Position numbers and translations under genes: made by a program
IMG/VR virus record: IMGVR_UViG_2778260932_000003
Location: 9,788 to 73,787 of that record
From: a virus
Direction: 5' to 3' (one strand)
DNA: 64,000 nucleotides
In this document: in pieces, positions 1 to 64,000 of the stretch
Layout: each line of letters opens with the position of its first letter
Position numbering within the stretch: position 1 is the stretch's first letter
Notes under the pieces: model-generated
The model's database searches: none
What the model was told of the DNA's origin: nothing
What the model saw: the letters and a program-made list of their open reading frames with translations, nothing else

Positions 1-1056
1 GAAGTTGGAGGAAATGATGGTAAAGCAGCCGCAGCAGGAGCTTTAGCTGCTTCTTTAGCAGCAGATAGTCTTAGAAATACGTTTGATGACTCTAGAGCCA
101 CTCAAATAGGAGGTAAGATTGTAGGAGCATTAGCTGGCGCAGCTATTACAGGAACTCCTGAAGGTGTTTATGCTGGAGCTAATGCTGGTGAATTAACTAT
201 AGTGCACAACCATGATGAACATGCCATGAACATGTTTGTAAAAGGTGAAAATGGTAGTATATTTCCTCCCGAAGGATCTCTCCAAGAAGCTATAGATTCT
301 TGTTTAATTGACGCAACTTTATGTAATTTTATAGTAGAATTTAGTCCTCTTTCAGTACTTAAAGATGTTAAAGATGCAGAAACAGGAACAGATTATATAA
401 TTGCAGCGGCATCAGCAGCCCCTTGGGCAAAATTAGGAAAAGCAGCTGATAAAAGCGTTGAAGCTATAAAAACTCTTGCTAAAAATGGTAAGTTTGCTGA
501 AGCTACTAGGATTTACAATGATTCTCTTAGAAGTATGGGTAAATTCTTTAAAGGGAATCATAGAGTTAATGATCTAAGTAAGCTTAAAGATATGAATTTA
601 GAGCCTAATATGCTTAGAGCGGGGACTAAAAAATATCTTAAAAGTGAATTCCAAAAACCTGATGCAGCTGTTAGTTATGCTGCAGCATCAGTAACAGTTA
701 ATGGTAAAAAAGAATATTACTTATCTGTAAATGGTGCAGCTTGGTCAGGCAATTCTCCCAATGTCGTAAATATTAATGGGGTTAATTTTAATGTGATTAG
801 AGAAGATAGTGGTTCTATACCATCAGCTCCTAATGGAAAGCAAACTAACTTTAATCACGCTGAACAAAAATTATTTAGTCATTTTCAAGATAATTTTCAA
901 GGTAAGAAAGTAGATATAAATATGTCTATTCAGAATACTAGTGCTACATCTCCAGGAATGTGTGCTGGCTGTAAACCTAATAGCAAAGTATTTGCAGATC
1001 AAAACAAAGATTTTATTATTAATATATTTGAGGGTACAATCGGTAGAAAACCCTAA
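1..1056 (+). CDS. 3' end of a CdiA/FhaB-like polymorphic toxin with a C-terminal Zn-dependent deaminase-fold toxin domain (partial, runs off the window start)
   Basis: Frame 1 is open from base 1 (EVGGNDGKAAAAGALAASL...GKIVGALAGAAITGTPEGVYAGANAGELTIVHN), a Gly/Ala-rich pre-toxin (VENN-like) segment. The C-terminus has HAEQK...SPGMCAGC, the HxE...PxxCxxC deaminase signature. Confidence 0.8.
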   Translation, partial: EVGGNDGKAAAAGALAASLAADSLRNTFDDSRATQIGGKIVGALAGAAITGTPEGVYAGANAGELTIVHNHDEHAMNMFVKGENGSIFPPEGSLQEAIDSCLIDATLCNFIVEFSPLSVLKDVKDAETGTDYIIAAASAAPWAKLGKAADKSVEAIKTLAKNGKFAEATRIYNDSLRSMGKFFKGNHRVNDLSKLKDMNLEPNMLRAGTKKYLKSEFQKPDAAVSYAAASVTVNGKKEYYLSVNGAAWSGNSPNVVNINGVNFNVIREDSGSIPSAPNGKQTNFNHAEQKLFSHFQDNFQGKKVDINMSIQNTSATSPGMCAGCKPNSKVFADQNKDFIINIFEGTIGRKP

Positions 1057-1072
1057 ATATCTAGTGATAAAT

Positions 1073-1110
1073 TCAATATAAAGACCTTAAATCAATATGA
1101 AGACCTTAAA
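1073..1110 (+). repeat. 19-bp tandem repeat TCAATAT(A/G)AAGACCTTAAA, 2 units
   Basis: Units at 1073-1091 and 1092-1110; the last unit contains the ATG at 1097. Confidence 0.9.
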
Positions 1111-1540
1111 TAGAGAAACTGTATCTGGAGTTAGTTTTTATACTATCAGAATGACATATGAAGAATTAGTTATTCTTAGGGACTGTTTACATGATATCTT
1201 ACTTAAATCTAAAGAAATTGAAGAGCAAAATCCTGATAAATTATCCTGGTATAAGTCTACTTTTTTAGAAATATCAGATTGTATACAATCTGAGGCTTTG
1301 AAGGATAAGAATTTAAAAACAAGGATAATTTTGAAAAAAGAACATTTAAACGCTGAAATATTCTATAGCCTTAAATTATCTTATGGAGAACTTGAGTTAA
1401 TTATATATTCTGTTATGAACTTAGAGCGGGATATCAATTATAAACCTTTTTATAGAAAGTTTTCTTTCAGTAAAAAATGTAATGCCAAATTATTGAATGA
1501 TTATTCTCACAAATTACAATCTTTATGGTTAGTAGATTAA
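1097..1540 (+). CDS. Putative immunity protein, unrecognised family ('ImmX'), directly downstream of the deaminase toxin
   Basis: Follows the toxin stop. Has an internal duplication (YTIRMTYEELVIL / YSLKLSYGELELI). Three paralogues at 7830, 9649 and 10791. Confidence 0.6.
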   Translation: MKTLNRETVSGVSFYTIRMTYEELVILRDCLHDILLKSKEIEEQNPDKLSWYKSTFLEISDCIQSEALKDKNLKTRIILKKEHLNAEIFYSLKLSYGELELIIYSVMNLERDINYKPFYRKFSFSKKCNAKLLNDYSHKLQSLWLVD

Positions 1541-1552
1541 TTGGAGCTATAA

Positions 1553-1804
1553 ATGACTAAAACAGAATTAATAGAATATCTACATTCTGCTTATCCCGAA
1601 TTGACTATAGATACTAACTATATTAAAGGTTATTCAGAAGAAGATATTCTAAAATTAGAGAGTCTTCGTGACTTCAAAATTCAAGGACAGTTACGTGAGT
1701 TTTTAACTTATATGGGGCGTTGCAGTGGTGGATTATTTGGAAGTCAACCTTTAAAATTCTATCCGGAAATCGTTAATCCCAAAGGTAAAGAGATATATCA
1801 TTAA
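1553..1804 (+). pseudogene. SUKH (SMI1/KNR4) family immunity protein, 3'-truncated
   Basis: GYSEEDILKLE..FKIQGQLREFLTYMGRCSGG is SUKH-like. About 90 aa shorter than the paralogue at 8288, and the sequence switches to TPS-gene DNA at 1801. Confidence 0.7.
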
Positions 1805-2168
1805 TGCTGACACTATTACAGCAATGGTAGGTCCAAACTCTTTCGGTATGAAAATTCCAGGATTACCTACCAGATTTGAAAATGAAACTCCTCAATCTGG
1901 GTTTTCTATAGATACTGGTAGCCTCGGGGGAATGTATGCTAATAAAAGCATAATACTTCTTAGTAACGAAAAAGATGCCGGCGTGAATATAAGGGATTTA
2001 TCAACTTCAAGGGGACAATTAACGGATGTTACTGTGCAATTAACGAAAGACTCTGGAGCCGTATATACTACTAACCAAAAACAAGATATAATTGTTGCAG
2101 CTAATAGATATTTTCATGAGGGTGTAGAATTAGTGCTTATTGATGGTGTTTGGCATCGAAAGCAATGA
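1801..2168 (+). pseudogene. 3' part of a small TPS-domain gene
   Basis: ttaatgctgacactattacagcaatggtagg matches 9477-9507. The protein closely matches the C-terminal ~115 aa of 11867..12823 (FENETPQ.GFSIDTG.LGGMYANKSIILLSNEK). Confidence 0.75.
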
Positions 2169-2204
2169 TTGAACAGATATTATGTCACTTAAAAAGAGAA
2201 TCTT

Positions 2205-3183
2205 ATGATTACTAAAAACATTAAAGATTTTACAAAAGTAACCTCAATTTCTATATTAGCTTTATTGATTTCTAATAATTTAGCTTTTGCAAATCCAGTT
2301 ATCCCTAATGATAATAGAACTCAAGTAAATATAGTTAATAATATACCCGTAATAGATATAGCTACTCCTAATATTTCAAGAGTATCTCATAACGTCTATA
2401 AAGAATTTAATACTTCTGAAAAAGGTTTAGTGTTCAATAATTCATTAAATGGTACTACATCTCAACTAGTAGGACAACTAAATAAAAGCCCTAATCTTAG
2501 AAATAGACCAGCCGGAATAATTGTTAACGAGGTAGTTGGAGGCAATCTATCTCAACTTAAAGGTATGATTGAAGTAGCTGGAGATTTTGCTAGTGTGGTG
2601 ATATCTAACCCTAGTGGTATTTCAATTAATGGACTTACTTTCAGTGATACTATTGGTGAAGCTAATTTTACCACTGGAACTATTACCTTTGATAAAAGAA
2701 AAAATTTAGAGGAGTCTAAAGTAACTAAAGGACATATTACTATTGGAGAAGATGGGATAAATACTAGAAATGTTAACTATCTTAATTTGTTTAGCAAAAC
2801 TATCAAGATAGATGGAGATATTGAAGGAGATTATGTTTCTGTTCATGCTGGCGGTGTTTTAACAGATATGAAAAACCTTACTTATACTTGGATTGAATCT
2901 GAAGGTCCTAAACCTGAATTCTCAATAGATACTAGTGACATGGGTGGAATATACGCTAATAGAATCGTAGTGATATCTACTGATAAAGGAACCAGAGTTA
3001 ATTTAAATGATTTAGATGGAAAAAAACCTGATTAAGATAAACGCCCCTTATAGTAGCACTGTAAATATTAATGGGGTTTTTAGAAATGATAATAACAATA
3101 TAACTATAAATGCTAATAACTTAAATGATAATGGAACAAAATTAAAATGGTCTGATGATAAAAATAGATGGGAGCCAATTTAA
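2205..3183 (+). CDS. Small stand-alone TPS (haemagglutination activity) domain protein with signal peptide; +1 frameshift in A7 at 3020-3026
   Basis: Signal peptide ending LAFA|NP. TPS motifs IDIATPN..VSHNVYKEFN, IIVNEVVG, ISNPSGI, FSIDTSDMGGIYAN. Removing one A extends the ORF to ...KLKWSDDKNRWEPI* at 3183. Confidence 0.7.
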
Positions 3184-3295
3184 TATTTACCAGTCTTAGT
3201 TAAAAAGTATAAGTAATTCTATTAATTGCAAGAGACTTATATGCTTTTCATAATTTCTTGCAATTTTTTTCTAAATGAACTAATGGCAGGAAATT

Positions 3296-5991
3296 ATGAA
3301 AAAACCCAATAATCCTGATAATGTTAATCAGTTTACAAAAGCTTTAACCTATCTTCTTATATATCTAATAGGTATTTATCCTATCAGCATCGTTGCTGCA
3401 AATCCAATTATCTCCAATGATAACAGAACTCAAATAAATGTAATTGATGATGTTCCTGTTATTGATATAGCTGCCCCTAATATTAGGGGGATCTCTCATA
3501 ACGTTTATAAAGAATTTAATGTCGAAGAGCAAGGTGCAGTTTTAAAATAACTCAATAGATACTGCATTATCTGAAATATTAGGAGATGTAGATAAAAACC
3601 CTAATTTTCAAGATAGATATGCAGATTTAATCATTAATGAAGTAGTCGGGGGTAATCAATCTCAGCTTAAAGGACCGTTAGAAGTAGCTGGCGATAGAGC
3701 TTCAGTGATAATATCTAACCCCAATGGTATTACTGTTAATGGCGGCGGCTTTCTTAATATGTCCGTTGCTACATTAACTACAGGTAAACCTACTTTAAAT
3801 AATGAAGGATTTTTAGATAACTTACGGATAACTAAAGGCCAAATTAATATTGAGAGTGATGGCTTAGATGGCAGTTTTGATTCTATATATTCTATAGATT
3901 CTATAGATATAATTAGTATAACTTTGAATTTAACTGGTAGGATAAATGGTCAAGGGAATAATATCAGTATAATTCAGGGTACTAACCAAATTAATTATGG
4001 AGGTTATAGTAACCAACGCAATATGAAACAGAGTCTGTAAAGCGAAATTGGTTAGGTGGAAAGAAAACTTTTAAGAAAATTCACCAAACTTCAACCCCAG
4101 TTGTTACAGAGTTTTCTGCTCCTACCGGTTATATCAATATTTTAGGTAGAGATGATGTTACTTTTGAAGGTAGTAAAATAGAAGCCGGCAAAAATACTAA
4201 TTTAACTAGTCTTCAAGGTAAAGTTAACTTCAAAGCTGTAAGTTCTTTAGATTTTGAACAAGAACTTAGTATGTCTAAAGGGTTTTACATTAAGCAAAGA
4301 AATAAAGGTTACCAAGAAAATATTTGGTATTTACCTCAAATTAATATTGGAGGAACACTTACTGTTAATGCTACCGGTATTAATGTTGATATAAAAACAA
4401 AGGATAATCAAAATCTTCAAGATGCCATTGACTTACTAAGCGATGGTTATGGTATGTCTTGGATAAAAGATATAAGCAAACGAAATGATGTTGAATGGAA
4501 TAAAATACAAGATGCTTATTCTGAATGGAACATTAACAATAAAAACTTAAATCCGGTTGTAGGGGCAGTAATAGCTGTAGTACTATAAAATCTATAGTTA
4601 CTTCAGCGGCTATTGGAGGTGCATTAGCTGGATTTGATTCTGCAATGGGTTGGGATAAAGGCAGTGCTGCAATAAGCAAAGAGAGTATGCCTATATTGAG
4701 TAGCAAAGATTGGATAGCTACTGCTCAAAGGATTGCCGGACATTCTTTAATTAGCTCTGGAATAAACACTACTATTAATGGGGGTAGTTTTAAAGATAAT
4801 TTCATGTCCACACTATTATCTAATTCAGTTAGTCAACTTCATGCTGAAGGCGCAAATCTTATAGGAAGAAATGGGGAGATTTTAGGGGACACTGGAAGAC
4901 TTCTAAGTCATGGAGTTTTATCAGCAATTACAGCTGAAATTGGCGGAGGAGACCCTCTGGCGGCTGCAGTAGGTTCAATGGCGGCTGAATATGCAGCAAT
5001 ATCTCTAAAAAATACTTTTCATAATGAACCTGAAAAATTAATAATGAGTGGTAAAGTTATAGGGGGTTTAGCTGGAGCATTAATTTCAGGAACAGCAGAG
5101 GGTGTCCATAGTGGAGCTGATGCAGCAGAATTAGCCATTATATATAATTCTTTAGGTGGAGATAAGATTAGACAACAGCTTGAAGAAGATAAAGAACTTA
5201 CAAAACAATTAGTTAGAGAAAAAAATTGGTGAAAACGCGGCTTCTGGATTAGTTAATGGCCTTTTAAGTAGTGTAACAGGATTAGGTGATTTTGCATTAG
5301 CTGGAGGAGATACTGTATTTGATGCCACAGCGGCTTTTGTAACTTGTGCATTGGGTATTAATTATTGTCAACAAGCTAGAGGTGATTTACATAAAGCAAA
5401 TGAAACCGTTAATACTATTTTTAATTCTATTGTCAATGGAGACTTGTGGGAAGATGTTAAATCTACAGTGGTAAAAGCCAATAATGGAGATCAACAAGCT
5501 TTAGAAGATGTAGCTACACTTATATTTGATACTGTATCTCCCTCTAAATTTTCTTCATTTAAAAATACAACTCCAATGAAAGTTAATGGAGTTGTTCGTA
5601 TAGTAATTACAGAACCTACCACTAATATGAAACCTAATATTGGTGGATATCAAACAGTAACAAATGAAGTATCAACACAAGTTCAAAACGCTAGAATACG
5701 TCAACATCAAATGTTGAATGATAATGTTGGATATAATATGAATCCTTTTGAATCTGATGCAAATTATCCTTCAATAGGGCGTTATGGTACTAATGAAAAA
5801 TTCATTAATGAATGGATTTAATATTCGTAAAATTGAAGATATACGTAGTAAGTCCCAGAAGCCCTACACCAGAAGCTGGTAACGAACATTTTCTTGGAGC
5901 TGGACAACATTTGCCCGGAGGAGCTCCTGAAATAGTAATAGATTCAGTACCAACATCAGCTAAACCTATTTTAAAGGTAAACGTAGAATGA
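3296..5991 (+). pseudogene. Internally deleted/frameshifted CdiA-like gene: signal peptide + TPS, DUF637-like region, VENN-like pre-toxin and a non-deaminase toxin C-terminus
   Basis: ORF pieces 3296-3550, 3705-4040, 4271-4588, 4645-5232 and 5351-5821. +1 A at 3544-3547 and 5219-5225 rejoin pieces. SSGINTTINGGSFKDNF resembles DUF637; GGLAGALISGTAEGVHSGADAAELAIIYN parallels the pre-toxin of ORF 1..1056. The last frame ends ...PGGAPEIVIDSVPTSAKPILKVNVE*. Confidence 0.7.
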
Positions 5992-6066
5992 GTATATATC
6001 CGAAAAATTCAATTATCGTTGATGATATGGAAACTACATTTAGTCTTATAATTACGAAAAAAGATA

Positions 6067-6447
6067 ATGAATTTAATTACTAGAATGGAAAACTTAGGTT
6101 TTTCTGTAGTTACTGATGAAGTAATAGACTACTACAACGATGCAGTAGAGAAAGATAAAACTTATGAATATTATAATTATGTAGATCGTTCAGCAAATTA
6201 CATGAAATTTAATATAGTGGGATACGGGCACGAAGACAAAGCAAAGGTAGCTAAAGAATTAATCAAAGAAGGAGCTCTTTTTTCGCGGGCTGGAAGAATT
6301 TGGCCTCCTGAAGAAGTTATGAGATATTATAGAGAACGGGGTTTGATTATGGAAAATTATAAGACTATTGCATGGTATAGTGGAAAATACTATATATATG
6401 ATGGTCATACTGAAAAATTATTAGAAGATTATAGTGGAAAACTATAA
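6067..6447 (+). CDS. Putative immunity protein for the toxin end at ~5640-5991
   Basis: Small, Tyr-rich ORF directly downstream of the toxin C-terminus; no family recognised. Confidence 0.5.
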   Translation: MNLITRMENLGFSVVTDEVIDYYNDAVEKDKTYEYYNYVDRSANYMKFNIVGYGHEDKAKVAKELIKEGALFSRAGRIWPPEEVMRYYRERGLIMENYKTIAWYSGKYYIYDGHTEKLLEDYSGKL

Positions 6448-6449
6448 AA

Positions 6450-6806
6450 GAATTTGCTAAAAAGATAAGTTTTCTGAAGCTACTAAGATTTACAATGCTT
6501 CTCTTAGAAGCATTGTAAATTCTTTAAAGTCAATTACAGAGTTAATAATTTAAGCAAACTTAAAGATGTAAATTTAGATTCAAACATGTTATGAGGAGAG
6601 GTTGATAACTATTTAGGTGCTTCTTATAAAGTAGGTAAACCAAATGTGAAACTTTATAGTATATCTGTAGCATCTGTAACAGTAGATGGTAAAAAAGAAT
6701 ATTACTTATATGTAAACTCAGGAGCTTGGTCAGGTATTTCTCCTATATTGAAGGGATTGATTATAAAGTGATTAGAAAAGATAGTGGCTTTATACCATCA
6801 GCCCCT
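6450..6806 (+). pseudogene. Decayed fragment of a deaminase toxin variant
   Basis: DNA resembles 478-830 (gaagctactaagatttacaatg, gcatctgtaacagtagatggtaaaaaagaatattactta, gatagtggctttataccatcagcccct) but has stops and indels. Confidence 0.75.
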
Positions 6807-6809
6807 AAT

Positions 6810-7770
6810 ATTGGAGGTAAAATTGTTGGGGCTTTAGCTGGAGCAGCTATTACAGGAACTCCTGAAGGTGTTTATGCTGGAGCTAATGCTGGTGAATTAA
6901 CTATAGTGTACAACCATGATGAACATGCCATGAACATGTTTGTAAAAGGTGAAAATGGTAGTATATTTCCTCCCGAAGGATCTCTCCAAGAAGCTATAGA
7001 TGCTTGTTTAATTGACGCAACTTTATGTAATTTATAGTAGAATTTAGTCCTCTTTCAGTACTTAAAGATGTTAAAGATGCAGAAACAGGAACAGATTATA
7101 TAATTGCAGCGGCATCAGCAGCCCCTTGGGCAAAATTAGGAAAAGCAGCTGATAAAAGCGTTGAAGCTATAAAAAACTCTTGCTAAAAATGGTAAGTTTG
7201 CTGAAGCTACTAGGGTTTACAATGATTCTCTTAGAAGTATGGGTAAATTCTTTAAAGGGAATCATAGAGTTAATGATCTAAGTAAGCTTAAAGATAAGAA
7301 TCTAGAGCCAAATATGCTTCGGGGAGAAATTGATGGATTTTTGAAGTCAAAATATAAAAAAGATGGGACAGATCCAAAATCTTATAGTATATCTGGAGCA
7401 TCAGTAACAGTTGACGGTAAAAAAGAATATTACTTATCTGTAATTGGAGATGCTTGGTCAGGTACTTCTCCAAATGTCGTAAATATTAATGGGGTTAATT
7501 TTAATGTGATTAGAGAAGATAGTGGTTCTATACCATCAGCTCCTAATGGAAAGCAAACTAACTTTAATCACGCTGAACAAAAATTATTTAGTCATTTTCA
7601 AGATAATTTTCAAGGTAAGAAAGTAGATATAAATATGTCTATTCAGAATACTAGTGCTACATCTCCAGGAATGTGTGCTGGCTGTAAACCTAATAGCAAA
7701 GTATTTGCAGATCAAAACAAAGATTTTATTATTAATATATTTGAGGGTACAATCGGTAGAAAAACCCTAA
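6810..7770 (+). pseudogene. Second pre-toxin + deaminase toxin cassette (orphan CT), frameshifted
   Basis: Copy B of the repeat. Indels versus copy A: -1 T at ~7031, +1 A at 7171-7176, +1 A at 7760-7764. Keeps HAEQK and PGMCAGC. Confidence 0.8.
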
Positions 7771-7786
7771 ATATCTAGTGATAAAT

Positions 7787-7843
7787 TCAATATAAAGACC
7801 TTAAATCAATATAAAGACCTTAAATCAATATGAAGACCTTAAA
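7787..7843 (+). repeat. 19-bp tandem repeat, 3 units
   Basis: Units at 7787-7805, 7806-7824 and 7825-7843; ATG at 7830. Confidence 0.9.
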
Positions 7844-8275
7844 TAGAGAAACTGTATCTGGAGTTTAGTTTTTTATACTATCAGAATGACATATGAAGAA
7901 TTAGTTATTCTTAGGGACTGTTTACATGATATCTTACTTAAATCTAAAGAAATTGAAGAGCAAAATCCTGATAAATTATCCTGGTATAAGTCTACTTTTT
8001 TAGAAATATCAGATTGTATACAATCTGAGGCTTTGAAGGATAAGAATTTAAAAACAAGGATAATTTTGAAAAAAGAACATTTAAACGCTGAAATATTCTA
8101 TAGCCTTAAATTATCTTATGGAGAACTTGAGTTAATTATATATTCTGTTATGAACTTAGAGCGGGATATCAATTATAAACCTTTTTATAGAAAGTTTTCT
8201 TTCAGTAAAAAATGTAATGCCAAATTATTGAATGATTATTTTCATAAATTACAATCTTTATGGTCAGTAGATTAA
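7830..8275 (+). pseudogene. ImmX copy 2, frameshifted by extra T(s) at ~7864-7874
   Basis: Near-identical to 1097..1540; gagtttagtttttt here versus gagttagttttt in copy A. Confidence 0.75.
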
Positions 8276-8287
8276 TTGGAGTTATAA

Positions 8288-8812
8288 ATGACTAAAACCG
8301 AATTAATAGAATATCTACATTCTGCTTACCCAGAGTTGACTATAGATATTACTTACATTAAGGGCTATTCAGAAGAAGATATAGTAAAATTAGAACGTTT
8401 ATATGATATTAAAATTCAAGGTCAATTACTTGATTTTTTAATTCACATGGGGCGTTGCAGTGGAGGTTTTTTTTCAAATCAACCTTTAAGTTTTTATAGT
8501 AAAACTGCTAATATCAGAGATGAGATAAAATTTCAAATAGGATGTGAAGATGGATTAAGAGAAGTTCAACGATTTGATTTGATAGAACAAAAACCTTTCT
8601 TTATTTCAATGGAAAACGAAGGGATTTTTCATTATTTCTTGTTAACTGATTCAGTTAACCCTGATTTAGTTTATTATCTTGATACTAACTATGACACAAT
8701 AGTAGATACTAGTTTAACTTTTAACGAATATTTAAGAAGTGTTGTAGATTCTAGCAGAAGTTACACTTATAAAATCCCACCTGATTATATGGGAGACTTA
8801 CTTAGAATATAA
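8288..8812 (+). CDS. SUKH (SMI1/KNR4) family immunity protein
   Basis: GYSEEDIVKLERLYDIKIQGQLLDFLIHMGRCSGG and KPFFISMENEG...YFLLT...PDLVYYLD; full length, 174 aa. Confidence 0.75.
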   Translation: MTKTELIEYLHSAYPELTIDITYIKGYSEEDIVKLERLYDIKIQGQLLDFLIHMGRCSGGFFSNQPLSFYSKTANIRDEIKFQIGCEDGLREVQRFDLIEQKPFFISMENEGIFHYFLLTDSVNPDLVYYLDTNYDTIVDTSLTFNEYLRSVVDSSRSYTYKIPPDYMGDLLRI

Positions 8813-8884
8813 CGGTTAAACATATTTCGTTATTGGATCTACTTTGAGTCAAATCAAAGTAGATCCACCTAAAAAGAGACTTTT

Positions 8885-9637
8885 ATGAAAAATATTAGAA
8901 TTTTTACAAAAATAACTTCAATTTCTATTTTATCTTTATTAGTTTCTACTAATCTAGCTTTCGCTAATGATATCATTCTTAATGATTCCAGTACTCAAGT
9001 TAACCAAGTTAATAATGTTCCAGTTATAGATATAGCTGCTCCGACTCTTAATGGTATGTCTAGGAATACTTATAAAGAATTTAACGTAGAAGAACAAGAA
9101 TTAGTTTTTAATAACTCCATAGATTCTGTTAATTCTCAACTAGTAGGTCAATTAAATAAAAATCCTAATTTAAGAGATAGACCAGCTATTCTAATCGTTA
9201 ATGAAGTAGTTGGAGGTAATCAATCCCAACTTAAAGGAGTTGTAGAGACAGTAGGCAATGCAGCTACATTAATAATAACTAATCCAAATAGCGTTTTTCT
9301 CGATGGAGCTAAATTTATCAGCAATGAAACTTTTATCAGCACAGGAAAACCTACTTTTAATAAAAAAGATTTACTTAGTTTAGATGTAACTAAAGGTAAA
9401 GTTACTATTGGAGAAAAAGGCTTAGATTCTGATAACCTTGTTGTTTTCAGTAGATCTCTTCAAGTAAATGGAAAAATTAATGCTGACACTATTACAGCAA
9501 TGGTAGGCCCAAACTCTTTCAGTATGAAAATTCCAGGAATGTGTACTGGTTGTAAAGATACTAGTGCAGTGTTTGCAAAACAGAATAAAGATTTTATTAT
9601 CAATGTATTCCATGGAACAACTGGAACAAGACCTTAA
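8885..9637 (+). CDS. Chimeric gene: signal peptide + TPS domain fused in frame to the last ~34 aa of a deaminase toxin
   Basis: Residues 1-~217 parallel 11867..12823. The tail PGMCTGCKDTSAVFAKQNKDFIINVFHGTTGTRP parallels PGMCAGCKPNSKVFADQNKDFIINIFEGTIGRKP of ORF 1..1056. Confidence 0.75.
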   Translation: MKNIRIFTKITSISILSLLVSTNLAFANDIILNDSSTQVNQVNNVPVIDIAAPTLNGMSRNTYKEFNVEEQELVFNNSIDSVNSQLVGQLNKNPNLRDRPAILIVNEVVGGNQSQLKGVVETVGNAATLIITNPNSVFLDGAKFISNETFISTGKPTFNKKDLLSLDVTKGKVTIGEKGLDSDNLVVFSRSLQVNGKINADTITAMVGPNSFSMKIPGMCTGCKDTSAVFAKQNKDFIINVFHGTTGTRP

Positions 9638-9648
9638 GAGTAATCCAT

Positions 9649-10644
9649 ATGAAACTTTTAAATAGAGAGACTATATCGGGAGTTGCATTTTTCTATATCA
9701 GAATGACACATGAAGAATTAACTTTTCTTAAAAACTGTTTACATGATATTTTACTTAAATCTAAACAAATCAAAGAAGACAATCCCAATAAGTTAATTTG
9801 GTACAAAGCTATTTTTTCAGAAATATCGAATTGTCTGGAGTCTAAGAATTTAAATATCGAGAGGTTAACAACAACTAAAATCGCAAAAGAGTACTTGGAT
9901 AATGAAATAGTCTTTGTTATTAAACTAACATCTGGAGAACATGATTTATTAGTGCATTGTATCAGTGAGTTAAAAAGCGAAGTTCGTAATAGACCTCTTT
10001 ACAGTAAATTGTTATTTTATAAAAAATCACTGTGTAATGATGTTGAAAACTTAAGTGATTATTTTCAAAAATTATTTTATTTTAGGGTAGAACCCTCTAG
10101 TTGGAAACCTCAAATGACCAAAACAGAATTAATAGAATATCTACATTCTTCTTATCCAGAATTAACAATCAATACTACTTATATACGAGGATATTCAGAA
10201 GAAGATATATTAAAATTAGAGCGATTATATAATATTAAAATTCAAAGACAACTATATGATTTTTTAACTCACATGGGACGTTGCAGTGGGGGATTATTTG
10301 GAGACTATCCTTTAGAATTTTATTCAAAAATTGATAGCTCTAAAGACGGACTTATATTTCAAAGTGAATGTCGAAAAAATCTAAAAGATTTGGTTGAAAT
10401 CCAAGGTGAAAGGATGGTAAAACAAAAACCTTTCTTTATTTCAATGGAAAATGAAGGAATTTACAAATATTTTTTAGTAACTGAGTCATATGTCCCCGAT
10501 TTAGTTTATTATCTTGATACTAATTATAATGCGATAGTAAATACCGGATTATCACTTAATGAGTATTTAAGAAAACTTGTTGATACTACCGTTAGAAATT
10601 ATGCAATTAAGCCTCCTTTTGATCAAGAGGGGAGTTTACTTTAG
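9649..10644 (+). CDS. Fused ImmX-SUKH immunity protein
   Basis: The N-half is a paralogue of 1097..1540. The internal MTKTELIEYLHS (ATG 10114) begins a SUKH domain. Confidence 0.75.
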   Translation: MKLLNRETISGVAFFYIRMTHEELTFLKNCLHDILLKSKQIKEDNPNKLIWYKAIFSEISNCLESKNLNIERLTTTKIAKEYLDNEIVFVIKLTSGEHDLLVHCISELKSEVRNRPLYSKLLFYKKSLCNDVENLSDYFQKLFYFRVEPSSWKPQMTKTELIEYLHSSYPELTINTTYIRGYSEEDILKLERLYNIKIQRQLYDFLTHMGRCSGGLFGDYPLEFYSKIDSSKDGLIFQSECRKNLKDLVEIQGERMVKQKPFFISMENEGIYKYFLVTESYVPDLVYYLDTNYNAIVNTGLSLNEYLRKLVDTTVRNYAIKPPFDQEGSLL

Positions 10645-10691
10645 TTAAAAATAACATTCACTAGTATAAGACTGTGGATGAAATGTATAGG

Positions 10692-10779
10692 TTCTGATTT
10701 AATTAACTTAAATCAGAACCAAGCATAAATAACTAATGTGGTTGAAGGTACAATCAGCACAACTGTCAGAAAACTTTAA
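10692..10779 (+). pseudogene. Decayed 3' stub of a further deaminase toxin variant
   Basis: Frame from ~10671 reads LWMKC-IGSDLINLNQNQA*IT-NVVEGTISTTVRKL*. It has the same 16-residue spacing from the second Cys to N..EGT, with aligned QN, as the 1..1056 toxin. Start approximate. Confidence 0.55.
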
Positions 10780-10790
10780 AGAGATAGTTT

Positions 10791-11783
10791 ATGAAACTTT
10801 TAAATAGAAAAATGTATAAAGGTGTAATTACTTATTACGTTGGAATGTCACAACCTGAATTAATTTTTCTTAAAAACTGTTTACACGATATTTTACTTAA
10901 ATTTAATGAAATTGAAGAAAATAATTATGATAAATTAGCCTGGTTAAAAGCTATTTTTTCAGAAATATCAAATTGCTTAGAGTCTAATATTGAACAGTTA
11001 AAAACAACTAGGATCGCAAAAGAATATATAGATAGAGAAGTATTTTGTACTCTCAAACTAACATCTGGAGAACATGATTTACTAGTACAATATATCAAAG
11101 AATTAAAATATACTATCTATAAAACACCCTCATCCAGTAATTTAAAACCTCTGTGCAATGATGTGGAAGAATTAACTAACTATTTTGAAAAACTACAGTA
11201 TTTTGGAGTAAAAGAAACTAATCAAAATTATAAAATGACCAAAACTGAATTAATAGAATATCTACATTCTGCTTACCCAGAATTAACTATAGATACTACA
11301 TATATTAAAGGTTATTCCGAAGAAGATATATCAAAATTAGAATATTTATATGATATCAAAATTCAAGGTCAGTTACTTGAGTTTTTAATTCATATGGGTC
11401 GTTGTAGTGGAGGGTTATTTGAAAGTCAACCTTTATTGTTTTATTGGATAAGGAATAACGAAAATAAAATAAAATTTTCAGAACTTGAATATAAAATGTC
11501 AATTCAAGAGAGTCTTGAATACACTTTTAGAGATATTCAACGGCTTGATCTGATAAAACAAAAACCTTTCATCATTTCATTTGAAAACGAGGGGATTTAC
11601 GACTATTTCTTATTAACTGAGTCAGATACTCCTAATTTAGTTTATTATGTAGATAATAACTATAATGAAGTAGTACTTACTGGATTAACCTTTAATGAGT
11701 ATTTAAGAAGTACTGTGGATTCTTATAGAGCCTATCAATATAAAGCTCCTTTTGATCTAAAAGGAACTTTGCTTGGAATGTAG
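10791..11783 (+). CDS. Fused ImmX-SUKH immunity protein
   Basis: Paralogue of 9649..10644; internal ATG at 11235 (MTKTELIEYLHS). Confidence 0.75.
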   Translation: MKLLNRKMYKGVITYYVGMSQPELIFLKNCLHDILLKFNEIEENNYDKLAWLKAIFSEISNCLESNIEQLKTTRIAKEYIDREVFCTLKLTSGEHDLLVQYIKELKYTIYKTPSSSNLKPLCNDVEELTNYFEKLQYFGVKETNQNYKMTKTELIEYLHSAYPELTIDTTYIKGYSEEDISKLEYLYDIKIQGQLLEFLIHMGRCSGGLFESQPLLFYWIRNNENKIKFSELEYKMSIQESLEYTFRDIQRLDLIKQKPFIISFENEGIYDYFLLTESDTPNLVYYVDNNYNEVVLTGLTFNEYLRSTVDSYRAYQYKAPFDLKGTLLGM

Positions 11784-11866
11784 AAACTATTTTCATTTTG
11801 TTATTTGGTTATTTACCCTACAATTTTTTGATTTATCCAAAACAGATGCACCTAAAAGAGGATTTT

Positions 11867-12823
11867 ATGAAAAACTTTAAAACTTTTACAAAGATTTCTA
11901 CATTAACTTTATTAATTTCTACTAATCTAGCTTTCGCTAATGATATCATTCTTAATGATTCTAACACTCAAATTAACCAAGTTAATAATATTCCGGTTAT
12001 CAACATAGCTACTCCAACTCTTAATGGTATGTCTAGAAATACTTATAAAGAGTTTAATATTAATGAAAAGGGTGTGGTTTTCAATAACTCCATAGATTCT
12101 ACTAATTCTCAATTAGTAGGTCAATTAGATAAAAACCCTAATTTAGCAGATAGGACTGCTATATTAATTGTTAATGAAGTAGTAGGAGGTAATCTATCTC
12201 AACTTAAAGGAGCTATAGAAATAGTTGGAGATGATGCTAAGCTGATTATAACTAACCCTAATGGTGTCATTATTAATGGGGCTAAATTCATAAATGTAAC
12301 GGAATCTTTTATTAGCACAGGTAAACCTGTTTTCAATAAAAAAGATTTACTTAGTTTAGAAGTAACTAAGGGCAAGGTTACTATTGGTGAAAAAGGCTTA
12401 GAATCTACTGAGAATAACCTTGTTGTTTTCAGTAGATCTCTTCAAGTAAATGGAAAAATTAATGCTGATATTATTACAGCGATGATAGGACCTAATTCCA
12501 TGAGTATGAAGGTTCCAGGGATGCCTATCAGATTTGAAAATGAAACTCCTCAACCAGGATTTTCTATAGATACAGGTAATCTTGGAGGTATGTATGCTAA
12601 TAAAAGCATAATACTTCTTAGTAACGAAAAAGGTGCCGGCGTGAATATAAGGGATCTATCAACTTCAAGGGGACAATTAGAAGATGTTGTTGTACAATTA
12701 ATGAAAGACTCCGGAGCCGTACATACTAGTAACCAAAAACAAGATATAATTGTTGCGGCTAATAGATATATTCATGAAGGTGTAGAACTAAAAAATGTTG
12801 ATGGTATATGGCAGCTCCCATAA
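11867..12823 (+). CDS. Small stand-alone TPS-domain protein (318 aa) with signal peptide
   Basis: Start MKNFKTFTK after aagagga; LAFA|ND signal peptide. TPS motifs INIATP, NTYKEFN, ILIVNEVVGG, ITNPNG. Uninterrupted ORF followed by a terminator. Confidence 0.8.
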   Translation: MKNFKTFTKISTLTLLISTNLAFANDIILNDSNTQINQVNNIPVINIATPTLNGMSRNTYKEFNINEKGVVFNNSIDSTNSQLVGQLDKNPNLADRTAILIVNEVVGGNLSQLKGAIEIVGDDAKLIITNPNGVIINGAKFINVTESFISTGKPVFNKKDLLSLEVTKGKVTIGEKGLESTENNLVVFSRSLQVNGKINADIITAMIGPNSMSMKVPGMPIRFENETPQPGFSIDTGNLGGMYANKSIILLSNEKGAGVNIRDLSTSRGQLEDVVVQLMKDSGAVHTSNQKQDIIVAANRYIHEGVELKNVDGIWQLP

Positions 12824-12848
12824 GTTATAGATAACAACCAAAAACTAT

Positions 12849-12874
12849 AAAACCACTCATACGAGTGGTTTTTT
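12849..12874. terminator. Rho-independent (bidirectional) terminator
   Basis: AAAACCACTC-ATAC-GAGTGGTTTT-TT between convergent genes. Confidence 0.8.
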
Positions 12875-12897
12875 CGGACATAATATATAACTAACTG

Positions 12898-13140
12898 TTA
12901 ATGTCTTTGATATAAACATCCTTTAGTTAATCCTTCAGAAATATACAGTTCAGTAGCTAGACTACTCAATACTGGACATTCTTTAGTAATCAATTCTGAA
13001 ATATATTCAGCTAAGTTCTCAATTGTAGTTTCCTTTCTACATATATGAACATTAACATTCTTCAATTTAACTAATTTTTCCATATTGAAACTCATTTCCA
13101 TAAAACCTCTTTCTCCTGTTTTATAAGAAATGCTCAATAA
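12898..13140 (-). pseudogene. 3' fragment of an AT-rich gene cut at the prophage junction; weak resemblance to the C-terminus of QueD/PTPS-like proteins
   Basis: No proper start before the capsid junction at ~13143. ETTIENLAEYI...LYISEGLTKG recalls the PTPS-like T.E.LA...EG..KG pattern (from memory, unverified). Confidence 0.3.
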
Positions 13141-13143
13141 ATC

Positions 13144-13308
13144 TTCAAACGCGGCTACACCATCTTAGATCGCATGGGCGTGCGTATGCTGCGTGATCCG
13201 TACACCCATAAGCCGTTTATCCACTTCTACACCACCAAACGGGTTGGTTCCCTGCGGGTGGACAGCAACGCCGTGAAACTGCTGAAAGTGGCAGAAGATA
13301 AGGCGTAG
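13144..13308 (+). pseudogene. C-terminal 54 aa of an HK97-family major capsid protein
   Basis: Reads FKRGYTILDRMGVRMLRDPYTHKPFIHFYTTKRVGSLRVDSNAVKLLKVAEDKA*, a typical HK97-type capsid C-terminus; not in the ORF track. Confidence 0.85.
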
Positions 13309-13331
13309 TCACCTTATTCTCAGGAGATGAC

Positions 13332-13634
13332 ATGCCTTTTCCCACGATTGATCTGCTTCGGCAGCAGTGCCGTATCGACAGTGATAATCATACCGAAGAT
13401 GATTTATTAGACACTTATGCGCGGGCGGCCATTAAACGGGTCGAAAACTATCTGAATCGCCGCCTGTATGAACAGGCTGTGCCGGAGGATGATCCGGATG
13501 GTCTGTTAGCGACTGACGATGTGACACTGGCAATTATGCTGGCAGTCGGTTACTGGTATGAAAACCGGGAGGCACAGACCTTACCCACCGGATTTAAATC
13601 GTTGCTGGAACCCTACCGTTTTATTCCGTTATAG
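13332..13634 (+). CDS. Head-tail connector (HK97 gp6-like)
   Basis: LRQQCRID...DDLLDTYARAA...LAIMLAVGYWYENREA...LLEPYR. Confidence 0.9.
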   Translation: MPFPTIDLLRQQCRIDSDNHTEDDLLDTYARAAIKRVENYLNRRLYEQAVPEDDPDGLLATDDVTLAIMLAVGYWYENREAQTLPTGFKSLLEPYRFIPL

Positions 13635-13644
13635 GAGAATGCCG

Positions 13645-13971
13645 ATGAAAGCGGGCTCACTTCGCTATCGCATTAAACTGTTTCGCCCTGTAAAAAACCG
13701 TGATGATCTGGGTGCTGAAATCATTGGGCGGGAATATGTCACTGAAACCTGGGCACGAGCGGACGCCATGTCCAACCGCAAAATCCGCACGGCGGATCAG
13801 CAACAGGTGATCGAGGTGCAACAATTTACCGTCAGGCCAAGAAAAGATATTGAACCTGATTGGTTGGTTGAACATCAGGGACGGCTGTTTACCGTTCGCA
13901 CTGTGGATCGTAACCATACTGACCGTGCCGTTATCACCACGGAGGCCGATGCGCACCATGATCGAACCTGA
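13645..13971 (+). CDS. Head closure / head-tail adaptor (SPP1 gp16-like)
   Basis: MKAGSLRYRIKL...WARAD; RBS AGGAG at 13633. Confidence 0.85.
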   Translation: MKAGSLRYRIKLFRPVKNRDDLGAEIIGREYVTETWARADAMSNRKIRTADQQQVIEVQQFTVRPRKDIEPDWLVEHQGRLFTVRTVDRNHTDRAVITTEADAHHDRT

Positions 13972-14347
13972 ACTGAAAGCGGATTTAGAACGATTAACGA
14001 ATCTGCCAGTTTATCCGCTGATACTGCCGTCCAGCGTGTTAGAGGGCGTGACCTATCAGCGTATCAGCGATCTCCGATTCAATATCGGGCTGGCGGCCTC
14101 GCCGTTAATCGAAGCGCGTTTCCAAATCAGCATTATGGTGCTGAACGATTACTCCCAGGCTTTGCGACTGGAAGCCAAAATCCGTACCACATGGGAATCC
14201 GTGCAGCATGGCAGGCTCGGCGGCTATCCGGTGCAAACCGTTTCACGCGGAATGTTGCAGCAGGCGGTGGAAGAGTTGACGGAAAACCGCAAGCGCTACC
14301 GTATTACACGGGACTTTATCATCACTTACACGGAGCATCTGACATGA
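13958..14347 (+). CDS. Tail terminator protein (DUF3168-like)
   Basis: MIEPELKADLERLTNLPVYPL...VTYQRISD...RFQISI; GGAGG upstream. Confidence 0.7.
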   Translation: MIEPELKADLERLTNLPVYPLILPSSVLEGVTYQRISDLRFNIGLAASPLIEARFQISIMVLNDYSQALRLEAKIRTTWESVQHGRLGGYPVQTVSRGMLQQAVEELTENRKRYRITRDFIITYTEHLT

Positions 14348-14748
14348 TCACCGCAAAAACAATGGGATGGACAGAGTTGGGGCATAAATTGCAGGTACTG
14401 GACAGTGATCTCCAGACCCACATCCTGCGCAAAGCCGGAAAAGTTGCCATGGCAATCGTTAAAGAAGATATGGCTGCCCACGCCGGTTATAACCGAAAAA
14501 ATGAGGGTTCCCATCTGCGGGAGGCCATTCAGATCCGTTCGACAAAATCGAAAAAATACACAGGCGGGGTGATGATCACCGTGGGGCCGACAAAACCCCA
14601 TCGTATGAAAGCACTGGCGCAGGAGATGGGCACGATTAAGCAGGTGCCAAAACCCTTTATCCGTCCGGCGCTGGATTACAACAAAACCACTGTTATTAAA
14701 GTGCTCGCGCAGGAAATCCGCGATGCCTTATCAGGGTACAGTCAATAG
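14344..14748 (+). CDS. HK97 gp10-like tail completion protein
   Basis: ATGA overlap; GWTELGHKLQ...HLREAIQI...EMGTIKQVPKPFIRPALD. Confidence 0.85.
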   Translation: MITAKTMGWTELGHKLQVLDSDLQTHILRKAGKVAMAIVKEDMAAHAGYNRKNEGSHLREAIQIRSTKSKKYTGGVMITVGPTKPHRMKALAQEMGTIKQVPKPFIRPALDYNKTTVIKVLAQEIRDALSGYSQ

Positions 14749-14759
14749 GAGAACACATC

Positions 14760-15224
14760 ATGGCAACATCCCCTGAATACGCCGTATTGCCAGCGGGTAC
14801 ACTCGTGAAATTTGGCAAACCCGGCGACAGCGTGGAACAGATGAAACCGCTGATTAACTGCAAGGCATTGGGTGCCACTGGGCTAACGGGCAGTTTTGTC
14901 GATTGCACCACTTTGATGGATACCAACAAACAATTTATTTCCGATATGCCGGAGGGGCCGGGAAAATCCCTCGGCTTTATTGATGATCCGGAGAACTCCG
15001 ATTTTGTTTCTTTCCTGAACGCGGCTGAAAAGCGCGACACGGTGCAATTTTACATCGCCCTGCCGAATAAGCGCACCGCGACAATGGTGCTGGCACTGTC
15101 CGGTTGGGAAATGAACGACATTAACGCCCCGGCCAGTGAAGTGATCCAAATCACGGTCAAGGGCAAACAAAACAGCCTCGTCTGGGGTATCGCTGACACC
15201 AAAACAGGAGTGACCCAATCATGA
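14760..15224 (+). CDS. Major tail tube protein
   Basis: Position in the module; IGATGLTG-like segment, DCTTLMDT.KQFISDMPEG, ALSGWEM. Confidence 0.85.
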   Translation: MATSPEYAVLPAGTLVKFGKPGDSVEQMKPLINCKALGATGLTGSFVDCTTLMDTNKQFISDMPEGPGKSLGFIDDPENSDFVSFLNAAEKRDTVQFYIALPNKRTATMVLALSGWEMNDINAPASEVIQITVKGKQNSLVWGIADTKTGVTQS

Positions 15225-15784
15225 AAAATCTGAAAGCCGCCTTACTCACCCCACGCCCGCAGATTAAGGCAGTGGAGCTGTTTGGCACCCAAATCAACCT
15301 GCGCCGGATGACGGCACTGGAATTACTGGAACTGGAAGAAAAAGCGGAAACGTTCAGTGATGCCGGAAACGGGCGCGACGCCTCCCGCCTGAATATCCAG
15401 ATGGTGCTGGATTGTCTGGTGGATGATAAGGGGAAACCCATTGATAAGGCTGATTTGCCCACCGCCGATGAGTTAATGGCGATCCACGATAACGCCACCC
15501 TGATTGAAGCGATTCAGACCGTGAAGCGTCATGCCATCGGCACACTGGAGGAGGCCGAAAAAAAACTGACCCGCTCGCCGTGGCTGCATTTTGCTTTCAC
15601 GTTAGCTGAACAGCTCGGCGAAATTGACCCCTATCGCATCCTGTCTCTGCCCGCCGCCACGCTTAACGAATGGCAGGCCTATTACCGACTGAAAAACCGC
15701 AAACAGCCAGACAATCCGCCTGTTTCGCCTCCCCGTGATACGGTTCAGGCTCAGTGTGAGGCTGTTATGAAATTATTAGGTTAA
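15221..15784 (+). CDS. Tail assembly chaperone G+T, joined in one frame at the slippery A8 (15558-15565)
   Basis: Lies between tube and tape measure. With A7 the text would read GAA AAA AAC TGA (G stop) with T in the -1 frame (L.LAEQLG..DP...LNEWQAYY). Confidence 0.8.
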   Translation: MKNLKAALLTPRPQIKAVELFGTQINLRRMTALELLELEEKAETFSDAGNGRDASRLNIQMVLDCLVDDKGKPIDKADLPTADELMAIHDNATLIEAIQTVKRHAIGTLEEAEKKLTRSPWLHFAFTLAEQLGEIDPYRILSLPAATLNEWQAYYRLKNRKQPDNPPVSPPRDTVQAQCEAVMKLLG

Positions 15785-15787
15785 GTT

Positions 15788-18700
15788 ATGGCTAATTTAT
15801 CGACATTAACGGTCGGCTTGCTGGTCAATGCCACCGCGTTTAAATCCCAGATAATGGATGCCTATCGTTATGCTGGGCGGGAGTCTGAACGCTTTAGCGA
15901 TAAATCGGTGGCAGATGCCAACAAGGTGAAAAAGAGCTATAGCTCTCTGGCCTCGGAAATCAAGTCTGTCTCCGGTCAGTTAATGATGCTGGCAGGAACG
16001 GGGTTTTCACTGAGCAGTATGATTTCCCATACCCGTCAATATGGTCAGGCATTGTCTGACCTGTCTGCCATTACGGGTGCCACGGGTGCGCAGTTAAAGA
16101 AACTGGATGAAACCGCCCAGCAGTTAGGCCGAACCACCGAATTCGGGGCAACCGGTATTGCCAATGCCCTGAAATTAATGGCCTCCGCGAAACCGGAATT
16201 GCTGAAAAACACGGCAGCGCTGACGCAGGCGACGGAAAAAGCGGTGATTCTGGCGCAGGCGTCCGGTATCGAATTACCTGAAGCCACCAAAGCACTGGCG
16301 TTATCCTTAAATCAGTTTGGGGCCGGCGCTGCGCAGGCAGATCGTTATATCAACGTACTGGCCGCCGGCGCAAAATACGGTTCTTCAGAAATTAACGAAA
16401 CGGCGCAGGCTATTAAAAATGGCGGAACGGTCGCGGCACAGGCCGCGATAAGCTTTGAAGCACTGAATGCCGTGATCCAGATACTGGCGGCAGGCGGGAT
16501 AAAAGGCGCAGAAGCCGGGACCGCGATCCGCAATATTATTCTGGCCCTGGAGAAATCCACCGACAAGAAACTCAGGCCTTCGGTTGTGGGACTGGGATCA
16601 GCTTTGGATCACCTTAAAAGTAAAAAAACTGTCCACAGCGGAAGCAGCGAAGCTGTTCGGGCGGGCGAATGTCAGCGCAGCGTCTCAGTTGGTCGTCGGT
16701 CGTGACAGGCTGGATGCGTTAACGCAGTCACTGACTGATACCCGGGTCGCCTATGATCAGGCATCTGAACGGGCGAATAATCTGAGCGCTGATCTGGATG
16801 TGTTAGCCAGTGCGTTTGAGGGGATGGCGATTAAAATCGGCCAGAGTGCCGATGGCCCATTGCGTAGCGGGGTGCAAAATGCCACCAGCGCGATCAATGT
16901 GTTATCCGAAAACTTTAATCTGGTGGCCAGTGTGGCACTGCATACGTTAATTCCGGTAATGGCAACGAAGCTGACAGCGGGACTGCGTGAAAATGTGGCG
17001 GCATGGCGAGCCACCGAAAAAGCCGCGCGTGATGTTGCCCGACAGCAGGCCGAAACTGCAAAACGCACGATAGAACAGGCCAATGCCACGCTGCGCTCAA
17101 CGGAAGCACAGGGCAAGCATATTCAATATCTGGAAAGCACAAATCGCTTGCACGGCCTTTCCGTCAATTATTCGAAAGAAAAAAGTACCCTGATCCGGCA
17201 GGAAACTGAAGCTCTCAGATTGCAGACACAGGCCACCGGTCAACTTGCAGCGGCAAATCGCCGGCTGTCTTATGCTTACCGGGCCTTATCTGCCGCAGGG
17301 GGATTTGCCCGTGGGGCACTGGCCCTGATTGGCGGGCCATTTGGTGCCGCGATGTTGGCAGGCTCTGCTCTCTATTATTTCCATCAACGGGCACAAGAGG
17401 CTCGCGCAAGTGCAACCAATTTAAAGGATGCCGTGCTCGAAACAAAAGCGGCACTGATGCAGCTTTCAAAGGTTGAACTGTCCTCTCAGGTGCTGAAATA
17501 TCGGGATGCACTGGATAAGCAAAAAAAGGAGACTGCCAAAATATGGCTGGATTTGCAGGGTAAGAAAAATATCGTTTCCGGTGTGGGATTTGGCGGTCTG
17601 TGGGCAAACAAAACGAAAGCGCAGGAAGAAGTGATACACGCAGAGGCGGAATACGAAAAAGCGCGCAAGAAACTGGAATTTCATCAGAAACAGCTTGAAG
17701 AAGCTCAGTCTGCATTAAAAGCGTTGGAAGCCGGTGAAAAGTCCAAACCCCTGCCTGATAACGCCGCTGGCAGTGGCACGGGGAATCCGTGGACAGGCAA
17801 TGGTGATGATAAGAAAGCAAAAAATATTCAAATCCTGAATCAGTATCGCCAGTTGCGCTTCGATATTGAAACAGCGCACACGACCAGTTTAGGGCGCATT
17901 ATCCTAAGTGAACAGGAAGTCCAGCGAAAGCTAGATGAAGTGGGTAAATCTGGCTTAGTTTCCCAACAGGAAATTCAACGTTTAACCGCTTTTAATGCTG
18001 AAAATCACCAGAAACAGCGGCTGGCACTGGTAGAAAAATATGCACCGGAAAAAGCGCTGATTCGACAGGAAAAAGCAGCCAGCGAAGAGCTGAAAGCACT
18101 GTACATCGAGCGGTTGCTCAGTGAGCAGGAATATTTATCTGCCAGCAAGGCGTTATATCAAACTTCGGTCAAAGACAAATTAGCAGAACAGGCGAAGCAA
18201 ATTTCCGCCCCGCATCTGGATATGACGGGTGAGGTTGATCCCGTTGTGCAACTGCAAAATCAGCTCATAGAACAAACCGCGCTTTACGACACTTACTACC
18301 GGAACGGACTTCTCAGCAAAGAACGTCATGAGCAGTTAATAACAGCCGCTGCTCATAGTTCCAAAGACGCACAATTTGCCGCCGCAAAGGATTTATATGC
18401 ATCACAAGGCGATTTCCAGAAAATGCAGATGGATCTGTTGGATGTGGTTGAGCAACGCACGGGTAACGCTTTAACCGGCATGTTGACGGGCACAAAATCA
18501 TTTTCGGAATCCATGCGGGAATTGTCGGCATCATTGGCACAATCCATCATTCAGGATCTGGTACGCATTGCTATTCAGGCACTGATAACCAAAGCGATCT
18601 CCGGTTTCTTTGGCGGTGCAATGGGCGGTATGGGGGCCAGCGCATTGTCTTCAGCGGGAGGCGGCCTGTCTTCAGTCGGTTCTGGAATAACCATTACCCC

Positions 18701-19103
18701 GGATGTCTGGAAGAGTCCCATCATGAATGCGAAAGGTGGCGTTTATCAATCTGCGGATTTAAGTCAGTACAGCGGGCAGATTGTCAGTCAACCGACCTTG
18801 TTTGCATTTGCTAAAGGCGGTGGCGTAATGGGCGAAGCCGGACCAGAAGCTATCCTGCCGTTAAAACGGAGTACTGACGGTAAGCTGGGTGTTCAAGCTA
18901 CAGGCAGTACGGGTAACCAGACCTTCAATACCGTCCATATTGTGATCCATTCCGAGGGTACTCATGACACGAAAACATCTAATGGCGCGGAGTCTGCGGG
19001 GCAGGATATCGCGAAATTTGTCGATCAACGATTCAAATTTTTACTGCATAAAAGTCTAAGTCAAGGTGGTGAACTCAGTGCGGCGATTAAAGGAGGCCGA
19101 TGA
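15788..19103 (+). CDS. Tail tape measure protein (~1100 aa), split by +1 A in A7 at 16622-16628
   Basis: TP901-type core in 15788-16705 and lambda-type C-terminus (NAKGGVY...FAFAKGGGVMGEAGPEAILPL) in 16584-19103. Removing one A gives HLKSKKLSTAEAAKLFG. Confidence 0.9.
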
Positions 19104-19435
19104 TGATAAAAACCTTTGATTTCCCTGCAAGGGTAGGTACAAGTGGGGAGTTTGAGCCTATTGTGCGTACCGTCCAGTTTGGTGATGGTTATAAACAGAC
19201 GTCAGGCGATGGGATCAACATGCAGCGAGAAAGCTGGCCCTTGTCTTTTGTCGGGGCACAGTCTGACATACAGCCTGTCATGGATTTTTTGCGTGAACAT
19301 CAGGGCTGGCGCTCATTCAAATGGCGTAATCCGTTATCTGAACTGGGGTTATATCAGGCGGGAAAATTCACTATTCAGGCCAATGGTATTTATTTCACCC
19401 TTTCCGTGACATTTACCCGCATTTATCACCCTTAA
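19100..19435 (+). CDS. Minor tail protein M
   Basis: VRTVQFGDGYKQ...GIN...FLREHQGWRSFKW. Confidence 0.9.
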   Translation: MMIKTFDFPARVGTSGEFEPIVRTVQFGDGYKQTSGDGINMQRESWPLSFVGAQSDIQPVMDFLREHQGWRSFKWRNPLSELGLYQAGKFTIQANGIYFTLSVTFTRIYHP

Positions 19436-19446
19436 GAGGTTTTACC

Positions 19447-20056
19447 ATGACAATCAATGCCACTCTCCAGCAACTTGAGCCGGGGAGCAAAGTCTTATTG
19501 TTTGCAGTTGACGGTTCAGCATTTGGTGGGCCAGAGCTGTATTTTCACAATCACCCTATCGGTGACACCGACCCTCAATGTGGTCAATCTGGACGGCTCG
19601 CTCAGTGCGTTATGTCTGGCTTACCAAAATATGGTGCAAGCGCGTGTCACGATCCGCATGACCTTTGCGCATTATCTGGATGCCCGTAATTTTCCCGACG
19701 GAAACCCGCAAGCCGATCCGACACAGGAGAAAATCGAGGTTTTCTACATCGACAGCAAAACGCAGGAAGATAACGAAAGCATCCAGTTCTCCCTCTCTTC
19801 CCCGGCCGATTTACAGGGGATTAAAATCCCGGCCCGGCAAATCCACAGCCTGTGTACGTGGTGTATGCGCGGACAGTACCGCCAGTCACCGTGTGGCTAT
19901 ACCGGCACCCGATATTTTACTGACAGAGGCAAGCCGACCAATGATCCGGCAGCGGATGCCTGCGGGGGACTTATGAGCGATTGTAAAAAACGTTTTGGTG
20001 ACACGGAACAGCTGCCTTTTGGCGGCTTCCCCGGTTCAGCGTTGCTGAGGCGATAA
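19447..20056 (+). pseudogene. Minor tail protein L with internal deletion/frameshift at ~19560
   Basis: The N-terminus (LQQLEPG..LFAVDGSAFGGPELYFHNHPI) jumps to PTLNVVNLDG...YLDARNF...CTWCMRGQYR..CGY...CGGLMSDCKKRFG. The usual IWWQG..Y.AWP segment is absent. Confidence 0.8.
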
Positions 20057-20058
20057 CC

Positions 20059-20805
20059 ATGACAATCCTGCGAAAATCCACGACCCGCGCGATCATGGCG
20101 CATGCTCAGGCCACCTATCCGAATGAGTGTTGTGGGCTGATCATTCAACAGCATCGTCGGCAGCATTATCTTCCCTGCCGCAACACCGCACCGTCACCCA
20201 CGGAACAGTTCCGTATTCATCCTGAGGATTATGCTGCTGCCGAAGACAAAGGTTCAATTATTGCCATTGTTCACAGCCATCCCGATGCGACGACACAGCC
20301 GAGCCAGTTGGATATCGCTCAGTGCGACCTGTCACAAATTCCTTGGGTGATTGTTTCGTGGCCAGAAGGGGATATCCGTACCCTGATGCCAATGAAAGGC
20401 ATTAAACCCTTAATTGGCCGCCCGTTCGTGCACGGTATCTGGGATTGTTATGCCATCGTGCGTGATTGGTTCAGACTGGAACGGACTATTGAACTCCCTG
20501 ATTTTGAACGTACCGATAGCTGGTGGGTTCGGGGCGAAAATCTGTATATGAAACATTATGCCGCTGCCGGATTTGTCGCGTGTCGCGGTGAATTACAGAC
20601 AGGGGATGTGATCATTATGCAGGTGCAGGCCAATGAACCCAATCATGCTGGGATTTATCTGGGGGACGGTCTGATGCTGCACCATCTGTACGGGCAGCTC
20701 AGCAAGCGAGAACCCTATCATGGCTACTGGCAGGAACGTACCGTCATCACTTTGCGTCACTCATCCACTTCAGCGGATTTTTTGTTTAGGGGAGTCACTT
20801 CATGA
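20059..20805 (+). CDS. Tail assembly protein K (JAB/MPN + NlpC/P60)
   Basis: ECCGL, VHSHPD, DCYAIVRDW, PNHAGIYLG..MLHH. Confidence 0.9.
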   Translation: MTILRKSTTRAIMAHAQATYPNECCGLIIQQHRRQHYLPCRNTAPSPTEQFRIHPEDYAAAEDKGSIIAIVHSHPDATTQPSQLDIAQCDLSQIPWVIVSWPEGDIRTLMPMKGIKPLIGRPFVHGIWDCYAIVRDWFRLERTIELPDFERTDSWWVRGENLYMKHYAAAGFVACRGELQTGDVIIMQVQANEPNHAGIYLGDGLMLHHLYGQLSKREPYHGYWQERTVITLRHSSTSADFLFRGVTS

Positions 20806-21377
20806 ACACATTACGAACAGTGCGGCTTTACGGTGTACTGGGGACTCAGTTCGGGCGAGTACATAAGCTGGCTGTCTCTACCCCGCAGGAAGCAATCCGG
20901 GCATTATCCGTGCTGATTAAAGGATTTGAACACTTCCTGCTGACTGCCAAAGAACAGGGGCTGACCTTTGCCGTGTTTAATGGAAAACGCAATATCAGCC
21001 GAGAAGAGTTGGTATTTGTCGGGCAGGACGATATTCGTATTGCCCCGATGATTATCGGTAGCAAAAATGCCGGTGTTTTTCAGACCATTCTGGGCGCGGT
21101 GATGGTGGTTGCCGGCGCGTTTTTGTGGGCGACCCCGTTTGGTGCGCCAATGGTTATGTCCGGGGTTGGCATGATGTTGGGTGGCGTGGTGCAGATGCTC
21201 TCGCCGATGCCCGGCGGGCTGGCACGGCGTGAAGATCCCGACAACAAACCCTCCTATGCTTTCGGTGGTCCGGTGAACACCGTTGCACAGGGTAACCCTG
21301 TGCCCATCGGCTACGGCAGACGCCGTATTGGTGGCGCCATCATTTCAGCGGGTATCTATGCGGAAGACCAACAATAA
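20802..21377 (+). CDS. Tail assembly protein I
   Basis: LYGVLGTQFGR...IRIAPMIIGSK...SYAFGGPVNTVAQGNPVPIGYG...IISAG. Confidence 0.9.
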   Translation: MNTLRTVRLYGVLGTQFGRVHKLAVSTPQEAIRALSVLIKGFEHFLLTAKEQGLTFAVFNGKRNISREELVFVGQDDIRIAPMIIGSKNAGVFQTILGAVMVVAGAFLWATPFGAPMVMSGVGMMLGGVVQMLSPMPGGLARREDPDNKPSYAFGGPVNTVAQGNPVPIGYGRRRIGGAIISAGIYAEDQQ

Positions 21378-21394
21378 CGTTCTGGGGATGAAAT

Positions 21395-23824
21395 ATGGAA
21401 AAGCAGCCCATTCAGGGTCATAAAGGCGGCAGCCAGCATCCGCGCACTCCGGTGGAAGCACCGGATTCCCTGCAATCCACCTCCTATACCAAGATCCTTC
21501 TTGCCCTCGGTGAAGGGGAATTTGCAGGCGAGCTGGATGGCAGGCGTATTTTTCTGGATAACACGCCGTTGATTGGTTCCGACGGCAGGCCCAATTTTGA
21601 AGGGGTCAAATGGGAATTCCGCCCCGGCACTCCCCACCAGACATATATTCCCGGTATGCCGGCGGTCGAAAATGCCCGAACCGTCAGTGCTGAACTGGCC
21701 AGCTCGTGGGTGACGACGGTCACCAATACTCAACTGTCAGCGGTCCGCCTTCGGCGGTTGACACCAAAACAGAACAGCAACCGAATCGCTGATGCCATGA
21801 TGGTGGAGGCCATCACTGAGGTGATCGACGCCAAATTAAGCTACCCGGAAACGGCCCTGCTATTTGTTCAGTTTGATGCCAAACAGTTCCGCAATATCCC
21901 GCAAATCACCTGAGAACCCAAGATGCGCATTATCCGGGTGCCAACCAATTATTACCCGGAGCGCAATCGCCGTTATTATGGCAGTTGGGATGGCACCTTC
22001 AAATGGGCATGGAGCGACAATCCGGCATGGGTGCTGTATGACCTGATGATCAATGACCGCTTCAGCATCGGCACCCGGGTGAAAGCGGAAAACCTGAATC
22101 TGGCAAAGTGGGATCTGTATAGCATCGCGCAATATTGTGATCAGACGGTGTCAGATGGAGAAGGTGGCGAAGAGCCGCGTTTCACCTGCAATGTGTATAT
22201 TCAGTCACAGGAAGATGCCTGGGCCGTGTTGCGTGACATTGCGGGGATCTTCCGGGGGATGACTTTCTGGGCCAATAATAACATGAACGTGCTGGCGGAC
22301 ATGCCGCGCGACATGGATTACCTCTTTACCTGTGCCAATGTGCGTGACGGCAAATTCACCTATTCCAGTACCAGAGAGAAAACCCATTACTCCACGGCCA
22401 TGGTGAGCTGGTCCGATCCGCAGAACGGCTATCAGGATGCTATCGAACCGGTGTTTGAACACCGCCTGATACGCCGCTATGGTATTCGACAGGCCGATAT
22501 CACCGCCATCGGTTGTATCAGCCAAAGTGAAGCTATCCGACGTGGCAAATGGGTGTTGCACACCAACGAACATGACCGGACAGTCAATTTCACCGTCGGA
22601 CTGGAGGGCTACATTCCTTTGCCGGGTTACCTTATCGGTGTGTCGGATAATCTGCTGTCAGGGTCGGGAAGGAGCGGGCGTATTCAGGCCGTGCCGGGGC
22701 GATACATTATTACCTTGGATCGGGTGCCGTCGGCAAAAGTGGGGGACTGGCTTGTCATCAACCTGCCTTCCGGTAAAACAGGAAGGGATCTCATTACCGC
22801 GATCAACGGACAGGAGGTTTCCGTGCGTAGCGGGGGCTATGCCTATTCAGAACCACCAGAAGTGGGCGCAGTCTGGGCCATTGAATCCCGCTATATCGCA
22901 GAGCAACCCTTTCGGGTGATGGGTATCAAAGCGGGGGAGGACGGCGTGTCATTTGAGATCACGGCGGTTGAGCACAACCCTGACAAGTATGCACTTATCG
23001 ACAAGGATATCCGCATTGATGAACGCCCCGTGACCATTATTCCACCCAGTGTTCAGCCGGCACCGAAGAATGTCCTTATCGACAGTTATTATTCACTGAA
23101 TCAGGGCATCATCGCCACCACGTTGCGGATCACATGGGACGCCGCCGACAGTGCCGTGGCCTATGAAGCCGAATGGCGCAAAGACAACGGCAACTGGATA
23201 ACGGCTCCCCGGACTACCGCACGAAGTCTTGAGGTGCCGAACGTTGATGACGGGCGCTATCAGGCGCGGGTCAGGGCGACTAATGCCGCGGCAATATCCA
23301 GTATCTGGATGAACACACAGGATACCCTGGTAGGAAACCGCAAAGTGGCTCCGTCGGCACCGCAATCCCTCCAAACCACGTCGCTACTTTTTGGTATCCG
23401 GCTGGACTGGGATTTTGCCAACCCGACGGATGTCCTGCTGAAAACGGAAATTTGCTACAACAAAAACGGTGAGGATGATGACACGATGCAGTTCGCCGAT
23501 ATTTCTTATCCGCAACGAACCCACACTTTGCAGGGGCTGGCGGCGGGGGAGAAGCTCTATTTTCGGGCACGGTTGGTGGACAAATCGGGCAATTCCTCGG
23601 CGTGGACGTCACTGGTCAGCGGTGTCGCGTCCAATGATACCAGCTGGATAGTAGAGGCCAGTCGGGATCATTTTTTGGACGCAGAAACCGGGCGGCACTT
23701 ACAGGCGCAACTCAATGAGCAGGCCAGAACCGATGCACGTCACAAGCAGGCCATTGCGGAAAATGCACAGGCCATTGAGAAGCTTAATAACATTCTGGAG
23801 GATATTCAGCGGCGTATACGGTAA
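21395..23824 (+). pseudogene. Host-specificity/tail tip protein J with nonsense codon, internal deletion and short C-terminus
   Basis: In-frame TGA at 21911-21913 (IT*EPKMRIIRVP; normally C). Abrupt SAVRL|RRLTPK junction at ~21750. WDGTFKWAWSDNPAWVLYDL and FnIII-like region are present. Confidence 0.85.
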
Positions 23825-23878
23825 TTGGTATTAGCTATCATTCGATCTGAGACTATTGCTGATCTGAGCAAAACTGAG

Positions 23879-23911
23879 TCTGATAGTCTGCTTTGTGCCA
23901 GAAGCGGACTT
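23879..23911. repeat. 33-bp imperfect inverted repeat, left copy (partner 26669-26701)
   Basis: The reverse complement AAGTCCGCTTCTGGCACAAAGCAGACTATCAGA matches 25/33 to 26669-26701; each copy is itself an imperfect GTCCGCTT...AAGCGGAC palindrome. Confidence 0.65.
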
Positions 23912-24149
23912 TGTTTTTGCTAATAAAATTTAAACAAGATCTAATGTGAGATCTGTTCGATTGTTTCGAGCAACTATTCGGGTTATAAGGCTTATTTGTC
24001 GTTCCAGCGATCGTTACTAATGGGGTAGTTTATTAAAAACTAGTCAATCCACAGTATTGGATTGAAAGCAGCGTTCAGGTTAGAGGGATCAGCGCACGGT
24101 TTGTAATGTGGTGCATCGTACTTTTGATTAACATGTTGCATAGGGGACT

Positions 24150-26546
24150 GTGATGAGCATCAGTAAGGTAGATATTGCTAACTTCGGTAGCTTTAAAGAT
24201 TTCGTTTGGAAGAGCGCCGTCAGAGACCATGGCGGTGATGTTCTGAACTTCAAGCGTCTGAACATTATCTATGGTCGCAACTATTCAGGTAAGACAACAC
24301 TCTCACGCATCTTCCGTACTCTACAGACTGGTATCATCCCTGACAGTTACAGTACCTCATCCTTCATCATTTCCGGTGACAAAGGTGAAGTCAATCAATC
24401 GGGCGTCTCAGCGCATAATTACGTTGTAAGAGTCTATAATCGTGATTTTGTGGATGACAACCTCAGCTTCCTTGTCAACCAAGATGGCGGTGAAATCAAG
24501 ACGTTCGCTATTGTTGGTGGGAAGAACAAGGAAGTTGAAGATGCTATCACCGCGATTGAAGCCCAACTTGGTAGCGTAGAAGAAAAATCAGGGCTTAAGC
24601 ATGAGTTAGAGATAAAACGCCTTGAACGAGATCGCGCAAAAGAAAATTACAAAAAAGGCAATGATACTCTGACTGATAAGCTAAGAACTAAAGCAAAGTC
24701 TCTAAAAGAAAATAAGGACTACGTCCCTGAGGTATATACAATTCGAAATATTCAATCTGACATCGAAAAAACCAATAAGCCTAATTTCAAAAAACTATCA
24801 CAAAAAGAATCCAAAGCGAAAGCAGACTTATTAAAACAAGAAGTACTTCCCGAAATTACCGACAAGGTTTCTATCAAACTAAAATTAAACTCTCTTGTTA
24901 ATACTGTTGAAGAGCTTCTACAGCGAACGATTAAACCTACTCAGGCAATTCAAGAACTACTAGATGACCGTATTCTTCAGTTATGGGTTAAAGAGGGGAT
25001 GCCCCTTCACAGAGACAAGCACGATACATGTGCATTCTGTCGCCAAAAACTTCCACATGATATTTGGCAAATTCTGGATTCGCACTTCAGCAAAGAATCA
25101 ATTGAACTCGAATCAGAGATTGATTTGTCTATTGCTTCTGTTGATTCTGAAATTAGGCGAATTCCAACATTCCTAAGCCTAACAAGCGACAAGTTTTATT
25201 CTGAAGAAAAGTCAGCATTTGATATCAGCAAAAAAACTTTGGATGGTTGTTTGGAGGTGTACAAGCGAGATTTGGAATCACTCAAATTAGCACTTCACAA
25301 GAGAAAGAATAGTCTCTTTCAGCTCGTAGTTCTCCCGATAGTCAATCATGATGCCATACTTATTGAGCAGCAAGTTGAACGCATCAACGAACTAATTGAG
25401 CGGAGCAACCGTCGCTCCAAGACATTGGATAAAGATAAGATTAATGCGCGTGAGACACTCCGTTTATCAGATGTGGCATCTTTTGTTTCTACGATTGGCT
25501 ACGATGCAGAAATGATTCGCATTACTGAATTGAAGACTACTTCTGACATATCAAATGCAGCTTTTGTTGCTGCTGAAAATGAGATCATTAGGTTAGAGAG
25601 TGAAGTCACTGCCCTGCGCAGAGAACAGAAAGATGAGCGAAAAGGTGCTGATCGTGTCAATGCACTTTTGAATCACTTCTTTGGTCATGATGGCATCAAG
25701 CTTGAAGCTCAAGATAATCACGATAAAACTGCTGTTAAGTTTCAGATCATGCGAGATGGCAAGTCTGCATATAACCTAAGTGAAGGTGAGTGCAGCTTGA
25801 TTGCATTTTGCTACTTCATTGCCAAGTTGGAAGAACCTGAAAGTAAAGATAGAGAACTCATCATCTACATTGATGATCCAGTCTCAAGCTTAGATGGCAA
25901 TCACATCTTCTTTATGTTCAGCTTGATCGAGAGTTTAATTGCCAAACCAATCAAGAATAACGACGGCTCAAACCGCTATCGGTATAAACAGCTTTTCATC
26001 TCAACTCATAATCTTGATTTCTTGAAGTATCTTAAGAAAATTTCACTTCCAAATGAGAAAAATCATGGTGGTCATCAACACTTCATGATTGAAAGGAATG
26101 GAGCCTCGAGTAATATTTCGTTGATGCCCACTTACCTTAAAGATTACATCACCGAGTTCAATTATCTTTTTCATCAAATCTACAAATGCCGTGATCAAGA
26201 AATTGTAAATACTAATTACGAACCATTTTACTCATTTGGAAACAATTTAAGGAAATTCCTTGAAGCATTTCTTTTTTACAAATACCCCTATCATGATGAT
26301 AAGAATGATGCCTTTGAAAGGATCAAAAAGTTCTTTGGGGATGACGACACTGCAATAGCTCTTGCTAATCGCCTGAACAATGAGCTATCTCACTTGGAAT
26401 CAATTTTTGATCGAAGCATCAAGCCAATAGAAATTCCTGAAATTCCAAAGCTCGCGAACTATGTATTAGACAAGATTTACACATCGGACCCTGACCAATA
26501 CAATTCATTGCTAAAGAGTATAGGTGAGCCCGAGCGCACTACTTAA
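24150..26546 (+). CDS. rloC: RloC-like ABC ATPase/HEPN anticodon nuclease (AAA_13 family), anti-phage defence
   Basis: Walker A GRNYSGKTT, coiled coil with zinc hook CAFC, signature LSEGE, Walker B IYIDDPVSSLD, H-loop STHN, C-terminal HEPN with RKFLE and RLNNELSH (R-x6-H). Confidence 0.8.
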   Translation: MMSISKVDIANFGSFKDFVWKSAVRDHGGDVLNFKRLNIIYGRNYSGKTTLSRIFRTLQTGIIPDSYSTSSFIISGDKGEVNQSGVSAHNYVVRVYNRDFVDDNLSFLVNQDGGEIKTFAIVGGKNKEVEDAITAIEAQLGSVEEKSGLKHELEIKRLERDRAKENYKKGNDTLTDKLRTKAKSLKENKDYVPEVYTIRNIQSDIEKTNKPNFKKLSQKESKAKADLLKQEVLPEITDKVSIKLKLNSLVNTVEELLQRTIKPTQAIQELLDDRILQLWVKEGMPLHRDKHDTCAFCRQKLPHDIWQILDSHFSKESIELESEIDLSIASVDSEIRRIPTFLSLTSDKFYSEEKSAFDISKKTLDGCLEVYKRDLESLKLALHKRKNSLFQLVVLPIVNHDAILIEQQVERINELIERSNRRSKTLDKDKINARETLRLSDVASFVSTIGYDAEMIRITELKTTSDISNAAFVAAENEIIRLESEVTALRREQKDERKGADRVNALLNHFFGHDGIKLEAQDNHDKTAVKFQIMRDGKSAYNLSEGECSLIAFCYFIAKLEEPESKDRELIIYIDDPVSSLDGNHIFFMFSLIESLIAKPIKNNDGSNRYRYKQLFISTHNLDFLKYLKKISLPNEKNHGGHQHFMIERNGASSNISLMPTYLKDYITEFNYLFHQIYKCRDQEIVNTNYEPFYSFGNNLRKFLEAFLFYKYPYHDDKNDAFERIKKFFGDDDTAIALANRLNNELSHLESIFDRSIKPIEIPEIPKLANYVLDKIYTSDPDQYNSLLKSIGEPERTT

Positions 26547-26668
26547 AATAGAGCTTATTCTAACATATCATGGCTAAGCTATTACTCATCAATACTATGC
26601 CAATTTTGGCGCTCAAGTTTCGTTGAGATTCTTAGCCGCCTTCATTGTGGCTCGTTATCGTAGGTGCT

Positions 26669-26701
26669 AAGTCCGCTTTTCGCACTTAACCGACAGTCAG
26701 A
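26669..26701. repeat. 33-bp imperfect inverted repeat, right copy
   Basis: AAGTCCGCTTTTCGCACTTAACCGACAGTCAGA; see the left copy. Confidence 0.65.
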
Positions 26702-26755
26702 TGTATCTATGCCCTGCCATAGGGCACCATCAGGTTAAGTCGCAGCTAATACACA

Positions 26756-27181
26756 TTATGAGTTCGGCTCCCACGGATTGAGGATTGTAACCCCTGTCGG
26801 CTGAAAATCGGCTACGTTACGCGTGACTACCGTCATACTATGCACAAGCGCTGTCGCTGCAATCAGTGCATCACGCTCGCTGGCGCGGTCAGGGACGTGC
26901 AACTGGGCGCAGCGTTGCGCCACAGCGGTATCAACGGGTAATGTGCGTTCGGCGAATTCCGGCAGGACATGTTGTTCCAGCCACGCCCGCAGCAGGGTTC
27001 CTTGCGTGGCATCCTTACGCTCAATCAACAGAATGCCAAGCTCTAACTCCATGATGGTAATGGCGGAGACAAAGAGAGCGGCCGCATCGACACTTTCAGC
27101 CCATTTCGCCACGTTTGGATCGGCCTTCCCGGCCCGAATTTTTCGCAGTTCGGACACAACGTTGGTATCGAGTACGTACAT
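26756..27181 (-). CDS. vapC: VapC PIN-domain toxin
   Basis: YVLDTNVVSE, ITIMELELG, DALIAATA, VVTRNVADF. Confidence 0.95.
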   Translation of the reverse strand: MYVLDTNVVSELRKIRAGKADPNVAKWAESVDAAALFVSAITIMELELGILLIERKDATQGTLLRAWLEQHVLPEFAERTLPVDTAVAQRCAQLHVPDRASERDALIAATALVHSMTVVTRNVADFQPTGVTILNPWEPNS

Positions 27182-27435
27182 TATGAGAAATCCGCCGGGC
27201 GGGTTTCGATAGTCACGCGCTGTGGTTCAAACTCAATATCCGCAACCCCCGGCATCGCCAATGAATCAGCAATATTGCGATGCTGTTTGGTCAGCAGCCG
27301 GTATTCCTCAATGCTCAACAGCACATGCGCTGGCTTGCCGCGATCGGTGATAAAGACGGGACCGTTCTTGGTGGCTTTCTTTGCACGGGTCACATCCTGA
27401 TTCAGTTCCCGGCTGGAGAGGGTCGTGATGGTCAT
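27181..27435 (-). CDS. Phd/YefM-family antitoxin paired with VapC
   Basis: LSSRELNQD...GPVFITDRGKPAHVLLSIEEY; 1-bp overlap with the toxin. Confidence 0.9.
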   Translation of the reverse strand: MTITTLSSRELNQDVTRAKKATKNGPVFITDRGKPAHVLLSIEEYRLLTKQHRNIADSLAMPGVADIEFEPQRVTIETRPADFS

Positions 27436-27676
27436 GGCGGCATCTCCTGTTTGAATTTACGATATAGGAACATTACTACAATATAGATAATAGTGCAAAT
27501 AGTGTACGCAATTTCATTCCTGTCACTATTTTGCGAGCCGCTTTGCAAAGGTCATTTTTGCCAGTGGTATGTTATTTGAGCGGAGGATAGAGTAGGTGGT
27601 GATATTTCGACGCGGCTTTACCGTGCTACCAACACGATAAAACCGCTAACCACAACAACTAACGAGAATAGTTATT

Positions 27677-28006
27677 ATGGCTGACGCGCATTCTACTGCA
27701 GGCATCTGTATTTACAAAATTTCCCAACCCGAACGTTATCAGAAAGTGGTTTACCGCCCCAAGGGGCTTAACCGCACGACCCCGGCCATCAACTTAAGCG
27801 GAAAATGGTTGCTGGAAGCGGGATTTTCCATCAATGATCCCTTAAAAATCAGAGTGATGCCTGGCTGTCTGATCATCACCAGCCAAAATTTTCATGCACT
27901 CTGGCACTGCTTAAAAAGCCTGAATGAAGGTGAATGGGATGATATCGCCGTGGCACACTGGTTGGGGCAATTCCCCGGAAAATTGACGAAAAAACTACCG
28001 AGATAA
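27677..28006 (+). CDS. symE: SymE-family type I toxin
   Basis: MADAHST N-terminus; PAINLSGKWLLEAGF...IRVMPGCLIIT. Confidence 0.85.
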   Translation: MADAHSTAGICIYKISQPERYQKVVYRPKGLNRTTPAINLSGKWLLEAGFSINDPLKIRVMPGCLIITSQNFHALWHCLKSLNEGEWDDIAVAHWLGQFPGKLTKKLPR

Positions 28007-28145
28007 ACGCATAATACCCTGTTTTATCAATAAAAACGTATATTGAACGTGCCTGTGTGGGGGGAACTTTGTGCTTAAAGGGCAAAATTTTTCTTTTGCG
28101 AAGCAACTCGCATTTTATTTGACTGATTAAACAAAGAAGGAACCG

Positions 28146-28484
28146 ATGAAACTTCATTTTTCGACTGATAATGCAGCACTACCGGAATGTGTCTTAAGCG
28201 GTGAAGATATGCAACAGATGGGCTTTACGCCGAAGACCCTGTTTCATATCCAGCAATATGACAACGGGTTGATGCTAACACTGACTGAGCCTGATCAGGT
28301 TCCTCTGCCTCAGATGGCGGAAAATGATCCCTATCAGGGCATTGATTGGGTGCGTGATAATGGTGAACTGTATCTGGCAGGTGATTGGTTAACGGAAACC
28401 GGTTTGTTGGATAAACCCGTTCAGATTGCTTTTGGCTATGGCAAAATTATGTTAATGACCGAAGCGGATTTTAGCCCCGTCTGA
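28146..28484 (+). CDS. SymE-like protein with two degenerate SymE/AbrB-like units
   Basis: LSGEDMQQMGF and LYLAGDWLTETG resemble the SymE L.G.WL.EAGF motif. Confidence 0.5.
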   Translation: MKLHFSTDNAALPECVLSGEDMQQMGFTPKTLFHIQQYDNGLMLTLTEPDQVPLPQMAENDPYQGIDWVRDNGELYLAGDWLTETGLLDKPVQIAFGYGKIMLMTEADFSPV

Positions 28485-28490
28485 GCCGTG

Positions 28491-28617
28491 TATACGCAAT
28501 GGATTTCAAGTTGCATCGCGGCGGCAAGGGAGAAAGTCCCCAGGAGCATAGACAACTATGTGACTGGGGCAAACGAACGTAGCCAACAAAGAGGCAGTTT
28601 GAAAGGCGAAGTGTATA
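28491..28617. repeat. ERIC (enterobacterial repetitive intergenic consensus) element
   Basis: 127 bp, TATAC...GTATA ends, core AAGTTGCA..GCGGCAAG...CCCCAGGAGC...GTGACTGGGG..AACG.AGCCAAC. Confidence 0.9.
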
Positions 28618-28711
28618 ATACGTTTTTATTGCTGGTGGCTTTAGTGTGTTAACTATGGTTGACACACCGTGTTATTTACCTACAATAATGATATTGCTTC
28701 AGGAGGGAAGC

Positions 28712-29008
28712 ATGATAACCATTGAAAGGACGCAATATTTTGAAAAATGGTTAAAATCCTTAAAAGACCGAGTAGCAAAAGCCAAAATCTTAATCCGGGT
28801 TGAAAGAATGGAAGAGGGCAATTTTGGCGATGTTGAACCTGTGGGAGGCGGGGTATCGGAACTCAGAATACATTACGGGCAAGGCTATCGTGTCTACTTT
28901 ACTAACAAAAATAATGAAATCATATTATTACTCTGTGGCGGGGATAAAAGCAGCCAGCAGGCAGATATAAAGAAAGCCAAACAACTCGCGAAAGAATGGG
29001 GATTTTAA
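28712..29008 (+). CDS. RelE/HigB-type addiction module toxin
   Basis: AGGAGG RBS; FEKWLKSLKD..GNFGDVEPVGGGVSELRIHYGQGYRVYF...LLCGGDKSSQQADI. Confidence 0.9.
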   Translation: MITIERTQYFEKWLKSLKDRVAKAKILIRVERMEEGNFGDVEPVGGGVSELRIHYGQGYRVYFTNKNNEIILLLCGGDKSSQQADIKKAKQLAKEWGF

Positions 29009-29009
29009 A

Positions 29010-29294
29010 ATGAAATCAGCACCAAAAAAATTTGATGTTGTGGAGTTTTTAGAAACGGAAGAAGATATTCAGGCCTACTTAAATGCCGCTATCGAAGAAA
29101 ACGATACAAAATATTTATTTAAAGCGTTAGGTAATATTGCCAGAAGAAAAAATATCAGCCAACTCTCTAAAGAATCGGGAATAAGCCGAGAAGGGATATA
29201 CAAGGCGTTATCCGGTGAAGGCAACCCATCGTTTAATACAGTATACAAAATTTCAAAAGCGCTGGGTTTAAAACTCCATTTTACGGGGGATTAA
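29010..29294 (+). CDS. HTH (XRE) addiction module antidote
   Basis: FDVVEFLETEEDIQAYL...ISQLSKESGISREGIYKALSGEGNPSF; toxin-first order. Confidence 0.9.
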   Translation: MKSAPKKFDVVEFLETEEDIQAYLNAAIEENDTKYLFKALGNIARRKNISQLSKESGISREGIYKALSGEGNPSFNTVYKISKALGLKLHFTGD

Positions 29295-29376
29295 ATTCGT
29301 TTTTCAACATAAATCAGTTCGCTATTGATAAATTACATCATGAAGATGTAATTTATCTTTCTTTTAACAAGGTCAT

Positions 29377-29760
29377 TCAATAAACAAACCGCGAAGTCCG
29401 ATTGTTGTTTTCCTCCTCTATCAACTCTTTCATAATTGAACAGAAACTGAGGTTTTCGGGAACATAGACAATGCTATTGTATTCCTTTGGTTTTAACTCC
29501 ATTGAAAACATGTCCTGACCATTTTCCAATAACCGTAGTTTATCCAGTTTTTCAAGTTGAAAAAGAAGAAGGTCATCGGCTGTTTTGATGATCATCTTCT
29601 CCACACAGGATTTTCCTTTGGCTGACCCCGTATAATAAAGTTCACGTATCGGTTTATATTCTTCGGGTAAATCATCACTCAACGGACACAGTAAATAGCT
29701 GCGCATCTCTTCTCTTTTTTTGATCATCTTGTCATAAATATATTGATATACCGTTATCAT
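29377..29760 (-). CDS. Orphan putative immunity protein
   Basis: AT-rich; preceded by a 17-codon open stub ending TAA (29762-29815) and a conserved hairpin. Confidence 0.55.
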   Translation of the reverse strand: MITVYQYIYDKMIKKREEMRSYLLCPLSDDLPEEYKPIRELYYTGSAKGKSCVEKMIIKTADDLLLFQLEKLDKLRLLENGQDMFSMELKPKEYNSIVYVPENLSFCSIMKELIEEENNNRTSRFVY

Positions 29761-29815
29761 GTTATTCCTTTTTTGATTGTCGAAGTGAGTATGTTTCCTT
29801 TATGGCTATAACATT

Positions 29816-29845
29816 AAGCCGGAAGATCACGGGGATCTTTCCGGC
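29816..29845. terminator. Conserved hairpin copy 1 (AAGCCGGAAGATCA...GATCTTTCCGGC)
   Basis: Stem-loop sharing a 14-bp prefix with copies at 30441 and 30887. Confidence 0.7.
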
Positions 29846-29850
29846 CAAAA

Positions 29851-30114
29851 TTATTTTCTTAAATAATCATCAACGTCTTTTCCAACTTCATCAAGATAAT
29901 TGAGCATTGGATTCATATAATCATTATACATTTCGACATACATTCTTGCGGAACTTCGTATGTCATTGTACTTTAAGCTATTATTGATTATTTTTTCTTT
30001 TGTTTTTATGAACAAATTTATTATTGATTGCAACTGATTTTTATTATTTCTTTTTTCTTCCTCCAATAAATCTATTGCTTTCACTATCTTTATAAGTAAC
30101 TGTTCTTTATTCAT
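29851..30114 (-). CDS. Orphan putative immunity protein
   Basis: 87 aa; downstream of the toxin-like stub at 30129-~30235. Confidence 0.55.
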   Translation of the reverse strand: MNKEQLLIKIVKAIDLLEEEKRNNKNQLQSIINLFIKTKEKIINNSLKYNDIRSSARMYVEMYNDYMNPMLNYLDEVGKDVDDYLRK

Positions 30115-30128
30115 ATATCAAATTCCCC

Positions 30129-30235
30129 TTACTTCAAAAACCTTACATCTTTTACCCAACTCATTGGATAACCTAATGGTAAGACTATCTGATCAGCTCC
30201 ACCGTCTAATCTGGTTCCTGATTTGGTAAACTGTT
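30129..30235 (-). pseudogene. 3' stub of a polymorphic toxin C-terminus
   Basis: EQFTKSGTRLDGGADQIVLPLGYPMSWVKDVRFLK* directly before an immunity-like ORF; its 5' side abuts a symE fragment. Confidence 0.45.
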
Positions 30236-30408
30236 CTTTAACCATTGGCGACTCGGTCACAGTCAAAATCATGGAGGGCTGTTTAGTACTCATCCCCGAC
30301 AGCGACGAGACGAACAGCCTCAAACAACAATACCAGCGCCAGCGCGAGCAAATCAGTGAAATTAAGCTGCGGATGCGAGAGCTGATTGGTGACTATAAAA
30401 GCAACTAA
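30236..30408 (+). pseudogene. symE: 3' half of a symE-family gene
   Basis: TIGDSVTVKIMEGCLVLIPDS followed by a coiled-coil tail; the N-terminal half is missing. Confidence 0.7.
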
Positions 30409-30440
30409 GAGCAAGGGAGTGAGCAGCTCTTAACAGAACA

Positions 30441-30470
30441 AAGCCGGAAGATCACTGAGATCTTTCCGAT
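30441..30470. terminator. Conserved hairpin copy 2
   Basis: AAGCCGGAAGATCACTGAGATCTTTCCG between convergent symE' and an immunity gene. Confidence 0.7.
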
Positions 30471-30476
30471 TCTGTA

Positions 30477-30791
30477 TTAATTAAACGTATCATTGATATC
30501 GTTTTTTATTTTATCTAATGCTTTATTGGCTTTAAGTCGTTCATTAAAATCATCCCGCCAAATAAAGTATTCAGAAAAACCACCATAACCTCCGAACATA
30601 GATCCATATGCACGGCGAGCATCTTCAATAGCAGATTGTGCATCGTTTGTACCCCCATATGTTGGGGGCGTCAGCAGTGTAATAACGTTCTCAATGCCCT
30701 TTATCCAATTTCCTCCACCATTAACACGCATAATTTCCCATAGTGAAAGGAAAAGGACTCTTAACTTTTTTGATTGTTCAATAGAGTCCAT
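30477..30791 (-). CDS. Orphan putative immunity protein
   Basis: Preceded by a 29-aa toxin-like stub (30795-30884, YNSPNQFPYTEFKPWKIDGVKVLEDWPLR*); FGGYGGFSEYFI motif. Confidence 0.55.
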   Translation of the reverse strand: MDSIEQSKKLRVLFLSLWEIMRVNGGGNWIKGIENVITLLTPPTYGGTNDAQSAIEDARRAYGSMFGGYGGFSEYFIWRDDFNERLKANKALDKIKNDINDTFN

Positions 30792-30884
30792 ACATTACCT
30801 CAAAGGCCAATCTTCTAATACTTTGACACCATCTATTTTCCAAGGTTTAAACTCAGTATATGGGAACTGATTGGGGCTATTATA

Positions 30885-30920
30885 AAAAGCCGGAAGATCA
30901 TGTGGATTTTTCCGGCTTTT
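30885..30920. terminator. Conserved hairpin copy 3
   Basis: AAAAGCCGGAAGATCATGTGGATTTTTCCGGCTTTT, downstream of the cognate Rhs immunity gene. Confidence 0.75.
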
Positions 30921-30938
30921 CGTGTTTAATTTAACCAA

Positions 30939-31361
30939 TTATTGTTGTTTATATGAAATGATGATGTATGACATACCCGATTTATTATCATCCACAGACT
31001 CAATATTTCCCCATAGGAAAAATAGTTTCTCTGATGAACCAAATAATGATTTTAATAAATCATCATTAATCAATTTGTTCCTCATCTGGTTTTCGTTGGT
31101 AAATACATTGATTTTATTCTCTTTTTCCTTATTAAATGGAAGTAATTTAATAAAATCAATAATCCCATCTTGGAAAACAACGTTGATAATATAATTTTTA
31201 TCTAAAAAGAGAATGTCATCTATTGAGTAGCTGACTCTACCTTCAAAGTCATACATTTTTTTAGGATTAAGATCTAATGTTAGGGTTAGAAAGTCATCCA
31301 ATGTAATTAATGGATTTATTATTATTCCATTTAGACTTATATCACCATTAAAATATATCAT
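30939..31361 (-). CDS. Cognate immunity protein of the Rhs toxin
   Basis: ATGA overlap with the Rhs stop; AT-rich, 140 aa. Confidence 0.75.
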   Translation of the reverse strand: MIYFNGDISLNGIIINPLITLDDFLTLTLDLNPKKMYDFEGRVSYSIDDILFLDKNYIINVVFQDGIIDFIKLLPFNKEKENKINVFTNENQMRNKLINDDLLKSLFGSSEKLFFLWGNIESVDDNKSGMSYIIISYKQQ

Positions 31362-34300
31362 TTTATCAATTTCACCGAGTATAAAGGTTCTAGAATTCCC
31401 TCATAATTTTTAATAACAATTTGAGGTAATCCTCCGGCTCCATGTTGAGGATTAGCCCTAACTATGCCAAATGCAGCTGGTGTATCTTCTAGAACTCGAT
31501 AAGCCGTCATACCGGGTCTATATCCAAATTGTGGATGAGGCATTACTTGTAAGCCTTTAAATACACCTTCTTGAGAAAATCCACTTCTTTCTATAGCACT
31601 AACTGTAGTATAAAAATTACCTTGTCCCGGAGCTCCAGCCATTAATATTGTATCTTTTTTTACCGTAATATCTTTAAAGCGATCAACACCGGGGTACTCT
31701 CCCTGCCCTTGCCAACTTCTAGCAAATTCTGATGGTGACTGAATAGATGCTGCTTTGACTTCAGATGTTGAAGATAATCCGTAAGGATCGACGAATTTCG
31801 AAGGATTGTGGACATATCCATATGGATTCACACCACCCGCTAAATTCAGGGGATCGGGCAATATATACTGCGCGGTCTCCGGTGAATAATAACGAAAACG
31901 GTTATAATATAACCCGCTCTCTTCGTCCTCAAATTGCCCCATGAACCTGAAATTGCACCTAACGTGGTAATCCGGGTCATTCGAGGCAATCACCTGCGAT
32001 TTCTCGGCTTTTCCCCATGTTGTCAGCCGCTGTGCCCAGACCAGTACCCCTTCCTCAGACAACATCTCGCGTGGTGTACCCTGATGGTCACTGACAATAT
32101 AGTGTAGCTTGCCTTTTTCAAAGCGGGCTGATGGTATTAATGATCCGGGTTCATATAGCCAACGGATACGCTGATCTTCCACTGGTGTGCCATCGGCGTA
32201 AATCGGCGTTTCTTCGATAAGCTGGTCGCCGCTCCACAGGTAATCCTGCCCCATGATGGCATCGGCTCTGGGTGTTAAATCCGGTTTGCCAGCCAGCCAC
32301 AACTGTAAATTAGCTGCGGCCAGTTTGCCATCGTGAACTTTCAGCTTACGGACTCGCCGCCCAAACGCATCGTAGCGATAATGCCAACGCGAGCCGTCGG
32401 GGGTTTCGCAGTGAGTCAGCTGGTTTTGAGTGTCCCAGCGGTAGCGCCAGATTTGCGGACGGAAGCCGTCACGGTGTTCGGTTTTTTCTACCAGACGGCC
32501 ATTGTCATCGTAAGCGTAGCGGATATCCCCTTGCTGTACCACTCGTCCGGCTTTCTGGTGCTGGGTAATTTGCTCCATCGCGCCATAGGCATCAACCGGC
32601 AGATGTTGGTTTAGATTGCCGTTGGCATCATAGCTAAATTGCTCTTCATGCGGACGCGTACCCTCGAACAGGGTATGAAGGATTTGGTCGTTGGCATTGT
32701 AATGGTAGCGGGTTTGTCCCCAGCGGCTGTCATCAATCACGCGCACATTGTGAGCACGGTCATATTGCCAGCTCCGGTTGATGGCAGAGGCTTGCGGAGG
32801 AAAATGTGGGTCATTTTGTGCCAGCGTTTCCCTGAAAAACTGGGTGGCCTGCCCCGCCGACTGATGTGCCAGCAAGCCAGTCGCGGTGTAGCGACTGGCA
32901 AGGATAAACCCGTTGGCGCTTTCCCGCACCGTTTCCCGTCCTAAAGCATCATGCTGGAAGGTTAGTGGTGAATGCTGGTTAAGCTGAAAGTGATTCAAAC
33001 TCCCCGACAGGTTATAACCGAAGTGCAGGGTATTGCCCTCCACACTTTCACTGACAGGACGCCCGGTCAGGTTATCCCATTGGCGGGTGATTTCCCGACC
33101 ATTGATACGCTCACAAGTCGGCAGGCCCGTGGTTTTGTCATACTCATACTCGACGATAGCATCCGCATTGGTGGCTTTAACCAGTTGATGCCGTTTGTTG
33201 TATTCGTAAGTAGTGGTGTCTTTTAGCACCAGTTGGTTTTCTTCTGGCTGCCAGCTTTCCTGTCGGACCAGTAGACCCGCAGCGGAATAGTGCCAGCGCA
33301 GTTGCTGGCCGTCAGGATATTGGGTCAGTGTACGGCGTCCCAGTTTATCGTACTGATACGCCAGTGTTCGCCCGGTAAAATCGGTTTCCCGGATAATCTG
33401 ACCTGCGACATCCCGCTCATAGCGGTAAGTTTCACCCGTGGAGGCAGTGACTGAATTCAGGCGGGTCAGACGGTCATAGCCAAAACGTAGGATGGTGCCA
33501 TCCGGTCGGGTAACCTGGTTGAGCAGATCAAAAGCGCCGTATTGATAGCGGGTTGTGCGGCCTTCCCCGTCAGTGACGGCTACCACACGCCGTTCACTGT
33601 CATATTTCAGTTGCTGGATAACACCATCCGGCAATTCAACTTCAGTCAGGCTGCCGTTAAGGCTGGCATGATCATCGCTATAGCGGTAGTGGGTCTGCTG
33701 TTTGAGCGCATCGGTGAATTGACGCAAACGCCCCAGTGCATCCAGTTGCAGGCCGGTAGTTTCGCCATCCGGTGTCATCACGGCGGCCAGCCGTTGTTTC
33801 TCGTCATAGGCATAGTGCCATTGGCGGCCATCCGGTAACAGACGCTGGCGCAATTCGCCATGCGTGCCGTACTGGTATTCTTCCTGATGACCAAGTGGGT
33901 TGGTCAGTGCAGTCAGGTTGCCCTGCTCATCATAGTGAAATTGCCAACGTTCGCCGGTCGGCAGCACACTTTCGATAAGCTGTCCATGCTCGTTATAACC
34001 GTAAGCAAAGGTATCGCCGGTTGGCAATTTCACTTCGGTCAATGCACCGTCAGGGTTGTAATCAAAGGCAGTCATCTGCCCCATCGGGTTGCTTTCCCAC
34101 ATCAGCAGGCTGTGACGCCACTGACGGCGGGTAATGCGCCCCAGTGGATCAACTTCCCGTATCACCAATCCGTTCGGGTCGTAGTGGTAGTGGGTTTCAC
34201 CCCCTTCGCCATCCAGATAGGTGGTAATGCGGGCGTTGTCATCATAGCGGAAACGGTCATGCCAGTAGCCGCTGGGAGAGGTGGTGCTGAGTACCCGACC

Positions 34301-35905
34301 GCGCTCGTCATAGGTTATCGTCAGGTCAGTCTGGTCGGTATCATGCCAGCGGATCATCCGCCCCTGCACATCATATTCATGCCACAGGTGGTTGTGCTGG
34401 AAAGCATCACACTCGTTCAGATAGCCCTGTGAATCATATTGACAGGTCAACAGACATTGCTCAGCAGGCTGACCTTCGCGGTTTTCCTGCATCGTGATCG
34501 TGTTAAGCCGGCCGTCCAGATAATGCAGGCTTAACCGCAGGCCGTCATTGCGAGTGACTGCCGTCAGTTGCGACTGCTTATCGTAGATAAAATCAATCCG
34601 GTTCTGACGCCGGTCAGTGATAGCAGACAATTTTCGTGTGTTGCCTGAAATCGGGCTGAAATGGTACGTCAACTGGGCGCGGCGGTCGGTCAGGCACAGT
34701 TCGCCGGTCAGTTCTCCCGTCAGCAGGCAATGGGGAAGATTACGGTTACGGGACAAGACCCGGTTATCCGGTGTGGCATAGTCGTAGATAACGCCATCGG
34801 TATGGGTATAGTGCACTTCCCCCTGACTGATAACCAGTTTCAGTGACCAGTCATCCGCCCATTTGGCACCAAACAAACCGTGTAAATCCGCCGTGGAGCG
34901 GTAGGTTCGGCTGAGGTTTATTGGCAACAATCCCGGGATGGCTAGTACCGGCCAGACTTGCAGGAAGTCGCCGGTGGCCATATCGACCGGATCGCCCTCT
35001 GTACTGGACAGTTCGTTGTCATTGCCCTTTTTTTTGCCGGATGAGGTGGCGTTATCGACAGGCTTTTCTGTTGTGGGTTTGACTTCCGTTTTCGGGGATG
35101 TCGCGGGTCTTTCTTTGACTATGCCACCCGCGGCAGAGGGGGCAGGTTTGGCATTTTTAGTCGCCTGCATCCCAGCTTTTGCAATTTCCTCTGCTTTACG
35201 GATTTGTGCCGCTAGTGCACTGGCTTCTGTGGGTGCTTTAGTCGCTGGGCCTGCAGCCCCCATGCCTTTTACCGGGGTGAATAACATGGCAATTTCAGCG
35301 GTTGTGCCGCCAATACGTTGTCCGGGTGTGTCCAGTGTCATCTTGTACTCGTCAAGATTAAACTGTTTGGCATTCGTGCGGCCGGCATCGGCGACTTCGC
35401 CTATCACTTTAGCCTGTTTTTCGGTGTCAGGGTTGCCAAATACTTTCCCCCAGAAAGCTAACGAACGGGCCGATTCGTCCGCTTCACGAGCTGAGTTCAG
35501 CATTCCGCCCTTAATGGCCATTTCGCCCAGCCCCACGGCGGTATTACTGACGGTTTTGGCAATGCCTTTCTGCTGTTCAATCGGATTCCATCCGCTTACG
35601 GTTGACAGGTCTTGTTTTGTTTCTTTGGCTTTGTCTACGGCAGCGTTTCCTAACGCTTTTCCCATCGTTTTCAGCGCTTCCCATGCACTAATTTCGGGTT
35701 TGCTTTCCGGTATCACCACCGGATTCGCCTCATGGGGCGGACTCGCCCCCTGCGGTGCCTGACCGATGATTTTACCCAGCGTGTTGCCCTCACCAGTTGG
35801 GCTGTCACTGCGTGGTTTTGATGGTAAGGCCGTATTGGGTTGTGGAGGAATGTGTTCGCCCGTTTCTGACGAGACGTCCTCTCGGTTAGATTTATCTTCT
35901 GACAT
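31358..35905 (-). CDS. rhs: T6SS Rhs effector (DUF6531-like + YD repeats + RHS core + C-terminal toxin)
   Basis: GDPVDMATGDF, many YD repeats, FMGQFEDEESGLYYNRFRYY, PDPLNLAGGVNPYGYVHNP...DPYGL cleavage motif, then an AT-rich ~135-aa CT. Confidence 0.95.
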   Translation of the reverse strand: MSEDKSNREDVSSETGEHIPPQPNTALPSKPRSDSPTGEGNTLGKIIGQAPQGASPPHEANPVVIPESKPEISAWEALKTMGKALGNAAVDKAKETKQDLSTVSGWNPIEQQKGIAKTVSNTAVGLGEMAIKGGMLNSAREADESARSLAFWGKVFGNPDTEKQAKVIGEVADAGRTNAKQFNLDEYKMTLDTPGQRIGGTTAEIAMLFTPVKGMGAAGPATKAPTEASALAAQIRKAEEIAKAGMQATKNAKPAPSAAGGIVKERPATSPKTEVKPTTEKPVDNATSSGKKKGNDNELSSTEGDPVDMATGDFLQVWPVLAIPGLLPINLSRTYRSTADLHGLFGAKWADDWSLKLVISQGEVHYTHTDGVIYDYATPDNRVLSRNRNLPHCLLTGELTGELCLTDRRAQLTYHFSPISGNTRKLSAITDRRQNRIDFIYDKQSQLTAVTRNDGLRLSLHYLDGRLNTITMQENREGQPAEQCLLTCQYDSQGYLNECDAFQHNHLWHEYDVQGRMIRWHDTDQTDLTITYDERGRVLSTTSPSGYWHDRFRYDDNARITTYLDGEGGETHYHYDPNGLVIREVDPLGRITRRQWRHSLLMWESNPMGQMTAFDYNPDGALTEVKLPTGDTFAYGYNEHGQLIESVLPTGERWQFHYDEQGNLTALTNPLGHQEEYQYGTHGELRQRLLPDGRQWHYAYDEKQRLAAVMTPDGETTGLQLDALGRLRQFTDALKQQTHYRYSDDHASLNGSLTEVELPDGVIQQLKYDSERRVVAVTDGEGRTTRYQYGAFDLLNQVTRPDGTILRFGYDRLTRLNSVTASTGETYRYERDVAGQIIRETDFTGRTLAYQYDKLGRRTLTQYPDGQQLRWHYSAAGLLVRQESWQPEENQLVLKDTTTYEYNKRHQLVKATNADAIVEYEYDKTTGLPTCERINGREITRQWDNLTGRPVSESVEGNTLHFGYNLSGSLNHFQLNQHSPLTFQHDALGRETVRESANGFILASRYTATGLLAHQSAGQATQFFRETLAQNDPHFPPQASAINRSWQYDRAHNVRVIDDSRWGQTRYHYNANDQILHTLFEGTRPHEEQFSYDANGNLNQHLPVDAYGAMEQITQHQKAGRVVQQGDIRYAYDDNGRLVEKTEHRDGFRPQIWRYRWDTQNQLTHCETPDGSRWHYRYDAFGRRVRKLKVHDGKLAAANLQLWLAGKPDLTPRADAIMGQDYLWSGDQLIEETPIYADGTPVEDQRIRWLYEPGSLIPSARFEKGKLHYIVSDHQGTPREMLSEEGVLVWAQRLTTWGKAEKSQVIASNDPDYHVRCNFRFMGQFEDEESGLYYNRFRYYSPETAQYILPDPLNLAGGVNPYGYVHNPSKFVDPYGLSSTSEVKAASIQSPSEFARSWQGQGEYPGVDRFKDITVKKDTILMAGAPGQGNFYTTVSAIERSGFSQEGVFKGLQVMPHPQFGYRPGMTAYRVLEDTPAAFGIVRANPQHGAGGLPQIVIKNYEGILEPLYSVKLIK

Positions 35906-35916
35906 GGTTTCCTTCC

Positions 35917-36273
35917 TTATGCTCCATTCATCCAGAATTCATCCCCGTGGCGCAGTACCAGTTTATTGCCGGCCCGGACGGTTTTTGTATGCGCTTTGGG
36001 ATGGCATTTCGCCCCCACCGTGCCACTCTTAATCCCGTTGGCCACGCCCGGCTGGTCGCCGAGAGTTGTCGGCACAAAGCTCTGGGCAAATACCACTACG
36101 GGTTGGCCATTGGCGCGTACCGATTTCACGGGGGCGTCACTGCCTGCCAGTTTCGCAATGACCGGATACGGGATCGGCGGTGTTGACGCGCCCATCGGGG
36201 TTTTGCACACGTCGGGCAACATGCCAATGATCAGCCATTCACCTGCGGTGCGGGCGATGTAATTATCAGCCAT
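35917..36273 (-). CDS. PAAR-like (DUF4150) spike-tip protein
   Basis: PDVCKTP....PIPYP...GDQPG...GIKSGT...TVRAGNKLVLRHGD.FWMN; start MADNY at 36273. Confidence 0.85.
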   Translation of the reverse strand: MADNYIARTAGEWLIIGMLPDVCKTPMGASTPPIPYPVIAKLAGSDAPVKSVRANGQPVVVFAQSFVPTTLGDQPGVANGIKSGTVGAKCHPKAHTKTVRAGNKLVLRHGDEFWMNGA

Positions 36274-37483
36274 CCGTTTTCTCCTCTTCCAGTGGTGCCA
36301 GATTGAGCAAGGGGGCATCCGGGTTGATTTCAAACCGGGTTTCAGCCACTCGCACGGGCAGTGAGGCTTTGAAACTCAGTCGGCAGGTCATGTGCAGCGT
36401 CCTTGCCTCGCTGTTGATAATTAACGTATCCATACGCATCGGCACGGGCAGTAATATGCCGTTGTGCATTCGCAGCAGAACAAACGGACGGTGTCCCGGC
36501 AGATTGACGTGCAGTTCACCATCAGGCGTCAGGCCGCTTAACGTGATGGCAATATCCGTGTCCGGCCAGTCAATTTGCTGGTCTGTTGGTGCGCCGTTCC
36601 AGTAGCCAAAGTCAAAATCTTTTGGCAGGTAAGGATGTCGATGTGCCAGCCAGTCGGCATCGTAAGTGCCGGCCAGCTGGCGGCGGGGCAGCCACGGACG
36701 GCCGATAAAGCCCATGCCCTGCGGCTGGCAGGCCGGCGTATCAGGCGCCAACGTACCACTCAATTGAGCGGTAAAATGCTGCACGGTGAACGGGGCATCC
36801 GGTCGGGTAATACGGGGTGCAGGGTAACGGGTAAGTTGTTTGGCCTGCGCATACCACGGCGTGATAAATCCCATACCCAGCGGATTGGTTTCACAGACGG
36901 CGTGAGCAACCGGCGCTTTTTCTCCGTCAGGGTGTTGCTGGCGCTGTTCCGATGTCAGCCGATCGCTTTCCTTAAGCTGTGCAACTGTTTTATCATCCGC
37001 CTGAATTTTGCATTCGCCCCCAAAGGCGTAGCGATAATCCAGCGGCAGTGTTGAAAACGGTTTCGGGTCGGTCAGTTGCCACTGACCGCCAGCATCACGA
37101 ATAAATTCCCGTTCACCGGTTACGGTCAGGGTTTTGTCGAGCAGGGTCTGACCCTGCTTGCTCTTAATCTGCAACTGAACAGGAAATGCAGTGCAAGGCC
37201 GGTTATCTGGCGCATAAGCCGTACCGTTGACAATCACGTCACAGCGCGGTTTAAACGGGGCAAGGTCACTTTCCTGCAACACCTGTGAGGCATTCATCAG
37301 CCCACGGTATTCATCCTGTAAACACAGCGGTGGTGCGGGAAGAAGTTCAGCACTGTATTCTCCCTGTCCGGCAGGCAGGAGCTGGTAGCCGATTTTCATC
37401 ACGGCTACGTGGTGCTCCACATCTTCCACATCCAGCATGGAATAGTTCATCACCGCAAAGGGGGTCAGGTTACGAAATTCCAT
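36266..37483 (-). CDS. DUF2169 T6SS effector adaptor
   Basis: ESDLAPFKPRCDVIVNGTAYAP, YRYAFGG, GFIGRPWLPR...AGTYD..W, YWNGAPTDQQ. Confidence 0.9.
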   Translation of the reverse strand: MEFRNLTPFAVMNYSMLDVEDVEHHVAVMKIGYQLLPAGQGEYSAELLPAPPLCLQDEYRGLMNASQVLQESDLAPFKPRCDVIVNGTAYAPDNRPCTAFPVQLQIKSKQGQTLLDKTLTVTGEREFIRDAGGQWQLTDPKPFSTLPLDYRYAFGGECKIQADDKTVAQLKESDRLTSEQRQQHPDGEKAPVAHAVCETNPLGMGFITPWYAQAKQLTRYPAPRITRPDAPFTVQHFTAQLSGTLAPDTPACQPQGMGFIGRPWLPRRQLAGTYDADWLAHRHPYLPKDFDFGYWNGAPTDQQIDWPDTDIAITLSGLTPDGELHVNLPGHRPFVLLRMHNGILLPVPMRMDTLIINSEARTLHMTCRLSFKASLPVRVAETRFEINPDAPLLNLAPLEEEKTDG

Positions 37484-37498
37484 CTCAGTTTGTCCTCC

Positions 37499-39652
37499 TT
37501 AGTTCAGGTCGATGTCTTTACCTGTGATTTGCACCGGACCACTGGCCTCAAACTTGAACTCACTGCCCTTAAGGGTGATTTTTCCGCTGCTGTCCATGCG
37601 CAGGACACTTGCACCACATTTCAGCTCAATCACATCACCGGTCGTGATGGAAAGGGTATGGGTGATGGTTTCTGCCTTGTGCGCCCCGACCTCGATAATG
37701 TAGTTTTTGCCGGTGATCAGTTTGCGCACTTCTTTCACCGTTTCCGTGCTGTTGAGCGTGACCGTTTCCTCTTTGTTCTCATAGATTTTGATGGTTTGGT
37801 TTTTCTCCACAGTCTCGGTGTGGTTGGCGATCACATGGGTATCGCGGTTGTTGAGCACCTTGGTGTACATGTCTTTCTGCGCGTGCAGTGACAGCAGTTC
37901 GCTGCCCTTGGCATCTTCAAACAACAGTTCGTTATAACCCTGTCCCTTATGCGTTTTGGAGCGGAACGCCATCTGGGTTTTAGTACCCGGCAAAGCCCCC
38001 GGCGGGATATTGCTGGCATGGTAAGTCCGTCCGGTCACTATTGGTTGGTCAGGATCGCCGTGCAGAAAATCCACCACCACTTCCTGCCCGATACGGGGGA
38101 TGGCCAGCATTCCCCAGCCCTGACCGGCCCAAGGCTGACTGACCCGTATCCAGCAGGAGCTTTGGTCATCGCTCTTACCGTATCGGTCCCACGGGAATTG
38201 CAGACGTACACGTCCATACTGGTCACAGAAGATTTCTTCGCCGGCCGGGCCGACCACCTTAGCAATTTGTGGGCCATCCATCACCGGTTTGGGCAGCGGT
38301 GCCGGACGCCAGTTCTGGTTCTGGCGGATAAAGTAGAAGTGACTGTGCAGCGTGGTGCCTGCGCCGCCGGTTGCTGTCTCCAGAGCACCCGGCTGGCTGC
38401 CGCTGTGGCTGGTGGATACGGTTTGCCATGACTGATTCAGGTCTATCCGGGGATGGTTGCCAAGGATAAACAGTTTGCCCGGTTGCAGGGCTATCGCATT
38501 GCCGCTGCCCTGTCCCATGACGGCATCGCTGCGCAATGCTTCCAGCCGGTAGCGGGTAAAATCTTTGCCATGGGCTTCGTCTTTGAAACGACCGGGGTAG
38601 TCGTAGTGCTCGTAGTACAGTTGTTGCAGGTTTTCATCCCGCATCTGCTGGTGGAATTCTGCCGGCCACGCGGGGTTCTTGAAGGTGTAATCTTTCAGCT
38701 GCACCTGCGCGGGTCGCACCTGTGCGCTGTAGGTCAGGCTGCTGATGGCAGGTTCACCCAGAGTGCTGGCTTCTCCGGGCTGATAAGGGATCATCATGCC
38801 CGGCGGCACAGAACCGCAGTCGTCGGCAAAGACCAGCGTGTTGCGTCCGTTACTGCATTCGAAGAAGTAGAAAATGCCTTCTTCTGCTGTTAACCGTTGC
38901 AGGAAAGCAAAGTCACTTTCCTGATACTGCACGCAGAATTCCCGTGCCGGATGAGGATGGCGCAGGCTGAAGATTACATCACGGATATTGTGCTCTTTCA
39001 GAATGGTCGTAATGATGTTGGCGATATCCTGCTGCTGGAAAATGCGCGAGTTCTGTCTCAGGGTAGTGCGCCACAGGTCAGGCCGGATAATCATCTGGTA
39101 AGTGGTCTGGTGCAATCCGGTGTTACCCTGCTCAAAGCGGGCAACAATCCCCGTGATGCTGCGTTGTTCGATACCGTTTTGCAGAATGGTCAGCGTAGCG
39201 GTGCGATCCAGTACGGCTGGAAAGTCGATAGCCGGGTCGGCACTCGCCAGTCCCACACTCAGGCTGAACGGCTGGGAAAAACTTTCGTTCAGGGTGAAAT
39301 CAGTCACCACAAACGTCTGCGGCAGTAAGCCACCTGCGGTCAGGGTAAATTGCAGGCCACTCGGGTCACGCCCGCCCATCAGCATCTGGCCGACTTTTTC
39401 CAGCGCTTTGGTGGCTGAATTCTGTCCCCCGGCTGAGCGTTCTGCCAGCCCCTTTCCACCGGTAAAACCGCCACCCGGGATTAAGCCCGCCGTGCCTGAC
39501 ATACTGCTGCCTATCCCGCCGGCATAACCGCCACCCGGAATTAAACCTGCTGCGCCTGACATTCCGCCGCCTAATTTACCGGCAACCTGTTTTACTTTCT
39601 GAACAGTCTCTTTCCCTTGCTTCAATTTATTGATGTTCTTCTTTATTGACAT
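37499..39652 (-). CDS. vgrG: VgrG (TssI) spike protein with Gly-rich N-terminal extension
   Basis: NSRIFQQ, REFCVQYQESD, EHYDYPGRF, GPQIAKVVGP.GEEI.CDQYGRV, IPRIGQEVVVDFLHGDPDQP. Confidence 0.95.
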   Translation of the reverse strand: MSIKKNINKLKQGKETVQKVKQVAGKLGGGMSGAAGLIPGGGYAGGIGSSMSGTAGLIPGGGFTGGKGLAERSAGGQNSATKALEKVGQMLMGGRDPSGLQFTLTAGGLLPQTFVVTDFTLNESFSQPFSLSVGLASADPAIDFPAVLDRTATLTILQNGIEQRSITGIVARFEQGNTGLHQTTYQMIIRPDLWRTTLRQNSRIFQQQDIANIITTILKEHNIRDVIFSLRHPHPAREFCVQYQESDFAFLQRLTAEEGIFYFFECSNGRNTLVFADDCGSVPPGMMIPYQPGEASTLGEPAISSLTYSAQVRPAQVQLKDYTFKNPAWPAEFHQQMRDENLQQLYYEHYDYPGRFKDEAHGKDFTRYRLEALRSDAVMGQGSGNAIALQPGKLFILGNHPRIDLNQSWQTVSTSHSGSQPGALETATGGAGTTLHSHFYFIRQNQNWRPAPLPKPVMDGPQIAKVVGPAGEEIFCDQYGRVRLQFPWDRYGKSDDQSSCWIRVSQPWAGQGWGMLAIPRIGQEVVVDFLHGDPDQPIVTGRTYHASNIPPGALPGTKTQMAFRSKTHKGQGYNELLFEDAKGSELLSLHAQKDMYTKVLNNRDTHVIANHTETVEKNQTIKIYENKEETVTLNSTETVKEVRKLITGKNYIIEVGAHKAETITHTLSITTGDVIELKCGASVLRMDSSGKITLKGSEFKFEASGPVQITGKDIDLN

Positions 39653-40340
39653 AGTGTGTCTCCCTGAGGTGATGGAACGTTATGTGATAGGCATCCCACC
39701 TGATAGCAACGCAGGCCATAACATTCGGGTACAAGATTTAAATCTAACTCACATGGTCTCCGACAAATGGGTTAATTCAGGACGCAATATATTGTTTTTC
39801 GATAATTTGAAAGGACGCTGTGTCCGAATATATCGGCGGATTTGTGATAAATAAAATAGGGGAGATAATAAATAACGAAGGCGTACAAACCAAATTAAAT
39901 CAAGTGAAATAAAAAAGGTCATCCGACAATCACAGTGTGAAAAGTTAAAATGTTTGCCGTTGAAAAATAATATTCTTAGGTGGCGCATGTGGTTAGTGTA
40001 TTTGACCACTTAACGTTTATCCATAAATGGTGCTTTTTTACGTAACGTGATGAGATAAAAATAGAAAAACAGAGAATGGCTTTGAAAAAATCATGATCAT
40101 TTTTATTTTATGAGTTTGATCACAAAAAAGATAATTTTTAATAATGATATTTTTAATTTTTCTGATAAAAAGCGTAACAAGGAATGATATCTTTGTGTTG
40201 GATATATAAATTATAGCTATTAATTCAAATGAAAGTAAATATTGGATGAGTTAAATGTCAAATGGAAATAGACAAATTAATATTTGGCGTATTTAGCAAT
40301 ACAAAGATTAAATCTAATCAAAATAACTCAACGTTGTTAG

Positions 40341-40370
40341 ACAACTGCCCGTATTTTAAAAGGCAGTTGT
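40341..40370. terminator. Hairpin terminator downstream of the integrase
   Basis: ACAACTGCC...GGCAGTTGT immediately after the integrase stop. Confidence 0.6.
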
Positions 40371-40375
40371 TTGCC

Positions 40376-41594
40376 TTATAGTGATAATAATTTACTTTCC
40401 CATTGCGTTATAATTTCTCTCTTTTCTTTCAGATAATCGTAGCGATCGTAGTGTTTAGTTGAGACACCGGGTTTTTTATGGTTTTGCAATCTATCTCTCA
40501 TCTCAGAACTGATCCCCATCTCTCCTGCAAGGGTCTTAAAGGTTCGTCTGATATCCCTTGGTGTAAACTTCTCAAAATCATAGCGAGCGCAAAATTTTTG
40601 GATCTGTTTGGCATATTCAGCTGTGAGTAAATGGCCTTCTTTAGTATTTCCGGGAAATAGGAATTCTGAGTCTGGATATTGTTTGGCCTGGTATTCTAAT
40701 ATTTCAGTTGCAGATTCACACAAGGGAATGACGTGGTAATCACCGTTTTTTGAAATATGAGGCGGCACTGTCAGCGTGTTATTCTTTTTATCCCAGTTAT
40801 CTTTTGTATTGGTCATTATTTCCCAGGGGCGTTGTCCAGCGGTGAAAATGCAAAGCAATATTAACCGGCCATAATCCGGGTGAATTGGGAATACTGTCGA
40901 CGAAATACGGAATAGTTTTAGAATTTCTTTCATTTCATCCCATGATAAAAATCTATCCAACGCTTTATCTGCCCCTTCTTGGCGTGGAACGATAGTCACG
41001 GGGTTTCGGTCAAGACCATAAATAACTTTCTCGTTCAGTTTGGCTGGATCATTGTCCGCGAATAAACCGAAGTTAAATACAACATGGAGATTGGCACGCA
41101 CCTTGTTTGAGCCGGCAACAGCACCACGTGAGATAAATTCAGCCAATACTCTTTTAATGTGGTCTGGGATAATATCTTTTGCGGGCGTATTTCTATCAAT
41201 GTGCTGGCTATCTAATACCTGATTCAGTCTGTATTGAGTTTTATCATAAGATCTCTTGCCACGGCGTTTCTGGTCGGCAATATAGTCACTGAATAGCTGT
41301 TCAATTGTGGCGTGATTTATGATGGTTTTTTCTGGAGCTGAAACATTAACGGCAGCATCTCGTGATTTAGATAATGCTTCTGCCAAAGAAAGAACAGGAA
41401 AGTCACCTAGGTTAATGAACTTCTCTTTCCCATCCTTAAAATAACGATAAACAAAAACCTTTCTCCCCGATGGGTATGTTTTGACACCCAGCCTGCCAGT
41501 TCCTCGTGTTGCTGATGCTTGCCATGTATAATAGGCTGAGTTTTTTTGGTTTTAAGCCTCGAATTTTACTGTCAGTCAATAAGGTGCTAGCCAT
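40376..41594 (-). CDS. Tyrosine recombinase/integrase with arm-binding domain; +1 frameshift in T7 at 41541-41547
   Basis: Start MASTLLTDSKIRGLKP at 41594; removing one base joins ..KNSAYYTW..GRLGVKTYPSGRKVF..YRY to the 41386 ORF. Catalytic GQRPWE, PRDIRRT, LQNH, HYDRY. Confidence 0.85.
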
Positions 41595-41637
41595 TGGAAA
41601 TATCCTTCATAACAGGTCAAGTAGCGGGTCAAGTTAT

Positions 41638-41740
41638 GATGAAATGATATGCAACTATATGAAACTGCGCAACCCATAAAATCCATTTAAATCAAAGTGA
41701 TGAAACCTTATGAAATTATAAGAAATCGTGTGAAATCAAT
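41638..41740. promoter_or_regulatory. Putative integrase arm-type binding repeats (TGAAA[CT])
   Basis: Several ATGAAAT/ATGAAAC/GTGAAAT copies just inside the att core. Confidence 0.4.
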
Positions 41741-41748
41741 TGTTTTTG

Positions 41749-41795
41749 CCCTTCTAAGCCGTAGGTCACAGGTTCGAATCCTGTAGGGCGTACCA
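41749..41795 (+). other. argU: att site: 3' half of tRNA-Arg(UCU) (argU-type), not an intact tRNA
   Basis: CCTTCTAAGCCGTAGGTCACAGGTTCGAATCCTGTAGGGCGTACCA covers anticodon TCT, T-arm and CCA; the D-arm/5' half is absent upstream. Confidence 0.9.
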
Positions 41796-41909
41796 CCCAT
41801 TCATATCTTAACGTCTTCCAAAGTCCATAAAACCCCAATAAATACGCAGTATTAGCCTTTTTCCGTTCTTCTGTAGTCCAGTCAGATATGTTGAAATCCA
41901 TAGATCTCT

Positions 41910-41958
41910 GGGGGCATAATAGGGGGCATTGTTAGGTTCAATCAAAATGGATGCCCCC
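41910..41958. promoter_or_regulatory. P4-type integrase arm-binding sites (left end)
   Basis: GGGGGCAT at 41910 and 41922 (12-bp period) and inverted at 41951; mirrored at 60672/60684. Confidence 0.7.
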
Positions 41959-41960
41959 AC

Positions 41961-43175
41961 ATGAAGTTGACCGCCAGACAGATAGACACCGCGAAGCCCA
42001 AAGACAAATCGTATAAACTCTCCGATGGTGGGGGCATGTACTTAGAAATTTTTCCGAATGGTTCCAAATGTTGGCGATTAAAATATCGCTTTGCGGGTAA
42101 AGAGAAGCGATTGGCATTTGGCACTTACCCTACCGTAACCTTGGCAGAAGCCAGAAACAAAAGGGAAGACGCCAAGAAAATATTGGCAAATGGCGATGAT
42201 CCGGGGCTGGTTAAAAGACAGGAAAAAAGAGAAAAAGCTCTCATCGTAAGTAACAGCTTTGAAAAAATCGCCCTTGAGTGGCACGCCTATAAGGTTCCTA
42301 ACTGGTCAAAGGGATATGCAGAAGACCTTTTAGAAGGTTTCACAAAAGATATTTTTCCTTTCATTGGCAAACTCGCCATCACTGATATCAAGCCATTAGA
42401 CATGCTCACCGTCCTGCGCAAAATGGAACAGCGTGGCGTTCTCGATAAGCTGAAAAAGATCAGACAGGCATGTAACCAAGTTTTCAGATATGCAATTGTC
42501 ACGGGAAGAGCGGAATATAATCCAGCGGCGGAACTGGCTGGCGCATTAGCAACACCGAAAGCCAAGCATTTCCCACATCTGAATGTCGATGAATTACCAG
42601 CATTCCTACAAGCATTGTCCCTCTATAGCGGAAGTAAAATTACTCAAATTGCAACGAAGTTACTTCTGCTTACCGGATTGAGAACAATAGAGCTGCGCGC
42701 CTCTACTTGGGCAGAAATTAATTTCGATAAAGCAATTTGGGAAATCCCTCAAGAGCGTATGAAAATGCGTCGGCCTCATATTGTTCCCCTTTCTGAACAG
42801 GCTTTGATCTTACTAAAAGAGCTGGAAGCAATCACAGGCCGATTTAACTTTGCTTTTCATGGTAGGAATGATGCAAGTAAGCCAATGAGTGAAGCCGCCA
42901 TTAATCAGGTTCTTAAACGCATTGGTTATGCTGGTCGGGCAACAGGCCACGGCTTTCGACACACCATGAGCACTATCTTACATGAACAAGGTTATAACAC
43001 TGCATGGATTGAAACACAGCTTGCTCACGTTGATAAGAACAGTATTCGAGGAACTTACAATCACGCCCAATATTTGGATGGTCGTAGGGAAATGCTGCAA
43101 TGGTATGCCGACTATATGGATGCACTCGAACAAGACGACAATGTAGTACATGGAGAATTTAAGAAACGAGCTTGA
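41961..43175 (+). CDS. P4-like integrase
   Basis: MKLTARQIDTAKPKDKSYKLSDGGGMYL, TGLRTIE, HGFRHT, QLAHVD, YNHAQY. Confidence 0.95.
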   Translation: MKLTARQIDTAKPKDKSYKLSDGGGMYLEIFPNGSKCWRLKYRFAGKEKRLAFGTYPTVTLAEARNKREDAKKILANGDDPGLVKRQEKREKALIVSNSFEKIALEWHAYKVPNWSKGYAEDLLEGFTKDIFPFIGKLAITDIKPLDMLTVLRKMEQRGVLDKLKKIRQACNQVFRYAIVTGRAEYNPAAELAGALATPKAKHFPHLNVDELPAFLQALSLYSGSKITQIATKLLLLTGLRTIELRASTWAEINFDKAIWEIPQERMKMRRPHIVPLSEQALILLKELEAITGRFNFAFHGRNDASKPMSEAAINQVLKRIGYAGRATGHGFRHTMSTILHEQGYNTAWIETQLAHVDKNSIRGTYNHAQYLDGRREMLQWYADYMDALEQDDNVVHGEFKKRA

Positions 43176-43306
43176 TTTAATTATCTTAGAATAATAATCT
43201 TCGGTTAACATGTAACTATTTATGGTTTTGTATTAATCATAAATAGTTATTATTGCAAATGGTAAGACATAATACATTCTTTGTATGAAACAAATTACTA
43301 TTGTCA

Positions 43307-44389
43307 CTTGGATTCACATATTAAGCGCAACACCGTAATGAGCGAAGTAATTGAGTGGGTACTCCTTTAAATAACTCATTCGGTGTTTTGTAATCTCGTG
43401 TTTTACGAGGACGATTATTTAATCGGTTTGCCACAAGGTTAATCTCCCGCTCTGATACCTTATTAAAATCGGTTCCTTTTGGGAAGTAATCTCTAATTAA
43501 TCCATTTATGTTCTCATTTATCCCTCTTTCCCAAGGGGAATGCGGGTGAGCAAAATAAATTCTTGCCTCTAAATTTTTACTGATCCGCTCGTGTTCGGCA
43601 AATTCGAGGCCATTGTCAAAGGTAATTGTTTTAACTTTATGTTTTATCAGTGATAAGTGTCTTGTTGCCGCTTTGGCGACCCCTTCTGCTGTTTTATCTT
43701 CAAGTTTAATAATAATAGTAAATAATGATTTTCGTTCAACGAGTGTCAATAATGCACTTTTATGATCTTGGCCAACGATAGTATCGCCTTCCCAATCACC
43801 AATACGCTGCTTTTTATCAACAAATTTTGGGCGTTTATCAATGCTGACTCTATTTTTAATTTTGCCTCTGCGCTCATAATTTCCATAGCGTTTACGATAC
43901 GGTTTTTTCGCCATTCTGAGATGTTGCCATAAATCACCACCATTCTTTTTATCTTTATAAATCAATCGATAAATCGTCTCATGATGTAAAGATATTTTGG
44001 CTTCCCGTTTAAGATAACCCACAATCTGTTCGGGACTTAAATCTTGCCAAATTAACTGTTTGATCCACATTTCTATCTCTGGATTCACTTTGACTGCTTT
44101 TATAGCAAAATGCCGGCGTGCTACGGCCTTAAACTGAGCCTGTTCAGGAGAATATTTCTTTGCTTCCCGATTTCGTCTCAATTCCCGGCTAATCGTTGAG
44201 GGGCTTCGATTGAGTGACTTTGAAATCGCCCGTTGTGAAAAACCCGCTTCTTTCAGGCTAGAAATCTGATATCTTTCTGTTTCGGTCAGTTGTGTATAGG
44301 TCATAGCGCATTTTCCTTTGGCGAGAAAGATGCCTACTATAGCAACTGACCGCCTTTCTCAGAAATTGCACTTATTATGCGAATCCAAG
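43307..44389 (-). mobile_element. IS30-family insertion sequence (1083 bp)
   Basis: 24-bp IRs CTTGGATTCACATATTAAGCGCAA / CTTGGATTCGCATAATAAGTGCAA; 3-bp target duplication TCA (43304-43306, 44390-44392). Confidence 0.9.
43321..44304 (-). CDS. IS30-family DDE transposase
   Basis: HTH (STISRELRRN), GDWEGDT, TITFDNGLEF, PWERGINENINGLIR.YFPKGTDF. Confidence 0.95.
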   Translation of the reverse strand: MTYTQLTETERYQISSLKEAGFSQRAISKSLNRSPSTISRELRRNREAKKYSPEQAQFKAVARRHFAIKAVKVNPEIEMWIKQLIWQDLSPEQIVGYLKREAKISLHHETIYRLIYKDKKNGGDLWQHLRMAKKPYRKRYGNYERRGKIKNRVSIDKRPKFVDKKQRIGDWEGDTIVGQDHKSALLTLVERKSLFTIIIKLEDKTAEGVAKAATRHLSLIKHKVKTITFDNGLEFAEHERISKNLEARIYFAHPHSPWERGINENINGLIRDYFPKGTDFNKVSEREINLVANRLNNRPRKTRDYKTPNELFKGVPTQLLRSLRCCA

Positions 44390-44486
44390 TCATGTAATGA
44401 ATTAATTTTACAACTTCGGTTTAATTATCCCTGTTCTAATAACGTCCAAAAAGAACCAATATGGACAAGCTAACAGGGGAAAGTAT

Positions 44487-44699
44487 ATGTCAGAAACTAT
44501 CACATCTAAAGAAAGTCTTATCCGCTTACCAGAAGTGCAACGCAGAACGGGTTATAGCAAGGCATGGATTTACAAACTGATTGAGGAAGATAAATTTCCG
44601 AAACAAGTCAAAATTGGTACTCGCTCAATAGCTTTTATTGAATCAGAAATTGATAGCTGGATAGCTCAACGTATTGCTGAATCTCGCAATGGAATATAA
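44487..44699 (+). CDS. alpA: AlpA-family excisionase/regulator
   Basis: LIRLPEVQRRTGYSKAWIYKLI..DKFPKQVKIG.RSIAFIESEIDSWI. Confidence 0.95.
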   Translation: MSETITSKESLIRLPEVQRRTGYSKAWIYKLIEEDKFPKQVKIGTRSIAFIESEIDSWIAQRIAESRNGI

Positions 44700-44963
44700 T
44701 TAAAAAATCAATATCACCAATTTGTTCTAAGAGAAAAATATTATTTCAGCATAGATTGAAATATATAAAATTATGATAAAGAAAAACATGGTTAATAATC
44801 GTGATGGGGTTTTGTACGCTGAAAATAATGAATATTATATTTCCACTAACTATATAGATATTGATTGGTTCAAAAAAGAAAAGGATAACATGGGAAATGC
44901 TATCCTTGTTTTATTTAATGGTATAAATCAGTTTATTGCCTTGAATAATGCGATTTTCTTAGT

Positions 44964-45155
44964 TCAGCCTTTTGGATCTATACCTAATCGTTCTAATTCC
45001 TTACGCCCTAAAGTTTTAAGCCAGTTAGCTAAGCTCATTCCTGATTTTTGGGCTGCATCTTCAAATTGTTCTTTTAGTTCGGGAGTTATACGCATTCTAA
45101 ATTGTGGGGATTGCCCATCACCTTTTGGGCTTTTATCTCGCTTTATCGTTGACAA
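44964..45155 (-). CDS. Small ribbon-helix-helix (Arc/HicB-like) DNA-binding protein
   Basis: PQFRMRITPELKEQFEDAAQKSGMSLANWLK pattern. Confidence 0.65.
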   Translation of the reverse strand: MSTIKRDKSPKGDGQSPQFRMRITPELKEQFEDAAQKSGMSLANWLKTLGRKELERLGIDPKG

Positions 45156-45297
45156 GTGGTCACCTATTGCATTAGCCTTATCGATATTAGGTGGTCACCT
45201 TAACATGGTAAAACCTATAAAATCAACGCCCCCGCACAGTGCTACCAACACTGAACGAGGGCTAACCACCCACGATAACTACAATATCGAGGTAGCT

Positions 45298-45396
45298 ATG
45301 TTTCAATATACCTTTCTAACTGGAAAGGGCAAAGCCCGTTTACCTAAATTCTTCCCTATGTACCTTATCTCCACTCTGGAGGTAAGCCATGTTTAA
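45298..45396 (+). pseudogene. Short icd-like/host-division-inhibitor-type remnant
   Basis: GAGG RBS, MFQYTFL...LEVSHV, overlapping the next start; typical PICI position. Confidence 0.35.
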
Positions 45397-45748
45397 GATC
45401 ATTATCACCATCACAAATCAGCATACTGGCGAGATAAAAAAAGAATCAATCCGTTATAAATACAAGACATTGCGCGGTGCGGAGAAAGCCGCCATGCGTA
45501 TTCGCCATTCTTACATACCAGATGATAAATCTATCGACGTTGAAATAGTCAGAGTATACGAACGCCGATCACCTATTTCACTTTCTCAGGCCATGCACAA
45601 TACGGGGCTGGCAACTTCTTTATTTGGCGTAATTCTCGAAAAGGCCAAAGACGAATGTTCTATCGATTTAAATAATCTGATTGCGCTGGCCTGTGATATC
45701 AATCAAGAAGTTTATCATGCGCTTCAAGCGGCTGTTTATGAGGAGTAA
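45389..45748 (+). CDS. Hypothetical PICI protein
   Basis: Coupled ORF between the icd-like remnant and the primase. Confidence 0.7.
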   Translation: MFKIIITITNQHTGEIKKESIRYKYKTLRGAEKAAMRIRHSYIPDDKSIDVEIVRVYERRSPISLSQAMHNTGLATSLFGVILEKAKDECSIDLNNLIALACDINQEVYHALQAAVYEE

Positions 45749-45751
45749 ACC

Positions 45752-48184
45752 ATGAGTCAATCATCATCACATGGATATAAAACTCATAAAAACAGCTCGG
45801 CAAGCCGCCCGATAGACGTTATCCGAACAGTGAAACAATCCGCTATGAATCACTGGCAAAGCCTGTTGCCAGCTTGTGGTGTGGATGTTCCCGCGAAGGG
45901 AAAGCATGGCGCTTGCCCGATATGCGGCGGTACTGACCGTTTTCACTTTATAGACGATAACCATCATGGCGACTGGCATTGTCGCCAGTGTGATCAGCCT
46001 AATCACGGCGATGGTCTGGATTTAGTGACAAGGGCTAAAGGTATCACTATTCTGGCAGCGGCTAAGCTGATTGCTGATGTGCTGGCAATGCCATTACCTG
46101 AACCCAAATTCAAACCAGTTAAAGAGCAGTCTCGAACAGTGAAACCCATTGCAGAACGGATCGCGGTGCTGGTGGCAAAATCGATAAGGGGAGAATCTCA
46201 GTATCTGGCGAAAAAGGGGCTGCAATGCCCCAACCAGCGGCTATTGCAAGATGGTTTTCTATTACTGGTGACTCAGACACTGGATGGCACTATCACCGGC
46301 GCTCAGACCATCAAGCCTAATGGTGAAAAGCGTCTTGTATCCGGTACGCAGAAGAAAGGGAGTGTTATTCCGGTATCTGAAATTACCGGAACGCCGGACA
46401 CCATCATCATTACCGAAGGTTATGCGACAGCGCTGACTGTCAGTCAGCTACATAATGGTGTGGTATTAGCTGCCATTGATGAAAGTAATTTACTGAATGT
46501 TGCCGAATTGGTCAGAAAGCAATGGTCTGAATCGAAAATTATCCTTGCCGCCGATAATGATTGGCACTCACAAGGCGAACGGGACAAAAACGGCAAGCTC
46601 AAAAAGAATGTAGGCAAAATAGCGGCAGAAAAGACTGCTAAAGCGATTAATGGCTGGGTAACGTTACCGCTAACTGAATATAAAGCCGACTGGGATGATT
46701 ATCGCCAGCATCACGGCATAGAGGCAGCAAGGCAGGCATTCAGCAACGGATTATATAAGGTTGGGGAGAAAAGACTCATGGAAGCAGAAGCAGTGGTAAT
46801 CCACGAAGCAAAGCCCAAAAAGGCCAATAACAATCTGGCACAAATGGCAGCCAGTCAACGCGGGGCATTATTGGTTGAAAGTTACGGCAAAGTAGCTGTT
46901 AATCCTGATAGCGAAATGGTTTATCACTATAACGGCACAACATGGGAAACAGTGTCAGATAACGAGCTGCGTCGCGCAATGGTGGCAATCTTCGACCAGC
47001 ACGACACCCCGTACAGCCCAAACGGGATCAATAACGCTATCTGTGCCATGAAATTACAAATTCCGGTCATTGGCGAACAGAGGTCGGATTTAATCGGGTT
47101 TTGTAATGGTGTGTATAATTTATCGACACAACAATTTACCCCGCACCAACCGGAACACTGGTTAATGAATCATAACGGCATTGAGTTTACCCAGCCTGCT
47201 ATCGGTGAAAACTTGTCGGATCATGCTCCTGACTTTTATCGCTGGCTCTCCCATGCAGCGGGGCAGAATGAAAACAAGATGGATCGTATCAAAGCTGCCC
47301 TATTTATGATTCTGGCAAACCGTTATGATTGGCAGCTCTTTATTGAAGTCACCGGCGAAGGCGGCAGCGGTAAAAGCGTATTTACATATATCGCCACCTT
47401 ACTGGCGGGAGAGCACAATACCGCCAGTGGCAATATGAGAGCGCTGGATGAAGCCAGAGGCCGTTATCAGTTTGTCGGCAAGAGCTTAATTACGCTGCCC
47501 GATCAGGTTAAATATGTGGGTGAAGGTGCAGGCATTAAGGCCATTACAGGCGGCGACCTGATTGAAGTTGACGGAAAATACGAGAAGCAGTTTTCTACCA
47601 TCATCAAAGCCGTGGTATTAGCCACCAATAATGAACCCATGAGCTTTACCGAACGTAATGGCGGCATTGCACGGCGGCGGGTGATATTCCCGTTTAATAT
47701 TCCGGTTAAAGAATCTGAGAAAGACCCACAGTTGCCGGAGAAAATCAGCCGGGAACTGCCGGTGATTATTCGCCACTTATTAACAGAATTTGCCGACCAG
47801 AATAAAGCTAAGAAACTGCTACAGGCACAACGCGATTCCAGCGAAGCATTAACGGTGAAATGTGGCTCTGATCCTCTCTATCGTTTCTGTGGTTATTTGG
47901 TGTCTGGGGAGGATACCGCCGGAATGAAAATGGGGAATAAAAATATCAGCCCACGCGCACCACGAATGTATCTGTATCACGCTTACCTGTCCTTTATGGA
48001 GGCTTACGGTTTTGAACGCCCGTTAACACTGACAAAATTTGGCGAGTCGATGCCGAAGATTATGCAGGAACATCGGAAGGATTATCAGAAAGTGAGAACT
48101 AAGAAAGGCTATTCTTATCATGTTGAGTTGTCGGAAGACGCGGAAGAATGGCTACCGTCAGTACCTGAACGTCGAGACGATTAA
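45752..48184 (+). CDS. P4 alpha-like primase/helicase (Pri-Rep)
   Basis: Zn finger CPICGGTDRF, TOPRIM (EGYATA, AADND, DWDD), SF3 helicase GEGGSGKS, C-terminal wHTH (LYHAYLSFM). Confidence 0.95.
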   Translation: MSQSSSHGYKTHKNSSASRPIDVIRTVKQSAMNHWQSLLPACGVDVPAKGKHGACPICGGTDRFHFIDDNHHGDWHCRQCDQPNHGDGLDLVTRAKGITILAAAKLIADVLAMPLPEPKFKPVKEQSRTVKPIAERIAVLVAKSIRGESQYLAKKGLQCPNQRLLQDGFLLLVTQTLDGTITGAQTIKPNGEKRLVSGTQKKGSVIPVSEITGTPDTIIITEGYATALTVSQLHNGVVLAAIDESNLLNVAELVRKQWSESKIILAADNDWHSQGERDKNGKLKKNVGKIAAEKTAKAINGWVTLPLTEYKADWDDYRQHHGIEAARQAFSNGLYKVGEKRLMEAEAVVIHEAKPKKANNNLAQMAASQRGALLVESYGKVAVNPDSEMVYHYNGTTWETVSDNELRRAMVAIFDQHDTPYSPNGINNAICAMKLQIPVIGEQRSDLIGFCNGVYNLSTQQFTPHQPEHWLMNHNGIEFTQPAIGENLSDHAPDFYRWLSHAAGQNENKMDRIKAALFMILANRYDWQLFIEVTGEGGSGKSVFTYIATLLAGEHNTASGNMRALDEARGRYQFVGKSLITLPDQVKYVGEGAGIKAITGGDLIEVDGKYEKQFSTIIKAVVLATNNEPMSFTERNGGIARRRVIFPFNIPVKESEKDPQLPEKISRELPVIIRHLLTEFADQNKAKKLLQAQRDSSEALTVKCGSDPLYRFCGYLVSGEDTAGMKMGNKNISPRAPRMYLYHAYLSFMEAYGFERPLTLTKFGESMPKIMQEHRKDYQKVRTKKGYSYHVELSEDAEEWLPSVPERRDD

Positions 48185-48212
48185 GTCTGCTACATAGAAC
48201 TTTTGGATTTAG

Positions 48213-48430
48213 GTATACATACTATGCACCATTTTATATATGTAATTGTATTTAAGAGAAAATAAAGGATGTATAGTTATTTTTTAACTATGCATCTACT
48301 CTACATTCTCTACATCAGTTAAAAAATAAAGGGTGTATAGGGTACACAGTGGGTGAATATCGTATTAATTGTCACAAGCTCAGATGTAACAAGGCTTTCA
48401 GGGAATTGTGCATAGGGTGTAGAGTTGAGG
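48213..48430. promoter_or_regulatory. Putative replication origin with iterons G(G/A)TG(T/C)A(T/G)AG in both orientations
   Basis: actatgcacc 48221, ggatgtatag 48267, actatgcatc 48287, ctctacat 48299/48308, ggtgtatag 48332, gtgcatag ~48408, ggtgtagag ~48416, with AT-rich spacers; directly after pri-rep. Confidence 0.65.
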
Positions 48431-48808
48431 GGGCGAAAAAGATTTTTAGGGGATATCTCTGGTAGGAAAACTAAATTTTCTAATTTAATGTGCTAATTTT
48501 TCTGTTTAAGGAAGCAATCAGTAGATAAAAATATCTTTATATTTTGATATGTATCAAATCATAATTCAAATTGGTAGATTAAGTGGTGGTTTTTAGAGAC
48601 TGTCTAACAAAATATTTTTTATGTCAGGATTATCAACACCACTTAATTCAATGTATATTATTATCACTGCATCATAGTTTTTTAATTACCATGTAATAGT
48701 TTTTATCATTATTGTTTTTCTTTATGGTAAATTAGGAATATAGCTATTGACAGTAACGGAAAGATAAATAACTATATGTTTTATTTTGATAAATCAAAAG
48801 GAAACGAA

Positions 48809-49288
48809 ATGGCTAATATGATTTACATGACCTTAAATGGTAAAAAACAAGGGTTGATATCAGCAGGTTGCTCAACTTATGATTCAATAGGTAATAAATA
48901 CCAAGAGGAAAACAAGGATAAAATATTGGTTTACTCTATAGATCACGATATTAATAGAGAACAGAATGTCAATCATCATCCTATAGTAATAACAAAACCC
49001 ATCGATAAATCATCTCCATTATTAGGGGTTTCAATATCAAACAATGAGCACTTAGATTGTTTACTGGAAATATATAGAAATAGTTCAGCAGGGGGATTGG
49101 AAAAATTTTATTCTATCAAGTTAACAAATGCCACGATAAAAAACATTTCCAGCCATTATCCCAATTCACTAAGCCACAATGATATGCAACCATATGAAAG
49201 CATAACAATTTCATATGATAGCATAACATGGACACATCACATCGCTGGCACATCAGGCTACAGTATAAGAGAAGAGAATGTATTTTAA
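48809..49288 (+). CDS. hcp: Hcp-family (T6SS tube-like) protein
   Basis: MANMIYMTLNGKKQGLISAGCST..SIGNKYQ..KDKILV...HHP..ITKPIDKSSPLL...ESITISYDSITW.H..AGT.G. Confidence 0.85.
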   Translation: MANMIYMTLNGKKQGLISAGCSTYDSIGNKYQEENKDKILVYSIDHDINREQNVNHHPIVITKPIDKSSPLLGVSISNNEHLDCLLEIYRNSSAGGLEKFYSIKLTNATIKNISSHYPNSLSHNDMQPYESITISYDSITWTHHIAGTSGYSIREENVF

Positions 49289-49707
49289 TTCTTCTCAACT
49301 AGAAACAAAATGGTACGGTCAGTATCATTTTGTTTTATCTGTATAAACAAATTTCCTTTACTCCAAGATTCGCTTCCATCTGTATTCCAATATGCATTTA
49401 TATCTTTTATATAACCTAATTTTTTAATATAATTTATTAATTCCACTTTACGATTTGGATTTACATCTGAAAATAGAATTGAATTAGTCATTGGTTTTAC
49501 ACCATCTGGTGAGTCATAGGATATGATGTAATTATTTGAAATAATGGGTATTTCTTTTATTTCATCGAAGGTGAATAAATTATATCTAATAAAATCATTT
49601 TTTGTGTATGAAAAATTACTATTTACAAATAAAATGGGAATGGTAAAAGTTAGCCCTAAAAAAAACAGAGCGATAAATGTAATTTTAATAAACTTATTCA
49701 AGTTCAA
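49285..49707 (-). CDS. Hypothetical membrane-anchored protein (possible immunity)
   Basis: N-terminal hydrophobic helix; coupled to the upstream 228-aa gene. Confidence 0.6.
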   Translation of the reverse strand: MNLNKFIKITFIALFFLGLTFTIPILFVNSNFSYTKNDFIRYNLFTFDEIKEIPIISNNYIISYDSPDGVKPMTNSILFSDVNPNRKVELINYIKKLGYIKDINAYWNTDGSESWSKGNLFIQIKQNDTDRTILFLVEKN

Positions 49708-50380
49708 TCCCCACGTCTCTCACTGCATGTATGTTATATCCTGTTCTATCTTCAATATGTATCAGCAAATGACTCCTATCTATATCAGTGATCGGTGATA
49801 TAGTATTAAGAAATGTAGGCAAAGAAGAATAGTATGGTCTGGCATTATTAGGGTATTTTTGGGGATCAGGAAACAATAAAGGTTTAAATATTTTATTTTT
49901 ATACTTTCCTATAGCACCATAGTAATCCCACCTTTTTAGCGCATCTTCTTTACTTATAGGTTGAAGCTGAGTTAAATAATCAACTCCATTTATAGCCTGA
50001 TAAAAGCCAAGTAGATTTGAAACCAAATCTTCACCGCTGTATCCACTATCTGTATACCAATTAAAAGGAAATGAATCTTGATGCGCTTCAAATAGATGAG
50101 TGGTATACATCATAATAGTAAGTGCAACTCTTTTTTTATCATGTAAAGATAAACCTCTTCTTACTTTCCATCTTGTTATTTTAGATGTGCCATATTTTAA
50201 TCCAAGACCCATGTATTGTGTGTACTTAATGGTAAAGTATGGTTCTTTAGTATCATCGCCTGAATTTATAGCAGCCATTAACATTCTGGCATCGTTACCT
50301 TTTGAATGCCCAGTATCTACCCATCCTAATTTTTCGGTATAAACTAACCTTCCTTCTATTACATCACTTCTACTACTCAT
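49694..50380 (-). CDS. Hypothetical protein, DUF4056-like motifs (possible effector)
   Basis: LVYTEKLGWVDTGH and YSGEDLVSNLLG recall DUF4056 motifs (recalled, unverified). Confidence 0.5.
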   Translation of the reverse strand: MSSRSDVIEGRLVYTEKLGWVDTGHSKGNDARMLMAAINSGDDTKEPYFTIKYTQYMGLGLKYGTSKITRWKVRRGLSLHDKKRVALTIMMYTTHLFEAHQDSFPFNWYTDSGYSGEDLVSNLLGFYQAINGVDYLTQLQPISKEDALKRWDYYGAIGKYKNKIFKPLLFPDPQKYPNNARPYYSSLPTFLNTISPITDIDRSHLLIHIEDRTGYNIHAVRDVGIELE

Positions 50381-50798
50381 GGGAACTCCTGTAATTTAGT
50401 TAAATACACTATAAAATTTTAGATTATCTAATAGTATAGAAAATAATTAATAAACTACCTCATAGAAGCCTTCTAACAAAAAGTTACCACTTTGTTGTAT
50501 TGCACTAAAAAATAGGTTTCTATAGCATGTGATTCTATAATTACATAGTAGATTAGTAAATCCCAATCTCACTTTTTAGTAAGGATATATGCTTATATAA
50601 AATCATGTTAGATTGAAAGCGTATAGCTTATCTTTTTTAAAAGTAATGTCAGAAATTAACTATATACCCATAATTAAAATTTAAACCGCTACTTTTATAT
50701 TATTGTATACACCTCCAACATATTCATAATTCTTTCTTATTATTTTTCATAGTGTTAAAAATCATTTACTGAAAAAATAGATTAACTATAAAAACATC

Positions 50799-51950
50799 AT
50801 GAAAAAACTACTCGAACTACGCCAACAAAAATCCGATTTAACCCATCAAATGCGTTCACTACTTACCAAGGCTGAAAACGAAAAGCGTTCACTCAATACT
50901 GATGAAGCTAAACAGTTCGACGAACTGCGCAGCCAATCCGATACATTGAATGCTGAAATCGCCCGCTATGAGTCTTTGGCTGATGAAGAACGCAGTCAGG
51001 TAAAGACCCAACCGACCAGCAAAAAACTCAGTAATGATGAACTGCGTCACTATGTTCTGACTAGCGAAACTCGTTTTTTATCTACGGGCGTTCCGTCTGA
51101 GGGTGGCTATACCGTTATTCCCGAACTGAATAAACAAATCATGCAGCAACTGACTGATGAGTCAGTCATGCGCCGGATCTGTACGGTAAAAATCACACGC
51201 AGCAACGAATATAAGCAATTGATTTCAGTCGGTGGCGCAGCCGTGGCACACGGAGAAGAAGGCAAGGCACGCAGTGAGACAACGACACCGAAGATGGAAG
51301 AAGTCAGTATAAAGCTGTTTCCTATCTACGCTTATCCCAAAACCACGCAAGAGATTATCGATTTTAGCGATGTGGATATCTTAGGCTGGCTGACCTCCGA
51401 GATTGCCGACACTTTTGTCGATACCGAAGAAACAGATCTGGTCAGTGGTGACGGTAGTAAAAAAGCGAAAGGCTTCTTGTCCTATCCCCGTGATATTAAA
51501 GCCGACAAGGTGCGTGCATTTGGCACATTGCAAAAGCTGGAAGTTGCCGCCCTTGAAGCAGATAGCCTGATTGACCTTAAGTTCCTGCTCAAGAACAAGT
51601 ACCGCAAGAACGCCGTCTGGGTGATGAATTCCACAACTGCCGCCCAAGTACAAAAACTGAAAAACGGCAATGGCGATTATATCTGGCGGGAACGTTTACA
51701 GGCAGGTGATCCTGATATGCTGCTGGGCTTGCCTGTCCACTATCTCGAATTTATGCCGGAGGGTGTGATCGGTCTGGGTGACTTCAAACGTGGCTATTTT
51801 ATCGTTGACCATGAAACCGGTATTCGTACCCGTCCTGACAATATCACCGAGCCGGGATTTTATAAGGTACACACTGATAAATATCTGGGCGGCGGGTTGG
51901 TGGATTCCAACGCAATTAAGGTACTGGAAGTGAAAGCATCCAGCAACTAA
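50799..51950 (+). CDS. HK97-fold major capsid protein
   Basis: Coiled-coil delta domain; GGYTVIPE, YAYPKTTQE, GDGSKKAKGFL, GDFKRGYFIVD, YLGGGLVDSNAIK. Confidence 0.95.
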   Translation: MKKLLELRQQKSDLTHQMRSLLTKAENEKRSLNTDEAKQFDELRSQSDTLNAEIARYESLADEERSQVKTQPTSKKLSNDELRHYVLTSETRFLSTGVPSEGGYTVIPELNKQIMQQLTDESVMRRICTVKITRSNEYKQLISVGGAAVAHGEEGKARSETTTPKMEEVSIKLFPIYAYPKTTQEIIDFSDVDILGWLTSEIADTFVDTEETDLVSGDGSKKAKGFLSYPRDIKADKVRAFGTLQKLEVAALEADSLIDLKFLLKNKYRKNAVWVMNSTTAAQVQKLKNGNGDYIWRERLQAGDPDMLLGLPVHYLEFMPEGVIGLGDFKRGYFIVDHETGIRTRPDNITEPGFYKVHTDKYLGGGLVDSNAIKVLEVKASSN

Positions 51951-51994
51951 GTAGGAGGGGTATCACACCCCTTTCCAAGCCTTGGAGTCCATCA

Positions 51995-52543
51995 ATGAAG
52001 CATGATTTTGAAATCCGTACAGCGTCACTATCTGCCAGCAATAAGACGCTGACAGGCTATGTCATTAAGTGGAACAGTCGATCACACGTGCTGTGGGATG
52101 AGTTTATCGAACAGTTCGCACCGAATGCGTTTAACGCCAGTTTAGCGGTGGGGACTGATATTAGGGCATTGTATGAGCACGACCCGATAAACCTGTTAGG
52201 CCGTACCACGTCTGGTACATTACAATTGAGTGAAGATGCTACCGGATTGCGCTTTGAGCTAACCCCGCCAGATACCCAATTAGGCCACGATGTACTCACG
52301 TTGGTTGAAAGAGGCGATATACAAGGCATGTCCTTTGGTTTTCGTGCCATTAAAGATCAGTGGGATACCCGTCAGACACCTTATATCAGAACCGTGTTAG
52401 AAGCAGAATTGCGGGAAATCACGATCACTAGCTTACCCGCCTATCCTGAAAGTGGGGTAGAAATTGCCAGGCGTTCACTGAATGCCGCTAAACCTTGTGA
52501 TACCGATTTGCGTCATTACTGGCTGCAACTGTCTGAGGTGTAA
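51995..52543 (+). CDS. Prohead protease (HK97/U35 family)
   Basis: ALYEHD...LGRT, GLRFEL, GMSFGF, EITITSLPAYPE. Confidence 0.95.
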   Translation: MKHDFEIRTASLSASNKTLTGYVIKWNSRSHVLWDEFIEQFAPNAFNASLAVGTDIRALYEHDPINLLGRTTSGTLQLSEDATGLRFELTPPDTQLGHDVLTLVERGDIQGMSFGFRAIKDQWDTRQTPYIRTVLEAELREITITSLPAYPESGVEIARRSLNAAKPCDTDLRHYWLQLSEV

Positions 52544-52545
52544 CT

Positions 52546-53763
52546 ATGTGGCCGTTTAAGCGTAAAGCCCCTGAAGCCCGCAGTATGACGCTGGATGAGT
52601 TTCTTTCTCTGGCAGGCATATCTAATACCAAATCAGGTGAACATGTTTCCCCCTCCACGGCAGAAGGCTTACCCGCCGTAATGAATGCCGTGACGGTGAT
52701 TAGTGAAGCGGTGGCCTCTATGCCTTGTTACCTGTATCGGGCTGCGCACCAGAACGGCAAAGAATCCCGCGAATGGTTGAGCGATCACCCCGTGGATTAC
52801 TTGCTGAATGAGTGCCCGAATGATTGTCAGACGCCGTATCAATTCAAGCGAACCCTGATGCGCCATTGCCTGCTGAATGGTAATGCGTATGCGGTGATTG
52901 TCTGGGGACGGGATGGTCAGCCACAATCCTTGCATCCTTACCCGCCGTCAGCAGTCGTACCACAACGATTATCCGATCATCGGTTCGCGTATACCATCAC
53001 CGAGCCTTATAGCGGTAAGGTCAAAACCTATCTACAAGAAGAAGTGTTACATCTGCGCTATGCCACCGAAGATGGTTTTCTTGGGCGCTCACCCGTCACC
53101 GTTTGCCGTGAAACTCTGGGCTTGGGACTGGCACAACAGCGCCACGGCGCAAGCATTATGAAAGACGGCATGATGGCGGCGGGCGTGATTAAAGCCGCTG
53201 ACTGGTTGGATGGAATCAAGGGAAGTAAGGCACTGGAAGCCCTCGAACGTTATAAAGGTGCGCGTAATGCCGGAAAAACGCCGATCCTTGAAGGTGGGAT
53301 GGAATACCAGCAGTTAGGCATGAGTAATCAGGATGCCGAGTGGCTGGCCTCCCGCCGCTTCACCATTGACGATATCGCCCGAATGTTCAATGTCAGCCCT
53401 ATTTTTCTGCAAGAGTATTCGAATAGTACCTACAGCAACTTTAGCGAGGCATCACGCGCCTTTCTGACTATCACTATGCGCCCGTGGCTTGCCAACTTTG
53501 AACAGCAAATCAAAGCCGCCTTGCTGATGACCTCACCGAAATGGGGAATTCGCTATCAGGTGGAGTTTGATACTGCCGACTTGCTGCGTGCCAATCCGAA
53601 AGAACGTTTCCAGAGCTATGAAACTGCCATTAAATCCGGTGTTATGTCACCGAATGAAGCCCGCGAGCGCGAGGGATTATCGCCCCGTGAGGGCGGTGAT
53701 GAATTCAGTCAGGCATGGAAACAAACAGTAGAAGTGAAAAAAACAGCGGAGAACAAGGCATGA
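52546..53763 (+). CDS. Portal protein (HK97 family)
   Basis: LLNGNAYAVI, EVLHLRY..DGFLGRSP, IARMFNVSP, MSPNEAREREGL. Confidence 0.95.
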   Translation: MWPFKRKAPEARSMTLDEFLSLAGISNTKSGEHVSPSTAEGLPAVMNAVTVISEAVASMPCYLYRAAHQNGKESREWLSDHPVDYLLNECPNDCQTPYQFKRTLMRHCLLNGNAYAVIVWGRDGQPQSLHPYPPSAVVPQRLSDHRFAYTITEPYSGKVKTYLQEEVLHLRYATEDGFLGRSPVTVCRETLGLGLAQQRHGASIMKDGMMAAGVIKAADWLDGIKGSKALEALERYKGARNAGKTPILEGGMEYQQLGMSNQDAEWLASRRFTIDDIARMFNVSPIFLQEYSNSTYSNFSEASRAFLTITMRPWLANFEQQIKAALLMTSPKWGIRYQVEFDTADLLRANPKERFQSYETAIKSGVMSPNEAREREGLSPREGGDEFSQAWKQTVEVKKTAENKA

Positions 53764-54098
53764 GAGCAGGCAGATTGAGACACCGGATCACCCTTCAGAA
53801 AAACGAATCAAGCCGCTCGCCGATGGGTTCGGTGATAAACAAATGGGTGGATGTTGCCGAAGTTTGGGCGGAAGTGCAGCCGATTAGCGGGCGGGAACTG
53901 GTCGCATCTGGTGCTGTGCTATCCGAAGCCACTGTGCGTATCTGGCTGCGCTTCCGTGATGATATCACCACAACAAACCGTATTGTTTATCAGGGAGCCA
54001 GCACTCACGGCAAGACCTTTGCTATTGTTGCCGTTATTCCTGACCCGAAACACACCCGCCTGGAACTGCTTTGCAAGGGAGGCGTGAAATATGCCTGA
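53760..54098 (+). CDS. Head closure / head-tail adaptor
   Basis: MRAGRLRHRITLQ...VWAEVQPISGRE; ATGA overlap with the portal. Confidence 0.9.
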   Translation: MRAGRLRHRITLQKNESSRSPMGSVINKWVDVAEVWAEVQPISGRELVASGAVLSEATVRIWLRFRDDITTTNRIVYQGASTHGKTFAIVAVIPDPKHTRLELLCKGGVKYA

Positions 54099-54387
54099 TA
54101 TTCCCCTGAGTGAAATCAGGCAACACTGCCGGATTGATGAAAGCGATACCCTTGATGATACGTTACTAATGGCTTATGCCGATGCGTCGTTAGAAGTGTG
54201 TCAGCAACATATCGGCAAGCGGTTTGATAATGGTCTGGTCTTTACGCCAGCAATCAAAGTGGGCTGCCTGCTTTATATCGGCTTGCTGTATGAAAATCGG
54301 GAAATGGCAACGGACATTGAGCTTAAAGAAGTCCCGTTCACCATTAAATCACTGTGGTTTGTCTATCGTGATGTGGGTGTTTACTGA
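54091..54387 (+). CDS. Head-tail connector (gp6-like)
   Basis: IRQHCRID...DDTLL.AY...IKVGCLLYIGLLYENRE. Confidence 0.9.
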   Translation: MPDIPLSEIRQHCRIDESDTLDDTLLMAYADASLEVCQQHIGKRFDNGLVFTPAIKVGCLLYIGLLYENREMATDIELKEVPFTIKSLWFVYRDVGVY

Positions 54388-54821
54388 TGCCGTGGCAACC
54401 GTTGAAACGCTGTAGCTATCCACACTGCCGCGAGCGGGTGAAATCAGGTCGCTGTGAGCAGCACCAACGGGAAGCCAGACGCCAGCAGGACAAGCGACGA
54501 GGCACCCGAACCCAGAGAGGCTACAGTAACCGATGGGGACGCTATCGGCTGCACTACTTGAAAGCGAATCCGTTATGCGTTCATTGCTTACCGCAGGGTA
54601 TCTATACGCCTGCCATCATTGTGGATCACATTATCCCGATACAGGGTGATACTGATGTGCTGTTCTGGCCTGCATCGAACCATCAGGCGTTATGCCAGAC
54701 CTGCCATAACCGTAAGACCGTGCAGACAGACCCCATCACCAAAGCGAAGCGCAAGCAGGGGATCTATCGGCAGCAGGAAACCGAAGCGGAAAGGTATCGT
54801 GACTGGTTAACAAAAGAGTAA
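54387..54821 (+). CDS. HNH endonuclease (terminase-associated)
   Basis: RGY..RW..YR..YLKANPLCVHC...VDHIIP..G....FW..SNHQALCQTCHNRKT. Confidence 0.95.
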   Translation: MPWQPLKRCSYPHCRERVKSGRCEQHQREARRQQDKRRGTRTQRGYSNRWGRYRLHYLKANPLCVHCLPQGIYTPAIIVDHIIPIQGDTDVLFWPASNHQALCQTCHNRKTVQTDPITKAKRKQGIYRQQETEAERYRDWLTKE

Positions 54822-54829
54822 TCACTCAA

Positions 54830-54915
54830 TGAAATAACGGGGTGGGGGTATCAAAAATGACAAATGTCCCACCCAGCGGAACCGCCCCCTCCTTCAATTT
54901 TTACGCACGGCAGTT
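54830..54915. other. Putative cos packaging region
   Basis: Non-coding GGGGGTATCAAAA...GGAACCGCCCCCTCCTTCAATTTTTACGCACGG between HNH and terS, where HK97-type cos sites usually lie. Confidence 0.4.
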
Positions 54916-54951
54916 TTTTTGAAAATAAAATCACAAGGAACAGAGAACATT

Positions 54952-55305
54952 ATGGCAAGAGCACCCAAACCGCCTACGTATTTAAATGATATTGCCGCCA
55001 GTCAGTGGAAGGCAAAAGGTAAATTATTAAGTGAGCGGGAAGATCTGAACGCCGCTGACTGGAACAACTTAGAACTGTACTGTGTCAACTATGCCATTTA
55101 CCGAAAAGCCGTGGCAGACCTTGATATGCGGGGCTTTAGCATTGTTAACAGTCAGGGCAGCGAGAGCCGCAATCCATCATTGAGCGCTAAAGCTGACGCC
55201 GAAAAAATCATGATAAAAATGTCGTCATTGCTGGGTTTTGATCCGGTATCACGACGCAAAAATCCGGTGGAAACCGAGGAAGAAGACGAGCTGGATCGCT
55301 TATGA
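54952..55305 (+). CDS. terS: Terminase small subunit (P27 family)
   Basis: APKPPTYLNDIA..QW...LELYCVNY...NP...LGFDPVSR. Confidence 0.9.
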   Translation: MARAPKPPTYLNDIAASQWKAKGKLLSEREDLNAADWNNLELYCVNYAIYRKAVADLDMRGFSIVNSQGSESRNPSLSAKADAEKIMIKMSSLLGFDPVSRRKNPVETEEEDELDRL

Positions 55306-56963
55306 ACGCATGGGAACAGTACGCTTTTGATATCGAAAACGGTAAAATTCCGGCCTGTAAACGCGTAAAACAGGCCGTGAAACGCTACTATAACGACCTG
55401 AATAACCCACTTTATGTATTTGATTCGACAGTGGTCGAGCGTTTTATTGCCTTTTCCCGTGTCTGTCCGCATGTCAAAGGCCATTTGCGTGGTAAACCCA
55501 TCATACTTGAGCCGTGGCAACAGTTCGCCTTTGCTAACCTGTTTGGCTTTAAGGTGAAAGCGACCGGACGCCGAAAATACCGCAGTGCTTATATCCAAGT
55601 ACCGCGCAAAAATGCCAAATCAACGGTGGCCGCCATACTGGCGAACTGGTTCTTGGTGATGGAACAAGGCCAGCAGGATATCTACACCGCTGCCGTGAGC
55701 CGGGATCAGGCACGTATTGTCTTTGATGATGCCCGCCAGATGGGCCTGTTATCCAAACCCCTGAAAAAACGGGTCGCTATCCAGCAACACAAAGTTACTT
55801 ATCCAAAAACTAACAGCCTGTTAAAGCCACTGGCAGCCAAAGCCGCCACGATTGAGGGTACAAATCCTAGTCTGGCAATTGTCGATGAGTACCATTTACA
55901 CCCTGATAACGCCGTATACTCTGCGCTTGAATTGGGCATGGGTGCCCGTCCCGAAGGACTCCTGTTCGCCATCACTACAGCGGGCAGTAGCGTGATATCA
56001 GCCTGTAAACAGCACTATGATTATTGCTGTCAGATACTGGATGGCGAAGAACAGAACGAATCCCTGTTTGCCCTGATTTACGAACTGGACGATGAGAGTG
56101 AGATTGATGATGAAGCACTTTGGATCAAGGCCAATCCCAATCTGGATGTCTCGGTAGACAGTGCCGCCCTGCATGACACTATCCAGAAAGCGCGCGGCAT
56201 TCCCTCACAATGGACAGAAATGCTAACCAAACGCTTTAATATCTGGTGCCAGGGCGAAACCCCGTGGATGGGCGAAGGCGCGTGGAAAGCCTGCCAAACT
56301 GATTATGATGAAAATGACCTTAAGGGACTGGAGTGCTACGCCGGACTGGATTTATCGTCAACAGGTGATATTACCAGTATTTGTTACACGTTCCCCGTGG
56401 ATAACGAACTGTTATTACTGACCCGTCATTACCTGCCCGAAGCCCAGTTACAGAACCCTGCCAATAAAAATCGGGCGGTTTATCGGCAGTGGGTGCAAGC
56501 AGGTTGGATACGTACCACCGTAGGCGATTGCATTGATTATGACCGTATCCGTGATGATATTCTCAAAGACAGCCAGAACTTTGATATCAAGCTGGTCGGC
56601 TTTGATATATGGAACGCCACTCATCTACGAACACAATTGCAGGGAGCAGGGCTGGATGTTGAACCCTTCCCACAAACCTATATGCGCTTTAGTCCGGTGG
56701 CTAAATCAGCAGAGGTATTTGTTAATCGCAAAGTTATTCGTCACAACTGCGATCCAGTGCTCGCATGGGCAATGTCCAATGTGGTGATGGAAACCGACGC
56801 AAACGCCAATATCAAACCGAACAAGAAGAAATCCGCGAATAAGATAGACCCTGCAATCGCGTTCCTGATGAGCTTTGGCACGTGGCAGATTGAGCATGAA
56901 GAGTTTGCGTTTACCTTAAGTGAAGAACAGCAGCAGCGCCTTAAAATGTTTAATGGGATATAG
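55302..56963 (+). CDS. terL: Terminase large subunit
   Basis: LEPWQQF, VPRKNAKST, AIVDEYH, ITTAG, GLDLSSTGD, KIDPAIA. Confidence 0.95.
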   Translation: MNAWEQYAFDIENGKIPACKRVKQAVKRYYNDLNNPLYVFDSTVVERFIAFSRVCPHVKGHLRGKPIILEPWQQFAFANLFGFKVKATGRRKYRSAYIQVPRKNAKSTVAAILANWFLVMEQGQQDIYTAAVSRDQARIVFDDARQMGLLSKPLKKRVAIQQHKVTYPKTNSLLKPLAAKAATIEGTNPSLAIVDEYHLHPDNAVYSALELGMGARPEGLLFAITTAGSSVISACKQHYDYCCQILDGEEQNESLFALIYELDDESEIDDEALWIKANPNLDVSVDSAALHDTIQKARGIPSQWTEMLTKRFNIWCQGETPWMGEGAWKACQTDYDENDLKGLECYAGLDLSSTGDITSICYTFPVDNELLLLTRHYLPEAQLQNPANKNRAVYRQWVQAGWIRTTVGDCIDYDRIRDDILKDSQNFDIKLVGFDIWNATHLRTQLQGAGLDVEPFPQTYMRFSPVAKSAEVFVNRKVIRHNCDPVLAWAMSNVVMETDANANIKPNKKKSANKIDPAIAFLMSFGTWQIEHEEFAFTLSEEQQQRLKMFNGI

Positions 56964-57080
56964 CGAAAAAAGTTAAGCGTTTATACTGATTCGCTTATTG
57001 AGTCAGATAAACCAATCGGTTAAAGTAGCCCAGCCATTGCTAAATACCAATGGTCAAGGTTTTGCAGCCTTGTGCGCTTA

Positions 57081-57108
57081 TACACTGGTAAGAAGCTTTA
57101 CCAGTGTA
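57081..57108. repeat. Perfect 11-bp hairpin TACACTGGTAA-GAAGCT-TTACCAGTGTA
   Basis: Seen directly upstream of the c4-like structure. Confidence 0.7.
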
Positions 57109-57127
57109 CCTGTTATCGCCTTTTCTA

Positions 57128-57199
57128 TGGCGGTTCAGGCAGGGGAGGCTATGCCTCGCTGGAGTAAGCGCCAGTCTGCAAACCCTGTCTGAATCGCCA
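57128..57199 (+). ncRNA. C4/CI-like structured antisense RNA (ash-type region)
   Basis: Outer stem TGGCGGTTCAGGCAGGG/CCCTGTCTGAATCGCCA (G-U wobbles) enclosing two hairpins, GAGGC-TAT-GCCTC and CTGG..CCAG; P1 C4 / P4 CI-like architecture. Confidence 0.55.
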
Positions 57200-57227
57200 C
57201 CATCAATTAATGGAAGGGGTAGCAGGA

Positions 57228-57491
57228 ATGAATAATGTTAGAAATGATTGGCATCAAGCCGATATTATTGCTGCATTACGTAAACGTGGTACGACCTTAG
57301 CGGCTGTTTCTCGTGAAGCAGGACTCAGTTCATCTACACTGGCAAATACTCTTAGTCGGCCTTGGCCTAAAGGTGAATGGATTATTGCTAACTATCTCGA
57401 AATACATCCCTCTGAAATTTGGCCTAGTCGATATTTTGATCAGAGTGGCCAGCTTATTGAACGGACAGTTCGTAAAGTTGCGATTGGATAG
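57228..57491 (+). CDS. Ner/Nlp-family HTH transcriptional regulator
   Basis: DWHQADIIAALRKRGTTLAAVSREAGLSSSTLANTLSRPWPKGEWIIA..L..HPSEIWPSRY. Confidence 0.9.
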   Translation: MNNVRNDWHQADIIAALRKRGTTLAAVSREAGLSSSTLANTLSRPWPKGEWIIANYLEIHPSEIWPSRYFDQSGQLIERTVRKVAIG

Positions 57492-57932
57492 CTTGGCATC
57501 AATGAAATAAGCCATGAGATAAAATGATATTCGTAGTCATTAAACTGATACTCATGGCTATATTTTACGCTTATACTTTATTTCTCACATTATAATTCTT
57601 CGGACTCATGCTTTAAAGTTGCTATTTCATGTTATTTTTTTGAAGAGCTATATCTAAATAAATTTAGAGCAAGGAATATTAATATTTGTCTATTTATTTT
57701 TCTACAAATTAGAATCTTGCTCCGTAAATAAACATGCTTTTATATATTTTAATTCTTTGCTGAAGTATTACAGAATGGATGCATTAAAGCTCCATTGCTG
57801 CTCTCTCCCTTTCCACCATCACGTTTTCTAATTATATGATCAAATGAAATGGAGTTTTGATGAATAAATCCCCTGCATAATGCACAAGTAGGTGCTTTTG
57901 GTAGGCTTTCTTCAATGAAAATTTGTGATTTA

Positions 57933-59013
57933 AGTACTCAAGAAAAGTTAATTGCAAATTGGTCGCCATAACCTTTCAATAAAGTATTTAATTCATGCTC
58001 CATTGTATTCTGAGTCCAAGTGATAAAACGTCGCCAATGGTATTTGGCCTGTTTCCAGACGATCTCAATCAAATTCAGCTCTGGGCTGTAAGCGGGAAGA
58101 TAGAATAAAAACATGTTGTGTTCTCGTAACCAGCCATTTCTGATTTGTTCTTCGATCCCGTGATGGATACGCGCATTATCCAACACTAAAAATGTCAGGC
58201 GGTTGTCCCCTTGTTTGGCGACCTGCTCTAAAAAATCAATCACGTCATCGCGCGTGATACTGCCTGACGTTGTCTGGTAAAACAGCGTGTTATCCGTGTA
58301 ATTTAACGCCCCCAGAACTGACCGTCTGTCATGCTCTCGAGGCTCAGTTTTATGGGGCTTACCCCGTGGACTCCATCCATATTGCACCGGAGGAGACGCG
58401 GCAAAACCCGCCTCATCGAAATAGAGCAGACGGTAATGGCCTAACTGTGCTCCAGCCTTAATTTTATTCAGCAAGGCGGATTTTTTAGCAAACTCCGTTT
58501 CGTTACGCTTTTTTTAAGCGACAGTCGGGTTCGTTTATAGGTGAGCCCCTGCTTTTTCAGGGTATTTGCCAGCGTTTCAAGCGTACAAGGCAGGGCACCA
58601 TGCTTTGCCTCAACGCACTGAGCTATCCGGGCGAGTGTCAGGGACTCTGCGCTGGCCGCTTCGACCGCAGTGGCAATCATGTCAGGCGTCATGGCGAGAT
58701 ACCGGCCTCCGGCATGACCACCTAATAATCCCGCTATCCCTGAATTGTGCCACATGTGAACCCAATTATAGATAACCCGGAGACTGCATCCGATTTCAGC
58801 GGTGATCTGGGACGGCTTGATCCCTCTGGCAAGCATGAGCAAACCCGTTCCTCGCGTACGAATGTCCCGATGTGGATGATTCAAAGCAAGTTGTTGCAAT
58901 GTGATTCGTTCAGGCTCAGAAAGTATTATCTTCGATTTCATAAGAACAGGCAGAGAATCAGGTTATCGTGTTATCGATTGTAACAGTAATGCAGATAATT
59001 TATCTGATTAACT
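57933..59013 (-). mobile_element. IS630-family insertion sequence
   Basis: TA target duplication (57931-32, 59014-15), imperfect terminal IRs, two overlapping transposase ORFs. Confidence 0.9.
57938..58941 (-). CDS. IS630 transposase, ORF A (HTH) + ORF B (DDE) joined by -1 frameshift at A7 (58509-58515)
   Basis: YFDEAGF, LVLDNARIH, LPAYSPELNLIE.VW. Confidence 0.9.
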
Positions 59014-60671
59014 TAACATCATTTGAGAACTTTATTGCAGTTATATTCGATTTATCTGATTTTACTAAAAAAGAATATTCTGATAAAATTAATTCAACAA
59101 TTTCTTTTTCTGATTCTTTTTTCTTAAGTGCATTTATAATTAATGATTTTATTTTTAAAATGTGTTGGTGGCTTTTCATTCCGCTTCCATATTTTGCATT
59201 TGTATTAGAAATAAAATATTTATATCTAATTAAAAAATCTTCAAAAGAATTGCGAATAGATAAAAATGCTTCTAAACTTTTAGTAGATGACTCTACTTTT
59301 GATAAAAGATCAACCCAAGCTAATATTGCCGAGTATATGTGATTTCCTCTAGAGTTATAAAAGTAAACTAAAGGATGTAATCCTAACGATGACGCATGAT
59401 TAGAATTTATCCGGCGAAGAAATTTTAAGACTTTCTTTAAGTAATTAATTGTTGTGCTACCATCTGGGTCATCACTAATTTTTTTAGTGTTATTAGGAAT
59501 GTTATTGCATTTTTTTACTAAATCAAATATAAAACTATTTGTTTGTGGTGAGTTATGTTTTTTAACTAATGGGAGATTTAAATTTCTGACAGGTCCTGTA
59601 ACTTTTGGTAAAAATATCAGGCTATGAATTTCTTTGGCTATTTTTTCAATTTCATTCATTATACTAATATTAAATTTAGACCAATATTGATGTCCTGTGC
59701 CTGCGCGTATAATTGCTCTGGATGCTATAGCAAATGCTTTTCTACGCGACATTAATAATTCTATTTCGGTGTCATTAATTTTAGAGGCCTTTTGGTTTAT
59801 CTTAAAAAAAGATTGTTCAGCTTTTTCAGCACCACCAGTAACCCATTGTAGTTGTATGGATGTGCGACCTAAACTTAATGCTTTTCCTAACATACTAGAT
59901 TCTCTGTTATTATCTCGAATAACTCTCTTGTAATCGTTATAAGATCCGACTGTATTTTTTATTTTTTCTCGAGTTTTGTTTGCTATATCTCTTTGTTCAT
60001 CATCAATTTCATTATTAAAAAATTTTTGAGATATGCTTCCATCGCCATAATCATCATTTATCCAGGCAATCAATGCTCCGAGCCTATGTGCACCATCAAT
60101 AACAAAGTTGTAGTGACCAGAGTTCCATAGAATCACTGCTGGAATTAAGTCACCATCTATAAAGCTTTGTATAAATTCACATAATTGGTCATCACTCCAA
60201 TCTGAGGTTTCACGCTGAAAATCAGGTTTTCTTAGTCCTGCATAGAAAAAATCATCTATTTCTAAATCTTTCACACTTATATTTTGATTGAATGATGATG
60301 CTCTTGTGTTACCTTCAATTACTTCAAAATCCTCACGAGGAATTAATGCATCTAAATTTATATTTGGCATTTCGTTCACCATTGACTGTTAAATTTTGTT
60401 GTCAAAAATAGAATGGGGTTGTATTTGTAATGGATATTTTCCCATGCGTACCCTTAAAACTGAGAACTATAGCATAAATACGCATAAATACAGTAAAATA
60501 CGCATGTTTGAGGTTAAAAAATGTGATGGTACTTACTATATAGTTATGTTTCATAATAATTTTAAAAAATAAATTCAATTAATTTACTGTAAATAAAATT
60601 AACTATAATAAATGTAATTATTTATAATGTTTTTATTTTTGTTATTTTTATTTTCCAGGAAAAATGTATAT

Positions 60672-60760
60672 GGGGGCATTTTAGGGGGCATGTAATATCA
60701 TTGAACAAAATAAAGTTATTTTAAAACAATAAATTAATTTATATTGTTGAATCCTGTAGG
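60672..60760 (+). other. attR of the satellite: arm sites plus degenerate core
   Basis: GGGGGCAT at 60672 and 60684; GTT-GAATCCTGTAGG versus tRNA GTTCGAATCCTGTAGG. Confidence 0.8.
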
Positions 60761-60761
60761 A

Positions 60762-60965
60762 GCCTATATGAAAGGCAATAACCTGAATAAACCGGTTTCC
60801 GTGACCCGATTCGGTATGGATATGCCCGGCGCGTTGGCTGAGTACAACCAGCATTACCTGCGCAAGAAAAGCAAACAGGGCATTCGCAGCAATCTGGATC
60901 TGAATATCGACACTGCCATCGAATGGCTGCCGAAACTGACAAGGGATAACCTGCCAGAAGAATAA
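60762..60965 (+). pseudogene. C-terminal wHTH stub of a second P4 alpha-like primase
   Basis: AYMKGNNLNKPVSVTRFGMDMPGALAEY...KKSKQGIRSNL.L.....EWLPK parallels the end of P4-type primases and of 45752..48184. Confidence 0.75.
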
Positions 60966-61004
60966 CTTTTTTCACATAGATAAAGATTTCCTAAAAATAT
61001 AAAA

Positions 61005-61230
61005 AAGTGTTCACCACTATTCACTCTATAATTTAAATTAGATATATCAAGGTATTAAAGGGTGAATAGTTATTTTAAAACTGTTCACAAGTCTTCACCC
61101 CTGTTCACCTTTTTCTGATTTAGAGGTGAAGGGTTGAGTGAAGAGTGGTGATGAGTTTAATTTCAAGTCATCACCCTTTAACAATATGAATTTAAATAAA
61201 AATATTTATAGGTGAACAGGGTGAACAGTT
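61005..61230. promoter_or_regulatory. P4-type origin with TGTTCACC/GGTGAACA iterons
   Basis: Exact octamers at 61008, 61102, 61211 and 61220, plus variants (ggtgaata, tgttcaca, tcttcacc, ggtgaagg). Confidence 0.75.
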
Positions 61231-61297
61231 TTATTACTAATTCCTTAATAGGGAGGGGTTAAATAAAAAGGGTTTTTCTGGCAGGTGATCTTTCAGC

Positions 61298-61341
61298 TCT
61301 CAGAGTTACCGGGTTAATGTATTAGCCCGGTAACTCTGAGA
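61298..61341. repeat. 44-bp near-perfect palindrome
   Basis: TCTCAGAGTTACCGGGTTAAT-GT-ATTAGCCCGGTAACTCTGAGA; 20/21 arm match. Confidence 0.9.
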
Positions 61342-61707
61342 AGACAAGCGCAGCGCGTTAGTATTATAAACCAAAATGATTATTGTCTTGTTAAGTGAGA
61401 AAATTTTTCTGGTTGGCAATTTGTTTGCCTTAATATTTTAAAGATCTTTTTCTTCTACTATCGGGAATATGTCTTCATATTTTGGGTAAACAATTAAATT
61501 GCATTTTTCAGCGATAGAAATCTAATCTGATAGATATCAATAGATTGGGTATATAATCTTTAAGGAATGCTTAAATTATTTCCCTGAACTTGAATGAAAA
61601 ATTAAAATTACTAGTTGGAATGTTACAGGTTAATGTATCTTAATGTAGTTATAGGAAGTGCGAGTCATACAAACCCATACTCTAAGATTGTATGACTCTT
61701 TTATTTT

Positions 61708-62466
61708 TTAAATTTTTACATTTTCAATTTTTTTCTGAAAATTTTCCATAAATATTTTTTCACCAAATCCCATTACTAATCCTGCGGAAAAAGCCATTAT
61801 AGGATCATTTTCAATATTATTAGAATTAAAGTTTCCTAATTGTATTATTATAACTCCAGATTTCATTAGTAAAGCAAGGGATATCGAAAATATAACAATG
61901 AAAATTATCCTAGAATATATGCCGGAACTATCACTTAATATAGGGATGATATCATTGAAATCAATATTTCTAGTTCTGAATGCAATAGAAAGCCAACATC
62001 CTATGCAAGACCCTAGTCCGACCAGAATTAACTTTGAAAGATAAATAATATTAGAATCTTGCTGATTGCTATTGATCCATAAATAAGTTAACCAAAATAG
62101 TATAAATGGCAGTGTGATTATTTTAATAAATCTTATAAGGATACTGCTCTTAAGGTGAGGTGATTTTTCATGCAATAGTTCCTGCTTTATTTTTTCTATA
62201 CTATTTTGAGCGAGAAGACACTGAGTCTTACTACCATTAAAAGCAAGATCGGCAATTATATACACACGTTCATAATAATAATTATACATAATTTTATCAT
62301 TGGAACAAAGACGTTGTAATACACGGATGAAAAGCTCAATATCATCTTTTAGCCTAACTATCGTATCAGGAAATTCATCTACACCGTCTTCAACCTTGAA
62401 AAAAATATCGTTTAATTCATTCGGCACTTCATATTTAGATACAGTGAAAAATTTATCATTTGGCAT
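61708..62466 (-). CDS. Hypothetical membrane protein (soluble N-half, ~4 TM C-half)
   Basis: Hydrophobic stretches from ~residue 110; co-oriented with the S8 gene. Confidence 0.7.
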   Translation of the reverse strand: MPNDKFFTVSKYEVPNELNDIFFKVEDGVDEFPDTIVRLKDDIELFIRVLQRLCSNDKIMYNYYYERVYIIADLAFNGSKTQCLLAQNSIEKIKQELLHEKSPHLKSSILIRFIKIITLPFILFWLTYLWINSNQQDSNIIYLSKLILVGLGSCIGCWLSIAFRTRNIDFNDIIPILSDSSGIYSRIIFIVIFSISLALLMKSGVIIIQLGNFNSNNIENDPIMAFSAGLVMGFGEKIFMENFQKKIENVKI

Positions 62467-62470
62467 ATGA

Positions 62471-62692
62471 TTATTTCCCGCAGAATCTACAGGTTGATTT
62501 TGGTAATGTAGGGTTATCCCTTCCAGTTATAGAGTACGTTACACCAAAACTTATCTTACTTTTTATATCTGAAATGCTTTGCTTAATTCTTTCTATTTCC
62601 GTCTGTGAATTATTCAGGCATGTGGATGTCTTTAAAGATTCTAATCGAGAGTAGATTTGCTCTAAATCATAAATTACTTCAGATTTTTTCAT
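62471..62692 (-). CDS. Small hypothetical protein ending in CxxC
   Basis: ATGA overlap with the S8 stop; C-terminal CRFCGK. Confidence 0.5.
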   Translation of the reverse strand: MKKSEVIYDLEQIYSRLESLKTSTCLNNSQTEIERIKQSISDIKSKISFGVTYSITGRDNPTLPKSTCRFCGK

Positions 62693-64000
62693 GATATTCT
62701 TACCTCATCACGGATAGTAATATCTTGAAAAACAGCACCCAAAGCTATCAAGTTTTGACTCATCTCATTATAAATATTTATTGCTCTTTTAGTTGGATCT
62801 TCAATTGTGATGATAACTGAAAAAGGTATGCCTTCTGGAGGATAAGTCACGCCATCCCGAACCTGAGATGTAACTCTTAGCCTCCAGTTTGATGAGTTTC
62901 CAAACCCATTCTTACTTATTCTTTCATAAACTTTAGAGGGCCACCATTTAAATCCATGTTCTATTAGATTCTTTTCATAATTGAGATCGGCACCAAGCCG
63001 GTTATCCCAAATTGAATTGACAGCCTTTCCAAATTTACCCTTATTGTTTTTTATATGCTCTTGCTGTAAGGAAGCGTCAATATTAACTCTGATATACTCT
63101 TGGCCATATTGTCTGTCTATTTTTGGCGAATAAACTAGAGACATTCTTACTTTTCCTTTGCATTTTTCAGAAGAAGTTATTAGTGACTTTGGCCAAATGA
63201 AATTAAATTCAGCTATTTGGCCTCTTTTAAGAATATCCTCGAAAATAAATGTAAAAGATGTTTCATCTTTACTTATTATTTCAGAAGAACTATTTGGAAA
63301 ACCAAAGCCAACAAAGTCCTTAGCTTCTTTACCAAGATTTTTTGAGGATAGGCAATCAGGTATTTTGGCACTATGAATTATAAGAGCCTTAAGCGTATTT
63401 ATGCTTAGGTTTTCATTTGATTTGAAGTCAATTGCTGCAATTGTTTTTGCTACATGTGGGACAGCCAAGCTTGTTCCATGAGAATTGAAACATAGGTTAT
63501 TATTCCCATCGAGTGTGACGAAAAAGGAGTTTTTGGGGTCACTGATACCACCAATATGAACTAAATCAGGTTTTATACCATATGCTGTTGCAGGTCCTCT
63601 TCTGGTATACCTTGCTGGAGCTTGATAAGTAATCAGTTCATTTTCGACATGATTAACAGCTCCAACCGATATTGAGGTAACTGAATCGGCAGGCTGAAGA
63701 ACTTTATCTTGTTGTTGAAACCTAGCAAGCATACGAAAAAACCTGTTCTTCATTTTTAGGCCATTCACTACGATATTTTTTATCTTCTAAGTTCCCAACA
63801 GATATTATGAATATCACATTAAATTTGATTGATATTTCATCAATTCTTGCAGCGATAAAACTATATTCACTGTCTGATATAACTTGTTGGAAATTTATAC
63901 TCATACTTATTATACGGAAACCATATTCTCGTGCTGCCTGCACTTCCAAATACAACCAATCTGTAAATTCTGGTAGTGTCTCAAAATGATCATCAAAACT
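62689..64000 (-). CDS. S8 (subtilase) family serine peptidase, IetS/Y4bN-like; partial at the window end, +1 frameshift in A6 at 63736-63741
   Basis: IISMSIN, FIISVGN (oxyanion), YTRRGP, KPDLVHIGG, HGTSLAVPHVA (catalytic Ser). The frame is open to base 64000; removing one base gives QVFRMLARF. Confidence 0.85.

Follow-up and report, generated by a model that had tools for sequence, protein, structure and literature searches.

Short TPS-domain-only genes in a defective prophage as probable relics of mini-TpsA cargo genes from a Xenorhabdus tpsB/tpsA toxin locus

Introduction

TpsA proteins are very large exoproteins, and the N-terminal fragments of HpmA (Proteus mirabilis) and ShlA (Serratia) are exported by their own TpsB. 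To our knowledge, polypeptides that contain only a TPS domain (Fha30, HpmA265, and ShlA-N) have until now served as laboratory tools in the study of secretion and template-assisted folding. When isolated, the TPS fragments of FHA, ShlA, and HpmA remain competent for secretion, and those of HpmA and ShlA can template the folding of the full-length protein (review, PMC5422565). The same review calls HxuA of Haemophilus influenzae 'relatively small'. In Xenorhabdus and Photorhabdus, 'Cluster III' DUF637 TpsA/TpsB/TpsI loci have been described (Kim et al. 2017, PMC5709968). The passages of that paper on TPS systems list just tpsB, tpsA, and tpsI and do not mention flanking ~320-aa TPS-only genes. 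Our full-text literature search, which covered few subscription journals and leaves an earlier account possible, found no description of these short genes.

The window analyzed here is a 64,000-nucleotide stretch of viral DNA that carries stand-alone ~320-aa TPS-domain ORFs. The reading we favor, with a confidence somewhat above even, is that they are mini-TpsA cargo genes of a Xenorhabdus tpsB/tpsA toxin locus and that the window copies are probably relics.

Results

Short TPS genes in the window

The intact mini-TpsA gene, P0001 (11867–12823, plus strand), belongs to class s3. Its translation is free of stops and gives a 318-aa protein in which a signal peptide is followed by a TPS domain and then by a beta tail of ~50 aa that ends in GVELKNVDGIWQLP. 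A Shine-Dalgarno sequence, AAGAGGA (11856–11862, plus strand), is read four bases 5' of the ATG, and the start Met aligns with the start Met of the orthologues. A terminator-like site (12849–12872) on the 3' side consists of a 10-bp GC-containing hairpin followed by a T-run. Pfam identifies the TPS domain alone (PF05860, residues 35–267, 124.9 bits against a cut-off of 33.5), TIGR01901 matches the same domain (70 bits, cut-off 29), and the NPNL and NPNG secretion motifs are present as KNPNL and TNPNG. By inspection, the signal peptide begins with a Lys-rich stretch, continues into a hydrophobic core, and has AFA ahead of N25, a layout common to 14 of 14 aligned members. The earlier note had described an uninterrupted gene with its own RBS and terminator that encodes a signal peptide, a TPS domain, and a short tail, and each of these elements was found in the translation, the sequence, or the Pfam match. 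P0001 shares 84–86% identity with s3 in X. indica and X. budapestensis, with a whole-gene dN/dS of 0.24–0.28.

The second copy (2205–3183, plus strand) is a class s2 gene with the tail GTKLKWSDDKNRWEPI that is broken by a +1 frameshift at an A7 tract (3020–3026). The open frame at 2205–3035 is the second TPS ORF of the window (PF05860, 110.3 bits, cut-off 33.5). In X. indica and X. budapestensis, s2 is intact (322 aa) and 91% identical to this copy, and alignment to these orthologues pinpoints one extra A (A7, not A6). The proposal that a 1-base correction reveals a paralogue of the same size is correct because there is a single extra A, after which the sequence is the same as that of the orthologues up to the stop at 3183. 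The extra A may reflect either a true mutation or a sequencing error in the homopolymer. Phase variation at the tract was considered and is unsupported, as the tract is no longer than A6 or A7 and one case was seen.

A 114-aa 3' fragment of another s3-class gene (1824–2168, plus strand) matches, at 98.5% DNA identity, the end of a gene in the X. bovienii locus L036 that is itself intact and encodes 317 aa. The tail GVELVLIDGVWHRKQ comes from this fragment and not from a full-length copy. It is of the same class as the tail ending at 12823 (84% nucleotide identity), and because these two tails are close copies just two independent classes are represented in the window. Thus, the claim that three tails end alike stands in that all three are present, but one comes from a fragment, the classes number two, and the terminal Trp is class-specific. 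All class s2 sequences have this Trp (W312 and W319 in alignment A3), which also occurs in the 313- and 326-aa classes and in one subclade of s3; in the family alignments it is missing from s1 and from the other s3 subclade.

A broken toxin locus in a defective prophage

The island that holds these genes has phage lysis genes upstream and phage tail genes downstream. All of its pieces lie on the plus strand. The 3' end of a 5'-truncated tpsA (1–1056) encodes a deaminase-like toxin end (HAE...CAGC); its open frame begins 1898 nt before the window and contains no TPS domain. An immunity-type gene (147 aa) and a truncated SUKH gene (83 aa) at 1097–1804 are collinear with two genes, of 143 and 174 aa, located after tpsA in X. 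budapestensis. A degraded tpsA (3296–5232, in pieces at 3296–3550, 3705–4040, 4271–4588, and 4645–5232) retains a TPS start, DUF637, and PT-VENN and has a ~2.4-kb internal deletion and frameshifts. The segment at 7239–8812 consists of a toxin-end fragment (7239–7778), an immunity-type gene (7886–8275), and a SUKH gene (8288–8812). A chimeric ORF (8885–9637) joins the first ~215 residues of an s3-class TPS domain to the last ~30 residues of the deaminase-like toxin at the shared residues PGM, and its TPS match spans just profile positions 8–177. Two fused immunity-SUKH genes of 331 and 330 aa occupy 9649–11783, and the stretch that contains them and P0001 (9513–12813) has 95.9% DNA identity to the matching stretch of X. 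bovienii L036.

The island aligns piecewise to the X. budapestensis locus without s1 and tpsB, and no ShlB-family match was found in the window. At 1441792 the genome encodes a single intact TpsB, which is of the haemolysin type. The nearest genomic relative of the locus TpsB (58% identity, 766429–768030) is frameshifted, and every large tpsA in this genome is broken. The window locus is a duplicated, shuffled remnant without tpsB and s1 in a defective prophage. Because these two genes are gone and all the large tpsA genes are broken, the window copies, one intact and one frameshifted, are probably relics without a dedicated exporter in this genome. The missing cognate TpsB affects function in this genome and not the identity of the proteins. 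As a decayed copy, the window has little biological weight of its own.

A conserved Xenorhabdus locus

The gene order s1-tpsB-s2-tpsA-immunity-s3 is found in at least six Xenorhabdus species: X. budapestensis, X. indica, X. griffiniae, X. bovienii, X. miraniensis, and X. szentirmaii. The products are 308–322 aa (s1), 318–322 aa (s2), 317–321 aa (s3), and ~1750 aa (TpsA, a DUF637 toxin), and the gap between tpsB and s2 is 18–25 nt in six loci. An intact TpsB of 550–573 aa with POTRA_2, POTRA_3, and ShlB domains adjoins the short genes in loci L016, L017/L023, L021, L024, L027, and L028. It is also present in L020, where its start lies beyond the end of the locus sequence compared. In X. griffiniae (two independent assemblies, L018/L019) and X. 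szentirmaii (L022) tpsB is split and the short genes are intact. Loci of this type decay often, and small genes can outlast the rest by chance for some time. The X. bovienii prophage island L036 contains four short TPS genes, all intact, and has no tpsA or tpsB close by.

X. mauleonii (G021) and a second genome (G024) carry s1 and tpsB alone, and the dN/dS of this tpsB is 0.16. Each large TpsA in these two genomes has its own adjacent TpsB. The self-contained s1-tpsB pairs argue that class s1, at least, is an autonomous cargo and not a toxin adaptor. The secretion motifs of s1 are the variants NxNL and NQNG.

Length, phylogeny, and selection

TPS open frames from 36 Xenorhabdus species mostly measure either 317–355 aa stop-to-stop or >1100 aa, with few in between. 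About 25 short TPS proteins are 308–326 aa long, and truncated copies of 223, 210, and 235 aa were also seen. In the tree of TPS domains, s2, s3, and tpsA each form a clade (SH-aLRT 97–98), and three of the four s1 sequences group together (SH-aLRT 100). The short genes conserve their signal peptides as well as their start sites and stop positions. Whole-gene dN/dS values are mostly 0.14–0.46 and reach 0.57 for the divergent X. budapestensis s1; the TPS part gives 0.09–0.37 in most pairs. Purifying selection, whose absence from the tail the earlier note had named as refuting, is evident for the whole gene (0.14–0.57) but weak in the last 55 codons, where dN/dS is 0.25–1.05 and is 0.6–0.95 in the subclade that holds the window copy. 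The tail sequence is weakly constrained, yet its presence and length are kept. No premature stop was seen in the last 55 codons compared to about 11–12 per class expected under neutrality, an estimate with an ascertainment bias because the sequences came partly from a length-restricted search. The closest homologues are themselves short proteins of conserved length, so the other refuting condition of the earlier note, full-length TpsA homologues cut at random points, did not hold. Gene order in at least six species, the sharp length peak at 308–326 aa, purifying selection, and the kept tails uphold the view that these are not random truncations, and a designed short form of ~320 residues is strongly supported.

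Short TPS frames were also observed in genomes G157 and G089, the latter on a 1.8-kb contig. Several candidates were set aside. Photorhabdus proteins of 335 and 352 aa were taken as truncated long proteins because their C-termini continue as beta-helix repeats, and they were not counted. A 354-aa Arsenophonus TPS protein is length-conserved, but in these eroding symbiont genomes it occurs as an orphan next to dnaB-alr and is uninformative. A 340-aa protein from a metagenome assembly (L032) has no TpsB among its neighbors.

Fold and domain content

The AF2 model of the X. szentirmaii s2 protein (23 sequences) has a pLDDT of 90, with 83–93 in the tail. It superimposes on Fha30 (1rwr) with Z 37.1 and an rmsd of 1.9 Å over 275 residues (model residues 25–308, chain residues 1–297), and on HpmA265 with Z 30.7 over 229 residues. 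The P0001 model (14 sequences) is moderately confident (pLDDT 70, tail 50–63) and matches 1rwr in Foldseek with an E value of 1e-14; its tail is too uncertain, so the structure comparison uses the s2 orthologue. The models thus predict the right-handed beta-helix fold of solved TPS domains. Judged by sequence, the short proteins have the signal peptide and the TPS domain with its motifs that define the TpsA family, together with a cognate TpsB in the orthologous loci. The large passenger of a typical TpsA (>1000 aa) is missing: the total length is 308–326 aa, with ~50 residues past the Pfam TPS match. In this respect they are a variant of the TpsA family. They match TPS alone and do not fit a CdiA/DUF637 toxin; DUF637, PT-VENN, and the toxin end sit in the neighboring tpsA genes and fragments. 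Nor do they fit orphan cdiA-CT/cdiI modules, since they have full export signals and no toxin end.

Discussion

Mini-TpsAs look like natural Fha30-sized cargoes and are most likely exported by the locus TpsB. Each is predicted to combine a Sec signal peptide with a full TPS beta-helix, coextensive with Fha30 and closed by a short terminal beta-hairpin. The protein would leave the cytoplasm by Sec, be recognized by the locus TpsB through its TPS domain, be pushed through the outer membrane, and fold outside the cell into a self-contained ~31-kDa beta-helix. The mini-TpsA would then be the cargo itself and not a broken toxin.

A less probable alternative, to which we give perhaps one chance in a handful, is that the short proteins are accessory factors, co-secreted through the same TpsB, that nucleate or template folding of the toxin beta-helix, cap it, or occupy and gate the transporter. 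Classes s2 and s3 were found only with tpsA or its remnants, s2 lies 18–25 nt after tpsB and immediately 5' of tpsA, and the short proteins match in size the isolated ShlA and HpmA TPS domains that template full-length folding in vitro (PMC5422565). However, purifying selection maintains s1-tpsB pairs that have no large TpsA attached, a Yersinia locus lacks any large TpsA, and the helix-closing hairpin predicted by the s2 model would hinder end-on templating. A related and slightly more speculative idea is a multi-cargo machine, in which one TpsB would export the toxin and three dedicated secretion-domain-only proteins, each with its own job; for example, s1 would act with the transporter, and s2 and s3 would nucleate, cap, or dock the toxin beta-helix at the surface. 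If so, natural mini-TpsAs would be a distinct functional class that is also present in Yersinia.

It is improbable that the genes matter chiefly as DNA, as TPS-coding repeats that let toxin-immunity modules duplicate, move, and exchange while the proteins are incidental. An s3-type gene closes each toxin-end/immunity/SUKH module, both in the window and in X. bovienii L036, and rearrangement joints fall within TPS genes (the 1824–2168 fragment, the 8885–9637 chimera, and what looks like a deletion, relative to L036, between two TPS genes). These features are outweighed by protein-level selection on the TPS part (dN/dS 0.09–0.37 in most comparisons), by the conserved signal peptides, start sites, and stop positions, and by s1, which lies upstream of tpsB where there is no cassette exchange. 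Pseudogene debris of full-length tpsA or cdiA, brought to mind by the broken tpsA pieces that crowd the window and by some truncated TPS ORFs of 180–250 aa, is very improbable and is rejected, since it is contradicted by the sharp length peak, clades that match locus position, dN/dS below 1, no homology to tpsA past the stop, and, as weak evidence, a P0001 tail (residues 262–318) that was not found in proteins of 558–2000 aa.

On the favored cargo reading, nature made the Fha30-sized unit as a stand-alone gene in at least three paralogous classes at fixed positions around tpsB and the toxin gene, and some genomes keep a mini-TpsA as the sole cargo of a TpsB. Mini-TpsAs would offer a small, natural, and tractable substrate for type Vb secretion research, and they raise the question of what purpose a secretion domain without a passenger serves. 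The ~320-aa 'filamentous hemagglutinin N-terminal domain-containing proteins' annotated in these genera should not be dismissed as fragments.

The Cluster III loci are of the same type: they share tpsB, a ~1750–1900-aa TpsA (TPS and DUF637), and small immunity-like genes with the locus described here. Orphan cdiA-CT/cdiI modules form toxin-end/immunity arrays beside a TPS toxin locus, as in the window, where true modules of this type adjoin the short genes (1–1804 and 7239–8812). Such modules are 3' toxin ends without export signals, whereas the short genes are complete 5' export domains without a toxin. HxuA is a natural, comparatively small TpsA with its own TpsB and a related TPS fold (Z 21.8), but at 96 kDa, with a functional C-terminal half, it is three times the size of a mini-TpsA. 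In Yersinia alsatica and Y. frederiksenii a locus (L033) encodes a 332-aa TPS protein, a 570-aa TpsB, and a 471-aa TPS protein, with lengths conserved across many strains. Small TPS proteins are the sole TpsB neighbors in this locus; however, these proteins are distant (E of about 1e-33 to 1e-38 to the profile), have other tails, and are accompanied by no toxin or immunity genes. HpmA265 and the N-terminal ShlA fragments are TPS-only polypeptides like the mini-TpsAs, but these engineered fragments are members of the haemolysin clade and end at about model residue 261 without the two extra coils and the hairpin. A further close counterpart is Fha30 of the Bordetella pertussis filamentous haemagglutinin (PDB 1RWR), which by the model has the same fold over nearly the same extent (profile comparison E 7e-54) and shares NPNL and NPNG. 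Fha30 was engineered in the laboratory as an N-terminal 30-kDa secretion fragment by truncating a >300-kDa precursor, whereas the mini-TpsA occurs naturally as a gene that ends in a stop codon of its own, falls into at least three paralogous classes, and adds about 11 residues at the C-terminus (the last strand, which carries the Trp in most classes).

Conserved locus containing short TPS genes

A length-matched search was run with P0001, the intact 318-residue protein of window 11867-12823 that consists of a two-partner secretion (TPS) domain alone, and the contigs of the matches were then fetched. Xenorhabdus proteins of 311–322 residues align with P0001 over the entire length. X. budapestensis, X. 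indica, X. griffiniae, X. bovienii, X. miraniensis, and X. szentirmaii share one arrangement of these genes: s1 (308–322 residues), tpsB, s2 (318–322 residues), tpsA, one or two genes of immunity type, and frequently s3 (317–321 residues). Here s1, s2, and s3 denote the positional classes of short TPS-only genes. The transporter TpsB has 550–573 residues with POTRA_2, POTRA_3, and ShlB domains, and s2 starts 18–25 nt after its gene. The toxin gene tpsA encodes ~1740–1767 residues comprising TPS, DUF637, PT-VENN, and a variable toxin end. The arrangement corresponds to the 'cluster III' DUF637 TPS locus known from Xenorhabdus and Photorhabdus. The passages on TPS in the published description call its function unknown and give it tpsB, tpsA, and tpsI; the short TPS genes are absent from them (PMC5709968). 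A description of the short TPS-only gene class was not found in the searchable literature.

In two of the species, the short TPS genes on either side are intact but tpsB is divided into two to three ORFs: L018:8282-9980 and L019:1883-3581 in X. griffiniae, and L022:2898-4594 in X. szentirmaii. The X. griffiniae split is identical in two independent assemblies and is therefore probably real.

Phylogeny, length, and selection

In the TPS-domain tree, s2, s3, and tpsA each form one clade (SH-aLRT 97–98), and three of the four s1 sequences group together (SH-aLRT 100). P0001 falls within s3 and the frameshifted window copy at 2205-3183 within s2. These class clades indicate that the short forms are old, length-keeping paralogues and not recent breakage products. 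A census of 36 Xenorhabdus species genomes gave TPS-containing open frames that peak at 317–355 residues (stop to stop) or exceed 1100 residues; those of intermediate length are few and mainly lie at the ends of contigs or in loci with evident decay. Lengths vary by no more than 14 residues within a class (s1, 308–322; s2 and s3, 4 residues each). Pairwise Nei-Gojobori dN/dS is mostly 0.14–0.46 over the whole short genes (0.57 in the divergent s1 of X. budapestensis) and 0.09–0.37 over the TPS part in most pairs, compared to 0.16–0.21 for tpsB. Conserved locus position, class clades, the length peak, and dN/dS strongly support the proposal of an earlier note on this DNA that the short proteins are not random truncations.

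The last 55 codons evolve faster, with dN/dS of 0.25–1.05: 0.29–0.66 in s2, 0.25–0.39 in one s3 subclade, and 0.6–0.95 in the s3 subclade that includes the window copy. No nonsense changes were seen in the tail versus ~11–12 expected per class under neutrality (from tree lengths of 1.5–2.3 synonymous changes per site, with stops as 3–5% of point mutations), in a sample that came partly from a length-restricted search and in a family where truncated copies do exist. Selection on the tail sequence is weak, with dN/dS reaching 1.05, but the presence and length of the tail are maintained.

The terminal tryptophan motif, described for the window copies in the earlier note, is class-specific. The pattern G-x-K/E-x-x-x-x-D/N-G-x-W is shared by s2, where the terminal Trp is invariant, one of the s3 subclades, and two additional classes (313 and 326 residues). 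Different C-terminal ends are found in s1 and the other s3 subclade.

Short TPS copies in the window

An island of 27–37% G+C, in a genome of 43% G+C, takes up the initial 13 kb of the window, and ORF listing and Pfam resolve it into a patchwork of TPS toxin parts. Four TPS-domain coding stretches have no passenger (1824-2168, 2205-3183, 8885-9637, and 11867-12823). As first described, 11867-12823 is an uninterrupted ORF preceded by a good ribosome-binding site and followed by a terminator made of a hairpin and a T-run. The only Pfam match of its product, P0001, is PF05860 (124.9 bits, residues 35–267), and its sole NCBIfam match is the generic 'filamentous hemagglutinin N-terminal domain' model. 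The s2-class copy is open over 2205-3035 and, with the frame restored, stops at 3183. Its A-run at 3020-3026 is A7 versus A6 in the intact 322-residue orthologues of X. budapestensis and X. indica, and the 157 nt from the run to the stop are identical to those orthologues. The single extra A, which may be either a mutation or a sequencing error, shows that the one-base correction made in the original reading was right. The stretch at 1824-2168 is a 3' fragment holding the last third of another short copy. The 250-residue ORF at 8885-9637 is a chimera of ~215 residues of s3-type TPS domain, signal peptide included, and the last ~30 toxin residues; it joins a deaminase-like toxin end in frame at a common PGM, apparently through microhomology recombination.

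Other parts are the 3' end of a tpsA-type gene (1-1056), a second tpsA broken by an internal deletion and frameshifts (3296-5232), and immunity-type and SUKH genes, separate or fused (1097-1804, 7886-8812, 9649-10644, and 10791-11783). The first belongs to a 984-codon open frame that begins 1898 nt before the window and has DUF637 and a terminal deaminase-like toxin, with the TPS domain absent. Some modules carry the unannotated ~145-residue immunity-type domain and SUKH as two genes (143–147 and 174 residues) and others as one fused gene of 330–331 residues.

Prophage setting

By BLAST, the island consists of shuffled pieces of the X. budapestensis locus: the 3' half of tpsA together with immunity genes matches at 96% identity, s2 together with the 5' end of tpsA at 97%, and toxin-end/immunity/s3 modules at 70–88%. 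The same comparison found neither s1 nor tpsB in the island. The genome's sole intact TpsB pairs with a 1508-residue haemolysin-type TpsA, and a frameshift interrupts the TpsB most similar to that of the locus (58% identity). P0001 is intact but without a dedicated exporter in this genome. Two further TPS loci of the genome (G000:C1:766300-773000 and 2265900-2272000) are degraded, with tpsB and tpsA each split into several frames, which leaves the haemolysin-type pair near 1.44 Mb as the only intact one.

Upstream of the island are a phage lysozyme/Rz cassette and a SIR2-like gene; downstream are a truncated head-tail adaptor, tail genes, tape measure, and J. Within window 1-19103, the island occupies the expected capsid/head-gene position of a defective HK97/lambda-like prophage. 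A homologous prophage island in an X. bovienii strain (within L036:1-18942) lies between portal/protease genes and head-closure/tail genes. It carries four intact short TPS genes (317, 317, 313, and 326 residues), two fused immunity-SUKH genes, and an IS, without tpsA or tpsB. It is 96% identical to the window over 9513-12813 and 88% from P0001 into the tail genes. The shuffled island without tpsB, the frameshifted TpsB relative, the prophage setting, and the X. bovienii homologue mean that the window copies are most plausibly relics of a locus copy that was carried by a prophage and recombined repeatedly.

Flanked by the Rz gene of the phage lysis cassette and the 5'-truncated tpsA, the SIR2_2-domain gene (493 residues, L015:14316-15797, 1.9–3.3 kb upstream of the window start) contains an unusual (RD)n(WD)n stretch of dipeptides. 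It resembles a defence gene at a site where the prophage carries cargo.

Structure models

The AF2 model of P0001 is of moderate confidence, with a pLDDT of 70 (tail 50–63), and its best matches are Fha30, an engineered filamentous haemagglutinin fragment, and HpmA265. The model of X. szentirmaii s2, built with 23 aligned sequences, is confident over its full length, with a pLDDT of 90 (tail 83–93). Its beta strands reach the C terminus, and the last two (304–308 and 314–318) form a hairpin that may cap the helix end. The s2 model superimposes on Fha30 (1rwr) with Z 37.1 and an rmsd of 1.9 Å over 275 residues (model 25–308 on chain 1–297) and on HpmA265 over model residues 25–261. These superpositions identify the 'tail' as mostly two extra helix coils beyond the minimal TPS domain plus a final strand. 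Alignment with tpsA N termini agrees, because tpsA continues the helix at the point where the short proteins stop.

Short TPS proteins as probable cargo

In sequence, the short proteins show the hallmarks of Sec and TPS export; they also have a fixed position beside tpsB, purifying selection, and a TPS fold in the model. Isolated TPS fragments such as Fha30 and those of ShlA and HpmA are secreted through their TpsB partners. The natural short proteins would be exported by the locus TpsB and would fold outside the cell as closed ~31-kDa beta-helices. X. mauleonii and one other species (G024) have a locus of only s1 (320 and 322 residues) and tpsB (573 residues), followed by convergent unrelated genes. 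Both genes are intact, and they are 79% (s1) and 88% (tpsB) identical between the two species. Each large TpsA in these genomes has an adjacent TpsB of its own; thus, the s1-linked TpsB is without another obvious client. We favor the idea that at least s1 is an autonomous cargo because these s1–tpsB pairs stand alone. The s2 and s3 proteins, which are strictly associated with tpsA, may instead act as helpers of the toxin TpsA; in vitro, the TPS fragments of ShlA and HpmA on their own can serve as templates on which the full-length protein folds (PMC5422565). Less probably, the short genes would serve purely as DNA, providing recombination homology, which fits the rearrangement joints in the window but not the protein-level constraint.

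Among 150 further genera sampled from the family, short TPS frames were rare. In Yersinia alsatica, a chromosomal locus flanked by an MFS transporter gene and dppA (L033:4463-8869) codes for a 332-residue TPS protein, a 570-residue TpsB, and a 471-residue TPS protein but for no large TpsA, and many Y. alsatica/frederiksenii strains have proteins of exactly these lengths. Arsenophonus has a TPS-only protein of 354–355 residues (L030:8001-9065), conserved in length in several symbionts; no TpsB was found near it, its neighbors being dnaB, alr, and an aminotransferase gene. Some long TpsA-type proteins have two or three complete TPS domains per chain: P0081, P0084, P0086, P0087 (Burkholderia lata), and P0089. 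P0081 (Photorhabdus, 2654 residues) has them at 14–303, 771–1043, and 1297–1566, with DUF637 after the last. Finding TPS domains inside a chain is surprising, given that the domain is an N-terminal export signal.

The short proteins form a class of natural, secretion-domain-only TpsA paralogues that are fixed components of a TPS toxin locus. The engineered Fha30 has the same two coils past the minimal TPS domain as these short proteins, and the final strand is what the short proteins have in addition.
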